Positions 1 to 64,000 of a DNA stretch of 64,000 nucleotides are shown here, piece after piece. The stretch comes from a virus (lineage: Duplodnaviria; Caudoviricetes). Both the position numbers and the translations under genes were made by a program. Position 1 is the first letter of the stretch, and every line of letters starts with the position of its first letter. The notes below the pieces were generated by a model. The model saw nothing but the letters and a program-made list of their open reading frames with translations, was not told the DNA's origin and did not search any database. The stretch is taken from IMG/VR virus record IMGVR_UViG_3300033076_000691, positions 39,768 to 103,767 of that record. One strand, 5' to 3'.

Positions 1-32
1 TGTGGTATGCTTGTAATTCTATACTTTGCCAT
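1..32 (-). CDS. 5' start of the next gene (MAKYRITSIP...), truncated by the window edge
   Basis: ATG at 32-30, 2 nt after the stop of the 35..4429 ORF; frame open to the edge. Confidence 0.6.
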   Translation of the reverse strand, partial: MAKYRITSIP

Positions 33-34
33 GG

Positions 35-3000
35 TTAGATTTTTTCAAATGTATATCCAAGTTTTTCTAATTCTCTCATAGTAGCTTCATCTACTTCATC
101 TCCTAAAGTATAATCAACATTACCACCTTCTTCCCAGCTATCTAATGTTTTATATGTTTTAGGATCTACAACAAAGTTGTTTTCAATTAAGAATGGTTTA
201 CCACCAACTAATTTTAAAGCTTCTACGTTCTGCAATGGTTTAAAAAATGAACTTGCTGCAATTTGTTTTGCTGCATCTGTTGGATTTAAATAGGCATGTC
301 CTCTTTTTTCCCAAGGATTAAGATCCCAAATATCATTTGTTGTAAATTGTAAACCTTGTGGATGATCATTTATATCCCATCCAAATCCACCCATTACACC
401 AAACTGATCATTATCCCAAACTTTACCTGTTGAAACACCTGAGAATGGTTGTAAATCATTTAATTTTGCATGTCTTGATCTTACCCATGGATTCCATCCA
501 GCAATTCTCATTGCATCTTGTTGTCTCATCCAATCATCAAGCTCTTGTTCATTTCCATAATTTGCTTGTCTTTTTATTCTATAATGCTCTCTAGTTAAAT
601 CTTCTAAAGGATTATGTCCAAAAGATAAACCCTGTTCATATCCTGATGCTCTTAAATCATTATACAAATCATTAAAGTAATCCGGACTATATGCAGTATT
701 TAACATGCGGAACTTATTATCTCCAATTTGTTCTAATGTACCATATTCTTGTGGTAATCCTAAACCAACTGCCCAAGCATCTAATCTTCTTTGACCAATA
801 TCATTTAATTTACTTAAAGTAGACTGATCAAAAACTTGCATTCTATCTTTATCAGACATTTTTTTAAACTCCTCTAATGGAATTCTTTTTATTTTTAATA
901 ATGTTTCAAGATGTGGTTGATGTCCATACTTTAAAGACATTCCTACTCTAAACGGTCTAGTTTCATTACTAACAGTATTTTTATATAACTCAGTAGGTAA
1001 TGCTTTTACTTTATCTAAAATAGCATACCCAGCTGGATTTATTGATTTATATAATCCAGCTCTTCCTAACTTTCCTAATTCTGATAAACCTACCGGTAAT
1101 CCATTTGCAGCTTTAGGTAAAAAACCACCATTAGCATATTGTCTTGTTAATCTATAATTTGGTACTTGTATTTCTTTTAAAGAGCTTCCTGGCACATTAA
1201 AGACTCTAGCTTGTTCTGTCATTCCTTTTTGCAATAACATATCATTAAGTCTTTTGACCATTTCATCAGCAGTTTCTTGTTTTAATGATCTACCCGTACG
1301 AATACCTCTAGGAACTTCTAATCCTTCAAATAAGTTATGATTTACAGACATATAATTTAAAGGTATATGATTTTCATAAGTCATTTGCCAATCAGGTCTT
1401 TTACCCATATTAAGCAACATATTATATGAATCTAAACTTAAACTATATGGTTCTAGAATAGATGGGTTAGGTTTTGTAAATGCTTGATTCATTAACTGAA
1501 ATGCTCTTCCAGCTTCAATTGAATTTGGCATCTTAGCAAGGAAATGAAAAGTATTATCATCTACACCTTTAACTTTTGGATTTGGATACAATGTTAAATA
1601 ACCTGATTGATCTTTATTATAAATATCAAGAGGAAATGTTACATTAGCTGGAAAATCTGCAGGAATACTTCCTAAAGTTAATTTAGTTGGAGGTACTCTA
1701 GGTATTATTGAAGTTGTTCCTCGTACCCAACCTGATGGTGAAGGTACTTTAGATACTTTTGAAAGTGCATTACCAGCTTTAGTTATCATTCCATAACTAG
1801 CTTTAGTAAGTTCAGGAACAGATATATCTTCAATAATGTAACCACCTTTAGCATATTCTTGAATCTCTTCTGGTGTAAGGTCTGCTTCAATATAATCTTC
1901 TTCAGTTGGTTTACCTTTTAAATAGTTACGGATGTCTTTAGCAGCAGCTCTCATTTCAGGAGAGTCATACTTTCTTTCTATTCTATAATCTTTTCTACCC
2001 TTTGAAAACATACCAATACTACCTGGAGCAAGTTGTGCTCTTAACTGACCATCTATATAATTTTCATCAAATCTATCTCTACTTTGAGTGCTACCATTTT
2101 TTACTTGTCCTTCATACTCCCAAGTCATATCCTCACCTCTTGCATCTCTTACAGCTTTTTCAAAGTTTTGTAAAAGAGGTTGGTAGTTTGGATCATCCCG
2201 CATACCATGCATCATATCTAAGAATACATCTCCTCTATTAGCACCTCTTGGATTATATAAAGCAAGATACGTATTTGGTGATGGATTTGGATAAATATAT
2301 TCAGGACCATTTTCTTCGATAAGATTATCATATCTTATTTCAGGATTACCTTCTGGAAATTGAAATTCTATATCTCCGTAACCCACACTTCTAGCATCAT
2401 AGTTAGGGTCTTTTACAATACTTAAATTCTCCCCTTCTGCACCATAGACACCCTGCATACCAGGATATCTTTTCATTAATCTTTTCTTGAACTTATCACC
2501 TGATTCACCACCATCTTGAAAATACTGAGAGTTAGGATCATAAATTTTATTTTTTCTAGATTTAGGTTGTGCAAAAAATGGATGCTCAGCAAGTAATCTA
2601 TTTGTTGCTTCTAAACTTCTAGAGTATGCACGGGCATTTTTCTTTTTAGGTAACTTAGGAATACTACCACCTTTTTTAAAGTCTTCTGGTTTTTCTAAAT
2701 CCGGAATACCTGATAGGTTATAATTAGAAGTAAGTTCCTCATTTGGTTTTATATCTCGTGTTGCAACCATAACAATATGGTCACCATTATCAACCTCTCT
2801 TACATTTGGTTCTTCACTATGATTATAATAACCTAATACAGTAGATGGGAATGGTGCTTGATATAATTCTCCATTTCTATTAAATACTTTTCTAATATGT
2901 GATATTCCAATAGGTTCTCCTGCTCTTATAGGTTCATTTGTAAACAAACCTTTACCTTGAATCTTAGATGGTTTTACACTTACTTGTTTGTAAATAGGAG

Positions 3001-4429
3001 TATCAACTCCTTCTTTAGCACTAACAAATTCTTTTGGTGATTCACCACCTTCTTTTTTAACAACTCCTCCATCTTTATTTCTTGCACCAGATCTATTCAT
3101 AAGTTGATTATATGCATCAGATCCAGAAAGTTTATTTGATGTTTCTTTTTGCCATCTTTCTAATGCAGAATTACGCAGTTTAATAATAACTTGTTTTCTC
3201 CAAGCTTCTAATTGTTCTGGTGTAGCATTATTAATATCATCAAGTTTTAGTCCAAGTTGACCACGAAATTCACTAGCAATAAGTTTAGGGTCTCCTGTAT
3301 ACAACGGACTGTTAATATCATATGTATCAATATACTCTTTATATGTTCTTGGTAATGTATCTTCTCCTTTTGTTAAACTACTTAAAGAAGATTTATTAAG
3401 CATTTTTTTATTTGTAAAAGTTGGATTGTATAAGCCTTTATTAATTAATGCTTCAGTTTGCTCTGGTGAAAGTATCTTACTTCTAAAGTTTGGCATATAA
3501 ACTCCAGGAAATAAATTAGAAAATAATTCATCTCTACTTGTATCTTGATTAAATGCGTTCCACATAGTCGTAGCTGGGTCTTCTGGATACATTTTATCAA
3601 ATTGATTCCGAGCATTACGGTAATCAATTTCTTTTTGAAAAAGATTTATAATTTCTTTATCTGTAAAAAAATCTTCTTTTGACGGCATCCATTGAGGACC
3701 TGCTAGTTGGTGTAGAGCATTTTGAGATACTTGCCAACCAGGACTAAAATTTTTAAATTCATAATCTTTACCTTTAATTAAATTGGGATCATATCCATCA
3801 AGTTTACCAGAACCGTATAATGAAGAATATGCATTTTTTAATCCTTCTTGTCTCCAATTAGGGTCTGTTTCTAATTGCTGAGTTGCTTCATTTAATATAT
3901 TATAATCTTGTGGATCAATATAATATGCTTCTAATCCTGCAGGTAAATAAGGATCTCCACCAAATCGTATTGGAAAGTAACTATCAATTGCAGGATTAGT
4001 TAATAAATTTTTAGTATCTTGAGTCATTATAGGAAACTTAGCAACAACTTTGGGTGCGGTATTTCCTAGTGTTGACATAATGGGTGGTAATCCCATCATT
4101 TTACCGGCTGATCCTGAAAATCTAGTAAGACCTCCCATTGATTTTTTAACCAATGATTTGTTATTTGTTGGAAATTCATCAACATAATCAGCATCTGGAA
4201 AATGATAATCTTGACCAGGATACATCATCCGTGGTTGACCAACATTTGGTTTTGCCATTACAGGATATGGTACTCCCTGCATGGTAATTGTATTAGAAGG
4301 GATACGAGTTATTTCTCCTGGATGTGCCCACTGACCATTAGGATCTACAATAATATCTTTCTTAGCAGTTGGAGCTTTTGCATTACCAAGTTTTCTAAGA
4401 GCATCAATAAGTACTTTTTTATTATGCAT
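35..4429 (-). CDS. Large modular putative virion cargo/ejection protein (1464 aa) containing a SET domain
   Basis: Directly downstream of the muzzle gene, where crAss-like phages place cargo genes; SET motifs GKGLF...GYYNHSEEPN...ATRDIKPNEELTSNY; recurrent xxGG motifs. Confidence 0.65.
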   Translation of the reverse strand: MHNKKVLIDALRKLGNAKAPTAKKDIIVDPNGQWAHPGEITRIPSNTITMQGVPYPVMAKPNVGQPRMMYPGQDYHFPDADYVDEFPTNNKSLVKKSMGGLTRFSGSAGKMMGLPPIMSTLGNTAPKVVAKFPIMTQDTKNLLTNPAIDSYFPIRFGGDPYLPAGLEAYYIDPQDYNILNEATQQLETDPNWRQEGLKNAYSSLYGSGKLDGYDPNLIKGKDYEFKNFSPGWQVSQNALHQLAGPQWMPSKEDFFTDKEIINLFQKEIDYRNARNQFDKMYPEDPATTMWNAFNQDTSRDELFSNLFPGVYMPNFRSKILSPEQTEALINKGLYNPTFTNKKMLNKSSLSSLTKGEDTLPRTYKEYIDTYDINSPLYTGDPKLIASEFRGQLGLKLDDINNATPEQLEAWRKQVIIKLRNSALERWQKETSNKLSGSDAYNQLMNRSGARNKDGGVVKKEGGESPKEFVSAKEGVDTPIYKQVSVKPSKIQGKGLFTNEPIRAGEPIGISHIRKVFNRNGELYQAPFPSTVLGYYNHSEEPNVREVDNGDHIVMVATRDIKPNEELTSNYNLSGIPDLEKPEDFKKGGSIPKLPKKKNARAYSRSLEATNRLLAEHPFFAQPKSRKNKIYDPNSQYFQDGGESGDKFKKRLMKRYPGMQGVYGAEGENLSIVKDPNYDARSVGYGDIEFQFPEGNPEIRYDNLIEENGPEYIYPNPSPNTYLALYNPRGANRGDVFLDMMHGMRDDPNYQPLLQNFEKAVRDARGEDMTWEYEGQVKNGSTQSRDRFDENYIDGQLRAQLAPGSIGMFSKGRKDYRIERKYDSPEMRAAAKDIRNYLKGKPTEEDYIEADLTPEEIQEYAKGGYIIEDISVPELTKASYGMITKAGNALSKVSKVPSPSGWVRGTTSIIPRVPPTKLTLGSIPADFPANVTFPLDIYNKDQSGYLTLYPNPKVKGVDDNTFHFLAKMPNSIEAGRAFQLMNQAFTKPNPSILEPYSLSLDSYNMLLNMGKRPDWQMTYENHIPLNYMSVNHNLFEGLEVPRGIRTGRSLKQETADEMVKRLNDMLLQKGMTEQARVFNVPGSSLKEIQVPNYRLTRQYANGGFLPKAANGLPVGLSELGKLGRAGLYKSINPAGYAILDKVKALPTELYKNTVSNETRPFRVGMSLKYGHQPHLETLLKIKRIPLEEFKKMSDKDRMQVFDQSTLSKLNDIGQRRLDAWAVGLGLPQEYGTLEQIGDNKFRMLNTAYSPDYFNDLYNDLRASGYEQGLSFGHNPLEDLTREHYRIKRQANYGNEQELDDWMRQQDAMRIAGWNPWVRSRHAKLNDLQPFSGVSTGKVWDNDQFGVMGGFGWDINDHPQGLQFTTNDIWDLNPWEKRGHAYLNPTDAAKQIAASSFFKPLQNVEALKLVGGKPFLIENNFVVDPKTYKTLDSWEEGGNVDYTLGDEVDEATMRELEKLGYTFEKI

Positions 4430-7400
4430 TATCTAGGGGAATACTGATTTTTACTATTGTTCATTTTAAGAATCATGTTTACATTATCACATTGTTTCTT
4501 TCTTAATGATACAAAATTAAGGTAGTGTCTGAATTTTTTTCTTTGCATTTCAGGCTTACCATAATTCATATTATTAGGATTCAAAATTCTTGTGAATCCA
4601 TCAGCTGCAGTAATCCATGTATTCTCACTAGAATAATTACCAAGAAGAACAGTAGTTCCTGGAACCAATGGTCCTGTAGGAGGATAGTCTGATCCAATAG
4701 GAAACTCATCTCTATTTCTTGTTATATCCCAGAATTGATTAAATCTATATTTATTTTCTTCTTTAGAGAAAAGTATATCATATGAAAACTGATTAGTACC
4801 AAGCTTTGGATACTGCAGTGATAAATTAACATCATTCTTTGGATAAAGATTTAAGTTAAGATATCCAGATACTTGTTCTGAGTTATACACTACAGCTTCA
4901 TCAAAGTTGTAATCAAGAACTTGGTGTTGATCAATACAACTATTTCCATTTCTTCTATAACATTCAAGGATATATTCCATTGATCTAGTAGTCATTACTG
5001 ACTGTCCAGTCATAATTGGAAACTCTATTTCCCATCCTCTTTGTATACCATAGAAGTTACAGAATCCATCACAGATATAATTATGTTTCCAAAGCGTATT
5101 ATTCTTAGTACTTAAGAAAATATCTTTAGTAGGAATAAGTAAATCCGGATGCCAGTCATGGAAACTTAACCAGTATTGATTTTTAGGGTCATAACTAATT
5201 GTCCATGATGCATCATCAAATAAGAATGGATCACCTAACATATAAATGTTATTCTGATTATTATCTAGTATAAAATAATCACCTGACCCATCAGAATTGA
5301 TTCCTATATATTTTACTCTACCTTTATACTCATCTTTTAGATAATAGTCTTTTTTAGCAAAATACAATATAGTACTTGAGCTATCATATGTAGCTTGACA
5401 TCCAATACCCGAAACCGGATTATCTTGATATGGGTAATTAGGGAAATCATCTGTCAGCCTGTATGGTAAGTATAAGATAAACCACCATTTCATACCAGCT
5501 TGAGAAATTTCCTGTAATCCATCTCCATAAGTAAAGATACGTCCTTGATTTTGAGACATATAGAAAATACCTACAGGTGTTGAAATAACAGCTAATCTAT
5601 TTTGTGATGAACCAAACTCATATGATTTGTCTGCATTTGATACAGCTTGTTGTGGCTGTGAAAACAATCCACCATCTCCAATAGTAATCTTAGTATTTAA
5701 ATCTGTCTCAAGTGTATCTACACCTTGGAACATTAAAGGACTTTCATTTTTAAACGTAATGAATATACCTGATTTATTAATTGACTTTACACCAGATATT
5801 TGACCTTTAAACTCCTTATAGTTATTTACAAGATAAATAAACCAACTATCTTTTGTTGCTTCAAATTGTTGCGGTAATGAATAGATGATCCTATCAGGAT
5901 AATACGTATAACATAACTTAGCAATTTCAGGATTGTAATATCTTGACTGAATACTTCCTGAAGAAAAATATTGATTGAATAGTTTAGAAACACTTAATGA
6001 ATAGTCATAGATATATTCACTCAATCTTCCCATTACATTAGGATTCATATCAAACATAGCAGGTAGATCTGTATATCTATATGGATCATAGTGTTTACCA
6101 CCTTCTCGTGTGCTTTGTTTTCTAAAGTCAATAAGAACTTCAGACTCTACAAAGAAATCTCTAACACCAGAATTAGCTAAATAAAAGTACGCATCTCTTA
6201 CAGAAAACATACCTTCATAAGCTTTACTAAGATTTCCTGTACCAATACCTATACCCTCTTTTTGATCAGTAGCGTAGTTATAATATCTTTGAGTAATATT
6301 ATTATTATTATAGTCTACATAATAATCTAGATTATAGAATGCACCTGGTAAAGCTCCTGATCCAGGAACAGAAGGGCTACTTATACTTACAGCTTCTGAT
6401 AAAAATGTTACATCATATAAAATGCTATTTACATTAAATCTACTTTGAGGTATCATGTTATGTAAATAGTAATTGTATTCAAAGCCGTCCGGTTGACCAT
6501 ATAACCAATCATAGTAGAACATCATGTTGTTCTTCTCTGTATAACGGTTAATATAGGTATCTCCACCAAATAAAATAGGACTTCTTTGTATTACTGTAAA
6601 GTAATAAGTTTTACCATCTTTTGGACATGTCCATGAAAGTGGTGGATTAGGTATGTTATAGTTAGCTAGTTGTTGCTCACATGGAGTAATTACAATTTGA
6701 CTTTCACTTCCTAATTGACCATACTGATTTCTTACTCTACCTTTTAATCCACCATAGTGACTTGCAATAGTTAAGCTAAAAGGTTTTGTTTTTTCATTTT
6801 CTTTAAAGACGGGTAAGTCTGTATTTAAAAATGCTGGGTCAGATGTATTTTGTGCAATTGTACCTAAGGTAACCAATGACTTATCCTGAACTCCAGAAGT
6901 AATTAAATTAGGTCCAATATTTACTCCATCAGAATATATAGGATTATAGTATGGTCCTGACTTTGTTCTTACTGTAACTGCATCAGATCTTTTTAAGTTA
7001 TTGATACTATAAGAATGATAGTTACCTAAATAGTCTTGATACTTTGTTACTTCTTGAAGATTGTCTCTTATGTAAAAACTATCTTCAATTCTAAATCTAT
7101 TAAGATAAGTATTAGATAGTTTAGTCATATTACTATAGTACCCATGACTTATTTGCTGTAATGCATACTGTCTATAAGGTGTAATAGTATAAAATAACTT
7201 AATTGCAATATCTGCACCTTCAGAAAAGTAATATGAAATTTGATTAAATGCACCTAGTGTTCTAGATACAGGATCTAAATATGCAAATGAAGGTAATTCA
7301 ATAGTCCCTCCAAGAGTTAACTTTGGTATTCCAGCATTATTTGCATTTGTATTTACTGTAGTAATTAAACTATCAACAGCACCAGCATATGCTGTACCCC

Positions 7401-9972
7401 CATAACCATTGGCTAACATTGCAAAAACATCTGCAGCGGCAGTACCTGAACTATAATAAGTATCTAAAAAACTATTAAAAGTACTAACTGCTGCACCAAT
7501 ACGACCTGGAGCACTACTTAATGCAAGATTTTGTGCACTTGAGTCTTCAATAGTACCACTACCAGAAGCAAATACAATTGGACCTGTACCACCAGGACCT
7601 CTATACTGTTCAGTATATGATTGTATTGTTGGTTGATTAATGATTCTTTTACCAATCATTGAAATAACTGCTTCAGCAAGTCCAGCAACAATAGCAGGTA
7701 AAACAGCAAGATTATTTAATAGTTTAAATTTAGGATGTCCGTTTGGTTCTTGAAATGCTAAGTCAGCATAACCATTCAATGTACCATATACTTTAAACTC
7801 TGTAGTTGACAAATACGGAGTTCTAAACATTGTATCCGGAGAATGGAATGTAAAAATATCATTTGGTATTGATTGATTAATTACATTATCATCTTTGTCT
7901 ACATTTTTAATATACGGATCGTTATATAAATAATTATGATCTGAAGAAGTATTTGAATACCCAATTGGTTTAATTGTGTTGTATGGATAGTTAGCATAAA
8001 GTCCTGTTCTATTTTGAGCTAATGATCCTCTCAATTGAAAAGTTCTAAAGTTATTAACCATACCTTTTGCAATAATGGTCTTATTACCTTCTCTTGAACC
8101 TCTTAAGATTTCATAACCTACAATGCCGGGAATATCATTACCATCTTGATCTTTAGGTGCAACAATGTTATCAAAGAACACACCCATCAATCTTATGTTA
8201 TACTGATTACCTGAAGTTGCCGTATTAGTAGTAGGTCTAAAATGTAAAGCATCTGTGCTATTACTATTAGCAATAAAATTTTCTGGAAACTTATGATGTC
8301 TAATATGTTGCCCACAAAGATCATGTGGACCTATTGTTTGACCAACAGGAATTTGAGCACCAGGACCAGTCCAACAATACGTGCTTGAATTCCATATATC
8401 GGGTCTATCATCAGGATAACTTTCTGTAGATTCCCAATAACCCATTTCTCCAATAGCCAATAAAACTCCACCATCATCTAATACCCACTTACCAGCATTA
8501 TTTAATGTTGCTCCAGGTATTGGTGTTAATGTTGGATACATAAGTTGAGTTGCTGTGTTATAAACTTCAAATACTTTATCATCTGTAGATAAAGAATTTT
8601 TATCATTTATATCATCTGCTTCAAATACCGGTGTTCCATTTGGAAGAATAAAAGTTTTAGGTGCTCTTCCTGGAATATGATACGATGATGATTTATCTCC
8701 TGTATTATAAACCCATCTAATAAAAAAAGTATAAACTTCATCTCTTAGATAGTTTGTTTTGTTACCACCTTTCATGTAGTAATCAGCAGGATATTCAACA
8801 CTTGCCCATCTTGTTTGAATAAGATTTGCTAATGGTTGATAGTTAAAATCAAATTTAGATCTTGGACCTACTCTAAGTAAATAACTATTTACTTCTGTTA
8901 TTTGATCTGATGTTTCAAATACAGGAGTTGTAATAGGAAGCTGCTCAAGAGGAATTTTAACAAGACTTGGATTAATCTGATCAATAGCAATTTTTGTAGT
9001 CTTAGTTGAATAAAATCCTATTTGATTTGCAACAGTCTGTTGATTTACAGCCTGGACAATAACTAATACAAACTCATCAAAGTTTACTGAATCAGCACTA
9101 ACATCTAATGTTAATGAACCTTCTAAATCATTAGCTGAATATACAAACTGATAGTTACTTTGTGAAAAGTAATCTGTTACTTTTTGTCCTTTTATTGTAT
9201 AAGCAATAAGTGCAAAGTATGTACCATTAGCTAGAGTACCTCCGGATTGTCCTAATGTTAAATTAAGACAAGGTGTTTCCATTAATCTTGCTAATCTTGT
9301 TGCTTCACAATTTAATGAATTAATAAATTCTACAGTACTACATAAAACCTGATTTGGTTTTTCATTCCATACTACACCAGGCCACAATAAATTTGTAATT
9401 GTTCCGTTACTATAATAGTTCATAGTAGACGGTCCTCCACCTATCCATGTATAATCTAAACTTGGCCAAGTATTTGGATCACCAATATTAATATATCTAT
9501 CAGGATTAAATCCATCTGCCCAATATACTTGCCAAGAACAATCTTCTTTTTCTCTTGCTGAACCAGAAATAAGATATCTTTTATCAAAGTTTAAACAAGG
9601 ATCCTGAACTATTTCTCTATATCTACAAACATCTTCTTCTAATAAACCTATCTCAGATGTAATTCGTTTACCCAAAGAGTTATGTCCTGCAGTAAAGATT
9701 AGCCATTTATCTGAATATAAATAAATAGCACCAATAATATATTTTTGTGTAACAGTAGAAGGCATAGTAGCTCCTGCAGTACCACATAAAATATTTGATG
9801 TTTCATTTGACAATGTACCAACATCTCCTTCAATGGTGTTATTTACAACATTGATTGCATGAGTCCACATTCCTTCAGATACGAATGAAGGATCGGAGTC
9901 TTTATTTAATCCTTTTGTAAAAGAATTAGTAATAGTCTGAGAAGTATCTTGCGGAGATTGTTTCTTTGCCAT
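4429..9972 (-). CDS. Tail stabilisation/muzzle protein (P22 gp10-like, crAss Tstab)
   Basis: ~1850 aa, starts NSFTKGLNKD; contains YLRDEVYTFFIRW, GGDTYINRY and WTISYDP..W.SFHDW motifs; follows the ring genes; start reassigned to MAKKQ (9972) to avoid overlap. Confidence 0.8.
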   Translation of the reverse strand: MAKKQSPQDTSQTITNSFTKGLNKDSDPSFVSEGMWTHAINVVNNTIEGDVGTLSNETSNILCGTAGATMPSTVTQKYIIGAIYLYSDKWLIFTAGHNSLGKRITSEIGLLEEDVCRYREIVQDPCLNFDKRYLISGSAREKEDCSWQVYWADGFNPDRYINIGDPNTWPSLDYTWIGGGPSTMNYYSNGTITNLLWPGVVWNEKPNQVLCSTVEFINSLNCEATRLARLMETPCLNLTLGQSGGTLANGTYFALIAYTIKGQKVTDYFSQSNYQFVYSANDLEGSLTLDVSADSVNFDEFVLVIVQAVNQQTVANQIGFYSTKTTKIAIDQINPSLVKIPLEQLPITTPVFETSDQITEVNSYLLRVGPRSKFDFNYQPLANLIQTRWASVEYPADYYMKGGNKTNYLRDEVYTFFIRWVYNTGDKSSSYHIPGRAPKTFILPNGTPVFEADDINDKNSLSTDDKVFEVYNTATQLMYPTLTPIPGATLNNAGKWVLDDGGVLLAIGEMGYWESTESYPDDRPDIWNSSTYCWTGPGAQIPVGQTIGPHDLCGQHIRHHKFPENFIANSNSTDALHFRPTTNTATSGNQYNIRLMGVFFDNIVAPKDQDGNDIPGIVGYEILRGSREGNKTIIAKGMVNNFRTFQLRGSLAQNRTGLYANYPYNTIKPIGYSNTSSDHNYLYNDPYIKNVDKDDNVINQSIPNDIFTFHSPDTMFRTPYLSTTEFKVYGTLNGYADLAFQEPNGHPKFKLLNNLAVLPAIVAGLAEAVISMIGKRIINQPTIQSYTEQYRGPGGTGPIVFASGSGTIEDSSAQNLALSSAPGRIGAAVSTFNSFLDTYYSSGTAAADVFAMLANGYGGTAYAGAVDSLITTVNTNANNAGIPKLTLGGTIELPSFAYLDPVSRTLGAFNQISYYFSEGADIAIKLFYTITPYRQYALQQISHGYYSNMTKLSNTYLNRFRIEDSFYIRDNLQEVTKYQDYLGNYHSYSINNLKRSDAVTVRTKSGPYYNPIYSDGVNIGPNLITSGVQDKSLVTLGTIAQNTSDPAFLNTDLPVFKENEKTKPFSLTIASHYGGLKGRVRNQYGQLGSESQIVITPCEQQLANYNIPNPPLSWTCPKDGKTYYFTVIQRSPILFGGDTYINRYTEKNNMMFYYDWLYGQPDGFEYNYYLHNMIPQSRFNVNSILYDVTFLSEAVSISSPSVPGSGALPGAFYNLDYYVDYNNNNITQRYYNYATDQKEGIGIGTGNLSKAYEGMFSVRDAYFYLANSGVRDFFVESEVLIDFRKQSTREGGKHYDPYRYTDLPAMFDMNPNVMGRLSEYIYDYSLSVSKLFNQYFSSGSIQSRYYNPEIAKLCYTYYPDRIIYSLPQQFEATKDSWFIYLVNNYKEFKGQISGVKSINKSGIFITFKNESPLMFQGVDTLETDLNTKITIGDGGLFSQPQQAVSNADKSYEFGSSQNRLAVISTPVGIFYMSQNQGRIFTYGDGLQEISQAGMKWWFILYLPYRLTDDFPNYPYQDNPVSGIGCQATYDSSSTILYFAKKDYYLKDEYKGRVKYIGINSDGSGDYFILDNNQNNIYMLGDPFLFDDASWTISYDPKNQYWLSFHDWHPDLLIPTKDIFLSTKNNTLWKHNYICDGFCNFYGIQRGWEIEFPIMTGQSVMTTRSMEYILECYRRNGNSCIDQHQVLDYNFDEAVVYNSEQVSGYLNLNLYPKNDVNLSLQYPKLGTNQFSYDILFSKEENKYRFNQFWDITRNRDEFPIGSDYPPTGPLVPGTTVLLGNYSSENTWITAADGFTRILNPNNMNYGKPEMQRKKFRHYLNFVSLRKKQCDNVNMILKMNNSKNQYSPR

Positions 9973-9976
9973 AATC

Positions 9977-11032
9977 TTAAATAACTCTATTACCCATACT
10001 TCCTCTATAGTATGGGTTATTTGGTGAATGACTTTCAAACATATAGTAGTACTTACCGTACTGTGCTTTTCTATTTGCCCACCAAAGTTGTTCCATCTCT
10101 TTAAAGTTTGGAGTATTAACCAAACTTAATGCATTGTTTCTTGCAGCCTTTAATCTTTGTTCAAGTAACTGCATTCTTTGAGCAACATCTTCACCATTGA
10201 GATAAAGATTTTCCATTATCCTTGATTTCAATGCATATTCATAATACTCATTGAGTAAGTCATGATCTGGAACAAGTAAGTTATCATCATCATCAACAAG
10301 TTCACCTTGGTAGTTTAAATATACTTTACCAGTATCAAATGTTGTAAACAAGAAGCCACCTTTTATCCAACCTTGATTTGGTGTATTATAATAAAGATTA
10401 GGGCAGTCACATTCTATTTCTTGACTAGCCTTCATTCTTAATGGAGTTAAGACAGAATAAGTTCTTGTTACTCCAGTATTTAATACTTGAATAAGTTCCC
10501 ACTTTTCTCCTTTACAATTAACAAATACTCTTGGCTTAATACAAGTATCACCATAGGGTGCTAAAGGATCATATGCATCAGGAATAACCGTTGGTGTACA
10601 AGTTGTAGGGCAGGTGTGATCTGGACATGCTGCAGTATGATTACATGGGTTAGCATTACATACTCTGCAGTTAACTGTTTCCGGTGCACATATATCTACA
10701 GTACTAGGTACTTCGGAATATGGTACTTCTTGAATATTGGTTCCAGATGCATAACCATCATAACCAACACTTTCTGTATAGTGACCACATATAAAAGCGT
10801 AGTTAAATGTATAGAAATCATCTGGTAGTTTTACTTTACCATGACAAACATCTAATACAACTTCCTTTGTTTGATTGATTCTTAAACCTAAATCATAGTT
10901 AATTTTTTTTACTAACTTAATTAACTGTTGAGGTTCAATCATGTTCTCTAAAGCAAAAGTATTTAGATCAACAGTAACATCTTCCAATAACTGGTCAAAC
11001 GTTCTATATTTTAAAGTATAATTAAAGTCCAT
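9977..11032 (-). CDS. Tail tubular/ring protein with a Cys-rich insertion
   Basis: Motifs KLPDDFY and G.VYLNY.G...DDD..LLVPD; position upstream of the muzzle gene. Confidence 0.7.
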   Translation of the reverse strand: MDFNYTLKYRTFDQLLEDVTVDLNTFALENMIEPQQLIKLVKKINYDLGLRINQTKEVVLDVCHGKVKLPDDFYTFNYAFICGHYTESVGYDGYASGTNIQEVPYSEVPSTVDICAPETVNCRVCNANPCNHTAACPDHTCPTTCTPTVIPDAYDPLAPYGDTCIKPRVFVNCKGEKWELIQVLNTGVTRTYSVLTPLRMKASQEIECDCPNLYYNTPNQGWIKGGFLFTTFDTGKVYLNYQGELVDDDDNLLVPDHDLLNEYYEYALKSRIMENLYLNGEDVAQRMQLLEQRLKAARNNALSLVNTPNFKEMEQLWWANRKAQYGKYYYMFESHSPNNPYYRGSMGNRVI

Positions 11033-11694
11033 TATCTAACTACATTTTGACTATCATCAGGACCATCTGTAGGAACTTGCATAGCCATGGTTAATTCTTT
11101 TACAACAAACTGCTCTATTTCAGAAAACAAATACTCTGGAAAAGCTAAAGGTTGATCTTGCCTAACTAAACAATCATCAGTTGAACATGTATCAGCTTGT
11201 CCTTCAAAAATAGCTTCCATTCTTACAGCCTCCCAATCAATATTTGGAGAATATAAGTAACCGTTAAGATACCAGAAGTATTTTCTTTTATTGTATTTAA
11301 ATGTTGTAGTTTTAGTCATAGAGACCCAAGTACCTGGATCTGTACGGAACATTTCAATAGAACCATCTATTGAAGATACTGTACGTATAATAGGACCCAT
11401 TGCTCCATCAAAAATAGTTGGAAGCTTTTCTTTTGATCTTTTAAAGTAACAGCCAGAGTATACACCTACACATCCAGCCTCTACTTTATCTACATCAATA
11501 AGTTCAATATAGGGAAGCACTTGAAAGATTGAACTAATCTTCATTAACCTAAATTGATTATCCTCTCTCTTTAAAAGAGTTTGGCCATATTTAGTTATAG
11601 AATAATAAATAGTTCTGTCTGTAAGAAATGCATCTTCCTTTACAGCTTTAAGGGTATTTCTTACTCTTGATATAGCTTCTCCTATTGTTGTCAT
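11032..11694 (-). CDS. Tail ring/adaptor protein
   Basis: 220 aa, D.FLTDR.IY...KS...LP motif and C-terminal P.D..DD, as in crAss-like ring proteins; synteny. Confidence 0.55.
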   Translation of the reverse strand: MTTIGEAISRVRNTLKAVKEDAFLTDRTIYYSITKYGQTLLKREDNQFRLMKISSIFQVLPYIELIDVDKVEAGCVGVYSGCYFKRSKEKLPTIFDGAMGPIIRTVSSIDGSIEMFRTDPGTWVSMTKTTTFKYNKRKYFWYLNGYLYSPNIDWEAVRMEAIFEGQADTCSTDDCLVRQDQPLAFPEYLFSEIEQFVVKELTMAMQVPTDGPDDSQNVVR

Positions 11695-12272
11695 ATATCA
11701 AATTCATTATAGCTTTTCAAAGCATTGTTACTAACTTTTGTAAGGTAATCTTTATAAACAGCACTATTATAAACTTTATCAATTTTTGCCTTTGATACTA
11801 CTTGTAAATACATATTCCAGTTTTCTGGATAAGATTTAGCAACAGCTCTTTTAAATTCCCTACATGCAGTAAACCCCCAAAATTCTCTATTCTTCATCTT
11901 ATGTTTTGGAGCATAGTTTGTAAAAAATATTTTGGCTAACTTACCATCTGTTTCCCAATTTTTATTTGTTACTTTTACTCCATACTTTTTAGACTTGGCA
12001 TAATCAATATTGTCTTTCTTACTTTGTTGACAAGTACCAATGAATAACCAACCTATTTGTTCAGGCAATTGAACACCATCTCTTGTATCAATAACTTTAT
12101 GATATAACACTTGATTGAATCTCTTTACTATCTTTCTAAGCATTTTATCTTCTAAGTGTTTATACTTAGGATGTGTTTTTTTAAAATTATCAAAGAACTC
12201 TTTGTTTAAAATAGTGCTAACCTCTGGTCTATACCTAGAAGCTTTTATGTCAGGTTTATTAAATTCCTTCAT
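11691..12272 (-). CDS. IHF/HU-like basic protein (crAss IHF_53-like)
   Basis: GVQLPEQIGWLFI beta-arm pattern and F.ACREFKR; basic; conserved position in the crAss tail module. Confidence 0.6.
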   Translation of the reverse strand: MKEFNKPDIKASRYRPEVSTILNKEFFDNFKKTHPKYKHLEDKMLRKIVKRFNQVLYHKVIDTRDGVQLPEQIGWLFIGTCQQSKKDNIDYAKSKKYGVKVTNKNWETDGKLAKIFFTNYAPKHKMKNREFWGFTACREFKRAVAKSYPENWNMYLQVVSKAKIDKVYNSAVYKDYLTKVSNNALKSYNEFDI

Positions 12273-12312
12273 ATTAATATACTAAAAATATATGACTTAA
12301 ACAAATGTAATC

Positions 12313-12343
12313 AAAAAACAAAACCCCGCAAGTGCGGGGCTTT
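12313..12343 (-). terminator. Intrinsic terminator
   Basis: CCCCGC-aagt-GCGGGG hairpin followed by a T-rich tract on the minus strand. Confidence 0.7.
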
Positions 12344-12380
12344 GTCTTTGTTGTCACAGAAACCAACAAACTGTAACTTC

Positions 12381-12617
12381 TTATAATTGACAAAAATATG
12401 CTGCTAAAGCTTGTAGAGCATCATTGATATTAGTATTAGTAGGTACAATTACATTTTGACCACACATAATATCTGGTCCAGTATAAATTGTACACTGTGA
12501 ATCAGTAACTGTATAACACGGTTCAGGAGTTGGACATCCTGCTGGTGTAGGACATGGTGCAGGACTAGTTAAAAAACTATCCTCACACCCACAATTTGAA
12601 CATTTTGTTGTTGACAT
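12381..12617 (-). CDS. Small Cys-rich protein; stand-alone copy of the fibre N-terminal anchor domain
   Basis: C.....C..YTGPD..C motif shared with the N-termini of 12629..14290 and 37795..46224. Confidence 0.6.
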   Translation of the reverse strand: MSTTKCSNCGCEDSFLTSPAPCPTPAGCPTPEPCYTVTDSQCTIYTGPDIMCGQNVIVPTNTNINDALQALAAYFCQL

Positions 12618-12628
12618 GACTTATATTA

Positions 12629-14290
12629 TTAAGAACAAGTTGTTGAAAAACCTGTTTCAGTATTACATGGATCTAAGTATGCAATCATACCATCTAGACT
12701 AAATTCAAATCCACCAATTTGATCAGCTTGTGAAGCATCACAACTAAAATCCCATGTAGCTGCAAAAGCATCTGATACTAATGGAAAGTTAGCACTTGAT
12801 GGAGCATTTTGAATGTCTGATGCTGCTGCAATATAATTTGGTAAGTTTTCACCTATTCTAGTATTTGAAGTTAAAAATCTAAATGGACTATTACCAAATA
12901 AAGTAGTTGGTGCATTACCGTCTTCAATATCATCTACTGTTTGAAGTTCTAATTGTTTATTTGCAGTAATAAAAATATTCACTACACTAGATAGTGCTGT
13001 ACCATAACTTCCTTTTACAGTAAGTTGTCTTGCAATTACTTGTAAACCAGATCTATATAGTGCATCAAAATTACCAGTTGTTATAGAAGAAGGAACTACA
13101 GAAGCTCCATTATTAAATTGTATTCCACCTGCACCAATAATAGTGCAACCACCGGTACCACTCCATGTTGTACAACCTTGTATTCCATTGTATGCATTTT
13201 GTGAAGTAAGAGGCACCACACTTCCGGGAGATGCTGGATTTTCAAGAGGAATATATACATTACCTCTAAAATGAACTTGATTACCAATTCTTCTACATTG
13301 CGGTTTAGTTACTCCAGAGTAATAAGCAAAACCATCAAGATCAACCCAACCACTATCTGTAATGTTTGCAGTAATTACATTTGCAGTTTCAGTTAAATTT
13401 ACAGTAGATGTATTTTGTACAGAAACTGAAGATGTTTTTGAATAGTTATAAATATCACAAATTGCAATCCATAAATTATTAATAGTATCAGCAACTGTAA
13501 CTGGACTATCTTGCCATGTTCCAAATCCTGTATAAGGACCATATGCTGAACTAAAAGTTTGACCTGTATTTGCTAATGAAGAATCTGAACCTACAATACA
13601 TTGTGTTGCAACAGCTGCTAGTAAATCAGCAGGTAAATCAGTTGCACCTACTAATGCACAATAACCTATTGTGGCATTATTAAGTAATGTATTTAAAACT
13701 AAATCAATTGTAGCTGAACTAGCAGAAGACATATATGATGCCAAACAACCAGTACTAATACTTGGTAAAGTAAATGATGGTGCTGGAGCTGATTCTAATG
13801 CTGTTACTCTTATATCTAAATTGGTAAGGTTGTTATTAATAACTGAAATTTGTGAAATAAGAGAACATACTTTTTCTCCAATTGCTTGAGCATATTCTGA
13901 TACAGTCATTACTGTTACACCTCCTACTACAAAACAAGAAGCTACTGTTACTAGCTGATCACTTTTTGTAGTATTAACAACAGGGCTTGTTGCTGGATCA
14001 GATACATTAGTTATTTCTGTTTGTAATGCACAGATTCTATCAATTAAAAATTGTATAAGTGCTTGAAAATCATTTGGTCCACAAGCAGTTAGATTGAAAC
14101 ATGTAAGATCATAGTTAGTTACATTTAATGTATCTAACACAGTACACAATTCTGTTGCTAGTTTAAAAACAACATCTGAAATTGTATCACCTGTACATAG
14201 TTTAATGCAAGGAATGTCTGGTCCTTGCCAAATCACACAATTAGATGAGATTGGGCTACAAGGTGAGTTATCATAATTTAGTGGCTTCAT
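12629..14290 (-). CDS. Putative tail fibre/spike protein
   Basis: N-terminal Cys anchor motif, coiled-coil stretches (NLTNLDIRVTALE), fibre-head motif DSGW.DL...RRIGNQVHFRG. Confidence 0.6.
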   Translation of the reverse strand: MKPLNYDNSPCSPISSNCVIWQGPDIPCIKLCTGDTISDVVFKLATELCTVLDTLNVTNYDLTCFNLTACGPNDFQALIQFLIDRICALQTEITNVSDPATSPVVNTTKSDQLVTVASCFVVGGVTVMTVSEYAQAIGEKVCSLISQISVINNNLTNLDIRVTALESAPAPSFTLPSISTGCLASYMSSASSATIDLVLNTLLNNATIGYCALVGATDLPADLLAAVATQCIVGSDSSLANTGQTFSSAYGPYTGFGTWQDSPVTVADTINNLWIAICDIYNYSKTSSVSVQNTSTVNLTETANVITANITDSGWVDLDGFAYYSGVTKPQCRRIGNQVHFRGNVYIPLENPASPGSVVPLTSQNAYNGIQGCTTWSGTGGCTIIGAGGIQFNNGASVVPSSITTGNFDALYRSGLQVIARQLTVKGSYGTALSSVVNIFITANKQLELQTVDDIEDGNAPTTLFGNSPFRFLTSNTRIGENLPNYIAAASDIQNAPSSANFPLVSDAFAATWDFSCDASQADQIGGFEFSLDGMIAYLDPCNTETGFSTTCS

Positions 14291-14323
14291 ATTTCTTCTA
14301 TTACTATAATATACAAAAATTAA

Positions 14324-16240
14324 TTAAGACTGGCAAGTTCTACCGGTACTGCTGCAACCACAATCACCACCACATGATCCACTACAACCACATCCTGTAT
14401 TACATCCACATGATGGAGTAGCACACACATAGTCTGGATTAACAAGAGCTTGTAAGTCTATTAGTTCTTTTTTAATAATGTACTGTTGGTCTTCTTCAGG
14501 GCAACAGTTAGTGATTCCATATCTAAGTTCAAGAACTTGTTTATAAAGTGCTTCTGCTGCTTTACAAGATATTTCTTCATATTTCCAAGTACTGCAATGT
14601 GGAGTATTATATCCTGGTTTTAATGATCTTTTTGGATATACAGGAGGAGGACATACTCCATCAACACAATTACCAAAATATTCTACATAGTCTGTATCAA
14701 ATGAAGTTAACCAATGAGTTAAACAGATTCTATCTGATCTTTCACCAGCTCCTATTGTAATTAACTGTACTTCTCCTGTACAATCTACATATCTATACTC
14801 ATGTGATACATCATCATGATTTTTAATTCTTGAACATACACATGGAAAACTTGTAAGACATTCTAAACAAGTTTCAAACTGACCAGATATATTTCCAATG
14901 TTTCCAGAATTAATACTTGTTGATGCTACTTCAACTTTCCAACAAGTTGTTGGACACCAATCTAAAGTTATTACTAAATTAAGATATGTAGAAAGATCAG
15001 TATTTGTAATTGCTACATTACTAGAGTTTGTACAATCAGTGAGTACATAGTAAATTGATTTACAAGCTTCACAATCATCAAAAGCTTCTGTAATTACAAC
15101 AGGTGTGTCAGATGGAATATCTCCATTTACTTCTTCTATAATCCAGCATCCAGGACAGTCCGGTTCTCTTTGAATCACTTGTCCTACATAATCACTAAGA
15201 TCTGATGATGTATAAACAATGGTTCCTAAATCATCACAGTTAGTAAGTTTATAGTTTGGATTTGGATGACATGTTTCACAACTATCATATGCTTGTAATA
15301 CTACAACATCAATAGCACAGTCACATGAAACAACATTAGAAACTGTCCAACAGTTTGCATATCCTTCAATAATTATTGTTTGTCCTAAAGTTGCATATGG
15401 TGAAAGTGAATCTGCTGTTGTATAAATATTCTCTCTTATACCATCACAGTCAATAAGTTCATAACATTCAGAAGGACACTGACCATCTATACAGTCACCT
15501 TGTGATGTAATAATAAGATTAGGACCGGCTCCTGGACTTGTAAAAGGATATACTTGTGAACATCCTTTCCAGTAACCATCAACCATTGTATTAACTTCAT
15601 TACCATCACAATCAATATAACTAAGTTTAGCTGTACCAATAATTTCATAGCATGTACAATCACATGAACATGGTATATCACCATCTACTACAACTTCAAC
15701 TGCATTATTACAATCATTTGCTTCTACTATATAAAAACAGAAAAATCCAAAATCTGCATCTACTTCTATTTGAGCAAATCCATTAACATATGCTGAAAGA
15801 TCTGTTGATGTAGTAATAGGAGGATATTGTCCTGTACAAGAATAAATTGTATAACACTGAGGTGTACATGATGGACATGTAATTACCTCACTACCACATG
15901 GAGTTTCTGCATTAGTTGTAGAATCCCATGTATAGTTGTTTGTTGTATTTGTAGGAACTATTTGTAAATTACCATAATTAGTTCCATTAATACCACTTGG
16001 GTCTCCAGCTACTCCTCTAAATATTCTATAACATTGATTTGTTAAAGGTGTATAACTATCAGTTAATGGATCATAACCAATTGCAGCCGGACCTTCATAT
16101 ATATTAATACCTTCATTAGGAGCTACTGTAGTTCCATCAAATTTAAAGTATAAAATATTTCCACCACAGCATGGTTCAAAACCAAAATAGGTTAATGAAA
16201 ATGGTGGTGGTGGAGGAGGTGGTGGCGGTGGATATGACAT
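14324..16240 (-). CDS. Cys-rich repeat tail-associated protein
   Basis: Poly-Pro N-terminus; about 4 repeats Y.L..C...T..DLS.Y...CW...C..C; CxC-rich C-terminus. Confidence 0.55.
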   Translation of the reverse strand: MSYPPPPPPPPPPFSLTYFGFEPCCGGNILYFKFDGTTVAPNEGINIYEGPAAIGYDPLTDSYTPLTNQCYRIFRGVAGDPSGINGTNYGNLQIVPTNTTNNYTWDSTTNAETPCGSEVITCPSCTPQCYTIYSCTGQYPPITTSTDLSAYVNGFAQIEVDADFGFFCFYIVEANDCNNAVEVVVDGDIPCSCDCTCYEIIGTAKLSYIDCDGNEVNTMVDGYWKGCSQVYPFTSPGAGPNLIITSQGDCIDGQCPSECYELIDCDGIRENIYTTADSLSPYATLGQTIIIEGYANCWTVSNVVSCDCAIDVVVLQAYDSCETCHPNPNYKLTNCDDLGTIVYTSSDLSDYVGQVIQREPDCPGCWIIEEVNGDIPSDTPVVITEAFDDCEACKSIYYVLTDCTNSSNVAITNTDLSTYLNLVITLDWCPTTCWKVEVASTSINSGNIGNISGQFETCLECLTSFPCVCSRIKNHDDVSHEYRYVDCTGEVQLITIGAGERSDRICLTHWLTSFDTDYVEYFGNCVDGVCPPPVYPKRSLKPGYNTPHCSTWKYEEISCKAAEALYKQVLELRYGITNCCPEEDQQYIIKKELIDLQALVNPDYVCATPSCGCNTGCGCSGSCGGDCGCSSTGRTCQS

Positions 16241-16247
16241 TACTTAG

Positions 16248-16430
16248 TTATTTATATCTATCTTTTCCCCAAACTGTATTTGTTTGAGTTGGTGCTATTA
16301 CAGTTTTTGTTTGTTTTAATTTAGCCTCATAAGAGGTTTGACATTTTGTACATACTGACTTTCCATCTGATGCTGTTCTTTTCTGACATCCACATGAAAG
16401 GTTTGATTTGCAATTTGAACACATTGCCAT
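16248..16430 (-). CDS. Small Cys-rich protein (60 aa)
   Basis: CSNC..LSCGCQ...CTKC; sits in operon position. Confidence 0.6.
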   Translation of the reverse strand: MAMCSNCKSNLSCGCQKRTASDGKSVCTKCQTSYEAKLKQTKTVIAPTQTNTVWGKDRYK

Positions 16431-16451
16431 AATTAGTTGGTTTTTAAGGGT

Positions 16452-16994
16452 TTAACAATTAATACAATCCATTTTATTAAGTAACTTCCAAGCATAATTA
16501 TAGAGAGTCATTCCTTTCTGAGGCTCATGACAAAACTCTACTTTAGACTTAGCAGCTTCTAAATACATTTTGATAAGATTAAGTTGCTCAAGTTTTTGTT
16601 TAATCTTAAATGGCGGATCACAATCTGCCACATCTAATCTACAAAGAATATTGTAGTATCTGTTTAATGCTTTAGTAATTCTCATATGATTGTATTCTAC
16701 ATACACGACATCATTAGGAGAAACACTGTATTTAATAATATAAATTCCATCTGGAATATCTACATACTCTGTACCACAGTTTTCTGTTTGGAGATTAAGA
16801 TCACAAGCTGTGATATTCATAATGAATCCAGCAGATACATCCATTTGTACTGAATACTGGAATCCCGGTACTGTGACATTTAATGTCTCACATACCACAG
16901 GAATAAGATCAGTATAAACACTAGTATCCATAACTGTAAGGATACAAGGATTCATTACTGTAGGTACTTCTAAACTTAATACGTGATTAGCCAT
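16452..16994 (-). CDS. Putative tail hub/structural protein
   Basis: IPDGIY.IKYSV motif; position between auxiliary capsid and fibre genes. Confidence 0.45.
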   Translation of the reverse strand: MANHVLSLEVPTVMNPCILTVMDTSVYTDLIPVVCETLNVTVPGFQYSVQMDVSAGFIMNITACDLNLQTENCGTEYVDIPDGIYIIKYSVSPNDVVYVEYNHMRITKALNRYYNILCRLDVADCDPPFKIKQKLEQLNLIKMYLEAAKSKVEFCHEPQKGMTLYNYAWKLLNKMDCINC

Positions 16995-17005
16995 AGGAAT
17001 TTAAT

Positions 17006-17045
17006 AAAAAAAGGGAAGAGGAGTCTAAGCTCTCTCTCCCCTTTC
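17006..17045 (-). terminator. Intrinsic terminator after the auxiliary capsid gene
   Basis: Imperfect GGGAAGAGGAG/CTCTCTCTCCC hairpin with a T-tract on the minus strand. Confidence 0.5.
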
Positions 17046-17066
17046 TAGTTATTACTTTTTAAATAA

Positions 17067-18365
17067 TTAGTCCGCTGAAATTGGAACAAGTGGTACACAG
17101 TTAGTTAATCCTTCATAAGGATCCGCTGTAACATTACAATCTGATGCACATGCTGCTAACCAATCAGCAAGATAACCAAATAAGTTATTTGCAATTGTAT
17201 TACCACCTGCAGTTTGATCAGAATAGAATACTAACAAATATTGATCGTTATCAAATACACCAGTTGGGTTATTGAAACGTGGAACATTGTGTTGTAAGTA
17301 AACTGCATTGTACAAGTGAGTTCTATCAATTACATCCAAGATTTGGTTACCTTGAGTAATTTCACGAATACGTAGGTCAGTAGCAAAGAATGATTGTCTG
17401 TAAGATTCTGACAAGATCATTTCACGTACAACTGATTCACCAAGACCATTTGGTTGAAGACCCAAACACTCATTAACTACACAGATACCTGTAAATGTAC
17501 ATGGATCACCGTTAAGGTCAACTTCAGATGCGTAAATTCTTACTGGCTCTTTTTCATAGAAGTCAGAAACTTGGAATGTACAATCACCAAATTTAGTATC
17601 TACATAAGCACCATTAAGCACAAGACCTGCACATTCACCATCTGTGTGTCCTGGAGATACATAGTCATCCCAAGTACCACCAATTGTATATCCTGCAGGA
17701 GCAACATAACCAGTTGTATCAGTTCCTGGAGCATACCACAAAGACAAGTCTTCAGCTACAACTACTGGAAGGATAAATGGAGAGATGATAGGTGAATTAA
17801 CAATACCTTCAGCCCACTTGATCATTACTTCAGTTGAGTCAACTGCTACAGGAGCAATTGAACCTTCTGGACAACAACCAGTGTAAGCATCAACAGTAAG
17901 GTATGCATTGTGATCTAACAATCTCAAAGCAGGTGAACCTTTAACATCAATACGTAAGTAGTATGTTTCACCACATAAAAATTCTTTACAACAATTTGCA
18001 GAAGCTTCAGCTACAGTATATGGAGTAGAACCTACGTTTACTACCATTGCTTGTGGAGCATTAGCAATTACTTCATAAAGATTAGAAACATACTTTGCAT
18101 TGATTTCTTTAGACTTGTTTGATTCAAGGTAACCTCCGTGGAATTTACCAATTTTATCATTTTGATAAAGTGAACCATTAGCAATTACAATGTTGCAGCA
18201 GTTGTCTGCAAGATCTCCCCAAGCAATACCTTGCCAAGTTTTTGCATTAAATACTGCTAACTCTCCAACAGTTAATGGAGCAGTAATTGGATTTAGTTGA
18301 CCACTATAATTAGTTAGTGTGTCAACATAGAAGCTTTTTTGAAAAGCATGATTAAAATAAGCCAT
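17067..18365 (-). CDS. Auxiliary capsid/structural protein (crAss gene 73-like)
   Basis: 432 aa, CGETY.LRIDVKGSP motif; own promoter and terminator suggest high expression; synteny. Confidence 0.6.
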   Translation of the reverse strand: MAYFNHAFQKSFYVDTLTNYSGQLNPITAPLTVGELAVFNAKTWQGIAWGDLADNCCNIVIANGSLYQNDKIGKFHGGYLESNKSKEINAKYVSNLYEVIANAPQAMVVNVGSTPYTVAEASANCCKEFLCGETYYLRIDVKGSPALRLLDHNAYLTVDAYTGCCPEGSIAPVAVDSTEVMIKWAEGIVNSPIISPFILPVVVAEDLSLWYAPGTDTTGYVAPAGYTIGGTWDDYVSPGHTDGECAGLVLNGAYVDTKFGDCTFQVSDFYEKEPVRIYASEVDLNGDPCTFTGICVVNECLGLQPNGLGESVVREMILSESYRQSFFATDLRIREITQGNQILDVIDRTHLYNAVYLQHNVPRFNNPTGVFDNDQYLLVFYSDQTAGGNTIANNLFGYLADWLAACASDCNVTADPYEGLTNCVPLVPISAD

Positions 18366-18429
18366 TTTTTCTAAGTTTTAATTTATAAATATATACTATA
18401 ATATACTAAAAGTTTTTGAATAAACAAAA

Positions 18430-18882
18430 TTATTTCAAGAACTTTAGTTTGTACTTAGCAGAGTTAAGTGTAGACTTAACTGTATCAAGATCATTTACAA
18501 TTTCTGAATAAGGCATTTTTGCTTGTAATGCATTTACCATATTTGTAAGATCTCTAAGATATACTAATGCATCTTCTACTGTATCTAATGTTCTTGCACC
18601 TACTTCAGAGTATGTAAGTAATTTTTCTGATGCACCTTGATATCCTTCTGCAAGATCATCTGCATGTCCAGGCATTGCATCATACAATTCATTCAATGCT
18701 TTGTGTGCAGCATAAGATCCAATACCTGTAATCTTAAGATGTAGTTTGTGAAAACTTGTTCCTGCATTCATTAACTCTGATACACAAGCAGCTGTCATTG
18801 TATCACAGTTTGCTGATGATCCAGCTGTTGCATAACTTGCAACAGGTCCAGCATCTCTTTTTAACATTCTTTTTGTTTCCAT
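18430..18882 (-). CDS. Ferritin/Dps-like protein (DUF5856-like)
   Basis: H..H....SYAAHKALNELYD.....D.LAE.YQG...YKLKFL pattern. Confidence 0.7.
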   Translation of the reverse strand: METKRMLKRDAGPVASYATAGSSANCDTMTAACVSELMNAGTSFHKLHLKITGIGSYAAHKALNELYDAMPGHADDLAEGYQGASEKLLTYSEVGARTLDTVEDALVYLRDLTNMVNALQAKMPYSEIVNDLDTVKSTLNSAKYKLKFLK

Positions 18883-18888
18883 TTTTTA

Positions 18889-19587
18889 TTAGTTGTTACG
18901 TTCAGCTGTTTCTGTACCTCTAGAGAATTGGTTTCCTGATTCAATATCTCCGGCAAGAATACTTACTGCCTCATCAATTATTACTTCTATAATATCATCT
19001 TTAAACTCACACTCTACATTTTGAGTAGAAGTAATTCCTGTATATGGATCAGAACAACCTTCTATTTGTATTTTAACTGGTTGTCTGTAATAAGTTAACT
19101 CAGCTTCTGTAATCTCAAATTGATTGTTTGTATAAATATGTACATTGTTATTTATCAATGTTGCAAATGTTTCTGCCCACTCAAAGTTTGGTTGTTTAGC
19201 TTTATCTCTTAAAAGTTGATTAAGGTTTCCTTCTTCACCAAGATATACTGTCATTCTTCTTTTATCACAACAGTCTTGTTTAGCATATACATCTACACGT
19301 TTCCATTGTAAATAATTTTCTGGAATATTACCTTGATAATAAAGATCTTTCTTTACAGTACTAAGAGGAACTTTAATCATTAATTTCTGTAAATCATCTT
19401 TACGTCTATTGGATTGTTCATCCCCTTCTTTTAATACATTAATACTATGAAGTTGTCTTCTAGCCCATTCTACCTGAGCTTTATTAAAAGACTCAACTAT
19501 TTGCCAGCAAGTTATGTTGTCATAATCTTGACTGTCAAGTTTATTAAGTCTTTGCTTAATCTTTATGGTAATTGTACTATTTAACAT
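18889..19587 (-). CDS. Head-tail ring/connector protein (crAss gene 74-like)
   Basis: LNKLDSQ..D...FNKAQ, DDLQ.L, YYRQP, E.IIDEAV motifs. Confidence 0.65.
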   Translation of the reverse strand: MLNSTITIKIKQRLNKLDSQDYDNITCWQIVESFNKAQVEWARRQLHSINVLKEGDEQSNRRKDDLQKLMIKVPLSTVKKDLYYQGNIPENYLQWKRVDVYAKQDCCDKRRMTVYLGEEGNLNQLLRDKAKQPNFEWAETFATLINNNVHIYTNNQFEITEAELTYYRQPVKIQIEGCSDPYTGITSTQNVECEFKDDIIEVIIDEAVSILAGDIESGNQFSRGTETAERNN

Positions 19588-19590
19588 TTG

Positions 19591-20091
19591 TTATTTTTTT
19601 CTTTTAACAGCTCCACCTTTTTTATATATACCCATGGCTTTTAATTGTTCAGGTGTAAATTCCATGTTTTGCCCTCCAACAACTCCTTTAACAGTTTTTG
19701 GAATACTTGATGGACCAGGATAAGTTAAAGAATCTCTATATGCTTTGTTGATTGCTTGAGCTCTACCGTTATCTTTTATATTTGCCATAGGAGGTAAAGA
19801 AGGTAGAGAACTTAAAGATGATAATTGTGTAGGTCTTGTTTTATTCAATGCATCCATATTTGCAATACGTACATTATTAGCATTTTCAGTAAGCATTTTT
19901 GTAGTATCAGATAACCACCATTTTTCTGGTGTTTTTTTATAACCACCAGTAGATCCAGATTTATTAATTAAATCATCATTCATTTCAATACCATCCTGAG
20001 CTTTTTTAATAGATGCTCTGATATTCTTCTGTCTAGTCTCATTAGCTTTTCTAAAAAAACTTAATGCATTTTCTTTATTAGTTTTTTTCAT
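19591..20091 (-). CDS. Basic low-complexity protein with KAQDG and YKKGG motifs
   Basis: ORF track; operon context. Confidence 0.65.
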   Translation of the reverse strand: MKKTNKENALSFFRKANETRQKNIRASIKKAQDGIEMNDDLINKSGSTGGYKKTPEKWWLSDTTKMLTENANNVRIANMDALNKTRPTQLSSLSSLPSLPPMANIKDNGRAQAINKAYRDSLTYPGPSSIPKTVKGVVGGQNMEFTPEQLKAMGIYKKGGAVKRKK

Positions 20092-20093
20092 GG

Positions 20094-20516
20094 TTATCTT
20101 TTTTTAGCCATTGCTTTAAAAGTACGTGCTAGAGCTTTTCTCTTTGGGGTACAAGTAGGTTTTGACATTGGAGTACAGTATCCTTTATGTTTAGGATTAA
20201 CTGCTTTTTGTATCCATTTTTTATCTGTAGTAGATCCACCTTTTTTCATCACTTTAGTAGTAACTTTTTTTACAGTCTCGTCTACAGTTTTTTTAATTTC
20301 ATTTTTTGCTTTTCTTTTTTCAGCAATATTTTTTCCAAGTCTAGTACCAATAGCACTAACACCTGCACCAATTATTCCAGCACCAATTTTAGCACTAGTT
20401 GAACTAAAAGGACCTGGTTTTTTAGCTTGTGGTACACATGTACCATTATTACACCAATATCCTGGAGGACAGTCATCCCCATAATTACAACTCTGATTTG
20501 CTTTTTTAACTGCCAT
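20094..20516 (-). CDS. Basic protein with N-terminal Cys cluster, MKKGG motif and KWIQKA...ALARTFKAM C-terminal module
   Basis: ORF track; Lys-rich composition. Confidence 0.65.
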   Translation of the reverse strand: MAVKKANQSCNYGDDCPPGYWCNNGTCVPQAKKPGPFSSTSAKIGAGIIGAGVSAIGTRLGKNIAEKRKAKNEIKKTVDETVKKVTTKVMKKGGSTTDKKWIQKAVNPKHKGYCTPMSKPTCTPKRKALARTFKAMAKKR

Positions 20517-20518
20517 GA

Positions 20519-20950
20519 TTACTTACTTTTTCTTTTATTCATTTTAGCACCAGCAATTCTATCTGCAGCAGTTTTTCCTGGATTTTTGTCAATACCAGCT
20601 TTTACTGAAAGCATACCAAATGCTGAACCACCACTTTTAAATTTAGGTCTTTCCATCACACATTTTCCATCTGCTCCTCTTACCATACCTTTTTTACAAG
20701 ATGCTTTTACTGGAGTAGATGCACCAAATTTAGCTGTACCAATTGCACCACCTTTTTTGTAGTCATAAGTTCCAGTTCTATTTGGGCCTGTAGGACCAGC
20801 ATTAGGAACACCATAAATACCATCTTTAGTATTTGATCCACCCATTTGTGCTTTTGCAAAACCTTTAGGAGCATTTAATTTATTTGTAGTAGATCCACCT
20901 TTAGCATATTTCATGCTACCTCCACATTTCATACATTTCTTAGTTGCCAT
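20519..20950 (-). CDS. Basic Gly/Lys-rich protein with multiple xxGG motifs
   Basis: YAKGG, AQMGG, YKKGG, FKSGG. Confidence 0.65.
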   Translation of the reverse strand: MATKKCMKCGGSMKYAKGGSTTNKLNAPKGFAKAQMGGSNTKDGIYGVPNAGPTGPNRTGTYDYKKGGAIGTAKFGASTPVKASCKKGMVRGADGKCVMERPKFKSGGSAFGMLSVKAGIDKNPGKTAADRIAGAKMNKRKSK

Positions 20951-20962
20951 TATATATAAGTT

Positions 20963-21208
20963 TTAACATTTCCATTTTCTCAAAGACTTATTGATCCTTG
21001 AGTTAGGATCTTTAGCAGTCTTAGCACTTGTTAGTTTTTTCTTCATACCTTCCATGCGTGCACAGAAAGATTTCTTTCTAGGCCCACCACCTGGTTGAGG
21101 TGGTTTAATGTCATGACCAGCAGCTTTTAAAGATGCTCTTCCCTTTGCATTAAGACCACCACTTGGGGACTTACCTTCTTTTCTTTGCCATGCTGGGGTC
21201 TTTGCCAT
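20963..21208 (-). CDS. Small basic phage protein (SFCARM...LRKWKC family)
   Basis: AWQRKEGK..SGGLN.KGR...RKKSFCARM.G...SRINKSLRKWKC, a recurrent phage small-protein pattern. Confidence 0.75.
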   Translation of the reverse strand: MAKTPAWQRKEGKSPSGGLNAKGRASLKAAGHDIKPPQPGGGPRKKSFCARMEGMKKKLTSAKTAKDPNSRINKSLRKWKC

Positions 21209-21210
21209 AA

Positions 21211-21363
21211 CTATTTCTTTTTAGAAGTTGCTCTTATTTTCTTTTCCTGCTTAAGCATTTCTTTAGTAGGTTTCTTTCCAGAACCTTTATTATCACGGAT
21301 GTTATCCCAGAGACCTCTCTGGGAATAACTACCGTCTTTTCTTTTAAGTAATTGCTTACCCAT
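21211..21363 (-). CDS. Small basic protein (50 aa), not in the ORF track
   Basis: Translated by hand: MGKQLLKRKDGSYSQRGLWDNIRDNKGSGKKPTKEMLKQEKKIRATSKKK; abuts neighbouring genes. Confidence 0.75.
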   Translation of the reverse strand: MGKQLLKRKDGSYSQRGLWDNIRDNKGSGKKPTKEMLKQEKKIRATSKKK

Positions 21364-21542
21364 TATCTGCTAGGTTCAGCACCTTTTGGTGCTTTACTAA
21401 TTCCACCTACTCTTCCTTTAGCAACTGTTTGTACTGTAGCTGCAGGATTAAGTCCTACAAATACTCCCTTACTACCAGGAACTTTTTGAACTTGTACGCT
21501 TGGATTTGGGTTATTAATTTTCCCAGTTGTGTATTGTGCCAT
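21363..21542 (-). CDS. Small basic protein (59 aa), paralogue of 21548..21727, not in the ORF track
   Basis: MAQYTTGKINNPNPSVQVQKV...KGRVGGISKAPKGAEPSR. Confidence 0.7.
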   Translation of the reverse strand: MAQYTTGKINNPNPSVQVQKVPGSKGVFVGLNPAATVQTVAKGRVGGISKAPKGAEPSR

Positions 21543-21547
21543 TATAT

Positions 21548-21727
21548 TTAATTTTTAGGATTTGCAGATTTAGGAGCTTTACTAATACCACCTACTTTAC
21601 CTTTTGGTTTTTTAACCACAGATTTAGGTTCAGCAGATTTAGTTGGTCTACCTTTAGAAACTTTAGTAACTGAAACAGAAGCATTTGGATTTACCATTCC
21701 ACCTGTTTTGTATTTCATTTTTTTCAT
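21548..21727 (-). CDS. Small basic protein (59 aa), not in the ORF track
   Basis: MKKMKYKTGGMVNPNASVSVTKV...KGKVGGISKAPKSANPKN. Confidence 0.7.
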   Translation of the reverse strand: MKKMKYKTGGMVNPNASVSVTKVSKGRPTKSAEPKSVVKKPKGKVGGISKAPKSANPKN

Positions 21728-21738
21728 TTTATCTTAAA

Positions 21739-22755
21739 TTAAGAATTCCAATACTTCTCACAGGCTTGGTTTAGATCTTTCAAAATATCCTCATTTAAAG
21801 GATTCTTCAAGTGCTCTACTACATCTGACACATTTCTTCCAAGCATTGACCCGGATTTTGTGTGGTAGATATAACCATCTGCCTTATTAACAATATACTT
21901 AAAAAATACGGAATCACGAACAATTGATTTAATTTTTAGTGTTTCCATATCCATGCTTACAGTTTCCATAAAGGATTTTGCAGCTCTTTCTTTGTTACTT
22001 TCTCCACCTAAACCATTGATGTAATTATCCATGTTCTCATAAATAACATCATTTGGTGTAGACTTCTTATACTGTGTACTATTGATATCTACAACTTTTG
22101 CAATGTAGAATAACTTAGTACTGTTTTTGTCAAATAGTTTCTGAAGTTCAGAAAGTGCTTTGTTACGCAACTTCTTGTATTCAGTTCTTGCCATAACTGT
22201 TTCCTCTGTTTTATCTAAGTAAAACTTAGGAGCAACTGGTCTTGATCTGGCATCATCAAAACTTTTTGCAACAATTGCAAAACCTCCTGCTTCAATAGCA
22301 TGAAGTTTAATTCTATCATATGGATCTTTTGGATCCAAGAATAGAGGTTCATTACCACAAGCAATACTTATTCTATTCCAGAACTCAGCATTATCTGGTC
22401 TAAGTAACTTTACCTTATTCCAGAATTGTGGGTCATCAATTTCAATTACATTAGCAGCCAATTCTTTTTCTAATTCAGATACTGCTAATCTAATTTCTTT
22501 TATTCTTGCTTCTTTATCATCTCCGTTTAGAAGTCTTACATCTGGAGCAAACTCATTAAGTCCTGTAAGGTATCTTACTACTCCATTGTTTTCTAAACAT
22601 GCCAATTGTTCATGGTGAACTACACCATCAAAAAGTGACATACCATAATCTTCTAAACCCATGTTAGAAGCATTTGCATCAAAAAAAGGTCTAACTGCAA
22701 TTGCAGTTTGTTTAACGGTGCCTTTGCCCGTTTCTACCATTGTGAAATTTTCCAT
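21739..22755 (-). CDS. Conserved structural protein downstream of the major capsid gene (crAss gene 75-like)
   Basis: 338 aa; L..DP.DP.D and G.MLG....V...L.NP.N motifs; synteny. Confidence 0.6.
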   Translation of the reverse strand: MENFTMVETGKGTVKQTAIAVRPFFDANASNMGLEDYGMSLFDGVVHHEQLACLENNGVVRYLTGLNEFAPDVRLLNGDDKEARIKEIRLAVSELEKELAANVIEIDDPQFWNKVKLLRPDNAEFWNRISIACGNEPLFLDPKDPYDRIKLHAIEAGGFAIVAKSFDDARSRPVAPKFYLDKTEETVMARTEYKKLRNKALSELQKLFDKNSTKLFYIAKVVDINSTQYKKSTPNDVIYENMDNYINGLGGESNKERAAKSFMETVSMDMETLKIKSIVRDSVFFKYIVNKADGYIYHTKSGSMLGRNVSDVVEHLKNPLNEDILKDLNQACEKYWNS

Positions 22756-22793
22756 TGTTTTGTTGGTTTTATTTTTGTTGGTTAAATTTAATT

Positions 22794-22821
22794 AAAAAAG
22801 GGAGGAGTTTCCCCCTCCCTT
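22794..22821 (-). terminator. Intrinsic terminator after the major capsid gene
   Basis: AGGGAGG..tttc..CCTCCCT hairpin with a T-tract on the minus strand. Confidence 0.7.
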
Positions 22822-22834
22822 AGTTTGTCTATGA

Positions 22835-24451
22835 TTAGAATGATCCACCAGTGATTGGGTTTCTCATAACAATTTTCAACACTTTAGTTGGGTCTTTAAC
22901 CCAGATTGCTGGCATTGTTTGAGACATCATTACACGGTAACCATTGAATTGTCCAGAAGACTGGAAGCCTTGTGTACGACCCATATAGTCCATAGTACCA
23001 TTTTGATACCACCATTTCAATTGATTATCCCAAGACAATTTCAACAAGAAGATGTTGTCATTTGTATTGTCAGTGATATCAAAGATAATGAATGAGTAAG
23101 AAGATAATGGGAAACCATCAATGATTGGGTTCTCAATATCATTTGTATGAACATTGTCAAATGCTGGGTTAAGAACAAACTTAACATTTGCCAAGAATGG
23201 GATTACATATGAAGTATATGCAAATCCAAAGTTCAAGTCCATACCTTTACCAGTGATTGCACCGATATCAGCAGCCTGGATAAGAAGACCAGAAGAGATT
23301 GCTTCTTGCTTAATAGCCTCATTAACCATTCTCATACCACCCATACCAGTTTGTACAATCAAGCTACGTTTTGGATCTGGACCTTGGAACTCAACCTTAC
23401 CATTGAAGAAGTTGTAGATCTCAGAACGGAACAAGTCAAGTGTGAAGTTATTTTTGTTGTATATTCTTTTGAAAGAGTTATCCAACTGTTTCCAAAGACC
23501 CACAGACAATCTAAGATCATCTGGACCATCCTGACGTACTCTACCACCTTGACCCCACATGAGGTAAGTTTCAATGTCAGTTGCAATTTTAGACAAGTGA
23601 GCAGCTTCCATTGATGTCAAGAATGTTCTTGATAAGTCACCATTGTCAAATGCTTTTTTCACTTTGTCTTTACCCATAACTTTTACCATGTCTTCCAAAG
23701 AAGTGATAGATGGGTCATTAGTAGCACCGAAGTTTCTCCAGATCTCAGTTACAGGAACTGTACCATCTGCATTCATACCACCTTTGATCATCAAGTCAGC
23801 ACGGCTAGAGATAGAATAGTGTACGTGAGCTTCTGCACCTCCTACAAAGTTGTAGAATTCACGGAAACCAGTTCTTGTAGTGATGTCAGAGAATCTTTCA
23901 CCATACTCTCCACGAGCAGAACCTTTACGGAATACTTTAGTACCATTAGCCAAATACTTGTTGTCAAGATATTTGAAGTTGTCATTGTTTACCAACTGTA
24001 CTGTATAGATGAAACCATCACCAATAGGAAGAATATCTTCTGCAGTAATGTACATCTCAACACCGTTATATTTGTCATAAGTGATGATATCACCATGTCC
24101 AAACTCACGTCTGTTTAATTTGATACGGAAAGTAGTACCTTCAATACCTTTGAAATCATTAGATGGTTCAATGTCCTCTACAATGTAAGGAAGGTCAGTA
24201 GAAACCGGAGTTTGCCACTTGTACTCTCCACGAGCATTGTCAACCATGATTACATTTTTTCCACCAAATGATGACATTTGATAAAGAGGCATTTCTACCT
24301 TTTGAGCCATAGCCCATAGATCCACTGGACCAAGATCCATTGGTTCAGCATCTTTCAGCATGTTCACCAAGTGGTAAGAATCCACATGGGAACTTGCGTT
24401 GTAAGCGGTATCCCTAAGGAATATACCATTGTTTAAAACTGGAGTTGCCAT
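22835..24451 (-). CDS. Major capsid protein (crAss-like)
   Basis: 538 aa; GLWKQL, QTG.GG and WVKDPTK motifs; biased codon use; position after portal and scaffold genes. Confidence 0.85.
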   Translation of the reverse strand: MATPVLNNGIFLRDTAYNASSHVDSYHLVNMLKDAEPMDLGPVDLWAMAQKVEMPLYQMSSFGGKNVIMVDNARGEYKWQTPVSTDLPYIVEDIEPSNDFKGIEGTTFRIKLNRREFGHGDIITYDKYNGVEMYITAEDILPIGDGFIYTVQLVNNDNFKYLDNKYLANGTKVFRKGSARGEYGERFSDITTRTGFREFYNFVGGAEAHVHYSISSRADLMIKGGMNADGTVPVTEIWRNFGATNDPSITSLEDMVKVMGKDKVKKAFDNGDLSRTFLTSMEAAHLSKIATDIETYLMWGQGGRVRQDGPDDLRLSVGLWKQLDNSFKRIYNKNNFTLDLFRSEIYNFFNGKVEFQGPDPKRSLIVQTGMGGMRMVNEAIKQEAISSGLLIQAADIGAITGKGMDLNFGFAYTSYVIPFLANVKFVLNPAFDNVHTNDIENPIIDGFPLSSYSFIIFDITDNTNDNIFLLKLSWDNQLKWWYQNGTMDYMGRTQGFQSSGQFNGYRVMMSQTMPAIWVKDPTKVLKIVMRNPITGGSF

Positions 24452-24481
24452 TTTGTATATATTAATTTAAATTGTTACTAA

Positions 24482-25750
24482 TTAAAATCTTCTAAACATA
24501 TTATTTTTAGAAAGCTTTCTTTGTTCAGGTCTAGAAGCTGTTGGTCTTCTAGGCTCATCATCATAATTATCATTTACAGATGAAGTCAGTTTTCTTGACT
24601 CTTCTGTTTTTAATTTTCTTACTGTTTCTTCTACTGCTTTTTTAGATCCTTGATCTCTTACTTTACCTTTATAACCTTCTGGGTCTGCAAGTAACCAAAG
24701 TGCTTCTGCAATCAAATCATGTCTTGGTTCTACAAACTGATACTTTTCAAGTAAGTGTCCAAGTAAGTTTGTAGGTTTACCTGAGATTGAAGGATAGTTT
24801 GGTTGTACTAAACCTGAGAATAATAAACCTTGAACTTTCTTATCAAGTTTTAAACCACCAATTGTACCAGATGCTAAAGTAGTATAAACATTTTCTTGAT
24901 ATGCTTTTGCTTGTTCTGCTTGTTGTTGTTTCTTATACTCTTGTTCTGCAAGTTGTCTTGAAACAATTTCTTCTTGCATTGCATCTAGTTTTGGTTTAAA
25001 CTGATTTGCTTTTTGTTCAAGTCTGTTTAAATCTCTCCAGTCTTGAATTTCAGATTCAATTTCTTCTGGAGTTCCAAAACCTGTTGCATATAGATATTGT
25101 CTTGCAATTTCTGCTTGATCATATTCATCAGATGGATCAAGTTGTCTCATTTCCTCTACTTGTGCTAGAGTTCTAAAAAGACCTTTAAGATCTTGTCCAC
25201 CATCAGCTACATATTTAGCAGCAACTTGAAGTTCTTCTGGTAATGCTTGGAAAAATTCTCTTGGAGTATCTTGTCTAATTTTTTCTTCTCTTTCTTGGAA
25301 GTTAGCTTCAAATAACTCACGGAAATCTTTGGTAGTATATTCTTCTAATGGTTTATCATCATCAAAAGGAATAAGTGTACCTTCCTCAATCATTTTAGAA
25401 GCTAACTCAGCAAGACCAGATTTATCAACCTTTGGTCTTCCTTTATTACCAGCATCTTCTTCTTGAGAAATCAGATTGTCTAGTTCATTGATAGTTTCTT
25501 CAACTTCAAGTTGTTTTTCTTGTGCTTCCTTTTTTTCTTCAGGTGTAGCAGTAGGATTGTCAAAGAACGATGTGTCAGTTGTTTCATTATGAAACATTGA
25601 CTTTGGTTTAGAATCTTTACCATCTTCAGGAAGCATTACACTTTCTGCACCTGGCATTCCAAAGATCTCATCAATATTTACATCTACTTGATCTACCGTT
25701 GTAGTATCTAGTACCTGATCCTCTTCAGGATTTTTTGTTGGTTCACTCAT
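24482..25750 (-). CDS. Acidic scaffold/cargo-like protein (crAss gene 77-like)
   Basis: Very acidic N-terminus, coiled coil; between portal and major capsid genes. Confidence 0.6.
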   Translation of the reverse strand: MSEPTKNPEEDQVLDTTTVDQVDVNIDEIFGMPGAESVMLPEDGKDSKPKSMFHNETTDTSFFDNPTATPEEKKEAQEKQLEVEETINELDNLISQEEDAGNKGRPKVDKSGLAELASKMIEEGTLIPFDDDKPLEEYTTKDFRELFEANFQEREEKIRQDTPREFFQALPEELQVAAKYVADGGQDLKGLFRTLAQVEEMRQLDPSDEYDQAEIARQYLYATGFGTPEEIESEIQDWRDLNRLEQKANQFKPKLDAMQEEIVSRQLAEQEYKKQQQAEQAKAYQENVYTTLASGTIGGLKLDKKVQGLLFSGLVQPNYPSISGKPTNLLGHLLEKYQFVEPRHDLIAEALWLLADPEGYKGKVRDQGSKKAVEETVRKLKTEESRKLTSSVNDNYDDEPRRPTASRPEQRKLSKNNMFRRF

Positions 25751-25822
25751 CTTGTTGGTTTTTGTTTATACTTTAATATACTAAATAAACTTGAAAAATT
25801 TAAATTAGTTGGAAAAAAAACT

Positions 25823-25837
25823 GGAATATATAGCTAA
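25823..25837 (-). promoter_or_regulatory. TTAGCTATATATTCC motif, copy 1
   Basis: Identical 15-mer also at 56189-56203 (+) and 58808-58822 (+); all intergenic. Confidence 0.5.
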
Positions 25838-28585
25838 CTACTTATTCTTATTATTAGATTTTTGATCAAACTTATTTTTATTTTCCTGTGCTATTTGTAA
25901 TTGTCTATCTGCAATCTCTTTTTGAGTCTGCATTTTTTCTCTTTCTAGTTGACTTTTTTGAGATTCAATAGTCATTCTATTTGCTTCTTTCTCTCTTTGA
26001 AGAGAAGTTTGTTCTTGATATTGTTCTGTATCTCTGATGTCTTTCATAGCATCTTGATAGTCAGACATCATGTTTTGGTTAACATCTGACATAGAACCAT
26101 AACCAGCAGCTCTGATTTCAGCAACTAAGATATCTCTTTGTCTATCTTTTTCTTTCTCAGCAGCAGTAGAATCAATCTTCATTTGTTCAATCTCTTGTTG
26201 TTTTTGAAGTTGTTCCTGTTGCATTTGCTGTTGTTGCTGCATTTCTTGTTGTTTTTGTTGCTCTTGTTTTTGTTCAGATTCTTTAAGAACAGTATTAAGT
26301 GCAGCAATTGAATCAGATTGTACAACTTTACCTAAGTCATAGATGGATGCACCAGTTGTATTATTTTGTACAGCCATTTGTTTTAACTGCTCAAGAATAG
26401 CTCTATGGTTAGCATTTGTACTAATAGCAATATTAAGATCTCTAAGTAAAAGATCTGTACCATTAATTTCAAAATTTACTTTCTCATCAGCAGATGTCAT
26501 ATACGTTAATCTTGCAGATGGTTTTGTAGAATTATAGTACTGTGCTAGATCAGTTCTCATTTGGTGTACTCTTGGCATCAAATAATCACAGTGTTGGATA
26601 AAGTATATCTCCGTCTGTGCATAAGATGCTGCCATAGCTTGTTCTACTCCGGTAGCAGTTTGTTGTGATAACTGTTGTCCCATCCTTTGTGGATTGACAC
26701 CAATTACCTCATATGCTTGTTGTTTAAAGTAGTTAGCAAGTTGAATTCTAGACATTAACCTATTAGTTTGTTCAAGGTCAAGTTTTTGGAAATGGTTAAA
26801 GTTTAATGCATTCTCTGTATTTGTAATTGAAGTATCCAATGGTAACATCTGGAAGTTCTTCATTGCTACATATGCTTTAGCCAAATTACCTTTACCCCAA
26901 TCTTCTCCTAATGAGTGTCTAGGTAAAGAGTTTTGATCTAACATAATTACAGTACCAAGTTCATCTACTAGAATGTCGGCAATCTGATTGTTTACAATAT
27001 TGTATCCAATCTGATATGGTTTCATTAAATCAAGCAATGCTGTTGACTTAGTATTTCTATCAGAGAATACAGATCCTTCTACTGGAAGTTTACAACCATA
27101 CAAGGAATTGTCTCCTTTAAATTGGAACTTAAGTGGGCTAATATGGTTTCTATCCACACCGATATAGATTGGAGAGAATCCACCTGGGTTATTCATACCC
27201 CAGAATGAAGGAACGTTTGGACCAATCTTTACACCACCCCAAACTTCGTTAATCCAAATCCAATCAATGTGTTCACCATACAATAAATTATCTTTATTCT
27301 TATTCTTAAAGAGTCTTGTATCGTAAATTGGTTTATCTGTAATTTTATAATCTTCAGATACTATTTCATTTGTCACCTCACCTTCTTCAGTAATCTTAGT
27401 TAGGTGTCCAATTTTTCTTTGAGATTTCCAATAACAAGTTGTTACCCTCAATAGATATGCAGTTCCTTGATCATAATAATCTTCACCTTCTGCAAGAATT
27501 TGTGTAATGATATCTGATCCATCTAATACATTACCTGACATGAAGGAAGTATATTGTCTATATGCTAATGATGGCATATTAACATTCCAGTCATGAGATT
27601 TAGTGGCATCATAGAAAGAACCATCATTTTGCATACCACCAATTGTATATCCAGCCGATCTAATTGGATAAACAGTTTCTAGTGCTTCATGTTGTTCTTC
27701 TGTAAGTAAGTGACCATATTTATCAATAACGTCAGCTACTGTAAACATATCTGTTTTACCTACCCAGTTACCTTGAGAAATATATCTAATGTCCGGAGAC
27801 TTATGATAAAATGTTACAACAGGATTCCATAACTCTACATCATAATCATCCTCCATCATACGGAAGTGCCAGAATTCTCTATCTGTGATTAACATATCAC
27901 GGAATGCTCTTTCTTCTAGCTCATCCATTCTAAATCTTTCTACATCTACTTTATGTTGATGTTCTGCCCATTGTTCAATCATTGAACGGTAATCTTTCTT
28001 AAAGAACTGTTCAATTTCTGGTAAAGACTTAATACTTTCTGGAGCTAATTGTTGTTGTGCTTCTGGAGACTCAGGATCTAATCCTTGCTCTAACATAGCA
28101 GCCAACATTTTAGTTTGTGCATCTGCCATTAATGTTTGTTCTACTTGTGCTCTTTTTTGCTCAAGCATTTCATTATATGAAAAATCATCAATAGCTCTAT
28201 AACTTAATCTTGTAGATCTTTTTGCAAATTCAGCAACAAGTACATTAATTACATTTGGGATAATCGGATAAAACTTTAATTCTAATGCAGAAGAATCTTC
28301 TCTTGTCAGTACTTCTACAATTTCTCTATAGTCATTATTCTCTTCTACTATATAGTCTGTTCTATCAATAATACCTTTAGCTAATTTATAATTCTTCATT
28401 AGTCTTCTGGCATTTCTACGGATTTGTTTTAATCCTTGCCATTCCAACCAGTCAAGATTCCATGCAGCCCATTCTTCAGTTTTATCTTTTTTAGGTAAAA
28501 ACTGTAAAGGTTGAGTAATACTACCCAATCTATTTTGTTCTACTTTAGCTCCTTTTTTAAGTTGTAATGCGTTATATACTTGCAT
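25838..28585 (-). CDS. Portal protein
   Basis: 915 aa; YPIIPN.INVL..E, MKPYQI.YNIV.N and IGV.PQR.GQ...TATGVEQA motifs; Gln-rich coiled-coil C-terminus. Confidence 0.85.
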   Translation of the reverse strand: MQVYNALQLKKGAKVEQNRLGSITQPLQFLPKKDKTEEWAAWNLDWLEWQGLKQIRRNARRLMKNYKLAKGIIDRTDYIVEENNDYREIVEVLTREDSSALELKFYPIIPNVINVLVAEFAKRSTRLSYRAIDDFSYNEMLEQKRAQVEQTLMADAQTKMLAAMLEQGLDPESPEAQQQLAPESIKSLPEIEQFFKKDYRSMIEQWAEHQHKVDVERFRMDELEERAFRDMLITDREFWHFRMMEDDYDVELWNPVVTFYHKSPDIRYISQGNWVGKTDMFTVADVIDKYGHLLTEEQHEALETVYPIRSAGYTIGGMQNDGSFYDATKSHDWNVNMPSLAYRQYTSFMSGNVLDGSDIITQILAEGEDYYDQGTAYLLRVTTCYWKSQRKIGHLTKITEEGEVTNEIVSEDYKITDKPIYDTRLFKNKNKDNLLYGEHIDWIWINEVWGGVKIGPNVPSFWGMNNPGGFSPIYIGVDRNHISPLKFQFKGDNSLYGCKLPVEGSVFSDRNTKSTALLDLMKPYQIGYNIVNNQIADILVDELGTVIMLDQNSLPRHSLGEDWGKGNLAKAYVAMKNFQMLPLDTSITNTENALNFNHFQKLDLEQTNRLMSRIQLANYFKQQAYEVIGVNPQRMGQQLSQQTATGVEQAMAASYAQTEIYFIQHCDYLMPRVHQMRTDLAQYYNSTKPSARLTYMTSADEKVNFEINGTDLLLRDLNIAISTNANHRAILEQLKQMAVQNNTTGASIYDLGKVVQSDSIAALNTVLKESEQKQEQQKQQEMQQQQQMQQEQLQKQQEIEQMKIDSTAAEKEKDRQRDILVAEIRAAGYGSMSDVNQNMMSDYQDAMKDIRDTEQYQEQTSLQREKEANRMTIESQKSQLEREKMQTQKEIADRQLQIAQENKNKFDQKSNNKNK

Positions 28586-28591
28586 AACTTT

Positions 28592-30796
28592 TTATTTAAT
28601 ATTTTTAAAAGCAGATTTCTTAAATCCACTCATAGTATTTGCCATTCTACCCCCCATATGTCTAAACGGACTCTTATTTAATTTAAACAAATTTTCTGAC
28701 TTTTGCAAGTTTTTAGCAGCATCATCCATAATGACTCTCTTTGTATATCCTCTATTAGACTGTTGAATTCTCATAAATGCAACTAATGCTGAAAAAGAAA
28801 CCAGTCTATCCACGTTAACACCTGGTGCATACTCTCTCATTTCTGTAAGTAACATAGGATCAGGTATTCTTTCTATACCGTACTTTGTCCGTACAATTGT
28901 ACCATCTGCTTTTGTTTCTACATCTAGTTCTTCTTTAGTATACTCAATTGCATAGTTAAGAAGATGTTGTTTAAATAATGTGCCCGTATTTTTCCAACCA
29001 TACTCCTGGAAAACGTTAGTATTAGAACCAAGATCTTTCAAGAACATGATCTGACTCTTAGGTACTAAGAATCTTTGTTTCTTTCTTGATATCATATACT
29101 GGATAAATAGAGAGATGTTATTCTCTATTACTGTCCAAGCATTGTACCATTCTATAATTAGTTCTAATCTCTGGTGAGTTTTATTAAGATCATCAAATCT
29201 ACCACACCATGTAGCTACAATTTTATCAGGTTCTATGTATGTTTCTGTTTCTGTTCCGGTAACTTTAGTAACCTGCACAGGTGCTTTCATTACATAGATA
29301 GAACATAATGATTCTGATGTTGTAGTCTTACCTTCTGAGACAGGGTCAATGGACGCATAATACTGTCCAAAGGTTGGATCTTTAATAGGTCTTTCCCATA
29401 CTACAAGTACACCAGTCTTATCTTCTGTTTTTTTAGTAATTGGAAATTCTTTTATTGGTTGTTTATTTGATGCTTTTACAGTAGGTTTACCATTCTCATC
29501 TGTACTAATATCTAAGAATTCATAAGCATATTCTTTCTCTTCTATTCTTCTTGCTTGTGCAGCAATAAGATGTGGAGGGAATACAGATACTGATCTATGT
29601 GCAAATGCTTCTTCAATATTCCTAGGGTGCTGAGATATCCTTAACTGATAATCTTCTGGAGATAATTCATCTTTCCATTTTGCAAACTGTTCATCTAAAG
29701 CTTTTAATGCTTGTTCTACAAGTGAATTACCATACTCATCAATATGAGGTGGCATTGACCATTGTTCAGGAATAAACAATCCTGACAAACCTTCTGTTCC
29801 TTTTGCATCAATAAGATCAGTCTCTACAGCATAAATATCTTTAGACGTAGGATTAAGAATCATATCTCTCAATGGATTACACTGAGATAAGTCACCCACA
29901 GATCCTGCTGCAATAAACATACCTGTAGTAACCATACCTGATCTCATTGCAGGTCTCATATACTCATATGTTTGATCCATCTTAGGTGCAATACCTGCCT
30001 CCTCATGGAAGAAGTATTTAACCGGACCTCCTACACCATTTGTTGGATCTTTCTCAAACGACATACCTTGTATGGTACCTTTGAGACCAACTTCTGTTTT
30101 TCTATCTCCTTTTCTTACCTCAATCTTCTGTTGCCACATCATTACCTTGTCTGGTGACATAGGTCTATACCATGCTGTATGTTCATTTAAGAATGCTGCA
30201 TATTCCTGTAAGAATTTCCAGGAACCTTTCTCATTAATATAATCTTTGAGTGATGCACCAATTTTAAGGGTAACCCCTGCTTCAAACCACTGTTGGTTTA
30301 TAAGTTTACCCATATGATAATAGGAAGATGCAATCTGACGTTTCTTTAAGATAGCAACATGTTTATAGTTTAGTTCTGCTAACAGTTCATATAGAGCCAT
30401 ATGATACTGAGCATCCCTAATTTTAGCAAAACCAAACTTCTGTTGTTCTTTATCAAAGATTGGTAAAAAGTTTAACCACATGTAATATTCTCTTGCAAGA
30501 AACCATGTGTTAGCAGAATCTTTTACAATTATACCTTTTCTACATTTTTGTTTTTGATCATCCCAGTAAGCTATAAAGTCTTTGGATTTGAAGGGGGCTG
30601 TGCAATATACTCCATCACTTCTAAACTTGTCGGACTCTGATACAAATACTTTATTAGTAATGTCATTGAAGCCGTACTTACCAGGTTCTTTGAAAACTCC
30701 AAATATAAAGTTGCTGAAGTCCTGTCTTGATTCAAAACTTGTTGTTGTCCATGTTCCATTGTCATAGGTTGGTATGTCTTGATAAATTTCACTCAT
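28592..30796 (-). CDS. terL: Terminase large subunit
   Basis: Walker A-like LKKRQIASSY, Walker B FFHEEAG, nuclease motifs ASIDPV, IENN and NVDRLVS. Confidence 0.9.
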   Translation of the reverse strand: MSEIYQDIPTYDNGTWTTTSFESRQDFSNFIFGVFKEPGKYGFNDITNKVFVSESDKFRSDGVYCTAPFKSKDFIAYWDDQKQKCRKGIIVKDSANTWFLAREYYMWLNFLPIFDKEQQKFGFAKIRDAQYHMALYELLAELNYKHVAILKKRQIASSYYHMGKLINQQWFEAGVTLKIGASLKDYINEKGSWKFLQEYAAFLNEHTAWYRPMSPDKVMMWQQKIEVRKGDRKTEVGLKGTIQGMSFEKDPTNGVGGPVKYFFHEEAGIAPKMDQTYEYMRPAMRSGMVTTGMFIAAGSVGDLSQCNPLRDMILNPTSKDIYAVETDLIDAKGTEGLSGLFIPEQWSMPPHIDEYGNSLVEQALKALDEQFAKWKDELSPEDYQLRISQHPRNIEEAFAHRSVSVFPPHLIAAQARRIEEKEYAYEFLDISTDENGKPTVKASNKQPIKEFPITKKTEDKTGVLVVWERPIKDPTFGQYYASIDPVSEGKTTTSESLCSIYVMKAPVQVTKVTGTETETYIEPDKIVATWCGRFDDLNKTHQRLELIIEWYNAWTVIENNISLFIQYMISRKKQRFLVPKSQIMFLKDLGSNTNVFQEYGWKNTGTLFKQHLLNYAIEYTKEELDVETKADGTIVRTKYGIERIPDPMLLTEMREYAPGVNVDRLVSFSALVAFMRIQQSNRGYTKRVIMDDAAKNLQKSENLFKLNKSPFRHMGGRMANTMSGFKKSAFKNIK

Positions 30797-30798
30797 AG

Positions 30799-31314
30799 TT
30801 ATTGGTCATATGCCATTCCAATTCCACCTCTTACTTTGCTTGATTGCTCATCTTGAAGATCTTTATATACTCCTTTAAATGATGCTCTAATCTGGTCAAA
30901 GTTTTTTGCTGCAGCTACAAGAGAGTTAATATTACCATCTCTACCTGCAGTAATCTGTGTAGTCTCCATATATCTAGCTAATCTATCTAACATAGATGCT
31001 ATACCTTTGTATGCTCTAGATGTAGGAGTTTCATACATTCTCTGACAGAATAATAGAGCTGTATGTATATCATCATCCTCTGTAGAAAACTCTGCTTCAA
31101 TTTCTTTTAGTATAATATCCTCTTTATCAATATCTGGAGTATTAAAAAAAGGATTCATATCCGGATTAGGACATGTCATGTAAAAGAGATACATATATAT
31201 TTTAAGATAGTCATCCGGATAGTTATCCATGATATCTTTTAGTGCCTTAAGTGTGTAACAATGTTCTGTAGGAATTACTTTACCATTTTGAACATCAAAT
31301 AGTCTTGCTATCAT
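30799..31314 (-). CDS. Conserved protein upstream of TerL (possible small terminase)
   Basis: 171 aa, helical, C-terminal VRGG; adjacency to terL. Confidence 0.4.
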   Translation of the reverse strand: MIARLFDVQNGKVIPTEHCYTLKALKDIMDNYPDDYLKIYMYLFYMTCPNPDMNPFFNTPDIDKEDIILKEIEAEFSTEDDDIHTALLFCQRMYETPTSRAYKGIASMLDRLARYMETTQITAGRDGNINSLVAAAKNFDQIRASFKGVYKDLQDEQSSKVRGGIGMAYDQ

Positions 31315-31315
31315 A

Positions 31316-32146
31316 TTATTTCTTTTTTACGGGATGATCTTTTATATAATGTAAAATAGATATTACTTCATCCACTAAATATGGGACAGCCATTGGAATT
31401 ACTTCTTTTACAATTGGATTACCATCAACATCTTTTGCTATAACAGGGTAACCATATTCATCTTCTTCCTCTTGTACAAATGTTATATGATGTATAAATA
31501 TTCTTCCTGGTCTTAATTTAGGGTTGTGCTTAAGAATAATATACATATAAATACTGAGCTGTAATGCATAATGATTAAAGTTACAATCATCTAAATGATT
31601 TACAGGTTCAAGCATTTTTTCAGAAGCACCTTCCCAATTAACAAAAGATTCTTTCTTAATCTCCTTGTTAGTTTTGTAGTCAATGATATTCACTTTACCA
31701 TTGACTACTTCTACTAAATCTGATTGTCCACATATACCTGCAGACTTAAGATATACCATATGTTCTGGGTATACACCTGGATCTAACTTTTGAGAAGGGG
31801 CATATCTAATACCATCATGTTCTCCTGACGGAGAAATAACCGGTACAGTTACACCCTCTCTTTCAATTGATGCTAATGAACATAGATCTGCTTCTCTTTG
31901 ATTATGATAAAATGTACCAAGAGTTACTGCTCTATCAGCTTCATTTTTCCAGATCTGCTCAATAGTTTTTGGTTCAATACCATACCATTTAGATCTTTTA
32001 CTTTTTGAAACCTTAGCAGCCACAGCTTTTGCATCAAAAGGTTTTTTTAAACTAGATATAAGTGTGGTTACACTTATCCAGTTAATATCTCCTGAACCAT
32101 CTATACTTTTATAAGTATGATCTGCTGCATTAAATAGTATGCTCAT
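31316..32146 (-). CDS. PD-(D/E)xK (Cas4-like) nuclease
   Basis: SVTT, GT..H, GQSDLV...IIDYKTN and Y.LQLSIY motifs. Confidence 0.8.
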   Translation of the reverse strand: MSILFNAADHTYKSIDGSGDINWISVTTLISSLKKPFDAKAVAAKVSKSKRSKWYGIEPKTIEQIWKNEADRAVTLGTFYHNQREADLCSLASIEREGVTVPVISPSGEHDGIRYAPSQKLDPGVYPEHMVYLKSAGICGQSDLVEVVNGKVNIIDYKTNKEIKKESFVNWEGASEKMLEPVNHLDDCNFNHYALQLSIYMYIILKHNPKLRPGRIFIHHITFVQEEEDEYGYPVIAKDVDGNPIVKEVIPMAVPYLVDEVISILHYIKDHPVKKK

Positions 32147-32436
32147 AGTTCCTCTAGTTTATCTTCTTCTTCCACTGTAGCCATTGCTTCCCATTTACCA
32201 AGTGGGCATTCAGATGCAAGGGATCTAGTTTTAAAATTTAAGGAACAACCACATTCATTACAACATGGAGCAGTACCTTTTACAGCACATTTTCTTCCCT
32301 TACTTGGACATTCATCACATATTGAATATCTAAGTCTAGCAATTTCTTCAACGGTTTCATCTCTAATAACTGCATTAGTTATTCCCTCCAGAATCTCCTT
32401 CCGATTTTGCCAAATTATTTTGAGTGTATTTTTCAT
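32143..32436 (-). CDS. Small Zn-binding protein
   Basis: R..IC..CP...C.ECGC.L..K.RS...CPLGKW; start reassigned to MKNTLK. Confidence 0.65.
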   Translation of the reverse strand: MKNTLKIIWQNRKEILEGITNAVIRDETVEEIARLRYSICDECPSKGRKCAVKGTAPCCNECGCSLNFKTRSLASECPLGKWEAMATVEEEDKLEEL

Positions 32437-32782
32437 CTTTAAACTTTTTTCTTTTGATAAGTTCTTTTTCTGCTTTGTCATGAATCTTATTTAAAAGATC
32501 AAGTTTTTCCTCTAAACTTTTTTTATTATGATAAGCACCAAAAGTAGAGGTATCATGATTCTTTAAAATTTTTTCATAGTGAGGTATTGCATATTTAACC
32601 TTCTTAATTTTAAGTACAAAGTGTCCTAAACCATCCACGTTTATTCTTAAATCACTAAGTGCACTTAACTTTTTTCTTAATGTTTTATAGTAGTTCTCAA
32701 CTAATGATTCTACTAATTCTTCAGGAATATCTAATTCTTCACTTATTTCACGGTATAGACTATTACTTTTTTTCGGTATCAT
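32375..32782 (-). CDS. HU/IHF-like DNA-binding protein
   Basis: Y.EISEEL.IP...V..LV..YY...RINVDGLGHF. Confidence 0.6.
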   Translation of the reverse strand: MIPKKSNSLYREISEELDIPEELVESLVENYYKTLRKKLSALSDLRINVDGLGHFVLKIKKVKYAIPHYEKILKNHDTSTFGAYHNKKSLEEKLDLLNKIHDKAEKELIKRKKFKDEKYTQNNLAKSEGDSGGNN

Positions 32783-33140
32783 GTCCTAAAAATTTGTAAT
32801 CTAAAAAAATAGTCCCTTCTGTTTGTACTTTCATGTTTGGATTCAACATGATAATTTTTTTATCAGAAGGGTCTTTTATTACTAAACCACTTTTTTCAGC
32901 TTTATTGATACTGTTTCTAACTGTTTGTGGAGATTTAAAAATCCAGTCTTCTTCTGAAGATGCATCAAGACAAAAATTACTTAGCTCAATTGGTTGATTA
33001 AAACTAAGTAAAGTAAGACAGTTTAAATCAGACTCACTCATTGTCAAATGATTTATATAACAATGAGTGAGGATCTGAAATTTTACAATATCCCATTTGG
33101 GCATTCTAACCCTTTTCTGTACTTGATTTACAAGTGCCAT
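32763..33140 (-). CDS. Winged-helix (RepL-like) protein
   Basis: LT.S.L..L and S.QTVRNSINK.EK.GLV.K...LNP. Confidence 0.5.
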   Translation of the reverse strand: MALVNQVQKRVRMPKWDIVKFQILTHCYINHLTMSESDLNCLTLLSFNQPIELSNFCLDASSEEDWIFKSPQTVRNSINKAEKSGLVIKDPSDKKIIMLNPNMKVQTEGTIFLDYKFLGHDTEKK

Positions 33141-33442
33141 TAATTTTTTCTTAATTTTTTACCTGCTGCCGGTGCTTTTGCAACAGATCTTGGTGGAGCT
33201 TGGGTAGGAAGATCATCATCTTCTTCATCCATTTGTTGTTGTGTTGCAGCTACCATTGTTGCATATTGTATCTGCATAGTAGCTCTTTTATATCTTGCTT
33301 CTTCAATCTCTGTAAGAAGTTTTTCATATTTAGATTGAGATTCAAGATATGGTAAAGACTTATCATAAAAGTCTTTCATTTCTTGTCTTCTTTCTTCTAA
33401 CTGTTCTGGTGTTAGATTGTCTTCTAATTGTTGATTTTCCAT
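33140..33442 (-). CDS. Hypothetical coiled-coil protein
   Basis: ORF track; preceded by a TATATTTG box. Confidence 0.7.
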   Translation of the reverse strand: MENQQLEDNLTPEQLEERRQEMKDFYDKSLPYLESQSKYEKLLTEIEEARYKRATMQIQYATMVAATQQQMDEEDDDLPTQAPPRSVAKAPAAGKKLRKN

Positions 33443-33505
33443 TTCTATATATTTTTAGTTTAATACAAATATACAAGAAAAGTTTAAACATGATATATTT
33501 AAAAC

Positions 33506-33537
33506 AAAAAATCCAGGCACAGAAAGTACCTGGATTA
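33506..33537 (-). terminator. Intrinsic terminator
   Basis: AATCCAGG.AC-agaaa-GT.CCTGGATT hairpin with a T-tract on the minus strand. Confidence 0.6.
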
Positions 33538-33554
33538 TAGTAGTTTAAGTAATA

Positions 33555-33851
33555 TTACTTTTTCTTAGTAGATCTCTTTACAGCACCACCTTTTTTTTGT
33601 TGATTTAACATTTTATTTAAACCAAAAGCACCAGCAGCAGCAGCACCAAGACCTAACAATATATCACGTCCAGTTGTACTTGACCCACTACTTTTAACTC
33701 TAACTTTTTTTGTTTTACCACAATTACTTTTTCTTCTCTTACGTTTTTTACCATCAGCAGCTACGTATTCTTCCATACAAGAGTCATCAAAAGCACCACC
33801 TTCTTGATAGCTTTTCATTGATCTGATAATTCGATTTTTATTATGTTGCAT
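33555..33851 (-). CDS. Basic protein with YQEGG and QKKGG motifs
   Basis: ORF track; shares motifs with the 19.6-21.7 kb proteins. Confidence 0.65.
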   Translation of the reverse strand: MQHNKNRIIRSMKSYQEGGAFDDSCMEEYVAADGKKRKRRKSNCGKTKKVRVKSSGSSTTGRDILLGLGAAAAGAFGLNKMLNQQKKGGAVKRSTKKK

Positions 33852-33853
33852 GA

Positions 33854-34012
33854 TTACCTGTTTTTAAGTGTTAGGTTTAATATTGTAATTAAATAAAAGT
33901 CTCTTGACAAATCTATTTCAAGAGCAAATATATCTAGTGAGGAAATTCTTAATCTGATAATTACTTTATCCCACTGTTTAGCTATTGCTGTCCAACTATT
34001 TCTAAATTTCAT
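33854..34012 (-). CDS. Small protein (52 aa), not in the ORF track
   Basis: MKFRNSWTAIAKQWDKVIIRLRISSLDIFALEIDLSRDFYLITILNLTLKNR; TAATG coupling to the endolysin stop. Confidence 0.65.
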   Translation of the reverse strand: MKFRNSWTAIAKQWDKVIIRLRISSLDIFALEIDLSRDFYLITILNLTLKNR

Positions 34013-34530
34013 TATGCTTCATTTTTACTGATTGTACCTTTTGCATCTAATAATACTTTACGGACATTTGCCGGTTGAGCAACTTTCCATTTAGTTCTTC
34101 TTGCCTGATACAATCTTGATTTTAATATTCTAGTTACTGATACTGCATTTCCTTGGTTACCTCCAAGTACATGATAACAATCTTTGTCTTCTCCTACATA
34201 AAGACCTACATGACCTCCTCCGTCTCTTTTAAAGGTAAGTACATCACCTAACATAGGTTCTGTTACCTTAGTACCATAATTAGCCCAGGAAAGAGCCCAG
34301 AGAGGTTTGTCTACTACTTCTACACCAGCTTGATGTGCACAGTATGCAATAAATAAACCACACCATGGAATCTCATCTGCTGTATAAACTTTTTGTAGAT
34401 CAAGTTCTTTAGCCCAATCCATGATTACTGGATTGTGTTGTTTACCTACCACTTCTTTAGTTCCAATAAGTTTTACTGCTTGAACTAAGATCTTTGGAGA
34501 TTTTTCTTCTTGTAAGAAACTATAACTCAT
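34012..34530 (-). CDS. Endolysin, TIGR02594/CHAP-like cysteine peptidase
   Basis: DE.PWCG.F, GHVG and LGGNQ motifs. Confidence 0.8.
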   Translation of the reverse strand: MSYSFLQEEKSPKILVQAVKLIGTKEVVGKQHNPVIMDWAKELDLQKVYTADEIPWCGLFIAYCAHQAGVEVVDKPLWALSWANYGTKVTEPMLGDVLTFKRDGGGHVGLYVGEDKDCYHVLGGNQGNAVSVTRILKSRLYQARRTKWKVAQPANVRKVLLDAKGTISKNEA

Positions 34531-34533
34531 AAA

Positions 34534-35031
34534 TTAATCTTTTATGTTTTTATAAGTATCAGAGACTTTTTCAATGCCTCCTCTGATAGTTTTAACAACA
34601 CTCAATACTGATTTAAATATATTATTACCTGTAAGGTCAAACCAGTTTTCATTTATAGATGATAACTCTATAATAGCAAATATATAGAGGAGAATGTTTG
34701 TAAAGAAAGCTTTAGTAGGGATTATGATTTCATATCCGGTTGCTTTTAGAATACTTTGTAGAAATGGTGTAAACCCAAAGTAGTCTAGTGGAAATACTGC
34801 AAGAGCAAGGATATAATAACCGGCACCTTTAAAAATATAACCTCTTCTTAAGATCTTTGATTTAAATACATCCTTATATTTCTTGTTTTCTTCACAAGCA
34901 ATTTTCTTAAGAGATACAAGTTTAACTATTGTATCTACAAAGATAACGGTCATTAATAGAATAGCACTTAGTTCTATTGGAGAGAAGAATGATATAAATG
35001 ACAAAGTGAAGAGAGTTAATTTAGCTTTCAT
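34534..35031 (-). CDS. Putative holin
   Basis: Several TM segments, IELSSINEN...LTG motif; start reassigned to MKAKLTL. Confidence 0.65.
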   Translation of the reverse strand: MKAKLTLFTLSFISFFSPIELSAILLMTVIFVDTIVKLVSLKKIACEENKKYKDVFKSKILRRGYIFKGAGYYILALAVFPLDYFGFTPFLQSILKATGYEIIIPTKAFFTNILLYIFAIIELSSINENWFDLTGNNIFKSVLSVVKTIRGGIEKVSDTYKNIKD

Positions 35032-35516
35032 GGTAGTCTTCTTGAAATCAATTTGAATAAAATATAGATTAACAAGATGAATAACACAATCCCTCCAACA
35101 TAAGCAAGAAAGATGACCCAACTAGGGATATACTTAATTCTTTCTGGCTTCAATGTCTTGGTGACTACTTTAGTGTGGTATACATCATTGCCTTTAATTA
35201 CTTTAGTGACTGTTTGCACTTGTGCTTTTGAAGTATACACATTGTTCTGGAGTTTGGTCTGTAAGCTTAATATCTTACCATCCTTATCTCTTAGAACTCC
35301 ATTAAGTTTAGATAACACATTACCTAGGGAATCACAATATAGTGTATCCTGAATATAGAGTGTTTCTCCTGGTAAGATTATTGTTGTGTCTTTATATTGA
35401 ATAATTGTTTCAGTGCTGTCCTTCTGTGTACACAGCGGACAGTATTTAGCTAGTCTTTTCTCTAATGAACAAGAGGTAACTGAAACAAGCAATAATAGAT
35501 ATAAAATATACTTCAT
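35028..35516 (-). CDS. Putative unimolecular spanin
   Basis: Lipoprotein signal MKYILYLLLLVSVTS-C, beta-rich middle, C-terminal TM helix followed by a basic tail; inside the lysis cassette. Confidence 0.6.
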   Translation of the reverse strand: MKYILYLLLLVSVTSCSLEKRLAKYCPLCTQKDSTETIIQYKDTTIILPGETLYIQDTLYCDSLGNVLSKLNGVLRDKDGKILSLQTKLQNNVYTSKAQVQTVTKVIKGNDVYHTKVVTKTLKPERIKYIPSWVIFLAYVGGIVLFILLIYILFKLISRRLP

Positions 35517-35537
35517 ATCTATAATATACAAAAAAAA

Positions 35538-37754
35538 TTACAACTTTCCTAGCATATACTTCTCAGCATTTTTAATTCTATCATCTGCTGCAAGCATTAT
35601 CTTAACTATCTTGTCATCAACATGTTTAGGGTGCACATACCAGTCTTCATAGCAACTAGTTTCATTAGGTGCAATATTACTTGCAACAAGTAAGTATCCT
35701 TTACTTAATAAGAAGTGTCTTGACTTTGCTCTATAGGATCCTGAGACATCTGTATAGTGATCGTGCTCATATGTAATTACCCCAAAAGTACATTGATCCC
35801 AAGGTAACATTGTAAGGATCTCATAGGTAGTTGCGGGTGGCTCACAGTCAACTTGTAAGTAGTCAATGTGACCTTTAAGTATAGAGTAGTCAAACTTTGT
35901 AGCATCACATAAAATAATCTCATTCTTTCTGTGTTGTTTAAACTTTTCAACCTCATGTGGTAAGATTTCTAATGAGGTACCTGTCCATCCAAATTCTTCT
36001 AAAAGAGCTGTATTACTTCCATGGAATGGATCTGCTGCACCAATTTCAAAGTATTTACCGTTTCTCTTACCATTAAGCATAGTAAGGGTAAACATGTCCT
36101 GATATGTTTGAGAATAGTTTTTCTCAATATTTTCTGCTCCGGGAAACTTATATCTTAACTGATCATAGAATCCTTTATGATATCTAACAAATGGATCTGG
36201 CCCAGAACCTAGAGATGTAATGTTAGATTGTACCATTTTTTGGTATCTCTCACTTAATGTAGGTCCTTGGTTTACTAGTTTAATAAATTCATCTCTTGAT
36301 TCTTGTGATCTACCAATCCACCAAGCTGTTACTGCTTTTTGAAATTGTAATTGATAAGCACCTTCATATCCTATATTTGCACTTATTTCTTTTGCATTAT
36401 CTGCAAACTTTAAACCCATTACAGCATATGAGTATGACTGTGGATAGTTTCTTTGTTGTTCACAATATTCACTTAAGAATAAATAGGCTTCTGGTCTATC
36501 TGGTTTAAAGGCAAGAGCATTTAACCAAAGACCAAACTCAGTTACTTTTCTTCTTCCAAGTTTAGATAATGACTTAGCAACTAAAAGTAAAGACTCATAT
36601 GTATAGTCATCATTCTTAGAAAACTCTGCAGCTCTCAGTGCAAATGACATTGCTGATGCATAGTGACCATTTTCAAAGTAGTACTCAGCTAGTTCTAGGT
36701 TACATGATCCACAGAATGGATTATTAATAAACTTCTCTAGTTTAGCTGGTGTAATACCTTTAGTAATTGGTTTTACATTCTCTTGTGGTATCTTACATAG
36801 ATGATTAAATATAGATACCGGTAGTTTTAAAATAAAGGCTGTAGAGTCCTGGAAACCAAATGGGATGATAAAGTCATTACCATCAAATGTTAAACCACAG
36901 GAGAACTCAATATTTGCAGTCATAAACTTAAATGCATCAGAGTGGTAAACTATCTTCCAGTTCTTATCCCATACAATAAACCTATGATAATACTGTGCAT
37001 CTTTTTTAGCTTGCTCATTAAACCATAGTTCTACTTCATGAGTAAGGGCTACATAGTAGTCACCATATGTAATAACCTGTGAGCCTCCTCTTAAATCTCT
37101 TGGAAATGTGATATCTTGTTCAACTAATGCTACGGTTGCTGATGTTCCTTTCTTAGGATTTACTTTTACTACTTCTGTAGGATTAGTCCACTTAATATAA
37201 TGAAATGGCATATCAAGAATAGGCATCCAGTTCTTTTCACAATATGAATGTGTTGGTGGTTCTATTCTATATCTCTCAGATTCTTTGCTTCCGGCATCTA
37301 TTAAAGATAGTTCCATTCTACCTTCACCATCTGTTTTAGTATCTCTACGTACACCTGTAAGATATAAGTTATCTTTCCAATATACTACTCTAGAATCTTC
37401 TAGTCCAATAAATTCCCAGACAGGAGTCACATCTAACTTAGATGTATCTACTTTTTTATGTTGCTCAATTGCAAGAGTATTGGGATCTAACTGACATAGA
37501 TAGTTAGTTGTTCTAAGAGTTACATCATCTTCTGGGTTAAGATATGCTAGTGGACCCCATGGAGTTTGGAATCTTTGATCCCCCTCACTATGGTATAAAG
37601 CATATTGAACATGTCTTAAGTTCAATAAGTACATACCATCTTTATAGAAAATAGAAGGGTTAGTGAGTCCTAACCCTTCAGTAATATTAGCAGGAATTGT
37701 AAGATAGTTAACAGATCCTCCATTGGCTAATGCCAGTTGACACAAATTATTCAT
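35538..37754 (-). CDS. Three-domain glycan-modifying enzyme: GH130/GH43-like beta-propeller + TPR + FkbM-type methyltransferase
   Basis: NPSI, GLEDSRV, EKNWMP, LRGGS and IEFSCGL; TPR with P.RPEA; YSQ..QD, EIGAAD...SNT..LE..GW.G, IDYL.VD and EDWY.HP. Confidence 0.7.
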   Translation of the reverse strand: MNNLCQLALANGGSVNYLTIPANITEGLGLTNPSIFYKDGMYLLNLRHVQYALYHSEGDQRFQTPWGPLAYLNPEDDVTLRTTNYLCQLDPNTLAIEQHKKVDTSKLDVTPVWEFIGLEDSRVVYWKDNLYLTGVRRDTKTDGEGRMELSLIDAGSKESERYRIEPPTHSYCEKNWMPILDMPFHYIKWTNPTEVVKVNPKKGTSATVALVEQDITFPRDLRGGSQVITYGDYYVALTHEVELWFNEQAKKDAQYYHRFIVWDKNWKIVYHSDAFKFMTANIEFSCGLTFDGNDFIIPFGFQDSTAFILKLPVSIFNHLCKIPQENVKPITKGITPAKLEKFINNPFCGSCNLELAEYYFENGHYASAMSFALRAAEFSKNDDYTYESLLLVAKSLSKLGRRKVTEFGLWLNALAFKPDRPEAYLFLSEYCEQQRNYPQSYSYAVMGLKFADNAKEISANIGYEGAYQLQFQKAVTAWWIGRSQESRDEFIKLVNQGPTLSERYQKMVQSNITSLGSGPDPFVRYHKGFYDQLRYKFPGAENIEKNYSQTYQDMFTLTMLNGKRNGKYFEIGAADPFHGSNTALLEEFGWTGTSLEILPHEVEKFKQHRKNEIILCDATKFDYSILKGHIDYLQVDCEPPATTYEILTMLPWDQCTFGVITYEHDHYTDVSGSYRAKSRHFLLSKGYLLVASNIAPNETSCYEDWYVHPKHVDDKIVKIMLAADDRIKNAEKYMLGKL

Positions 37755-37794
37755 ATTGTTGGTTTTACCAACAAATATAATTAATTAATTTTCA

Positions 37795-40700
37795 TTAGCA
37801 AGGATTTGCATATGGAGCACATTCTGTACAATCTGCATAATTAGACCCATCCCATGTAATTGTAGCTGGACCAACTGTTGGTGCTAATGGAGTCCAACAA
37901 TCACCTAGTGTGTCAAGTACTGTATAACCATTACTATGGATATAATCTGGTAAATAAATTACAGCATTAGGTCCCCCACAACAATTTTGAGCAATATAGT
38001 AGTTATGGCATATAGATTGATTTCCAATTACACATTGCTCACAAGTATCATAAGATGTACCTATTGTACCTATATTCATTGTTGCTGTGCCTGTTGTACT
38101 CCAACTGATTACTTTCCAGCAATCCCATGTATTGTTTCCATCTAATGTAGTAATAAGTTGATATGATTGACCAGCTGCTAAATATCCAAATCCATAATAT
38201 GCAACTTGAGTTTCTCCTGTACAACAGTTTTGTAGTGTATAGTAAACATTAGTAGGACATGCATGATCTTGTACACATGCTGGACAATCACTACCAGTTG
38301 TAGAATAAATAGATGCTACATTAATAAAGTTATAAGCAGCTGGTAGACCTGAACCTGTAGCATCTCCAGTTACTTCCCAACATGCACCAAATTGATCAAC
38401 AAAATTATAACCAACGGCAACTCCACCACCTAATGATTCTAATGATGTAACACCACCTAAATCAGCACAACATGATGAAATTTTAACCATTGTACAATTA
38501 CCATATGCATCATTACATTCAGTACATGAAAGATATGCTATTCCATCCCATGCAATTGTATCTGGTCCTGTTGTTTCCCCTACAACATACCAACAATTAC
38601 TATTTGTATCTGGAAAAGTAAGTCCGAGCGAATAGTAATCTGTAGGTTGATATGGTAATAACATTACCTCATTTGCAGCAACACCACAACAATCTGCTAC
38701 TTCATAATATGTAGGACAACCATCTTTAAGATCTCCAATACAATCTTGACAAGTCTTATAAGCACCAGCAAATTTTCCTACTGTAATTGTTGCCGTGCCA
38801 GTATTACTATAACTTACTACTTTCCAACACTGTGCTACATTAGGTGAAGTATCTAAAGAAAATTGAAGGACTGTGTCCGGAGATATGACAGCATCAAAAA
38901 CAACTATTTCAGTATCACCAGTACAACAGTTAATTACTTCATAATATAATGTAGGAGGACATGTGTGAATAGTTGTACAAGTTGTGCATTCTTCTGCTCC
39001 TACCCCATAACTTGCAGAATATGAAATAAATGGTGCCGTTACACCCCCTCCAGCAAGTGCTGGTTTGATTACATTATAACAAACACCAAATGTATCAACA
39101 ATTACTTCTCCATCAGTTGTTGTATAACCCAATAAAGCATCTGTAGTAATCATTGGCGACCCTGATATTTGTTGTTTACAACATGGCCTTAATTCAATTC
39201 TTATTGGACACGGATTAGATGATGTACAGGTTATACACACTTCTTGACCTAAATTACTTGCAACATATACTGTACCTGTTGTTGGACTAACTGTTTCACC
39301 AATAGCTGTCCAACAGAACCCATATGTATCAACAAACGTATCTCCTAGAACAATTCCTGGTAATGAACCTGTAAATGTTTCAGGTCCTGCTTCACAACAT
39401 GATTGAACAACTAAATTTGCAGGACATTCATTTGCTGCTTTACAAGCATCACATGTGGCATATGATGTAACTACAGTTCTTGTACTTGTAACTGAGGCTC
39501 CTGTTTTAGCTTGTGCTTCCCAACAGTTTCCTTCATTATCTACAAAGAAATCACCAACAGTTAATGCTGGATTGTATACTACTTCAACTACAGCAGGATC
39601 GCAACAAAGTTGTAATTCCATATTTGGTGTTAGATCTACTACAGCACAGTTTCTTTCTGTGTTAAGAGTAAATGTTACTCTTGGTTGTACACTTCCCTCA
39701 GTACTACCTGTATTATCCCATCCAAATGCAGCAAAAAATATAGTATCACATCCTCTAATTACTTGAGTTACTGTATGTTCAATATTGAAGCAAACATAAT
39801 ATTCATTAGTTTCTGAACAAGTATATATAAAATCTTGTGTTGTGATAACTGGTGAAACAGATAAGTTACCACGGCTAGTTGTACATAAGTCTTCACAAGT
39901 TGCTTGAACAAGAGCAACTGATAATTTTGGAATAACTGTTATTCCTTGATCTATTAAATAACTTGAACCACAGAATTTTATTATATCACCTGGAAATAAA
40001 TCATGTGGTAAATGTATACCACAATTTAAATTAGCACCTTTTACTGCTGTTATTGTACCAGGAATTGCTGTTATTGCTTTTCCATTCCAATAACCATTTG
40101 TCCAACCAAAAGGATCTCTACCAATATACATATTATAATTCCCCCATGATTCTGGATCAATTGCCATACCAGCAGCACCAATATGACTATTATCTATAGT
40201 ACATGCATCACATGTTAATGTGATATTAGCTTGTCCTCCACCTGCATCTGTAGCAGTTACACAAGTTCCTATAAAGTTAATAGCAGATGCACCAGTTACA
40301 ACTGTAATACCTTCATCTAAGATATTTACAGATCCACCACCACCTCCACCGGCAGGTCCTTGTACACCTTGTACACCTTGTGTTCCAGAACCAATTGTTC
40401 CTTGTGTTCCTTGTATACCTGTACCAGTAATACCTTGAACTCCTTGAAGTCCAGTAGTACCCGTTGTTCCCTGGAGTCCTGTAGTACCTTGGAATCCTAA
40501 GATACCTTGTATACCCTGTAATCCAGTTAAACCTTGAACACCTTGAATACCCTGAGTACCAATACCAATAGCACCTTGAACTCCTTGTAAACCAGTAAGA
40601 CCTTGTAGTCCTAATAGACCTTGAATACCTTGAGCACCAGTTCCTCCTGTAGATCCAGTTGATCCCTGAGATCCTGTAGAACCTTGTGCCCCAGTTCCTC

Positions 40701-43700
40701 CAGTACTACCTGTTGAACCTTGAGTACCTGTTATACCTTGAATACCCTGAAGACCAGTAATACCCTGACTACCCGTAGCACCAATTGAACCTTGTACACC
40801 TACAGTTCCCTGTGATCCGGTACTTCCTGTTGCTCCTTGAGATCCAGTAGTACCTATACTACCCTGTGCACCTACAGCACCCTGAGACCCAGTTGTTCCT
40901 GTAGTCCCCTGAGACCCTGTAGCTCCGGTAATTCCTTGAGAACCAGTTGAACCCTGAACACCAGTACTACCAGTAGTTCCCTGCGCGCCCGTAGACCCTG
41001 TAGTTCCTTGGGAACCTACACTACCTTGTGCTCCGGTTGTACCTGTAGAACCTTGAGATCCCACTGCACCTTGAGAGCCAGTGTTACCCAAAATACCTTG
41101 GATACCTTGTATTCCCTGAGAACCAGTAGCACCTGTAGTACCTGTCGTTCCTTGTGTTCCAGTTGCACCTTGAGTACCAATAGATCCAGTAGTACCTTGA
41201 GCCCCAGTAGTTCCTTGACTACCTGTAGCCCCAGTGGTACCTGTACTACCCTGACTTCCAGTTGTTCCCTGTGAACCTGTACTACCAATAGCACCTTGTG
41301 AACCAGTTGCTCCGGTTGCACCCTGTGCTCCTGTGTTTCCTAAAATACCTTGTATACCCTGGATACCTTGGCTACCAGTAGCTCCAGTATTACCAGTTAT
41401 ACCTTGTATGCCTTGAGTACCTTGTGCTCCTGTACTACCAGTTGCTCCAGTACTTCCTTGTAATCCTGTTGTACCCTGAGATCCCGTTGATCCAGTTGTT
41501 CCTTGACTTCCAGTGGCACCAACACTACCTTGAGAACCAATAGCTCCTTGAGACCCAGTAGATCCAATTGCACCTTGAGCTCCTGTAGCACCAGTTAATC
41601 CTTGTAAACCTGTAGTACCTTGGCTTCCAGTAGAACCTTGAGAACCAGTTACACCAGTAGAACCAGTAGAACCTTGGGATCCAATTGATCCTTGTGAACC
41701 TACTGCTCCCTGACTTCCTGTAGCTCCAGTTGTTCCAGTAGCACCTTGTGTTCCTGTTAATCCTTGTAATCCAGTGGTTCCTGTTGTACCTTGGGCTCCA
41801 GTTGCACCGGTACTACCTTGACTTCCCGTAGCACCTGTTGTACCCTGTAGACCAGTTGTACCTTGTGAGCCAGTACTACCTGTAGATCCTTGTGACCCGG
41901 TAGCACCAGTAGATCCTTGTGCACCAGTATTACCAAGAATACCTTGAATTCCTTGAATTCCCTGAATACCTTGTGATCCTGTGGCACCTGTATTTCCTAA
42001 TATACCTTGGGTACCTTGACTTCCCTGTGCACCAGTAAGTCCTGTACTACCCTGAGTACCTACTGCACCTTGTGCACCTGTAGATCCCGTAGCACCTTGA
42101 CTACCAGTTGTACCAGTTGTACCCTGACTTCCCACAGCTCCTTGAGAACCTGTAGCTCCAGTAGTACCCTGTGCACCGGTTGCTCCAGTTGTACCTTGTA
42201 ATCCTATAAGACCTTGAAGTCCTGTAATACCTTGACTTCCGGTTGATCCCTGTGTTCCCACAGATCCCTGTGTACCAGTTATACCCTGAGAACCTGTGGC
42301 ACCCTGGCTACCAGTATTACCTAATATACCCTGAATTCCTTGTGTCCCTTGTGAACCTACAGCACCAGTAGTTCCCTGGCTTCCTGTAGTTCCTTGAAGA
42401 CCAGTTGTTCCTTGAGCTCCTGTTGCTCCTGTTGTACCAGTGGATCCTTGACTTCCAACTGCTCCCTGGGATCCAGTTGAACCTGTACTTCCTTGGGATC
42501 CGGTTGCACCAACTGCTCCTTGAGCACCAATTACACCTTGTGTACCTTGAATACCTAAAAGTCCCTGAGTTCCTTGAGAACCAGTTACACCTTGTTGCCC
42601 TGTAATACCTTGTATTCCTTGGCTACCTACTAAACCTTGTAATCCAGTAATTCCTTGTATACCTTGACTTCCTGTGGTACCTTGTGCACCAGTATCTCCT
42701 GTTGTTCCTTGAGAACCGGTAGCACCTATAGAACCTTGACTTCCAATAGCACCTTGAGATCCTGTAGAGCCTGTTGTACCTTGACTTCCTGTAGCTCCTA
42801 CAGATCCTTGGCTACCAGTTGATCCTTGAATACCTTGAACCCCTAATAATCCTTGTAATCCTTGAATACCAAGTAAACCTTGTACACCCTGAATACCAAG
42901 TTGACCTTGTATTCCTTGAATGCCTTGTATACCTACTAATCCCTGAACACCTTGAGATCCAATGGTACCCTGAGTTCCTTGTGGGCCAGTAGTACCTTGA
43001 ATACCTTGAGGTCCCGTAATATTCCCTACATCTACCCAAGTAGATCCGTTCCATACCCATAGATGACCAGTATCTGCAGTAATATATCCATCACCAATAG
43101 CTCCTGTATAAGAACTTGGCCATCCTGGTAATGATGTATTTGTTGATACTGTACCTAATAATGTTACTGAGTTACCTGCAATACCTTGTGCTCCTAAGAA
43201 TCCTTGAATACCTTGGATGCCCTGAAGTCCTTGAATTCCTTGTATTCCTTGTAATCCAATTAAACCTTGTGTACCAGTAGAACCTTGCACACCTAATGTT
43301 CCTTGAGTTCCTTGAATACCCAATAAACCTTGAGTACCCTGAGCACCTGTGTTTCCAGTAATACCTTGTGTTCCTTGTGATCCATTTAAACCAGCAGTTC
43401 CTTGTAATCCTACTGATCCTTGACTACCTGTACTACCTGTGGATCCCTGAGAACCGGTATCTCCAATTGCACCCTGAATACCTAATTGTCCTTGAATACC
43501 CTGAGAACCTACACTTCCCTGTGTACCTGTTGCTCCTTGTGAACCTGTTGCACCAGTTGTTCCTAAAGTCCCTTGTATACCTTGTGTCCCTTGACTACCA
43601 GTAAGACCTTGACTTCCAGTAGTTCCTTGTTGACCAATTGCACCTTGACTTCCTGTTATTCCTTGTGTACCTTGAGAACCAGTTAAACCTGTAGAACCTT

Positions 43701-46224
43701 GAGTTCCTACAGCCCCCTGTGCTCCAGTAGATCCTGTTGTTCCCTGACTGCCTGTTGCACCTGTGGTACCTTGATTACCTAATGTACCTTGTACACCTTG
43801 GATTCCCTGTATACCAACAGATCCTTGAGATCCAGTCAATCCTTGTGTTCCAGTAATACCCTGAATGCCTTGGATGCCTTGACTACCTTGGGCACCAATA
43901 GCACCTTCACGTCCTTGAATACCTTGTAAACCAACTGAACCCTGACTACCAGTGGCTCCTTGAACACCAACATTTCCTTGAATACCTTGACTACCAGTTG
44001 CACCTTGAGTTCCAGTAATACCCTGTGAACCAGTTGAACCCGTAGTACCTTGAGAACCAGTATCTCCTTTTAGACCTTGTATTCCTGTGGTTCCTTGAGC
44101 TCCAGTACTTCCGGTGGTACCTTGAGCTCCTGTATTACCAAGAGTTCCTTGAGTACCTTGTATACCAATAGATCCCTGCGCACCAGTACTTCCTTGTGTA
44201 CCGGTTAGACCTTGAGATCCAGTTTGTCCTTGAATACCTACACTACCTTGAGTTCCAGTTGCTCCTTGGCTTCCTGTTAATCCAGTACTTCCCTGAGTCC
44301 CAGTGGTACCTTGACTACCAGTACTTCCTGTAGCACCCTGACTACCTGTATTTCCGGTAGTTCCTTGGGCTCCTGTACTTCCTTGAGAGCCAATACTACC
44401 TTGAGTACCAATTGAACCTTGTGTACCTGTAATTCCTTGTTGTCCTTGTATACCCTGTGTACCCTGAACTCCTTGTAAACCAAGTTGACCCTGAATACCT
44501 TGTATACCAAGAAGACCTTGTGTTCCCTGAGATCCTACTATACCCTGAGTACCAGTAGACCCTTGAGATCCTGTATTTCCTGTAGAACCTTGCGGTCCTG
44601 TAGTTCCTTGCACACCTTGAGAACCTAATGTTCCTTGTGAACCAGTAGTTCCAGTAGATCCCTGAGTACCAACGGCTCCTTGTGAACCGGTGCTACCAGT
44701 GCTACCTTGTGATCCCGTATTACCAATTGTTCCTTGAATTCCTTGGGTACCTATCACACCTTGTGATCCCACACTTCCTTGACTACCTGTAACTCCTTGA
44801 TTACCAACAGATCCCTGAGAACCTGTTACACCTTGTGTTCCTTGAACACCTTGACTTCCAGTTAGACCTGTTGATCCTTGTGTTCCAATAGCTCCCTGTG
44901 ATCCTGTTGATCCAGTAGAACCCTGGCTACCGGTATTTCCTATTGCTCCCTGTGGACCAATAACACCTTGTAAACCTAAATTACCTTGAATTCCTTGTGC
45001 TCCTTGAGTTCCGGTAAGTCCTTGAGGACCTACTTGTCCTTGAACTCCCTGTATACCTTGAAGTCCAAGATTACCTTGAATACCTTGTGGACCAATAGGA
45101 CCTTGTACTCCTTGTAATCCTAAGTCACCTTGTGCACCTCTTAAACCTTGTATACCAGTAGCTCCTTGAGGACCTAACTGAGTATACATTACTTGCATTA
45201 CAGTAACTATAATAGATGGGATTGCTGGATGAGGTGCTGATGCAGCTTCATATTCTGCTATAATATTTAAGTTATCTGTAGCCCATGCAAGTTCATAATA
45301 ATCTCCTGCTGTTACATCTAACATAAAATCCCATGCAGGAACTACATAAGGAGCATTAGATGGAACAATAACTTTTGTATTAGAATCTACAACATTGTTT
45401 GCAATTCCATTTTTAGTAAGCCAGATATCAATGGTTTGTCCTGATCCTCCACCTCCTGTATTATGTAATTGTACAGAAAACTGTAAATCATAGTAACCAG
45501 AATTAGCAAATGTAATTCTAGTAGGTAATCCTGAGCCGTTATTTGTAATAGTTACACCATTACTTAATACAGTAGTATTTAACTGAAATGCTTTTGCTGT
45601 AGCTGTGCTTGTATGACTTTGGTCTGTGGTATCATAAAAGGATCCTAAATATCCTAATGCACCTCCTGCACCTGTATTACCAGTAGTACCTTGTATGCCT
45701 TGGATTCCCTGAATCCCTTGAATACCAAGTGCACCCTGTGTTCCTGTTGCACCCTGACTACCAGTAGAACCGGTAGTTCCTTGTGAACCTGTGTCTCCAA
45801 TAAAACCTTGAAGACCCATTACACCTTGGGAACCAGTAGATCCAATGGCTCCTTGTGGACCCATTACACCAATCTCTCCCTGCACACCTACAAGACCTTG
45901 AACTCCTTGAATTCCTAAACGTCCTTGGATACCCTGTATACCTTGAACCCCTTGAGTACCAACTATTTCTCCACTACATACCCAATCAATAATGTTATGG
46001 AATCCCTGCGCTACTGTAGTATCTTGTGCAATTACAGTAGTGTCTTGACATACAATTGGGTCACCAGTATATACTACACAGTCTGCATCAAATGATTCTG
46101 CACACTTTTCCGGCTCTTCACATGGGTCAGGAGTAGGACATGCTGGTGGAGTAGTTAATCCATCAGTACATCCATCATTATCATTAAAGATGTTTTCAAG
46201 TTGGTTTGATCTTTTAGGTTTCAT
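37795..46224 (-). CDS. Giant collagen-like fibre protein (2809 aa)
   Basis: N-terminal anchor, G-X-Y repeats, C1q/BclA-like insert, small knob domain, C-terminal Cys-rich repeats. Confidence 0.85.
40350..45965 (-). repeat. Coding 9-bp periodicity (Gly-X-Y, mostly G-[STAIL]-Q / G-[STA]-T)
   Basis: Visible ccttg/cc periodicity on the + strand; interrupted at ~43010-43180 and ~45180-45660. Confidence 0.9.
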
Positions 46225-46454
46225 TATATCTCTTCTTCTAAATTAACCTCAAATTCTATTGGTTCTCCTAGTACTGGTAACAAAGATTCATCAAATAATA
46301 TAAAATATATATTATCATTTACTGAGTATTCATATTCTACCCAGTGTTGTGTTACATCATCCGGATGTTTTGGAATACCATAGTATGTATCACATTGTTG
46401 TACAGCTGCTTGTGCATCTATTGCACTATTATATGTATAGCCCTTAAAAACCAT
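46224..46454 (-). CDS. Small acidic protein, possible fibre assembly chaperone
   Basis: 76 aa, directly after a receptor-binding-like gene. Confidence 0.5.
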
Positions 46455-47328
46455 AATAATTCCTAATATTAGTTTCTATTGCAAGTCTATCTGTTGTCAT
46501 ATCACTAGGATACAAAATAATTTCTGGTGTAAGACCATTGTATGCTTCACCTAAAGTTCTTCTACCTACATATAATCCACCCATGTTTCCTGCACTATAT
46601 GATGGGGTTCCTGGTGTATTTGTTGCACCATTAGTAAATCCATTAACCCATAATTGTGCATCACTTGCTTTTCTAATTAAACTAAGCATATTCAATGAAA
46701 ATGCTGAACTACTAAAACCTGATTCTGTAGTATTTGTAGTATTATTATTTGAAAATACTACAGATTGATTACTTGATCCACTAACTCTAAACCATTGACC
46801 TATTCTTATAGATCCCTGATCTTGGTGGAATAAAATTTTTGTTCCTACAGTATCATAAAGTAAGCCAACTCCAAATGCCGTATATAAACCATTTGTACCA
46901 ATAGCATTTATTCCTGGTGCTGATATTAATCTTTGACCATTTGTAGCTATAAATGATAATGCATATTTACCATTTACTACAGTAAACTTTGGTTGTTCAA
47001 GAGCAGATGGGTTTGTTAAATTATTTCCATTTCCAGACTGATCATACCAAATTGTTACAGCAGCTGTAGTATTAGAAGCAAATGCTATAAGTGCTGCAGA
47101 ATCAAATTCATTATTTACAAATCCAATGTTTTGAGTTGCATTATCACTCAATCTTCTAACTTGCACAGCAAATCCGGTATAGTTTTGATCTAATTTTCTT
47201 AGGGAATAAGCTGCTGATGCTCCTGGATATAAATCCAAAAGTAAAGGTGGATTGTTAACAGACTTCCTATCTATATAGGTTCCCCTATTCCACCCTGGAA
47301 ATATCTTTTTAAATATTTTAGCAGGCAT
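46444..47328 (-). CDS. Lectin-like (ConA/LamG, arabinofuranosidase-B-like) fibre/receptor-binding protein
   Basis: AAYSLRKL..YTG.A.QVRR.SDNA..IGF, WYDQSGNGN and E.I.Y...R..IE.NI..YY motifs. Confidence 0.65.
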   Translation of the reverse strand: MPAKIFKKIFPGWNRGTYIDRKSVNNPPLLLDLYPGASAAYSLRKLDQNYTGFAVQVRRLSDNATQNIGFVNNEFDSAALIAFASNTTAAVTIWYDQSGNGNNLTNPSALEQPKFTVVNGKYALSFIATNGQRLISAPGINAIGTNGLYTAFGVGLLYDTVGTKILFHQDQGSIRIGQWFRVSGSSNQSVVFSNNNTTNTTESGFSSSAFSLNMLSLIRKASDAQLWVNGFTNGATNTPGTPSYSAGNMGGLYVGRRTLGEAYNGLTPEIILYPSDMTTDRLAIETNIRNYYGF

Positions 47329-47329
47329 G

Positions 47330-47674
47330 TTAAGATATGAAGATAATCAAAAACTCTGTACCAGTTGCATTATAAGCAATAGCATCTAGTGTGTTATTAA
47401 TTGCTCCTGCATCAAAGTTTACTGTTTCACCTGGTTTTAATGTTACAGTTTTTACAGTACCGTCAGCTGTTCCTACATTAGATATTGATACTGAATATTT
47501 TCCAGCACTAATTGTACCTGATGATGTAGGTCTTGCAATATTGGTAACTCTAGAAGCTCCAGTAGTAACACCAGTTAAAGAGTTAATAAGATCTGTAATT
47601 CCCTGTAATACCTTTAACTGAAAGGGGAAGTTGTTCCCTTTATTTCCATACGTTTTTAAATTTCCTATTGACAT
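47330..47674 (-). CDS. Small beta-rich structural/decoration protein
   Basis: S.SN.G...V..LKPGETVNFDAG. Confidence 0.5.
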   Translation of the reverse strand: MSIGNLKTYGNKGNNFPFQLKVLQGITDLINSLTGVTTGASRVTNIARPTSSGTISAGKYSVSISNVGTADGTVKTVTLKPGETVNFDAGAINNTLDAIAYNATGTEFLIIFIS

Positions 47675-47686
47675 GAGTTCTATTTA

Positions 47687-48181
47687 TTAAGCTCCTAATC
47701 TTGTTTTAATTACAGTAAATGTAAATGGACCATTTAAGTTATCTACATTAGTCCACTCATATCCATTAGAACCGCTTTGAGTAAATGTACTATTACCAGG
47801 AGCTGCTGATGTAGTACTTATTAATGTACAATCTCCACCACCACATATCCAAGTTTCTATTCCACCATCATAATGATCATTTACTATCACCATACCTGAA
47901 AAATTAGGTATGTCATGACTTGCTCCAGGTCCTACAGTTACAGTATTATCACTACTATCAGCAGCAATATAATTACCTTCAGTATCTACTGAACAACAAC
48001 CACCACCTGCACCATCTAATATATCTGCTTTTAAATCAGCATATGTAATAGCTGTAGGTTTATAATTACCATAATATCTGGGATCGTTAGTACCTAAAGC
48101 AACCAAATCAGTTGCCTCAGGAACTTTCTTAATCATCTTATTTGTAATAAGATTGAAAAAGTTAGTAAGGTTATTTAACAT
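47687..48181 (-). CDS. Putative virion decoration protein
   Basis: N-terminus similar to that of 48181..48654. Confidence 0.5.
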   Translation of the reverse strand: MLNNLTNFFNLITNKMIKKVPEATDLVALGTNDPRYYGNYKPTAITYADLKADILDGAGGGCCSVDTEGNYIAADSSDNTVTVGPGASHDIPNFSGMVIVNDHYDGGIETWICGGGDCTLISTTSAAPGNSTFTQSGSNGYEWTNVDNLNGPFTFTVIKTRLGA

Positions 48182-48654
48182 TATGAAATAATAATGAAGT
48201 GAACTTTAACAATATTATTTAATGCAGCTGAGCCAGCTCCATTACTAAGAACTACTTTGAAAGATCCAATTGCAATATCAGATACACCTACTACAGGGAT
48301 TCCAGTTGCTGCTTCATCATACTCAACAGAAACTAAAATTCTTGATCCTGCAACAACTTGATCATTATTTACAGTAAAAGAAGTTCTTGCATTAGCTGCT
48401 AATGTAGATGATACAGTAGTAATTACACCATTATGTGCATTTACTGTAACTGGTGTTGTAATGCTTGTCAGCTGAGTAACATTTGCTGTATCATATAATG
48501 ATTGCAAAGGTGCTGCATTAACTGCAAGTGGAAGATAGCCATCATCACGAGAAGGATCTTGTGCACCTACTGCAATTAAGTTATTAACGTCTGTTGGAAG
48601 GGTGGTTCTATAATTCCCAGCCTTAATCCAAGAAATAAAATTTAAAATGTCCAT
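48181..48654 (-). CDS. Putative virion decoration protein
   Basis: VTQLTSITT.VTVNA..G.IT...FTV.N beta-sandwich pattern. Confidence 0.55.
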   Translation of the reverse strand: MDILNFISWIKAGNYRTTLPTDVNNLIAVGAQDPSRDDGYLPLAVNAAPLQSLYDTANVTQLTSITTPVTVNAHNGVITTVSSTLAANARTSFTVNNDQVVAGSRILVSVEYDEAATGIPVVGVSDIAIGSFKVVLSNGAGSAALNNIVKVHFIIIS

Positions 48655-48678
48655 GGTTATAAATATTAAATGTATACA

Positions 48679-48712
48679 TTATAATATACTAAAAATAATT
48701 CAAATAAACAAA
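48679..48712 (-). promoter_or_regulatory. Bacteroidota-like promoter TTTG-N20-TATATTAT
   Basis: Same layout upstream of 12272 and 18365. Confidence 0.6.
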
Positions 48713-48736
48713 AATCCCCGGCAAAAACCGGGGACT
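48710..48736 (-). terminator. Intrinsic terminator
   Basis: TCCCCGG-caaaaa-CCGGGGA hairpin. Confidence 0.7.
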
Positions 48737-48776
48737 TGTGACAGGGTAGAGGATTGAAAATTGAACGGTAGAAAAA

Positions 48777-48980
48777 CTACCCTATCATATATCCTAGTAG
48801 AAATGAAACTATTATTAGTGCACCAATTGTATAATTTGCTATAGCACGACCTTTCTCATCTTCCATATACATATTGTACATTCTGTTATAGACAGGTCTT
48901 GTCATAGCATTTATGACAATCCAAAACATTGCAATACATCCTACTGCAAATGCTGCTAATAATATTTTTAACCAGATCAT
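48777..48980 (-). CDS. Small two-TM membrane protein
   Basis: Two hydrophobic segments. Confidence 0.6.
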   Translation of the reverse strand: MIWLKILLAAFAVGCIAMFWIVINAMTRPVYNRMYNMYMEDEKGRAIANYTIGALIIVSFLLGYMIG

Positions 48981-49294
48981 AGTAAATCAATTCTTCTTTG
49001 TAAATATACTAAAGCCTTTTGTAAATCTTCTTTTTCTTTAGATTTATTTTTCTTTCCAGCTCTAGCAACATACTTAATTACATTACCAAGATAGAAATCT
49101 TTATCAATACCCCAGGCTTCTAGGACATTAAATACTTCATAAGTAGTACCAGCACCACCGTAATGATTTGGCCTAGTAGAATCATTGACAATAATAATTC
49201 TAGACGCAACATCCTTTGCCGGTGTACCCATCTCTTCTTTAGAGCACATGATCTTTTCATACTGCTCTTCTGATTCTTGACTAAAGTTTACCAT
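48977..49294 (-). CDS. DUF3310 family protein
   Basis: P.HY...F.LGNVIKYV.RAGKK...EDL.KA..YL. Confidence 0.8.
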   Translation of the reverse strand: MVNFSQESEEQYEKIMCSKEEMGTPAKDVASRIIIVNDSTRPNHYGGAGTTYEVFNVLEAWGIDKDFYLGNVIKYVARAGKKNKSKEKEDLQKALVYLQRRIDLL

Positions 49295-49584
49295 ACTATA
49301 ACTACGTCACCTTCATTAAGAACAAGTTTAGTTTCTCCGTCAATATCAATGCGCTCAACTGTTTCTAAGTTAAGTGCACTTGTACGTACATAAACTTTAT
49401 CCCCTTCTTTAACTTCTTCTACTTTATCACCTATAGCATAAACATTTAGTTTACCCCACATCTTCATTGCTTCTTGCATGATTGCATCTTCATCTTTTGC
49501 ACTTAACTGAAGTGATGATTCTTTTCTTTTGGGAACATCCAATAGGATTGTTCTTCCTCTTAATAGTTTAAACGGTTTACTCAT
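49288..49584 (-). CDS. GroES/Cpn10-like co-chaperonin
   Basis: V.AIGD.V.EVK.GDKV...IDGE..LVL.E.DV. Confidence 0.7.
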   Translation of the reverse strand: MSKPFKLLRGRTILLDVPKRKESSLQLSAKDEDAIMQEAMKMWGKLNVYAIGDKVEEVKEGDKVYVRTSALNLETVERIDIDGETKLVLNEGDVVIVW

Positions 49585-49585
49585 T

Positions 49586-49930
49586 TTATTTGGTTTTCAT
49601 TGTTAACACTTTTACTACTGATGCATGAGCACTAAACAACTCTCCTACTGCATGATCAAATAGTAAACTTTTTACCGGACCTCTTTGGTCTTCAGAATAT
49701 CTCTTTTTTAATATCTCAGCAATTGATGCTGCTAATTCAGTTACCTTAACTACATCTTCATCTTCAGATTCTGTATTAATTAGTAACTCTCCAAACGTAG
49801 GTAGTTTAGTTTCTACTACTCCATATTGTTGTTGTTCTTCCATATATTGATCAAATTTAATCCTTGCTTCTAGGTTGGTTTCTGACTCAGCTGTCAACTT
49901 CTGCCATATGTCCAACTGATGTTGTGTCAT
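49586..49930 (-). CDS. Possible Acb2/Tad1-hairpin-like protein (divergent)
   Basis: TFGE.L...V.KV..L.A.IAE.L...A.GE...A...VVK.LT helical-hairpin pattern. Confidence 0.35.
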   Translation of the reverse strand: MTQHQLDIWQKLTAESETNLEARIKFDQYMEEQQQYGVVETKLPTFGELLINTESEDEDVVKVTELAASIAEILKKRYSEDQRGPVKSLLFDHAVGELFSAHASVVKVLTMKTK

Positions 49931-50178
49931 GCATTCTCAAAGGTTGCTATGAAAGCTTCCGGTGTATACACAACAAATTTACCAGTCACTGTCTTAACAA
50001 TAAAGTCATTAATACAAACTACCTCATTGCTCTCTAAAGGATCAATCATTAAATCCTTCACATGACCATGTAGTGTAAAATAACATGTGGTACAAAAGTC
50101 TGAAATCTCAGATCTGTTGTTACCGTTCCATTGAACAGCTTCAATCATAAGAGGTTTAGTTTTAAACAATTGTACCAT
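49927..50178 (-). CDS. KP..IEAVQW / D.I.K...G.F....P..F..T.E family phage protein (PGDYG-like)
   Basis: Recognisable but degenerate family motif; start reassigned to MVQLFK behind a TATATTTG box. Confidence 0.55.
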   Translation of the reverse strand: MVQLFKTKPLMIEAVQWNGNNRSEISDFCTTCYFTLHGHVKDLMIDPLESNEVVCINDFIVKTVTGKFVVYTPEAFIATFENA

Positions 50179-50206
50179 AACACAAATATAAAAAACTTTT
50201 TCAAAT

Positions 50207-50238
50207 AAAAAAGCCCAGGCTTTCAACTCCGGGCTTTT
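50207..50238 (-). terminator. Intrinsic terminator
   Basis: AAAAGCCC.GG...CC.GGGCTTTT hairpin. Confidence 0.55.
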
Positions 50239-50301
50239 GAAATCTCAATCAAAAAAAAGTATACAATGAGATTTACGACAAGACAAATATATAAAAATAT
50301 T

Positions 50302-50439
50302 TTATCTCCCTTGTGCTCTGTAAGATTTTTTATAATTCTTACTTTTCTTTAGTTTGCTGGTTTTTGTTTTAGCATGGATGCCTGGTCTGGAAACCTTTAC
50401 CTTAACCAATCTTGTTGCACTGTCTTTTACTTTTGCCAT
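50302..50439 (-). CDS. Small basic protein ending YRAQGR (45 aa), not in the ORF track
   Basis: MAKVKDSATRLVKVKVSRPGIHAKTKTSKLKKSKNYKKSYRAQGR; K.YRGQG-type terminus recurrent in phages. Confidence 0.7.
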   Translation of the reverse strand: MAKVKDSATRLVKVKVSRPGIHAKTKTSKLKKSKNYKKSYRAQGR

Positions 50440-50470
50440 GATTATTAGTTTATACTAATAATATACAAAT

Positions 50471-50668
50471 TTACTTTAAGACTCTACCGTATGTGATATT
50501 ATTTTTAGCTCTGATGTCCTTGTGTGTGTACTGCCAAAATTCACCAGTATCATTTATAATTACGGTATAGATAGTGTCGGTCTCATGACCATAGTCTGTG
50601 ACTAACCAAATTATCCCAGGACCTTTTGGTGTATCAACCTCTACTCTATTCTGTGGTTCAAAGATCAT
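50471..50668 (-). CDS. Hypothetical protein (TPKG.G..W...DYG.E family)
   Basis: ORF track; start reassigned to MIFEPQ. Confidence 0.65.
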   Translation of the reverse strand: MIFEPQNRVEVDTPKGPGIIWLVTDYGHETDTIYTVIINDTGEFWQYTHKDIRAKNNITYGRVLK

Positions 50669-51332
50669 AGTTCTCAATTTTAATTAGCTCATCTCTTTCA
50701 GCAAGCTTCTTATATAAGTCAATATCTGTTGACCATTCTTGTCCTGTCCAAAACTCAAAGCCTCTATAGTTTGATTTATATAAACAGCACTGCTCATATC
50801 CCCCTAAAAGATAAACATATTCACAACCTAGAAGTTTAGCAGTTTCACATTCTATCATCTGAGCTACTGTACCTAAAGATAACTTAGGATCTTCATAGTC
50901 CCAGATAAACTGATATGCCACAAACTGTGTATCAAACTGCTTATATATACTTATCCCAATAAGATGGTCTGTATAGTACTCTATAACAGAACAGTCTCTA
51001 AAGTTATCAAGGTTAATGTCCCGTTTAAACCCATGATATGCACAGTACTTTTCATGTAGTTCTATATACTGCTCTAATGCCGCATCAATATTGCCAGCTT
51101 CAACAACAATCTTCTTTGCTAACTTCTTAGTAGTCTTACTTGGTTGGTACTTGGACAAATCTATCCTAGTACTCCGTTCATTATACCATCTATCTTTCCA
51201 GGGAATCCAACCTTGCTTCAATGCATCTACAGAAGATTCATTAGGTTCAAGTATACCATAGGCACAATTAACTATTACCTCAAGATCACTGACCTTACCA
51301 AATCCTGCAATATGATCAAAGAAAACTTTCAT
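50658..51332 (-). CDS. Aminoacyl-tRNA-protein transferase, ATE1/Bpt-like
   Basis: L..GW, R.TRIDL..Y.PSK..KK, and C-terminal FIWDY..PKLSLG......E...AK.LG..YVYL.G.....C.YK..Y..FE.W....W matching the ATE_C pattern. Confidence 0.75.
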   Translation of the reverse strand: MKVFFDHIAGFGKVSDLEVIVNCAYGILEPNESSVDALKQGWIPWKDRWYNERSTRIDLSKYQPSKTTKKLAKKIVVEAGNIDAALEQYIELHEKYCAYHGFKRDINLDNFRDCSVIEYYTDHLIGISIYKQFDTQFVAYQFIWDYEDPKLSLGTVAQMIECETAKLLGCEYVYLLGGYEQCCLYKSNYRGFEFWTGQEWSTDIDLYKKLAERDELIKIENYDL

Positions 51333-51445
51333 ATAGTAAATATACAAAAAACCCAGGCAGTAATCCTTGATCAGAGGAACTTACCTGGGGTTGTCACCAG
51401 TTATATCTACCCTGGGTACCTTAGTAGAACTTCCCAATAACCAAA

Positions 51446-51889
51446 CTATTTTTTAAAGAAACTTTTCTTTGGTTGTTCTTTTCTATCAAGTCCTAACTTC
51501 TCAATAATCTTATTAGCTTGTTCTTCTGCAAAACTGATTACCTCTTCTTCCTTATCAATGATCTTCCAGTTATTAAGTAAGATACTCATATGCATTGTTT
51601 CATGCATAATAGCTGTAGCTTTTTCTGTAAGACTATATCTCTTAAATGTTCCGAGGTTAATAAATATAAAAGGCTTGTAAGGTTCTTTTGCAGTAAGTTT
51701 CTTATCTGCCGGGTCATAGTTAGTCCACCCATAAATATAAACTCCGTTACCCACAGTCTTATCTACTTCCTCAGCTTGAGCATCTTTACGACTCAACCCG
51801 TGCATCTCATCTACCTTATAGTAGTCAAATATTTCAGTAGCATTGTCTCCAAAGAGAACAATATACTTACCCATATCTATTTTCTTCAT
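51446..51889 (-). CDS. HExxH zincin-like protein
   Basis: IMHETMH motif with downstream EEE. Confidence 0.5.
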   Translation of the reverse strand: MKKIDMGKYIVLFGDNATEIFDYYKVDEMHGLSRKDAQAEEVDKTVGNGVYIYGWTNYDPADKKLTAKEPYKPFIFINLGTFKRYSLTEKATAIMHETMHMSILLNNWKIIDKEEEVISFAEEQANKIIEKLGLDRKEQPKKSFFKK

Positions 51890-52099
51890 ACTAACAATAT
51901 ACTAATTAATAAACTTACAAACTTATAAAAAGTAAATTATTTTAAACCTATAAGCTGATGGATAATCCCACCACAGACTGTACTATTATGGTATAATGTG
52001 TTATATAACGGACATTAACATACAGATATGTTCCTTTAAAGGGACTATATGTAAATGCATACAATATAGTCACCTCAGCCTAAACTATATGTAGGTGCA

Positions 52100-52335
52100 T
52101 ATAATCCCCGGGCCAATCTACCAAGTCTATGTACCCCCCAGTATGTCCAGTTTTTTGCACTAATAACTGGACACGGGGAGGGGTTTTTTAATATGTAAGA
52201 GGTTGTTGTTGACCCCCTGCAGCAGCCACCCCCGGTCTGTCTGAGCTGGGGGTACCCCCCATCTTCTGTGGTGGGGGTGTCTGGCACATGCCAGAAAAAA
52301 ACTTTTTTCCTCGACCAGAAAAAACTTTTCTCCTG
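52100..52335. other. GC-rich strand-switch region; candidate genome terminus/packaging or origin region
   Basis: Transcription diverges here; G/C runs, GGGGGTACCCCC palindrome, near-direct repeat CCAGAAAAAA(A)CTTTT. Confidence 0.4.
52144..52173. promoter_or_regulatory. Palindrome TGTCCAGT-N14-ACTGGACA, copy 1
   Basis: Same arms and spacing at 63591-63620. Confidence 0.55.
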
Positions 52336-52384
52336 TCATGACAGTGGCTAACCCATCAACTGCATACCAAATAAAATATTTGTT

Positions 52385-52627
52385 ATGAAAAATCAACTTC
52401 CAACTCTGTCAGCTCTCGTGAGCATCCATCCTTGCAAGTCTCATGACTTTCTATACGTTATAAAGAAAGTCAATACTGATCAGTGGCTTCCAAGAATCCC
52501 CAAATCAGTAGTAAAAGATTCCATCCAATCCAGTGGGTTGTATGAAATCATTTACAGGCTTTACAAGAATAAAGATGGATATGACTCCATCTTCATCAGT
52601 AAAGCCACAAAGGTTATGACCTCATAA
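52385..52627 (+). CDS. Early hypothetical protein
   Basis: Between a motif copy and a terminator. Confidence 0.6.
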   Translation: MKNQLPTLSALVSIHPCKSHDFLYVIKKVNTDQWLPRIPKSVVKDSIQSSGLYEIIYRLYKNKDGYDSIFISKATKVMTS

Positions 52628-52643
52628 GGTCATAATCTTTTTT
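52610..52643 (+). terminator. Intrinsic terminator
   Basis: AAGGTTATGACC-tcataa-GGTCATAATCTT followed by a T-run. Confidence 0.7.
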
Positions 52644-52679
52644 CTTTCCCTCTTAATTGCTAACCCTTAACTCAAGTTG

Positions 52680-52906
52680 AATTAATTCATAATGTAATCT
52701 TCAGTCCAAATGATACAGACTGAAGTCATAAAGAGGAGCTGTTGCAACAGTGTCTGAATATGAGTCGGGATAAATCAGACGTGATTTATCAGGTCATTGA
52801 AAGTGTAGGATTTCAAATAGATATAACTTATCATCATTAAGCCTGCAATTAATGATGACATAACAAATGAGGGAATATATCAGCAATGATATATTCTTTC
52901 ATTTTT
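52680..52906 (+). ncRNA. Candidate multi-hairpin small RNA
   Basis: At least five hairpins, no substantial ORF, bounded by a promoter motif and a terminator. Confidence 0.5.
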
Positions 52907-52969
52907 CCCTCTTTTGGCTAACCCTTAACTTATCTTGATAATTATTCATTAACTAAATCATTAAACATT

Positions 52970-53413
52970 ATGGCATTATCAGCAGTTTATGTAGGAAACT
53001 ACATCAGAAAAGAAGGTGAGCAAAAAGGTAAAACCTTCCATGTTTACACCATTAAAGGTTCAAAGGAAGAACTTAAACAGTATGTGAATACACCGCAGTT
53101 TAAGAAATATCCACGTAAATCTGCAACGGGAGAACCACAAATGCATACTATGTATATGGATGCATTTCGTGATGAGTTACCATTATATCTTAAACAAGAT
53201 GGTAACTTCACATTGGATCAGTCTGAAACAAGAAAGGATTTGAGCAGATTGGAAATGTTAGAACAAGTGTCACCTGCTATTGCATCTGCATTTGCAACTA
53301 AACTTGCAGATAAAGTATTTGGTGCAGGTAAAGTATCTAGCAGTACTGCAAATGCTTTCATGTCAGAACCTGTCAGTGAGGGGAATGATGCAGATTTCAG
53401 TGATGACATCTAA
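52970..53413 (+). CDS. Early protein with acidic C-terminal tail (possible SSB-like)
   Basis: Beta-rich N-terminus, C-terminal EGNDADFSDDI; own promoter and terminator. Confidence 0.55.
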   Translation: MALSAVYVGNYIRKEGEQKGKTFHVYTIKGSKEELKQYVNTPQFKKYPRKSATGEPQMHTMYMDAFRDELPLYLKQDGNFTLDQSETRKDLSRLEMLEQVSPAIASAFATKLADKVFGAGKVSSSTANAFMSEPVSEGNDADFSDDI

Positions 53414-53422
53414 ACATCATTA

Positions 53423-53460
53423 ATGAGTGAGTAGGACTTAGGTCCTACTCTTCATTTTTT
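53423..53460 (+). terminator. Intrinsic terminator
   Basis: GAGTAGGAC-ttag-GTCCTACTC followed by a T-run. Confidence 0.75.
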
Positions 53461-53534
53461 AGTATTTAGTAATCCCTCTTTTTGCTAACCCTTCACTTAT
53501 ATCAGGAAATAATGCTACAGCATTATTTTGTTTT

Positions 53535-53665
53535 CTTTAGTATATAGTATATATAGTATATAATACAGTATATATACTCAATACTCAATAACTATTACTA
53601 GTAAATAGTATGATACTATTATATATACTGTAGTATATATAGTATACTCAATAACATTCTACTAT
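53535..53665. repeat. AT-rich low-complexity TATA(T)AGTA / ATACTCAATA repeats
   Basis: Direct repeats and inverted pair TACAGTATATATA / TATATATACTGTA. Confidence 0.6.
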
Positions 53666-53823
53666 ACACAGAAACATTTTGGTATATGTTCAGCAGTGTA
53701 ACTGTCTGAGAATGTGACAGAAAAACTTCTACTCAAACTTTACTACTAAATACATCCACAGAATATACAGCAGATCTATGCTTATATATAATTAATATAG
53801 CTAATAACTTAAAACATGAACTT

Positions 53824-54108
53824 ATGACTGACATTAAACAGAGACTATTAGACAATCTAGTAATAGGTATTATTATTGGAGCATTATCATTCTATATACT
53901 ACAATATATACTTGTACATGTAGTTGGTATGTCATTAACAGAGTCAAAGACTCCGGCATCTTACAAAGACGTAGGTGGTAACATTGATATTGAATACTAT
54001 CTTGAGGTATCAGAAGATTCAATATGGGTTGAAGGTGTTCAATCCAAGAAAGTATATTCAGGTAAATACTCAGACCTTGACAGTATTATACTATTAGATA
54101 ACAAGTAA
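53824..54108 (+). CDS. Membrane-anchored hypothetical protein
   Basis: N-terminal TM segment. Confidence 0.65.
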   Translation: MTDIKQRLLDNLVIGIIIGALSFYILQYILVHVVGMSLTESKTPASYKDVGGNIDIEYYLEVSEDSIWVEGVQSKKVYSGKYSDLDSIILLDNK

Positions 54109-54130
54109 ACAATAACTTAAATATATACTT

Positions 54131-54346
54131 ATGAATTCTAATCTGATTACTTTAGACAATCCTACACTCGGGAGAATTGATAGAGACCTTATCAACTTTG
54201 CAAAGGCCTATTATGGTTCATCATTTGATGAGTCAAAACAAAAAGAAATCTGCTCAATGGATGTAGCAGATAAGATCTGGTTACTTACTCAATACAAAGA
54301 GGAACTAACTTCAGTATCTAAACCTAATCTTAGTGACTTGTATTAA
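54131..54346 (+). CDS. Hypothetical protein
   Basis: ORF track, AT-rich start context. Confidence 0.6.
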   Translation: MNSNLITLDNPTLGRIDRDLINFAKAYYGSSFDESKQKEICSMDVADKIWLLTQYKEELTSVSKPNLSDLY

Positions 54347-54531
54347 TGTATAACCTAATCTTTAGGTTATATATGTTGCTAGGAATAGTAAAACCACAAG
54401 ACAATGTGGATGGTAGAACTATATATACCATCCACACTAAGTCTACTCATATTGAATATGCTTATAAAGGTGAGGTCATCCAATGGATCCGATCTCATCA
54501 ATTTGAGTATAATGAAGATATAGTAGATTAA
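54346..54531 (+). CDS. Hypothetical protein
   Basis: TAATG coupling to the previous gene. Confidence 0.6.
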   Translation: MYNLIFRLYMLLGIVKPQDNVDGRTIYTIHTKSTHIEYAYKGEVIQWIRSHQFEYNEDIVD

Positions 54532-54533
54532 AT

Positions 54534-54672
54534 TACTCTCATCCAATTGCAGGATGTATATTCTAATGCGACATTGTGTTTGTTAGAATAACATTGGTTA
54601 TATAATACCAGAGGGCCTTATGATGGTCGTGTGCTGGCATATATATCAAGGGTTGCAACCTTGTGAGAGTAC
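54534..54672 (+). ncRNA. tRNA-like structured RNA with an expanded middle
   Basis: TACTCTCA/TGAGAGTA closing stem stacked on a CAAGG-GTTGCAA-CCTTG T-arm-like hairpin. Confidence 0.55.
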
Positions 54673-54820
54673 AAATAGATGTAACCAGACATCGGTATAG
54701 TAATCTACTAACTATACGAAATCCAAATAGTAGATAGAGTATGTTAGCTGCAGAGGAAGAAACACATGCTTGAACCAAATAATTGACTGCAAAGGTTTTA
54801 GATTTTGTACCTACAAATAA

Positions 54821-54943
54821 ACAAAATCATGTAATGCACCATTCCTGATTCCCAAGGTCAGGCAGTTGTAGGAACTAACCATGTAATACCCATGAGGTAT
54901 CAAACTTACAGGTACAACTGAGTGCAGAGGGGTTCTGATTTGT
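54821..54943 (+). ncRNA. Twister self-cleaving ribozyme (type P1, with P5 extension)
   Basis: TAA-TGCA...CCTGA-TTCCCAAGG-TCAGG...TGCA-GAGGG core; both pseudoknots can form. Confidence 0.75.
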
Positions 54944-54987
54944 AACTTATTAATTTTTTATTTATACACTTAATTTTTATTCTGATT

Positions 54988-55899
54988 ATGAGAAATTTAG
55001 CAACCAAAGGATTGTCAATGAGTCAAGCACAATCTATTAGTAACCTATGCAATCAAAATGCACAGGAAATTGCACGTGAGATAGAATCTTACAACAACTG
55101 TAGTAAGTCAATTACTATTGGTACTCAAACATATACTTTACAAGAAGGTATACCTGTTCCAGGTGATATCATTGAGAAACTTAAGAACAAGGGTGATTTA
55201 CATGCTTGTCAAGCATTCTTGATGGAAGCTATCAGAGGTAAAGATGCTGAGATATCAAGACTCCGATCTATGAGAGTTGATACTTCACATCTTGTGGCAC
55301 CTGAAAGACCAGTTGTACCTGATTATGACATCAAAGATAATGTTGATGAAGATTGGGGATGGGAACAGTTAACAGATGCTGAGTATTCTGAGTATCTACA
55401 AGCTGAAGCAATGGCATCTCATCTTGGTCAGTTCATTCATAAGAATGGTAAACTTACTGATTTGAGAAAAGAATTACCTAAAGTTCCTCAAATTGAATGG
55501 TTTGAGGTAAAAGAAGGTGAGAAAACACCAGTTAAAGTAACTAAGCACCATATTTCTGGAGTATTACTCACATTACATGAGGAAATTGCAGAACAACATA
55601 GAACTTATGAGCAACGTGTAAACTATTTCAAAGCTAAGGTTAAGAACTTAGTTAGTGATGAGAATGCACGTATTCAGAAGGAAAATGCAGATAAAGCAGC
55701 TGAATTCTTAAACCTTGAGAAAAAACTCATGGAAGAATACAGAGTTGCATTAGATGCATACAATGGTGAGATACTTAGACTTACTATGGAGTTTAATAGT
55801 CAACGTGAGGAGGTTATTAAATTTCATGCAGGATTAAGAATTGATGTTGATCCTAGATTTCAGCATGTAATAGATATGTTTATTACAAAAGAGAATTAA
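54988..55899 (+). CDS. Coiled-coil protein (303 aa) flanked by structured RNAs
   Basis: GLSMSQAQSISNLCNQ, AFLMEAI and EA.ASHLGQFIH..G motifs; long helical C-terminal half. Confidence 0.8.
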   Translation: MRNLATKGLSMSQAQSISNLCNQNAQEIAREIESYNNCSKSITIGTQTYTLQEGIPVPGDIIEKLKNKGDLHACQAFLMEAIRGKDAEISRLRSMRVDTSHLVAPERPVVPDYDIKDNVDEDWGWEQLTDAEYSEYLQAEAMASHLGQFIHKNGKLTDLRKELPKVPQIEWFEVKEGEKTPVKVTKHHISGVLLTLHEEIAEQHRTYEQRVNYFKAKVKNLVSDENARIQKENADKAAEFLNLEKKLMEEYRVALDAYNGEILRLTMEFNSQREEVIKFHAGLRIDVDPRFQHVIDMFITKEN

Positions 55900-55953
55900 T
55901 AACATTAGGTGAGTAAGAGATAGGCACAAGCTGATTCTCTTACTCTTTATACT

Positions 55954-56211
55954 TGGTAACAGGAATTTTTCAACAACTATAGCATGGGTTAAGAACCCTT
56001 ATAAAAAGTAATTTATAAACTACATTTGAAAAACTACCGCTTCTCTCCAACTTTTACTGAGATAGAACTCATTAGTCAGACAGGTTAAGTACCTAGAGGT
56101 GTACAATTGGCTGACAAAAGATGAGACTTTATCTTTGTTTTTGCCTTTGTGGGAGAGAAGGTCTTTGAATTTGTATTTGTATTTAGCTTTAGCTATATAT
56201 TCCTGTTACCA
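55954..56211 (+). ncRNA. Candidate ~260-nt rod-shaped RNA
   Basis: Nested stems: 13 bp perfect, 9 bp perfect, plus two imperfect inner stems. Confidence 0.6.
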
Positions 56212-56234
56212 TGTAACTATATCACATTTATGGT

Positions 56235-56564
56235 ATGAAACAGTTGAATTTTAATAAGGAAGGTAATCAATGGTATATTGATTTACCTGATTGGAAAGGT
56301 GCTAAAGAAGAACTTGAAATGGTTGCTGGTGCAGACAGACTACTAGATCATTTGTCTAACAATGAAGACAAAGTATCTGTATTTGTATCTGAAGAACCAA
56401 TAGATGATTCTATTGCACTAAACAAGAAGTATAATATTAATGGTGGTGCTGATTATAAGCCTGCTAATACTGATGTTGTATTTAGTGTTTGGTTGTGTGG
56501 TGTCACTAAGTTTGTATTTGGTGGTTACATGCCGGATAAGTTGTACTTAAAAACTGCACAATGA
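56235..56564 (+). CDS. DUF6717-like protein
   Basis: WYIDLP.W.G....LEMV.GAD.LLD...WLC.VT.FVFG...P. Confidence 0.6.
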   Translation: MKQLNFNKEGNQWYIDLPDWKGAKEELEMVAGADRLLDHLSNNEDKVSVFVSEEPIDDSIALNKKYNINGGADYKPANTDVVFSVWLCGVTKFVFGGYMPDKLYLKTAQ

Positions 56565-56654
56565 AAGAGATCTTACTTTGCCTATTAGTTATGGCATTAT
56601 TGTACTCACAGTATTTATTAATTAACAAAAAATAGTTATCTTAATTAAAAAGAT

Positions 56655-56978
56655 ATGTCACTAGAAATAACAAAAGAAAACTTTAGTCAAGAAGTACTCA
56701 ACTCAAAAACACCTGTATTAGTAGATTTTCATGCAGCTTGGTGTGGTCCTTGTAAAATGTTAGGTCCAGTAATTGATTCTTTATCTGAAGAATATAAAGA
56801 TAAAGCAACAATTGGCAAGTTGGATGTTGATACCAATAGAGATATTGCAGTTGACTATAGTGTAAGAGCTATTCCATTAGTTCTTATATTCAAAGATGGA
56901 AAAGTTGTAGAAAGAATTACAGGCAGTAATCCTAAAGATGTATACATTACAGCTTTAAATGCTGCACTACAAGATTAA
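56655..56978 (+). CDS. trxA: Thioredoxin
   Basis: VLVDF.A.WCGPCK, V.AIP and FKDG motifs. Confidence 0.95.
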   Translation: MSLEITKENFSQEVLNSKTPVLVDFHAAWCGPCKMLGPVIDSLSEEYKDKATIGKLDVDTNRDIAVDYSVRAIPLVLIFKDGKVVERITGSNPKDVYITALNAALQD

Positions 56979-56999
56979 TTAACAGAGTTTTGAACTTAT

Positions 57000-57025
57000 A
57001 AGGGGGCTTATTGTCCCCTTTTTTA
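57000..57025 (+). terminator. Intrinsic terminator
   Basis: AAGGGGGC-ttatt-GTCCCCTT followed by a T-run. Confidence 0.7.
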
Positions 57026-57035
57026 TTTATTGGTT

Positions 57036-57284
57036 ATGAAAAGAATTCAAGAGTTAGAAGAATTAAGAGATATGTACATCCAAGATCTTGAAGATTTAGC
57101 AATGTTTGAAGCAAATCCTGAGATGTATGAGTTACGTAAGCATGAATTAGAATTTAGAATTATGTCTATTGAAGATACAATTGAGTATTTACAAGAAGGA
57201 CAAAATTCTAGGAGAAAGTTTGGAGTTATACTAACTGGTGTAGTTCTAATTATTGTATGTAGTATTATTTATTTAATTTCGTAA
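57036..57284 (+). CDS. Coiled-coil protein with C-terminal TM segment
   Basis: ORF track; start reassigned to MKRIQEL. Confidence 0.6.
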   Translation: MKRIQELEELRDMYIQDLEDLAMFEANPEMYELRKHELEFRIMSIEDTIEYLQEGQNSRRKFGVILTGVVLIIVCSIIYLIS

Positions 57285-57286
57285 AG

Positions 57287-57646
57287 ATGTCTGAAAAGAG
57301 AAAAGTTGGGAGACCAAAGAAAACATCTACAGTAGTAGCAAAAGATAAGAAAATCAATATGAATTGGAAAGCAGCTTATCTTAATCTTGTTGAAGAAAAC
57401 AAGAAAAGAGATATGATGTTTGAATCATTCAAAGAAAATGCAGGTTCTGTTATTGGTGAGATGGCTGATAATCAATTGAATGTTATCAATGTGGTATTAA
57501 ATTCAATTGATTCTATTGAATCTCATTGTAACAATGTACTTGAACAAACTAATACTCTTGAAATTACAGATGTAGCCTATATGGTTAATCTTGCCAAGAG
57601 AAGATTATTAGCAACGTATTCCCATATGGAGAATACTGAAGAGTAA
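57287..57646 (+). CDS. Hypothetical protein with AT-hook-like KRKVGRPKK
   Basis: N-terminal GRP motif in a basic context. Confidence 0.6.
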   Translation: MSEKRKVGRPKKTSTVVAKDKKINMNWKAAYLNLVEENKKRDMMFESFKENAGSVIGEMADNQLNVINVVLNSIDSIESHCNNVLEQTNTLEITDVAYMVNLAKRRLLATYSHMENTEE

Positions 57647-57654
57647 AATCTTCT

Positions 57655-57728
57655 GGTTCCATAGCTCAATTGGATAGAGCAACACACTTCTAATGTGTAG
57701 GTTTCTGGTTCGAGTCCAGATGGGATCA
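57655..57728 (+). tRNA. tRNA-Arg (anticodon TCT), no encoded CCA
   Basis: Acceptor GGTTCCA/TGGGATC, D arm GCTC..GAGC, anticodon arm ACACA-CTTCTAA-TGTGT, T arm TCTGG-TTCGAGT-CCAGA. Confidence 0.92.
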
Positions 57729-57788
57729 CTAAAGCCTCTAAGTTTAAAGGCTTTTTTATTACTTATTTATTTATTTAAAGATCTGATT

Positions 57789-58106
57789 ATGAAAGTGTTA
57801 GGAAAACTATTTAACAGAAAAAAGAAATTAGTTAACTCTCCAGAGTTAAAGATTTGTATAATTGATGATACAACAACAGATTTGTGGACCACATTTGGTA
57901 TCACAGAAGAAAGAAGAGATGAGATCATTGATATATGTAAAGAAAGTTTAATGCAATTTGATATTAAATCTAAGTCTTATGAATACATTGTTGACAAGTG
58001 TAAACATGTCAATGAAGTTGTCACAGCTACAATTATCTTTGAAAGAATGTGTGATCAACAAAATGATCATCCACTTGCAGGTTTAATGAAACTGTTTGGA
58101 AAATGA
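57789..58106 (+). CDS. Hypothetical protein
   Basis: Start reassigned to MKVLGK to avoid the tRNA. Confidence 0.65.
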   Translation: MKVLGKLFNRKKKLVNSPELKICIIDDTTTDLWTTFGITEERRDEIIDICKESLMQFDIKSKSYEYIVDKCKHVNEVVTATIIFERMCDQQNDHPLAGLMKLFGK

Positions 58107-58315
58107 AAGTCTTTACATCAGTACTAGGGTTTAACTTTAATGTTACCGTAGTAGACAATGAAGGTAATCCACTTAAAACAGGTGCAAGAGTAGTTACTGC
58201 GGTAACTAAAGGAACTCCCAATGTGGGAACAAAGATTGGCGGTCAGAGTTGGTTTACCAACTATAATGAGCAATTGTTGAACAAGATTAGAGATTATAGG
58301 AGGAGAAATGACTAA
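58103..58315 (+). CDS. Hypothetical protein
   Basis: ATGA overlap with the previous gene. Confidence 0.6.
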   Translation: MKVFTSVLGFNFNVTVVDNEGNPLKTGARVVTAVTKGTPNVGTKIGGQSWFTNYNEQLLNKIRDYRRRND

Positions 58316-58736
58316 GATTCAATTAGAATTAAATGAAACTGACTTATATAATGCTCTAAAGGGTATCATAGATCATAATAATGCTGATGAAATAACTAAA
58401 TTCTTAGTCCATTGTATTGGTGCCTCACATGATACAGCAAATATATTCTTTAAGACTTATCTTGGGGCACCAGCACCTAGAGTATTGCTTCCAGGTGAAA
58501 TGATAAAAGTACTTCCCAAGAGTATTACATGGAAGACTCAAGAAGAAGAAATGAGGAAACATGATTTGATTGATAAATCAGGTTATTGTACAGCAGTTAT
58601 TAAAGAATTCAGAGGTTTTCATGATTCTAGTACTTATTATGTTTCATTTGCTAATGTAAATGATGAAGATGAAGTATATCAGGATACCGGATGGGTTAGT
58701 TATAAAGATGTTATAGAAGTTATAGAAGAGTTTTAA
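58308..58736 (+). CDS. Hypothetical protein
   Basis: ORF track. Confidence 0.65.
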   Translation: MTKIQLELNETDLYNALKGIIDHNNADEITKFLVHCIGASHDTANIFFKTYLGAPAPRVLLPGEMIKVLPKSITWKTQEEEMRKHDLIDKSGYCTAVIKEFRGFHDSSTYYVSFANVNDEDEVYQDTGWVSYKDVIEVIEEF

Positions 58737-58778
58737 GATAGTATATCTGTTGATATGCTTTTCCTAACCAAAGAATAT

Positions 58779-58800
58779 CAGGGGGTTACGGCCCCCTTTA
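58779..58800 (+). terminator. Intrinsic terminator
   Basis: AGGGGG-ttacgg-CCCCCT followed by TT. Confidence 0.6.
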
Positions 58801-58892
58801 TTCTTGTTTAGCTATATATTCCCATTTATTATCAGTTGATGTTATTATATTTACTATAATTACTATATATTTATCTGCATATTTATGTAGAT

Positions 58893-59165
58893 ATGTTATA
58901 TCAACTCCCTAATGGGAAAGTCGTTCATCTTTCAGTAGAAGAATTTCTTGATCTTACAGATGAGGATATACAATATCTCATGTCCATTGATTATGGAGAA
59001 TATATCAAAAATCCTTTCAGCGGTTCTGCTGTAGATGACAATGTCAAAGAAAAGTATTATGACTTTGATTTCCTCAAAGTGGATGATGAAGATATAAATG
59101 ATATTATATCTGATGACATTCCTTTTGATGATATTATTGATTTATCGGATGACATGAATATGTAG
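58893..59165 (+). CDS. Highly acidic small protein
   Basis: YQLPNGKV..LS.EEFLDLTD.DIQ.L; Asp-rich C-terminus. Confidence 0.7.
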   Translation: MLYQLPNGKVVHLSVEEFLDLTDEDIQYLMSIDYGEYIKNPFSGSAVDDNVKEKYYDFDFLKVDDEDINDIISDDIPFDDIIDLSDDMNM

Positions 59166-59252
59166 TTTTTAACTACACATTTACCTTAGCTTGAGTAACT
59201 AAGGTGTATTATCTACTCAACAATCTATTTATTATTTATTAAAAGTTTAATT

Positions 59253-59735
59253 ATGAATTCAAAAGTAATTGTATTAGCTGATGAAACAACTAAAGCTGTT
59301 GTTAATGTTTCACAAAATCGACCAGATTATGGTTATATCCGTGTGCAACAAGTTAGAACTATGATTGATGACAATGGTTTCTTACGTAGAAAACCTGTCA
59401 CAGCTTTAATTCCTGGTACAATAGAGGAATTAGAAGCATCTGGTTTCTTTGCAGGTCAAGCTTTAGAAGGTAAAATTGTGATTGAAGAATCTCTTGAACC
59501 ATTCAACCAAAAAGAACCAGAACGTGATCTTAAAGTTGCTGGTGAAACTGGTATTGTATGTACATTTGGTGGATTACCTATCTACCGCAGAACTAAAATG
59601 AGTTTTGATGCAACTTCTGCAGATACATTAATCAAACATGACAATGTAGAACAGTTACGTGCTGCATACAATGGTCAAACTAAATCAAGTGCTATCCGTC
59701 CAGGAATCAGTGAAGATTTCTCAATTGGAGGATAA
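59253..59735 (+). CDS. Conserved phage protein (possible SSB/OB-fold)
   Basis: Beta-rich, codon-biased, followed by its own terminator. Confidence 0.55.
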   Translation: MNSKVIVLADETTKAVVNVSQNRPDYGYIRVQQVRTMIDDNGFLRRKPVTALIPGTIEELEASGFFAGQALEGKIVIEESLEPFNQKEPERDLKVAGETGIVCTFGGLPIYRRTKMSFDATSADTLIKHDNVEQLRAAYNGQTKSSAIRPGISEDFSIGG

Positions 59736-59756
59736 TATATTTTATTGGAATAATCA

Positions 59757-59786
59757 AAAGGGGGAGTTTATAGCTCCCCCTTTTTA
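59757..59786 (+). terminator. Intrinsic terminator
   Basis: AAGGGGGAG-tttatag-CTCCCCCTT followed by a T-run. Confidence 0.75.
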
Positions 59787-59803
59787 TTTATGAATTTTAT
59801 TGT

Positions 59804-60289
59804 ATGATTATGGAAAAGCTTAAAGAACAGGTAAGAAATTACCAATTGAGATCACATACTGTGATGTCATATGAACAAGATAGATATTCAGTCTATCAAA
59901 ATTATCTTTATAAGAGAGCATTGTATGGTTTAGATGCTCTTGATGAGAAGGAATTAGCTACTTTATGTAGTAAAAAGAAACAAAGAATAATTAATGTTTA
60001 TAAGCGTGCTCAAACTGTTTTGAACTCATTTAAACAGAAACTTACTATTGAATATACCAATAAATTGTTTAAGAATTTCTTTCCTAAGTCTAACATTACC
60101 AAGGAGTTACTAGAATCCAATGATGTAGACGAAAAGTTCAAGAATACTTTAACTTTTAAAGATTTAAATATCTCTAAAGATGATATTATTCGTATATTTA
60201 TAGCTGAAGGTATACTTCCTAAAAACTTTTTAAGTTTAAAAGAAGCACCTGTAAGTTTACCAAATTTGAAGAATGCAGATAAAGCTTAA
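59804..60289 (+). CDS. Hypothetical protein
   Basis: ORF track. Confidence 0.7.
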   Translation: MIMEKLKEQVRNYQLRSHTVMSYEQDRYSVYQNYLYKRALYGLDALDEKELATLCSKKKQRIINVYKRAQTVLNSFKQKLTIEYTNKLFKNFFPKSNITKELLESNDVDEKFKNTLTFKDLNISKDDIIRIFIAEGILPKNFLSLKEAPVSLPNLKNADKA

Positions 60290-60680
60290 AGAATGTGATG
60301 GTTGTGGCAAACCATCACAAATATGGAAGAACCATGAGGGGTTCAGATACTGTAAACTTTGCTGGAGTTGCCACAAAAGTAAAGAGATTTCACAGAAACC
60401 AACCAAACGTCCTGTAATCCCTCAGGTCTCTTCCAAGAGGAGACAGAAAGATGCTGAGTATCTTAAGTTAAGAGAAAGGTTTCTTACTCAGAATCCAATA
60501 TGTCAAATCTCTGTGGCCGGTTGTATGAATGGTGCAACTGATGTTCATCATACATATGCCGGTTCCAACAGAGATGCATTCTATTTGGTTCAGAGTACAT
60601 GGAAAGCAACATGTAGAAATTGTCATGATTGGGTACATGCCCATCCTTCAGAAGCAAGAACATTAGGATATTTAAAATAA
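60273..60680 (+). CDS. Zn-finger + HNH-like nuclease
   Basis: CxxC..CxxC N-terminus; C....C...ATDVHH......CRNCH.WVH. Confidence 0.65.
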   Translation: MQIKLKECDGCGKPSQIWKNHEGFRYCKLCWSCHKSKEISQKPTKRPVIPQVSSKRRQKDAEYLKLRERFLTQNPICQISVAGCMNGATDVHHTYAGSNRDAFYLVQSTWKATCRNCHDWVHAHPSEARTLGYLK

Positions 60681-60684
60681 TTAT

Positions 60685-61776
60685 ATGGATAGACAAGACA
60701 TCCAATTAGAAGCGTTAGCTGCAACTGACAGTAAACAGAGGTGTTCTGTTGTATTAGGCACAGGGGTTGGTAAAACCCTTGTTGGACTAAACTATATCAA
60801 TAGGAATACTACACCTCTAATGAAAGTGTTAGTTGTTGCACCTAAGAAAGCAATATTTCAATCATGGAAAGATGATGCAGAGAAATTTGATATGCATCAT
60901 TTATTAGGTAGAATTGTATTTACTACTTACTTGAGCCTGAATAAACATAATCCACAAGATTATAATGCTGTCTGTTTGGATGAATGTCATTCATTACTAG
61001 ATAGTCATAGAGGATTTTTACAACTATATAAAGGAAAGATACTAGGTTTAACTGGTACTCCTCCTAAGTATGGTAGTTCAGAGAAAGGTAGATTAGTACA
61101 AGAATTCTGTCCTGTAGTGTATACATTTAAAGCAGATGATGCTATTGAAAATGGTATACTAAATGATTATCAAATCATAGTACATCAGATTCAACTAGAT
61201 AAATGTAAAGGCTATGTTGCACAAATGAAAGAAAGATCATTTGTTACATCAGAGTATGACAACTATGTTTATTGGTCTAGAAGAATCGATGTAGGGTCTG
61301 GAAACATGCACATGCTCAGAGTTATGAGAATGAAGGCTATGATGGAGTATCAAAGTAAAGAAAAATATACCAAGAAATTAATGGAAAGTATTAATACTAA
61401 GTGTATTGTCTTTGCTAATACTCAAGCACAAGCAGATAAGTTATGTGAATATAGTTATCATAGTGGTAATAAAGATTCCGAAGAAAATCTTTTGATGTTT
61501 AAATCAGGAGAAATAACTAAACTTTCTACTGTATTGCAGTTAAATGAGGGTATTAATATACCTAATCTTAAACAAGGTATCATTATGCATGCATATGGTA
61601 ATGAGAGAAAAGCTAGTCAAAGAATTGGTAGATTACTTCGTCTTAATCCAGATGATAAAGCAATAGTACATATACTATGTTATATGGATACTATTGATGA
61701 GAAATGGGTAAGAGAAGCACTAGAGTCTTTTGACCAAACTAAAATTATTTGGAAAGATTTTGGAGTAAAATTGTAA
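60685..61776 (+). CDS. Superfamily 2 (DExH) helicase
   Basis: GTGVGKT, DECH, GLTGTP, LNEGINIP and QRIGRLLR. Confidence 0.9.
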   Translation: MDRQDIQLEALAATDSKQRCSVVLGTGVGKTLVGLNYINRNTTPLMKVLVVAPKKAIFQSWKDDAEKFDMHHLLGRIVFTTYLSLNKHNPQDYNAVCLDECHSLLDSHRGFLQLYKGKILGLTGTPPKYGSSEKGRLVQEFCPVVYTFKADDAIENGILNDYQIIVHQIQLDKCKGYVAQMKERSFVTSEYDNYVYWSRRIDVGSGNMHMLRVMRMKAMMEYQSKEKYTKKLMESINTKCIVFANTQAQADKLCEYSYHSGNKDSEENLLMFKSGEITKLSTVLQLNEGINIPNLKQGIIMHAYGNERKASQRIGRLLRLNPDDKAIVHILCYMDTIDEKWVREALESFDQTKIIWKDFGVKL

Positions 61777-61785
61777 ATTAGCAAA

Positions 61786-62040
61786 ATGGAATTACCTGAA
61801 GATCATAAACTTATATTGTATAATGATGATGTGCACAGTTTTGCTTATGTTGTAGCTTGTCTCATAAAGTTCTGTGGTCATGAACCTCAACAAGCAGAAC
61901 AATGTGCACTTGTAGCTGATTTAGCTGGTCAGTGTACTATTAAACATGGTTGTTGGGCTCAGATATCTACAATGAAAGAATTACTTGAAGGAGTAGATCT
62001 AAAAGTTAAAATGGAAGAACATGAAGATGGTTTGCATTGA
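61786..62040 (+). CDS. clpS: ClpS N-degron adaptor (variant)
   Basis: LILYNDDVHSF.YV...L...C.H...QAEQC.L.....G.C.IK.G, Bacteroidota-type ClpS pattern. Confidence 0.85.
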   Translation: MELPEDHKLILYNDDVHSFAYVVACLIKFCGHEPQQAEQCALVADLAGQCTIKHGCWAQISTMKELLEGVDLKVKMEEHEDGLH

Positions 62041-62296
62041 TAGCAGTAATAAACCTGCTAAAGTCCCTATAGAACAGTGGATTAAAGAAGGTGAAACATA
62101 TACTGTAATTAAAGTAGTAAAAATGGGATTGCAAGACAAAAAGTATGGTGTGCTTCTCAAAGAAGTACAAATGTCTGCTGATTGTTTTCCATATGAGTAC
62201 TATGATGCAGACCGGTTCATTCCATTAGATATGAGAGTCTATGAAGCAGAAGAAAAGAAAGAAGAAGTCTTAGAAGCTGACTTAGAACTAATCTAA
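62021..62296 (+). CDS. Hypothetical protein (VCID...G..YTV...Y.A.RF family)
   Basis: ORF track. Confidence 0.65.
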   Translation: MKMVCIDSSNKPAKVPIEQWIKEGETYTVIKVVKMGLQDKKYGVLLKEVQMSADCFPYEYYDADRFIPLDMRVYEAEEKKEEVLEADLELI

Positions 62297-62301
62297 ATGT
62301 T

Positions 62302-62754
62302 ATGGAGTATACAGAACAAGATGTAATTGACAAACTTAAAGAATTGTATAAAGGTCCTAGAACTAGAGTAAGGCATTTAACAGATATGAGATACTATCTA
62401 ATTTCTGTATTGTATTATAAATTTAAGTTGAAAGAAGAACAAATCTTTGCATATACAACTCTTACAAATAGATCAAGTGTTCATCATGCTAAAAGATTAG
62501 GTTATGAACTCTATAAATCAGAGGATCCGGTTTTTATGAGAAACATTGAAGGACTTATTAAACAGTTTCCTTATGATTTTCCTGAAGGCTCAGTTAATGT
62601 CAAATTAAAACCAGGATTACAAACAATAAAATTTAGAGTATCTCCTGCAATAATGGAGCAATTAAAAAGATATAGTAACCGTAAATCTTTTGAATCAGTA
62701 GATATTGGTGCAAAACATATATTAACTAATCTGTTAAAGTTATGGGAAGAATGA
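62302..62754 (+). CDS. Putative DNA-binding protein: DnaA-C-like HTH + RHH-like C-terminus
   Basis: R.R....R.Y....L...NRSSVHH; IKFRVSP....QL..Y. Confidence 0.45.
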   Translation: MEYTEQDVIDKLKELYKGPRTRVRHLTDMRYYLISVLYYKFKLKEEQIFAYTTLTNRSSVHHAKRLGYELYKSEDPVFMRNIEGLIKQFPYDFPEGSVNVKLKPGLQTIKFRVSPAIMEQLKRYSNRKSFESVDIGAKHILTNLLKLWEE

Positions 62755-63005
62755 AAGAGATTTACATGCGTATCATGTATGAAAATGATGGTCAAGTACC
62801 AGAAGAAATGACTCTTGCTGACATGGCTAGAATGAAAGAAATAGAAATTTATAACTGGGAAGAATATGAAAGAGAACAAGAGAAAATCAGATTATTCAGA
62901 GTTAAACAAGAGAATCCAAGAGAGATTACTAAGGTTGCACAAGTCAGAGAGTACTGGGAAGAAGAACTCCGCAAAGGTAAGATCAGAAGACTTAAAAAAG
63001 ATTAA
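62742..63005 (+). CDS. Hypothetical protein (MGRMKE family)
   Basis: ORF track. Confidence 0.6.
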   Translation: MGRMKEIYMRIMYENDGQVPEEMTLADMARMKEIEIYNWEEYEREQEKIRLFRVKQENPREITKVAQVREYWEEELRKGKIRRLKKD

Positions 63006-63007
63006 TA

Positions 63008-63214
63008 ATGAAGAAGGTGACTAGTAATACTTTGAACAAGATGGTCATATTTTCTATTGGTATGATTATAGGTATGTTTGTAATTGGTTTAACTAAATCT
63101 ACTTATGTAGTAGAAAAACCAATTTATACTTATGTAAAAACATCAGATTGGTCTAAAGAAACTAATCCCAGGAAAGTTGCTTATTTTGAGCACCTTGTAA
63201 GAACACAACCATGA
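63008..63214 (+). CDS. Small membrane protein
   Basis: One TM segment. Confidence 0.55.
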   Translation: MKKVTSNTLNKMVIFSIGMIIGMFVIGLTKSTYVVEKPIYTYVKTSDWSKETNPRKVAYFEHLVRTQP

Positions 63215-63405
63215 AGCATTTTATTAAATACACATTGGTATGGATAAGCCAAAACTTGTCCATACCATTTTGGATGGTAGGTCATGTGCATCTAATGACA
63301 TCAGTCTATGCAGATATACATGAAATTATCATGTCCTTGGGTATGAATATAATTGTGGCAGTGGGGTTTATTATTGATTATAAAGATTCAAGAAATGAAA
63401 GATAG
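63211..63405 (+). CDS. Small membrane protein
   Basis: Hydrophobic; ATGA overlap. Confidence 0.6.
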   Translation: MKHFIKYTLVWISQNLSIPFWMVGHVHLMTSVYADIHEIIMSLGMNIIVAVGFIIDYKDSRNER

Positions 63406-63589
63406 AAACTGGGTAGTAATTCTACCAATATTATTTTATGTATTAGCCGGGTTTGGTTATATCAGATGTGCATATAAGATGTTTACATGTAACTGGGAAC
63501 CTATTGGTAAAGCAGAAGTAGTTTATACTATAGGTACATTTTCAGGTGCCGGAGTAGTTATTGGTTACTTTGACATTGAGGACAAGTAA
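63395..63589 (+). CDS. Small membrane protein
   Basis: Start reassigned to MKDRNW. Confidence 0.6.
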   Translation: MKDRNWVVILPILFYVLAGFGYIRCAYKMFTCNWEPIGKAEVVYTIGTFSGAGVVIGYFDIEDK

Positions 63590-63590
63590 A

Positions 63591-63620
63591 TGTCCAGTAT
63601 TTTTTAAAATAAACTGGACA
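63591..63620. promoter_or_regulatory. Palindrome TGTCCAGT-N14-ACTGGACA, copy 2
   Basis: Matches 52144-52173. Confidence 0.55.
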
Positions 63621-63668
63621 AATCTATAAAGAATAGGTCCTAATATTTACCACATATAATTAATAGAA

Positions 63669-63926
63669 ATGATAAATCAGAATAATATGACAGCAGTAGA
63701 AAAATTTTGGCAAGATGTGCAAGATGTTTTACCTCCATCAAGTGTAGGCTATGAAACAGCAACCAAGTTAGGAATAGCTTATGAACAAGCCAAAGAAATG
63801 GAGAAGGAGCAGAAGATTGAGTTTGCTAAAATGCACGTGAAAACAGCATTGAAAGCAGTTGAAAATGAAATGATTCTTCACGCCTCATCAGTCAAGCATT
63901 GGTATTTACCACAAAATATTAAGTAA
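63669..63926 (+). CDS. Hypothetical protein (TAVE...QAKEMEKEQ family)
   Basis: ORF track. Confidence 0.65.
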   Translation: MINQNNMTAVEKFWQDVQDVLPPSSVGYETATKLGIAYEQAKEMEKEQKIEFAKMHVKTALKAVENEMILHASSVKHWYLPQNIK

Positions 63927-63943
63927 CCTTTAAATAAAATAAT

Positions 63944-64000
63944 ATGACAGCAGTATTAGATTTTATTGTATCAGTATTTCTACTATTTATGATGGTAGTT
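63944..64000 (+). CDS. 5' start of a hydrophobic protein, truncated by the window edge
   Basis: MTAVLDFIVSVFLLFMMVV open to the edge. Confidence 0.45.
   Translation, partial: MTAVLDFIVSVFLLFMMVV

What the first reader, a model, noticed from the sequence alone, without database searches (positions are those of the whole stretch)
50658..62040. Candidate phage-encoded N-degron pathway: ATE/Bpt-like transferase + ClpS + tRNA-Arg
Seen: an ATE_C-pattern protein (50658..51332), a ClpS (61786..62040) and the window's only canonical tRNA, Arg(UCU) (57655..57728). Established: Bpt adds Leu and ATE1 adds Arg from aminoacyl-tRNA to N-terminal Asp/Glu; ClpS reads N-degrons and delivers substrates to Clp proteases. 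Inference: the phage carries both writer and reader, and possibly the donor tRNA, to redirect host Clp proteolysis to chosen host proteins such as defence factors, or to clear its own processed proteins. The HExxH gene directly upstream of the transferase could create neo-N-termini. Caveat: the genes are not clustered, so functional linkage is unproven, and I cannot verify novelty without a literature search.
Basis: partly seen in the sequence, partly recalled or inferred. Interest (0 to 1): 0.85.

Follow-up and report, generated by a model that had tools for sequence, protein, structure and literature searches.

The report
Phage mini-transferase and tail-less ClpS
This uncultured crAss-like phage really does encode a stripped-down ATE/Bpt-type tRNA-dependent transferase, a ClpS lacking its delivery tail and a tRNA-Arg. 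Across related phages the transferase and ClpS come and go separately, each with its own small partner gene, so they look like two accessory modules rather than one mark-and-destroy pathway.

Summary
All three features are real. The 224-aa protein (50658-51332, minus) passes Pfam ATE_C, and its model aligns full-length only to ATE1. The 84-aa protein (61786-62040) passes Pfam ClpS. tRNA-Arg(UCU) is the window's only tRNA.

The pathway reading is weak.
- The transferase belongs to a family found almost only on viral or metagenome contigs. It has no ATE_N hit and no metal-binding cysteines.
- A hydrophobic residue replaces the arginine ATE1 needs to read Asp/Glu N-termini. The catalytic Lys/Tyr are kept.
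- Its constant partner is an overlapping 65-aa gene: 78 of 78 loci and 10 of 10 genomes. The HExxH gene and ClpS are not constant partners.
- ClpS is a Bacteroidota-type copy with 3 residues where E. coli has a 24-residue N-terminal extension. It has Asp at the His66 position, as in UBR1/2, and travels with its own overlapping 91-aa gene.
- Near-complete relatives show transferase+ClpS, transferase only and ClpS only.
- AGA is 83% of the phage's Arg codons, and relatives that carry the transferase often lack the tRNA.

Best reading: two independent two-gene modules plus a codon-usage tRNA.

This scan reached the same conclusion earlier on other genomes.

The parts
50658..51332 (-). Mini ATE/Bpt-like aminoacyl-tRNA transferase, 224 aa
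   Evidence: Pfam ATE_C 33.9 bits. AF2 model has pLDDT 95.6. Residues 1-216 align full-length to ATE1 only, Z 14-15.4. K186 and Y185 match the catalytic K304 and Y303.
50471..50668 (-). g65: 65-aa all-beta partner gene whose start overlaps the transferase stop by 11 nt
   Evidence: Present in 78 of 78 transferase loci with room, and directly downstream in 76. Tracks the transferase in 10 of 10 long records. No Pfam or PDB match. The model is low-confidence, pLDDT 60.6.
51446..51889 (-). 147-aa HExxH protein; a frequent but not obligatory neighbour
   Evidence: H96/E97/H100 are invariant. Found within 2 kb in 41 of 80 loci. Present in transferase-less G015-G017 and absent from G001, G006 and G021. 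No Pfam or PDB match; Peptidase_M78 is only a weak atlas lead.
51346..51389 (-). Hairpin (CCCAGG...CCTGGG) plus T-run between the HExxH stop and the transferase start
   Evidence: Read by eye. The terminator scan did not call it because the loop exceeds 8 nt.
61786..62040 (+). ClpS-family protein, 84 aa, core only with no N-terminal extension
   Evidence: Pfam ClpS 53.6 bits. Residues 4-50 align to E. coli ClpS 25-71. 33% identical to a Chitinophagaceae ClpS. The open frame is only 87 codons.
62021..62296 (+). g91: 91-aa gene overlapping the ClpS 3' end by 20 nt
   Evidence: Tracks ClpS in 10 of 10 long records. The order helicase-ClpS-g91 is conserved. No Pfam match.
60685..61776 (+). 363-aa helicase directly upstream of ClpS
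   Evidence: PHROG DNA helicase, E = 2.6e-43. Same gene order in G001, G005, G009 and G020:C153.
57655..57729 (+). tRNA-Arg(UCU)
   Evidence: ARAGORN and Rfam at 67.3 bits. AGA is 956 of 1158 Arg codons in the phage.

Best explanation
The interval holds three unrelated accessory features of a freshwater-type crAss-like phage, probably infecting Bacteroidota.

A. Transferase module. This is a two-gene, translationally coupled cassette: a cysteine-free mini-ATE transferase plus a 65-aa beta protein. The enzyme keeps the ATE1 catalytic Lys/Tyr and the two-lobed ATE fold, so it most likely still moves an amino acid from an aminoacyl-tRNA onto an amine. It has lost the Arg that reads acidic N-termini, so its acceptor is probably not Asp/Glu N-termini. 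The small partner most likely supplies or is the acceptor-recognition element; this step is inferred.

B. ClpS module. This is a second two-gene cassette: a ClpS core of Bacteroidota ancestry, lacking the extension that the host unfoldase pulls on, plus an overlapping 91-aa gene. It most likely docks on the N-domain of the host ClpA/ClpC-type unfoldase and/or caps N-termini. I judge blocking or re-programming host N-degron proteolysis more likely than canonical delivery (inferred, about 0.5 against 0.3).

C. tRNA. The tRNA-Arg(UCU) serves translation of an AGA-rich genome.

Where both cassettes are present they could cooperate, but nothing requires it.
For: Transferase identity:
- Pfam ATE_C is above threshold.
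- The family profile hits ATE1 structures at E = 1e-8.
- The model (pLDDT 95.6) aligns over residues 1-216 only with ATE1, Z 14-15.4 with 210 residues aligned. FemX and MprF align only the roughly 146-residue core.
- K186 is invariant in 50 of 50 members. Y185 and W144 are conserved.

Transferase divergence:
- 0 of 50 members hit ATE_N.
- hhalign against canonical Bpt gives 98% probability. It aligns G41-W42-I43-P44 with the Bpt motif G-F-R-R and shows an 8-residue deletion that removes the CxxC.
- klAte1 R80 is the first R of GFRRSG (PMC9351520). Position 43 is never R or K.

Partner genes:
- g65 is present in 78 of 78 loci and tracks the transferase in 10 of 10 genomes. It stays linked even where the transferase is only 44% identical.
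- g91 tracks ClpS in 10 of 10 genomes.

Independent distribution of the two modules.

ClpS:
- Only 3 residues precede the core, where E. coli has 24.
- It shares a CxHExxQAEQC motif with a Chitinophagaceae ClpS.
- N13 and D14 are invariant, and position 45 is Asp as in UBR1/2.
- The extension is needed for hand-over in E. coli (PMC9663308).

tRNA.
Against: - No biochemistry exists for any of these proteins.
- Seven of 11 near-complete transferase-bearing genomes do carry ClpS, so cooperation is not excluded.
- The donor pocket keeps a Glu (E161, 42 of 50 members) at the position where ATE1 needs an acidic residue for Arg. That would fit an Arg-tagging role. However, canonical Bpts also show Q, E or T there.
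- Two invariant arginines (R53, R56) could still form a basic acceptor pocket. I could not inspect coordinates.
- The role of the N-terminal extension is established only for E. coli ClpS-ClpA, not for Bacteroidota.
- Host assignment rests on TerL similarity, ClpS ancestry and a phage contig binned in a Chitinophagaceae MAG. All three are indirect.
Confidence: 0.6

Rival explanations
1. One reading: one phage N-degron pathway. The transferase tags chosen proteins, possibly after HExxH cleavage, using Arg-tRNA that may include the phage's own. The phage ClpS then reads the tag and feeds the proteins to the host Clp protease.
For: - Both genes lie in one genome and in 7 of 11 near-complete transferase-bearing relatives.
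- The catalytic residues are intact.
- Glu161 sits at the ATE1 Arg-pocket position.
- The ClpS pocket residues N13, D14 and D15 are present in the window copy.
- The Chitinophagaceae MAG has two Hsp100 unfoldases.
Against: - Transferase-only and ClpS-only complete genomes exist.
- The genes are 10.4 kb apart on opposite strands.
- The acidic-N-terminus Arg is missing.
- ClpS has no N-terminal extension.
- D15 and position 45 vary within the ClpS family.
- An N-terminal Arg is not a primary bacterial degron, and no Aat was found in the (incomplete) MAG.
- HExxH and the tRNA do not track the transferase.
Confidence: 0.15
2. The mini-ATE does not tag proteins for degradation at all. It aminoacylates a non-protein acceptor or a single dedicated acceptor, such as g65 itself, a cell-envelope precursor or a small molecule, in the manner of FemX or MprF.
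For: - The acidic-N-terminus recognition residue and the zinc finger are lost.
- The GNAT core matches FemX (Z 16.2) and MprF (Z 15.4) as well as it matches ATE1.
- Five of 50 family members also hit the FemAB-like Acetyltransf_6 family.
- There is an obligate, highly conserved 65-aa partner with an invariant Glu4.
Against: - Only ATE1 aligns over both lobes.
- No envelope or biosynthetic genes are adjacent.
- g65 is folded and conserved, unlike a typical modified peptide precursor.
Confidence: 0.2
3. Both genes are decaying or neutral host-derived passengers with no role in infection.
For: Both are dispensable in some complete relatives. Both score far below the NCBIfam equivalog cut-offs.
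Against: - Conservation is strong. Fifty-nine columns are invariant in 27 transferase homologues.
- ClpS is 75-95% identical across more than 120 clusters, and most are exactly 84 aa.
- More than 550 viral-contig copies of the transferase were found.
- The transferase is only about 20% identical to the host-type protein.
Confidence: 0.03

Closest known systems
Eukaryotic arginyl-tRNA-protein transferase ATE1 (structures 7WFX/7WG1, 7TIF, 8E3S, 8TZV)
   Same: - Two-lobed fold aligned over residues 1-216.
- Catalytic Tyr-Lys (Y185/K186), the tRNA-side Trp (W144) and a Glu at the Arg-pocket position E277.
   Different: - Less than half the size.
- No Cys4 zinc or Fe-S motif.
- The R80 equivalent is Ile or Leu.
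- Pocket positions S255, S273 and Y289 are A, A and V in the window's subgroup.
- Always paired with a 65-aa protein.
- Found almost only on viral or metagenome contigs.
Bacterial Bpt (Asp/Glu leucyltransferase; Pfam ATE_N + ATE_C; NCBIfam PRK01305)
   Same: Similar length (235-250 aa) and domain order. hhalign gives 98% probability over residues 31-215. The small pocket residues Ala/Ala are Bpt-like.
   Different: - No ATE_N hit.
- The GFRRSG and CxxC motifs are replaced or deleted.
- NCBIfam scores about 30 bits against cut-offs of 170-358.
- Only about 20% identical to the ATE_C protein of the putative host lineage.
Bacterial ClpS (E. coli 1MBU/3O2B) and the Bacteroidota-type ClpS
   Same: ClpS core fold family with the N-D-D motif. 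It is 33% identical to a Chitinophagaceae ClpS and shares its CxHExxQAEQC motif.
   Different: - Three residues where E. coli has a 24-residue extension.
- Asp at the His66 position.
- Two extra invariant cysteines.
- Co-inherited with an overlapping 91-aa gene.
ClpS-homology (type-2) domain of UBR1/UBR2 (9WBW, 9WBV)
   Same: Asp at the His66 position and an N-D-[DE]-x-H-S-[FY] motif. The profile hit is at E = 1.4e-4.
   Different: The UBR domain is embedded in a 200-kDa E3 ligase. The phage protein stands alone, and its ancestry is bacterial.

Membership tests
ATE/Bpt aminoacyl-tRNA-protein transferases | ATE_C (GNAT-type catalytic) domain | tested here: met
   Pfam PF04377 scores 33.9 bits against a cut-off of 25. 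40 of 50 family members hit it.
ATE/Bpt aminoacyl-tRNA-protein transferases | ATE_N domain with its Cys-rich metal site | tested here: not met
   0 of 50 members hit PF04376. hhalign shows an 8-residue deletion over the CxxC. Members have 0-3 Cys in their first 80 residues, with no motif.
ATE/Bpt aminoacyl-tRNA-protein transferases | Two-lobed ATE fold | tested here: met
   The AF2 model (pLDDT 95.6) aligns residues 1-216 to ATE1 residues 10-333. Z is 14-15.4, rmsd 4.1-4.3 A, with 210 residues aligned.
ATE/Bpt aminoacyl-tRNA-protein transferases | Catalytic Lys (klAte1 K304) with adjacent Tyr | tested here: met
   K186 is present in 50 of 50 members and Y185 in 41 of 50.
ATE/Bpt aminoacyl-tRNA-protein transferases | Basic residue that reads N-terminal Asp/Glu (klAte1 R80, first R of GFRRSG) | tested here: not met
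   The equivalent is I43. Across 50 members it is L, I, A, C, T, M or Q and never R or K. The alignment is profile-based, not coordinate-based.
ATE/Bpt aminoacyl-tRNA-protein transferases | Donor amino-acid pocket (Arg-type S/S/E/Y versus Leu-type A/A/Q/L) | tested here: inconclusive
   The window has A139/A157/E161/V173. The wider family is mostly S/S/E/L. Canonical Bpts show Q, E or T at the Glu position.
ATE/Bpt aminoacyl-tRNA-protein transferases | Transfer of an amino acid from aminoacyl-tRNA to a protein N-terminus | not testable with these tools
   This needs an in vitro assay.
ClpS adaptor | ClpS core domain | tested here: met
   Pfam PF02617 scores 53.6 bits against a cut-off of 23. 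The family profile hits E. coli, Plasmodium and Caulobacter ClpS structures.
ClpS adaptor | N-degron pocket residues (E. coli N34, D35, D36, H66; numbering from my own knowledge) | tested here: inconclusive
   N13 and D14 are invariant. D15 is present in the window copy but is D, E, S or A across the family. The H66 equivalent is Asp, and His only in G005. UBR1 and UBR2 also have Asp there.
ClpS adaptor | Flexible N-terminal extension engaged by the unfoldase pore | tested here: not met
   Phage residue 4 aligns with E. coli residue 25. Phage residue 7 aligns with host-type residue 21. The open frame is only 87 codons.
ClpS adaptor | Binding to the ClpA/ClpC N-domain | not tested
Self-contained phage N-degron pathway (writer + reader + donor) | Co-inheritance of writer and reader | tested here: not met
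   All three combinations occur in genomes at least 90% complete. Both genes: G001, G005, G058, G060. Transferase only: G003, G004, G062, G065. ClpS only: G015, G021.
Self-contained phage N-degron pathway (writer + reader + donor) | tRNA-Arg linked to the transferase | tested here: not met
   G001, G002 and G004 have no tRNA. G003 has tRNA-Arg(TCT). AGA is 82.6% of Arg codons.

The most novel reading that the evidence does not exclude
The phage carries two undescribed proteostasis modules. One is a mini-ATE with an SH3-like partner that, unlike Bpt or ATE1, tags non-acidic N-termini, possibly with Arg. The other is a tail-less, UBR-like ClpS with its own partner that reads or shields such ends. 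Where both are present, they would form a phage-specific degron code acting on the host Clp machinery.
Probability: 0.15. Interest if true: 0.8.

Novelty: new variant of a known kind. Interest (0 to 1): 0.55.

Why it matters
Aminoacyl-tRNA-protein transferases and ClpS are the writer and reader of bacterial N-degron pathways. I found no paper describing virus-encoded versions in the library searched.

The transferase family is abundant. It has more than 550 viral-contig copies and 190 clusters at 50% identity. It keeps the chemistry but has dropped the metal site and the acidic-end reader, and it needs a tiny partner. That makes it a compact model for how acceptor specificity is built in this enzyme class, and a possible new way for phages to modify host or phage proteins.

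A natural ClpS without its extension is a ready-made test of the pull-to-deliver model outside E. coli. It may also be a phage inhibitor of host proteolysis.

Tried and rejected
- GenBank phages: megablast of the region and tblastn of the transferase found nothing. ClpS hit only three huge uncultured phages.
- PHROGs gave nothing for the transferase or the HExxH protein.
I therefore have no binding test, no expression data, and no neighbourhoods for transferase relatives below about 55% identity, apart from L028/L029 (44%) and a few MAG contigs.
- g65: the profile found no PDB relative. The AF2 model is poor (pLDDT 60.6). Its structural hits are generic SH3/Tudor/KOW barrels at Z below 5, and I do not interpret them. 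No transferase-g65 fusion was found among longer proteins.
- HExxH: there is no PDB match. Peptidase_M78 is only an atlas lead at 0.89.
- The composite Bacteroidota promoter pattern TTTG-N17-21-TAnnTTTG is not enriched: 1 match against 3.2 expected. The sigma-70 scan is at chance level.
- Using Glu161 to call the donor Arg: rejected as decisive, because canonical Bpts also carry Glu at that position.
- The TerL-based clade census yielded mostly short fragments. The co-occurrence table therefore rests on about 20 long records, not on a phylogeny-corrected test.

Full report
**Observation.** The window is bases 39768-103767 of a 103,767-bp IMG/VR virus record that CheckV rates 86% complete. GC content is about 33%. 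The portal, large terminase and major capsid proteins match PHROG families. The terminase is 24-25% identical to those of crAss-like phages of Bacteroides and Flavobacterium. The genome also has the giant minus-strand genes typical of that group.

All the reported features exist at the stated coordinates:
- a 224-aa minus-strand ORF at 50658-51332, with Pfam ATE_C at 33.9 bits against a cut-off of 25;
- an 84-aa plus-strand ORF at 61786-62040, with Pfam ClpS at 53.6 bits against a cut-off of 23;
- a single tRNA, Arg(UCU), at 57655-57729;
- a 147-aa HExxH ORF at 51446-51889.

**The transferase.** It has 188 close metagenomic homologues, nearly all 224 aa. It has 190 clusters at 50% identity among 1.84 billion representatives and more than 550 copies on IMG/VR contigs. 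In 185,579 species genomes a single family motif, confirmed by tblastn, found only 7 loci. The best of these is a 117,852-bp phage contig binned into a Chitinophagaceae MAG. The family is therefore found almost only on viral or metagenome contigs.

None of 50 diverse members hits ATE_N. NCBIfam Bpt models score about 30 bits against cut-offs of 170-358. Even so, the AF2 model (pLDDT 95.6) aligns over residues 1-216 with ATE1 structures only: Z 14-15.4, 210 residues aligned. FemX, MprF and other GNATs align just the core of about 146 residues.

I mapped the residues that Kim et al. tested in K. lactis Ate1 (PMC9351520) through the HMMER alignments and an hhalign against five canonical Bpts (98% probability):
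- Catalytic Y303/K304 correspond to Y185/K186. K186 is invariant in 50 of 50 members.
- W260 corresponds to W144.
- The Cys4 site is removed by an 8-residue deletion.
- R80 is the first R of GFRRSG. Its positive charge is essential for Asp/Glu substrates. It corresponds to I43, which is never basic in 50 members.
- The donor pocket (S255/S273/E277/Y289) is A/A/E/V here and mostly S/S/E/L across the family.

The conserved Glu hints at a basic donor. However, canonical Bpts also carry Q, E or T at that position, so I leave the donor open.

**Its real partner.** The transferase stop overlaps the start of a 65-aa ORF, g65 (50471-50668), in the sequence ATGATCTTTGA. A g65 homologue is present in 78 of 78 transferase loci that have room for it. 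It lies directly downstream in 76. In the two copies of a 187-kb phage it lies adjacent but divergent.

g65 tracks the transferase in 10 of 10 long records. It is better conserved than the enzyme: 74% identity where the enzyme is 44% identical. It has no Pfam or PDB relative, and its model is a low-confidence small beta barrel.

The HExxH gene is within 2 kb in only 41 of 80 loci. It can sit on either side of the cassette. It occurs in transferase-less genomes, is missing from G001, G006 and G021, and is 59 kb away in G003. In the window a hairpin with a T-run separates it from the transferase.

**ClpS.** The family profile aligns residues 4-50 with E. coli ClpS residues 25-71. The open frame is only 87 codons. 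The protein therefore has 3 residues where E. coli has the 24-residue extension. ClpA must engage that extension to take over the substrate, and blocking its entry inhibits delivery (PMC9663308).

Most of the more than 120 homologous clusters are also exactly 84 aa. The protein is 33% identical (E = 1e-16) to the 95-aa ClpS of the Chitinophagaceae MAG and shares its CxHExxQAEQC motif. That host-type protein has about 14 more N-terminal residues and a His at the His66 position.

In the phage family, N13 and D14 are invariant. D15 varies between D, E, S and A. The His66 equivalent is Asp, and His only in G005. The ClpS-like domains of human UBR1 and UBR2 also have Asp there and score as well as E. 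coli ClpS. The substitution is therefore compatible with N-terminus binding.

ClpS always sits between a helicase and an overlapping 91-aa gene, g91. g91 tracks ClpS in 10 of 10 long records.

**Are the two modules linked?** They lie 10.4 kb apart in divergent transcription arms. Among long records:
- Both modules: G000, G001, G002, G005, G058, G059, G060.
- Transferase and g65 only: G003 (100% complete), G004 (90%), G062 (100%), G065 (100%), G006.
- ClpS and g91 only: G015 (99%), G021 (100%; terminase 88% identical to the window's), G016, G017.

These come, with positive controls included. The three huge GenBank phages that have ClpS gave no transferase match.

The putative host lineage already has its own ClpS, an ATE_C protein (about 20% identical, with a hydrophobic pocket) and two Hsp100 unfoldases. 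No Aat was found in that incomplete MAG.

**tRNA.** AGA accounts for 956 of the phage's 1158 Arg codons. Of five transferase-bearing relatives, only G003 has a tRNA-Arg(UCU). G001, G002 and G004 have no tRNA at all. Codon supply is the sufficient explanation.

**Conclusion.** The unified writer-reader-donor pathway is not supported as a conserved unit. The most economical reading is two independent two-gene accessory cassettes plus a translational tRNA.

What the transferase modifies, and whether the tail-less ClpS blocks or redirects host Clp proteolysis, remain inferred.

I found no description of either module in the paper library. Earlier notes of this scan on other genomes reached the same reading. 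I re-derived each point here before relying on it.

Noticed in passing
window 50302-50439 (-): A 45-aa, very basic ORF lies right after g65. It is conserved in L003, L017 and L004/L007 at 65-100% identity. A hairpin with a T-run follows at about 50245-50205.
   Followed up: partly
window 61786-62040: The phage ClpS family has invariant C25, C30, H32, C40 and C50. C30, H32 and C40 are shared with the Chitinophagaceae ClpS and absent from E. coli ClpS. This may be a metal or disulfide site.
   Followed up: no
window 40001-44000: GC content is 45.8% inside the 2809-aa minus-strand ORF (37795-46224), against 31-35% elsewhere.
   Followed up: no
window 54534-54943: A permissive Rfam scan of 50000-64000 (E up to 0.1) returned only the tRNA-Arg. 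It found nothing where sibling notes propose a tRNA mimic and a twister ribozyme.
   Followed up: partly
L087 (G005:2258-2367) and L088 (G003:66806-66921): Rfam tRNA hits of 110 and 116 nt that ARAGORN does not call. They may be interrupted or expanded tRNAs in related phages.
   Followed up: no
P0395-P0398, P0402: Longer g65-domain proteins carry a C-terminal CxxC...H knuckle. In P0402 there is instead a 215-aa N-terminal extension with Cys pairs. None is fused to the transferase.
   Followed up: partly
window 51900-52385: The divergent intergenic region between the two gene arms is unusually G/C-rich. It has runs such as GGGGGGTACCCCC and repeated 'aaaagtttttttctgg' units.
   Followed up: no
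window 48977-49294 (-): A 105-aa DUF3310 protein (Pfam 50.2 bits) lies among the small genes downstream of the transferase cassette.
   Followed up: no

Follow-up and report, generated by a model that had tools for sequence, protein, structure and literature searches.

Does the spacer upstream of a 303-aa gene in this phage genome encode a self-cleaving ribozyme, and if so, of which class? The stretch of DNA that was analyzed (hereafter the window) comprises 64,000 nt of IMG/VR record IMGVR_UViG_3300033076_000691. The candidate resides in a 456-nt spacer, 56 nt upstream of the 303-aa ORF, and nearby ORFs all lie on the + strand. Twister ribozymes carry out Mg2+-assisted, site-specific self-cleavage to yield a 2',3'-cyclic phosphate and a 5'-OH. 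A sequence-only reading of the window had proposed a twister at this location, and every motif that it listed was verified where it had been placed. We consider it probable, on the evidence given below, that nucleotides 54832-54932 form a type-P1 twister-class self-cleaving ribozyme. This RNA would belong to a phage-specific subfamily that lacks P3, has an obligatory P5, and carries a 5-bp P2 and a 9-nt loop L4. Cleavage would most likely occur just upstream of the 303-aa gene. Coordinates of the features are given in the table.

Table. Features of the candidate ribozyme and its surroundings, in window positions.
Feature	Positions	Strand	Remarks
Conserved structured RNA module	54534-54672	+	~140 nt; fold z = -2.17
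"Anti-P1" hairpin, GAUUUUGU (54801-08) / ACAAAAUC (54821-28)	54801-54828	+	8 bp, perfect; 12-nt loop
Offset P1-like 5' strand, AAUCA	54825-54829	+	UG between it and the cleavage site
Predicted scissile linkage, U54832^A54833	54832-54833	+	Corresponds to the U^A position of the RF03160 consensus
P2 5' strand, UGCAC	54835-54839	+	Partner 54922-26; 5 bp, not 4
C54840	54840	+	Probably pairs with G54856 in T2; 100 of 101 copies have C, 1 has U
P4 5' strand, CCUGA	54844-54848	+	Covariation
Loop L4, UUCCCAAGG	54849-54857	+	9 nt; nearly invariant
P4 3' strand, UCAGG	54858-54862	+	Covariation
P5, CAGUUGUA (54863-70) / UACAACUG (54913-20)	54863-54920	+	42-nt variable insert, 54871-54912
P2 3' strand, GUGCA	54922-54926	+	Covariation
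GAGGG	54927-54931	+	GGG 54929-31 is the T1 3' strand
AU-rich leader, ribozyme to start codon	54933-54987	+	Shine-Dalgarno absent; similar leaders after many copies
Offset P1-like 3' strand, UGAUU	54936-54940	+	Partner 54825-29
303-aa gene, downstream	54988-55899	+	ORF; weak match to phrog_2970, no Pfam family

The window was searched with Rfam covariance models using cmsearch, the check that the sequence-only reading had named, and no twister match was returned (whole window at gathering thresholds; 54500-55200 at E ≤ 10; RF03160 on the contig). Likewise, no Rfam twister of any type was found at E ≤ 10 in 15 related loci, or with RF03160 in five records with a very short P5. The curated threshold of RF03160 is 67.2 bits, which was reached neither by the window copy nor by any of these 20 related loci and records. 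The consensus of this model runs P1, UAA, P2 (cgCc), GC, a 6-bp P3 hairpin, P4 with GUCCCAAGCC, UAAA, P2', GAGGG and P1'. The phage RNA fails to match because P3 is absent, P5 carries an insert of 20-314 nt, the loop holds an extra U and the T2 letters are changed.

The same model was also run on 151 Lachnospiraceae genomes, where it found six copies with scores of 45-58 bits, all below 67.2 bits. These are the canonical type-P1 twisters of L416 and L419-L423 (related loci are designated by L and a number), and annotation at the gathering threshold would miss them because of these scores. One canonical copy that lacks P3 scores as low as 45.8 bits. Since RF03160 models P3 and canonical twisters also fall below its threshold, the missing Rfam match is not decisive.

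The pattern AATGCACC-N7-10-TTCCCAAGG, which describes the 5' half exactly, occurs once in the window versus 0.00 times expected from window shuffles, and is present in at least 120 IMG/VR viral loci. With a tolerant parser, at least 151 distinct full copies were gathered from IMG/VR phage contigs. A family model, R1, gives the window copy 82.8 bits with each core position equal to the family consensus, and finds this single copy in the window's contig. No DNA match to 54500-55900 and no ribozyme match was found among GenBank phages. The core strings were absent from the relevant papers in a literature search (earlier twister alignments were outside its reach). Judged by its letters and covariation, the family is a set of twister-type RNAs scattered between genes of uncultured phages that current catalogues miss. 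If its members are active, a well-studied ribozyme class has a large branch in phages that current covariance models overlook.

To assess the fold, 101 copies were aligned to R1, with shuffles and slid registers as controls. Pairs are denoted below by the last two digits of their window positions, such that C39-G22 stands for 54839-54922. Paired cells amounted to 92%, versus 76% for shuffles and 30-50% for slid registers, and compensatory double changes occurred in P1, P2, P4, P5 and T1, all in the twister register. In P4, 98.4% of cells are paired and all five pairs show two-sided changes, with 24 complementary P4 types among the copies. P5 is similar (98% of cells paired, two-sided changes in 8/8 pairs). 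P4 and P2 lie 20-314 nt apart, the distal P5 sequence is unrelated between aligned copies, and the shortest P5 is reduced to CAG-UUAU-CUG (L348). The UGCA/UGCA strands of P2 (54835-38 and 54923-26) were confirmed, and the four canonical P2 pairs covary (C37-G24 is CG in 91 copies, UA in 6 and UG in 3; A38-U23 is AU in 98 and GC in 2).

A long-range pairing joins CCC 54851-53 of L4 to GGG 54929-31, where 99.7% of cells are paired. Double changes were seen at C51-G31 (UA, 1 copy), C52-G30 (AU, 3) and C53-G29 (AU, 1), and the compensated variants read UUUCC with GAGGA, UUCAC with GAGUG and UUCCA with GAUGG. By its covariation, this pairing is pseudoknot T1 of twister in exact register. Among the unpaired positions, AA, A54841, UU, AA, GG, A54921 and GA show little or no change, and the helices vary freely. 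A U precedes the predicted cleavage site (position N-1) in 115 of 120 copies and in 95 of the 101 aligned copies; the AA that follows is found in all 101. In the window copy, U^AA occupies 54832-34. Note that the homology shared with relatives begins at 54832, which is the predicted scissile position.

These data bear on the most trivial explanation, that AT-rich intergenic DNA resembles the twister consensus by chance. The absence of an Rfam match would suit it, as would a fold energy that is unremarkable for 54795-54950 (z = -0.41). With 0.00 occurrences expected and 151 copies having covarying helices and a covarying pseudoknot, a chance resemblance is refuted, and we assign it negligible probability. 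The minimum free energy (MFE) fold of the window copy includes P2, P4 and P5.

The twister architecture of the sequence-only reading is thus borne out by covariation of T1, P1, P2, P4 and P5, by letters that fit the RF03160 consensus, and by searches in the reverse direction with R1. With filters off, the best R1 matches in L420, L423 and L416 were their canonical twisters, in register. A weaker match was the canonical twister of L419, and the scores for canonical twisters are low, at 8-13 bits. Canonical twisters (for example Osa-1-4, L416:1501-1551 and L420:1501-1557) have the same element order as the phage family: P1, U^AA, P2, a T2 dinucleotide, P4 with a UCCCAAG-type loop, P2', GA plus a 3-nt T1 strand, and P1'. 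The phage family equals the RF03160 consensus at UAA, the P2 C-G, UCCCAAG and GAGGG. It shares UAAUGCA...CAAG...UGCAGAG-G with the twisters of L416 and L420, the P2 strands UGCA/UGCA being identical. Further points of likeness are the covarying T1 and the conserved A and G that flank P2 (A54834 and G54927, the positions of a sheared A-G pair). As in twister (PMC5408937), N-1 is mostly U and less conserved, and P1 is short and variable. By analogy, G54927 would be the equivalent of the conserved guanine at the base of P2, and A54928 that of the A-A partner (roles as described in PMC5408937 and PMC6154101).

The family nonetheless differs from the RF03160 consensus in several respects. P3, which the consensus has, is absent. 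P5 is always present, with large inserts, and stands where the consensus has UAAA, whereas only ~1% of annotated twisters have a P5 (PMC6154101). The conserved GC of L2 is replaced by CC, and GG takes the place of GC at the end of L4. The loop UUCCCAAGG retains 7 of the 8 letters of the canonical UCCCAAGC (the last C is changed to G) and gains one U. The base preceding the P2 3' strand is G, which pairs with C54839, versus A in 6/6 canonical copies seen. Twister-sister RNAs have a similar P4-type loop and multi-helix junction. They have been described as lacking a pseudoknot and as cleaving the opposite strand (PMC5408937), unlike the phage family with its covarying T1 and its UAA/GAGGG loop of twister. 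Because T1 covaries, the family was not filed under twister-sister, for which Rfam gave no match in 54500-55200 at E ≤ 10.

The second pseudoknot, T2, required separate treatment. It had been proposed that the usual GC/GC pairing is replaced by a compensatory, covarying CC (54839-40)/GG (54856-57). As a comparison with the consensus the replacement is a fair description, with one pair flipped, but within the family only one-sided changes occur. The covariation of C54839 is with G54922 and not with loop G54857: C39-G22 is CG in 82 copies, UA in 18 and UG in 1, without mismatches among the 101 copies. P2 therefore comprises five base pairs. The T2 candidates are complementary and nearly invariant (C39/G57 is CG in 80 copies and UG in 19; C40/G56 is CG in 100 and UG in 1). 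The single U at the equivalent of C54840 keeps a wobble pair with G, and no compensatory change was seen in the 101 copies. C54840, the likely T2 partner of G54856, is the equivalent of C14 in Osa-1-4. IMG/VR-wide scans for variants yielded one copy each of G57A (L409, with C39 kept), G56A (L437) and C40U (L413), all uncompensated, and no U49 variant. Because these variants amount to three uncompensated single copies, covariation does not settle T2; the pairing is strongly conserved and its formation is possible. When a canonical GC/GC T2 was sought in the same scaffold, the G..C matches in the scan were all unrelated coding DNA.

The fifth P2 pair speaks for a rival in which the fold is derived from twister but does not cleave, serving instead as a rigid scaffold, as a protein- or RNA-binding module with P5 as cargo, or as a 5' stabilizer. 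In Osa-1-4, G13 tolerates no single substitution, and activity fell to 0.09 with A40C, a mutation proposed to lengthen P2 through a pair with G13 (PMC5113685). In the phage family the equivalent of G13 (54839) is C or U, and that of A40 (54922) is a G paired with it. Thus an extension analogous to one that inactivated Osa-1-4 is selected here. P5 inserts of 20-314 nt that are distally unrelated resemble cargo, and the failure of all Rfam models to find the family can be read in the same direction. Against a scaffold, the best-conserved letters (A54833, A54834, G54927, A54928 and the compensated T1) matter only for catalysis or docking, and the 5' homology boundary coincides exactly with the predicted scissile bond. 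Moreover, natural twisters tolerate imperfections, and ~94% of those assayed cleaved (PMC11662667). P2 length has been called critical (PMC5408937), and was found to be unrelated to activity among 2,625 natural candidates (PMC11662667). On balance we regard a non-cleaving scaffold as unlikely, though it is the most serious of the rivals. If active, the family would offer a natural experiment on T2 and P2, in which selection appears to favor a change that is inactivating in the rice twister.

If the ribozyme cleaves, the following course of events is proposed. In a + strand transcript, P2, P4 and P5 would make a three-way junction. Docking of the loop CCC on GGG 54929-31 would then place A54833 and G54927 at the scissile phosphate, and self-cleavage would follow between U54832 and A54833. 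This would leave a 2',3'-cyclic phosphate on the upstream fragment, to which the structured modules and the hairpin at 54801-28 belong. The fragment downstream, consisting of the ribozyme body, the 56-nt leader and the 303-aa ORF, would begin with a 5'-OH. That the mRNA of the 303-aa gene would receive a 5'-OH, as previously suggested, is a reasonable proposal because 30 of the 151 copies lie <50 nt upstream of an ORF. A promoter may also be located between the ribozyme and the gene. No RtcB ligase was found in the window's own contig.

The least regular part of the window copy is P1. Its strands AAUCA and UGAUU are present, as had been noted, in an imperfect placement that leaves 0 bp abutting the site. 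In relatives, the abutting P1 3' strand is GUUC (54932-35). L122 has a 3' flank (GUUCUGAUUUGU) identical to that of the window, and L037 one closely similar; both have GAAC on the 5' side, which makes a perfect 4-bp P1. In the window copy, the 5' flank was evidently replaced. Across the 101 copies P1 is short, with 62% of cells paired and double changes in 5/5 pairs. The abutting P1 averages 2.49 bp in the family, versus 1.25 ± 0.10 in a flank-swap control.

In another rival, the family is catalytic and the window copy is crippled, its GAAC strand replaced and its flanks misfolding. This would explain why no P1 pair abuts the site in the window copy when L122, which has the same 3' flank, forms 4 bp, and decayed or truncated copies do occur elsewhere (L033, L063, L079 and L050). 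Three of the facts that oppose it concern the copies themselves: the core of the window copy matches the consensus throughout, its P2, P4 and P5 persist in the MFE fold, and in 45 of 120 copies the abutting P1 amounts to ≤1 bp. In addition, twister that lacks P1 retains close to the wild-type cleavage rate (PMC5408937), and activity is undiminished where natural P1 helices are imperfect (PMC11662667). P1 is thus dispensable in vitro, and loss of activity confined to the window copy seems quite improbable. In those four loci, the copies (L033:1590-1735, L063:2422-2584, L079:8440-8574 and L050:7440-7636) are 5'-truncated or decayed; they have lost UAAUGCACC and retain P4, P5 and GAGGG, which suggests turnover of the elements.

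A different role for the 5' flank had been advanced by the sequence-only reading, namely that the hairpin at 54801-28 competes with P1 and possibly makes cleavage switchable. The hairpin itself stands: it is perfect and appears in both MFE and centroid folds, and ACAAAAUC can also pair over a longer distance with UGAUUUGU (54936-43), so the two pairings share a strand. The switch lacks support. Nucleotides 54680-54831 have no counterpart in ~400 related loci, making the hairpin unique to this genome. A perfect 8-bp hairpin arises in 17% of shuffles of the 456-nt spacer, and is thus not rare by chance. Three such hairpins were observed in the spacer versus 0.24 expected, so the spacer is hairpin-rich. 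Because twister cleaves without P1 (PMC5408937, PMC11662667), the masking of a P1 strand gives a switch little foundation, and neither ligand binding nor another conserved structure is evident. Once cleavage had occurred, the hairpin would merely cap the 3' end of the upstream product, and we infer this simpler role for it. Regulated cleavage by this means is therefore very improbable.

For the cleaving twister that we favor, genomic context gives an indication of use. Copies are intergenic and co-oriented with genes, with medians of 402 nt to the ORF before them and 176 nt to the ORF after. Forty-eight IMG/VR loci encode a relative of the 303-aa protein, and no relative was found among GenBank phages. 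About 12 of these loci have the same core just upstream; in the remainder it is 1-2 kb away or absent. Since most homologs lack the element immediately upstream, it is not tied to this gene.

Upstream of the ribozyme lies a conserved structured RNA module. Its closing stem (UACUCUCAU/GUGAGAGUA) has 9 bp, and a T-arm-like hairpin, CAAGGGUUGCAACCUUG, adjoins the 3' strand. ARAGORN and Rfam gave no call for 54534-54672. By BLAST the module recurs in ~70 related phage loci. Of 148 twister copies, 41 have its motif, TTGCAACC, within the 500 nt that precede them, versus a background of 0.026 per 500 nt, and the module is approximately ten-fold enriched upstream of twister copies. In L021 and L163, the module ends 4 nt before the cleavage site. 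An array in L091 (3708-5106) comprises a twister (3708-3853), a GOLLD-like RNA (4367-4761) and two more twisters (4764-4843 and 4928-5106). At 100.8 bits the GOLLD-like RNA does not reach the Rfam threshold of 150, and the predicted cleavage site of the second twister lies ~10 nt past the end of the GOLLD match.

Hatchet ribozymes (RF02678) were detected above threshold, at 79-83 bits, in L029:258-395, L031:1422-1559 and L039:1217-1383, where they sit 1-2 kb upstream of twister copies. Their fold is unrelated to that of the family; they occur in the same uncultured phage group and in intergenic RNA arrays, and presumably they have the same processing role. No hatchet was found in the window or its 103.8-kb contig. 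The elements probably act as punctuation between structured noncoding RNA modules and mRNAs in long intergenic transcripts, and would by their appearance free structured RNAs and set mRNA 5' ends through self-cleavage. On the hypothesis that self-cleaving ribozymes define RNA ends in phage transcripts, the siting of the family after structured noncoding RNAs, before genes and alongside hatchets makes the role of bacterial and phage self-cleaving ribozymes testable.

With regard to hosts, a scan of prokaryote genomes returned mostly chance matches to the 5' half, with the whole element in 4 among the 120 matches listed. Full copies are located on four MAG contigs (L312, L348, L356 and L364). 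Two of these contigs are labeled Chitinophagaceae and Sediminibacterium (L356 and L364), the copies sit in Bacteroidota MAGs, and one such contig is apparently from a lake series. These copies hint at the host group and are consistent with the AU-rich leaders that lack a Shine-Dalgarno sequence.

The observations on pairing, context and hosts can be joined in one tentative reading, which as a whole we hold to be possible but well short of probable. It describes a distinct twister subclass in which the first T2 pair would have been traded for a fifth P2 pair, such that P2 and T2 would form a six-pair stack of 5+1 instead of 4+2. U54849 and G54857 would possibly close P4; the lone G57A variant would retain a pair with U49. 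Such a stack is one means by which the family could be squared with the Osa-1-4 mutants. Hundreds of copies would be carried by uncultured, probably freshwater, phages of Bacteroidota, and would be used for processing, with GOLLD-like RNAs, tRNA-like modules and mRNAs cut from long intergenic transcripts. P5 would be a free insertion site in this scheme. If the family is active, a P5 that tolerates 20-314 nt offers a ready-made insertion site for engineering.

Several minor observations concern the surroundings of the copies. Directly 3' of the 303-aa gene, 335 nt (55900-56234, + strand) contain as their sole ORF, at a cut-off of 40 aa, a 51-aa frame with a GTG start (56099-56254), and no Rfam family was found there at gathering score. 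Two contigs that carry the family have tmRNA genes (L061:69-403, - strand, 100 bits; L114:7798-8271, + strand, 71 bits). A small hairpin motif, CCUGAGCAUG...AAACUGCUC, is found directly 5' of several twister copies (in many loci, e.g., L029:1020-1062). In other relatives, this hairpin stands in the place of the twister upstream of the 303-aa homolog (L016).
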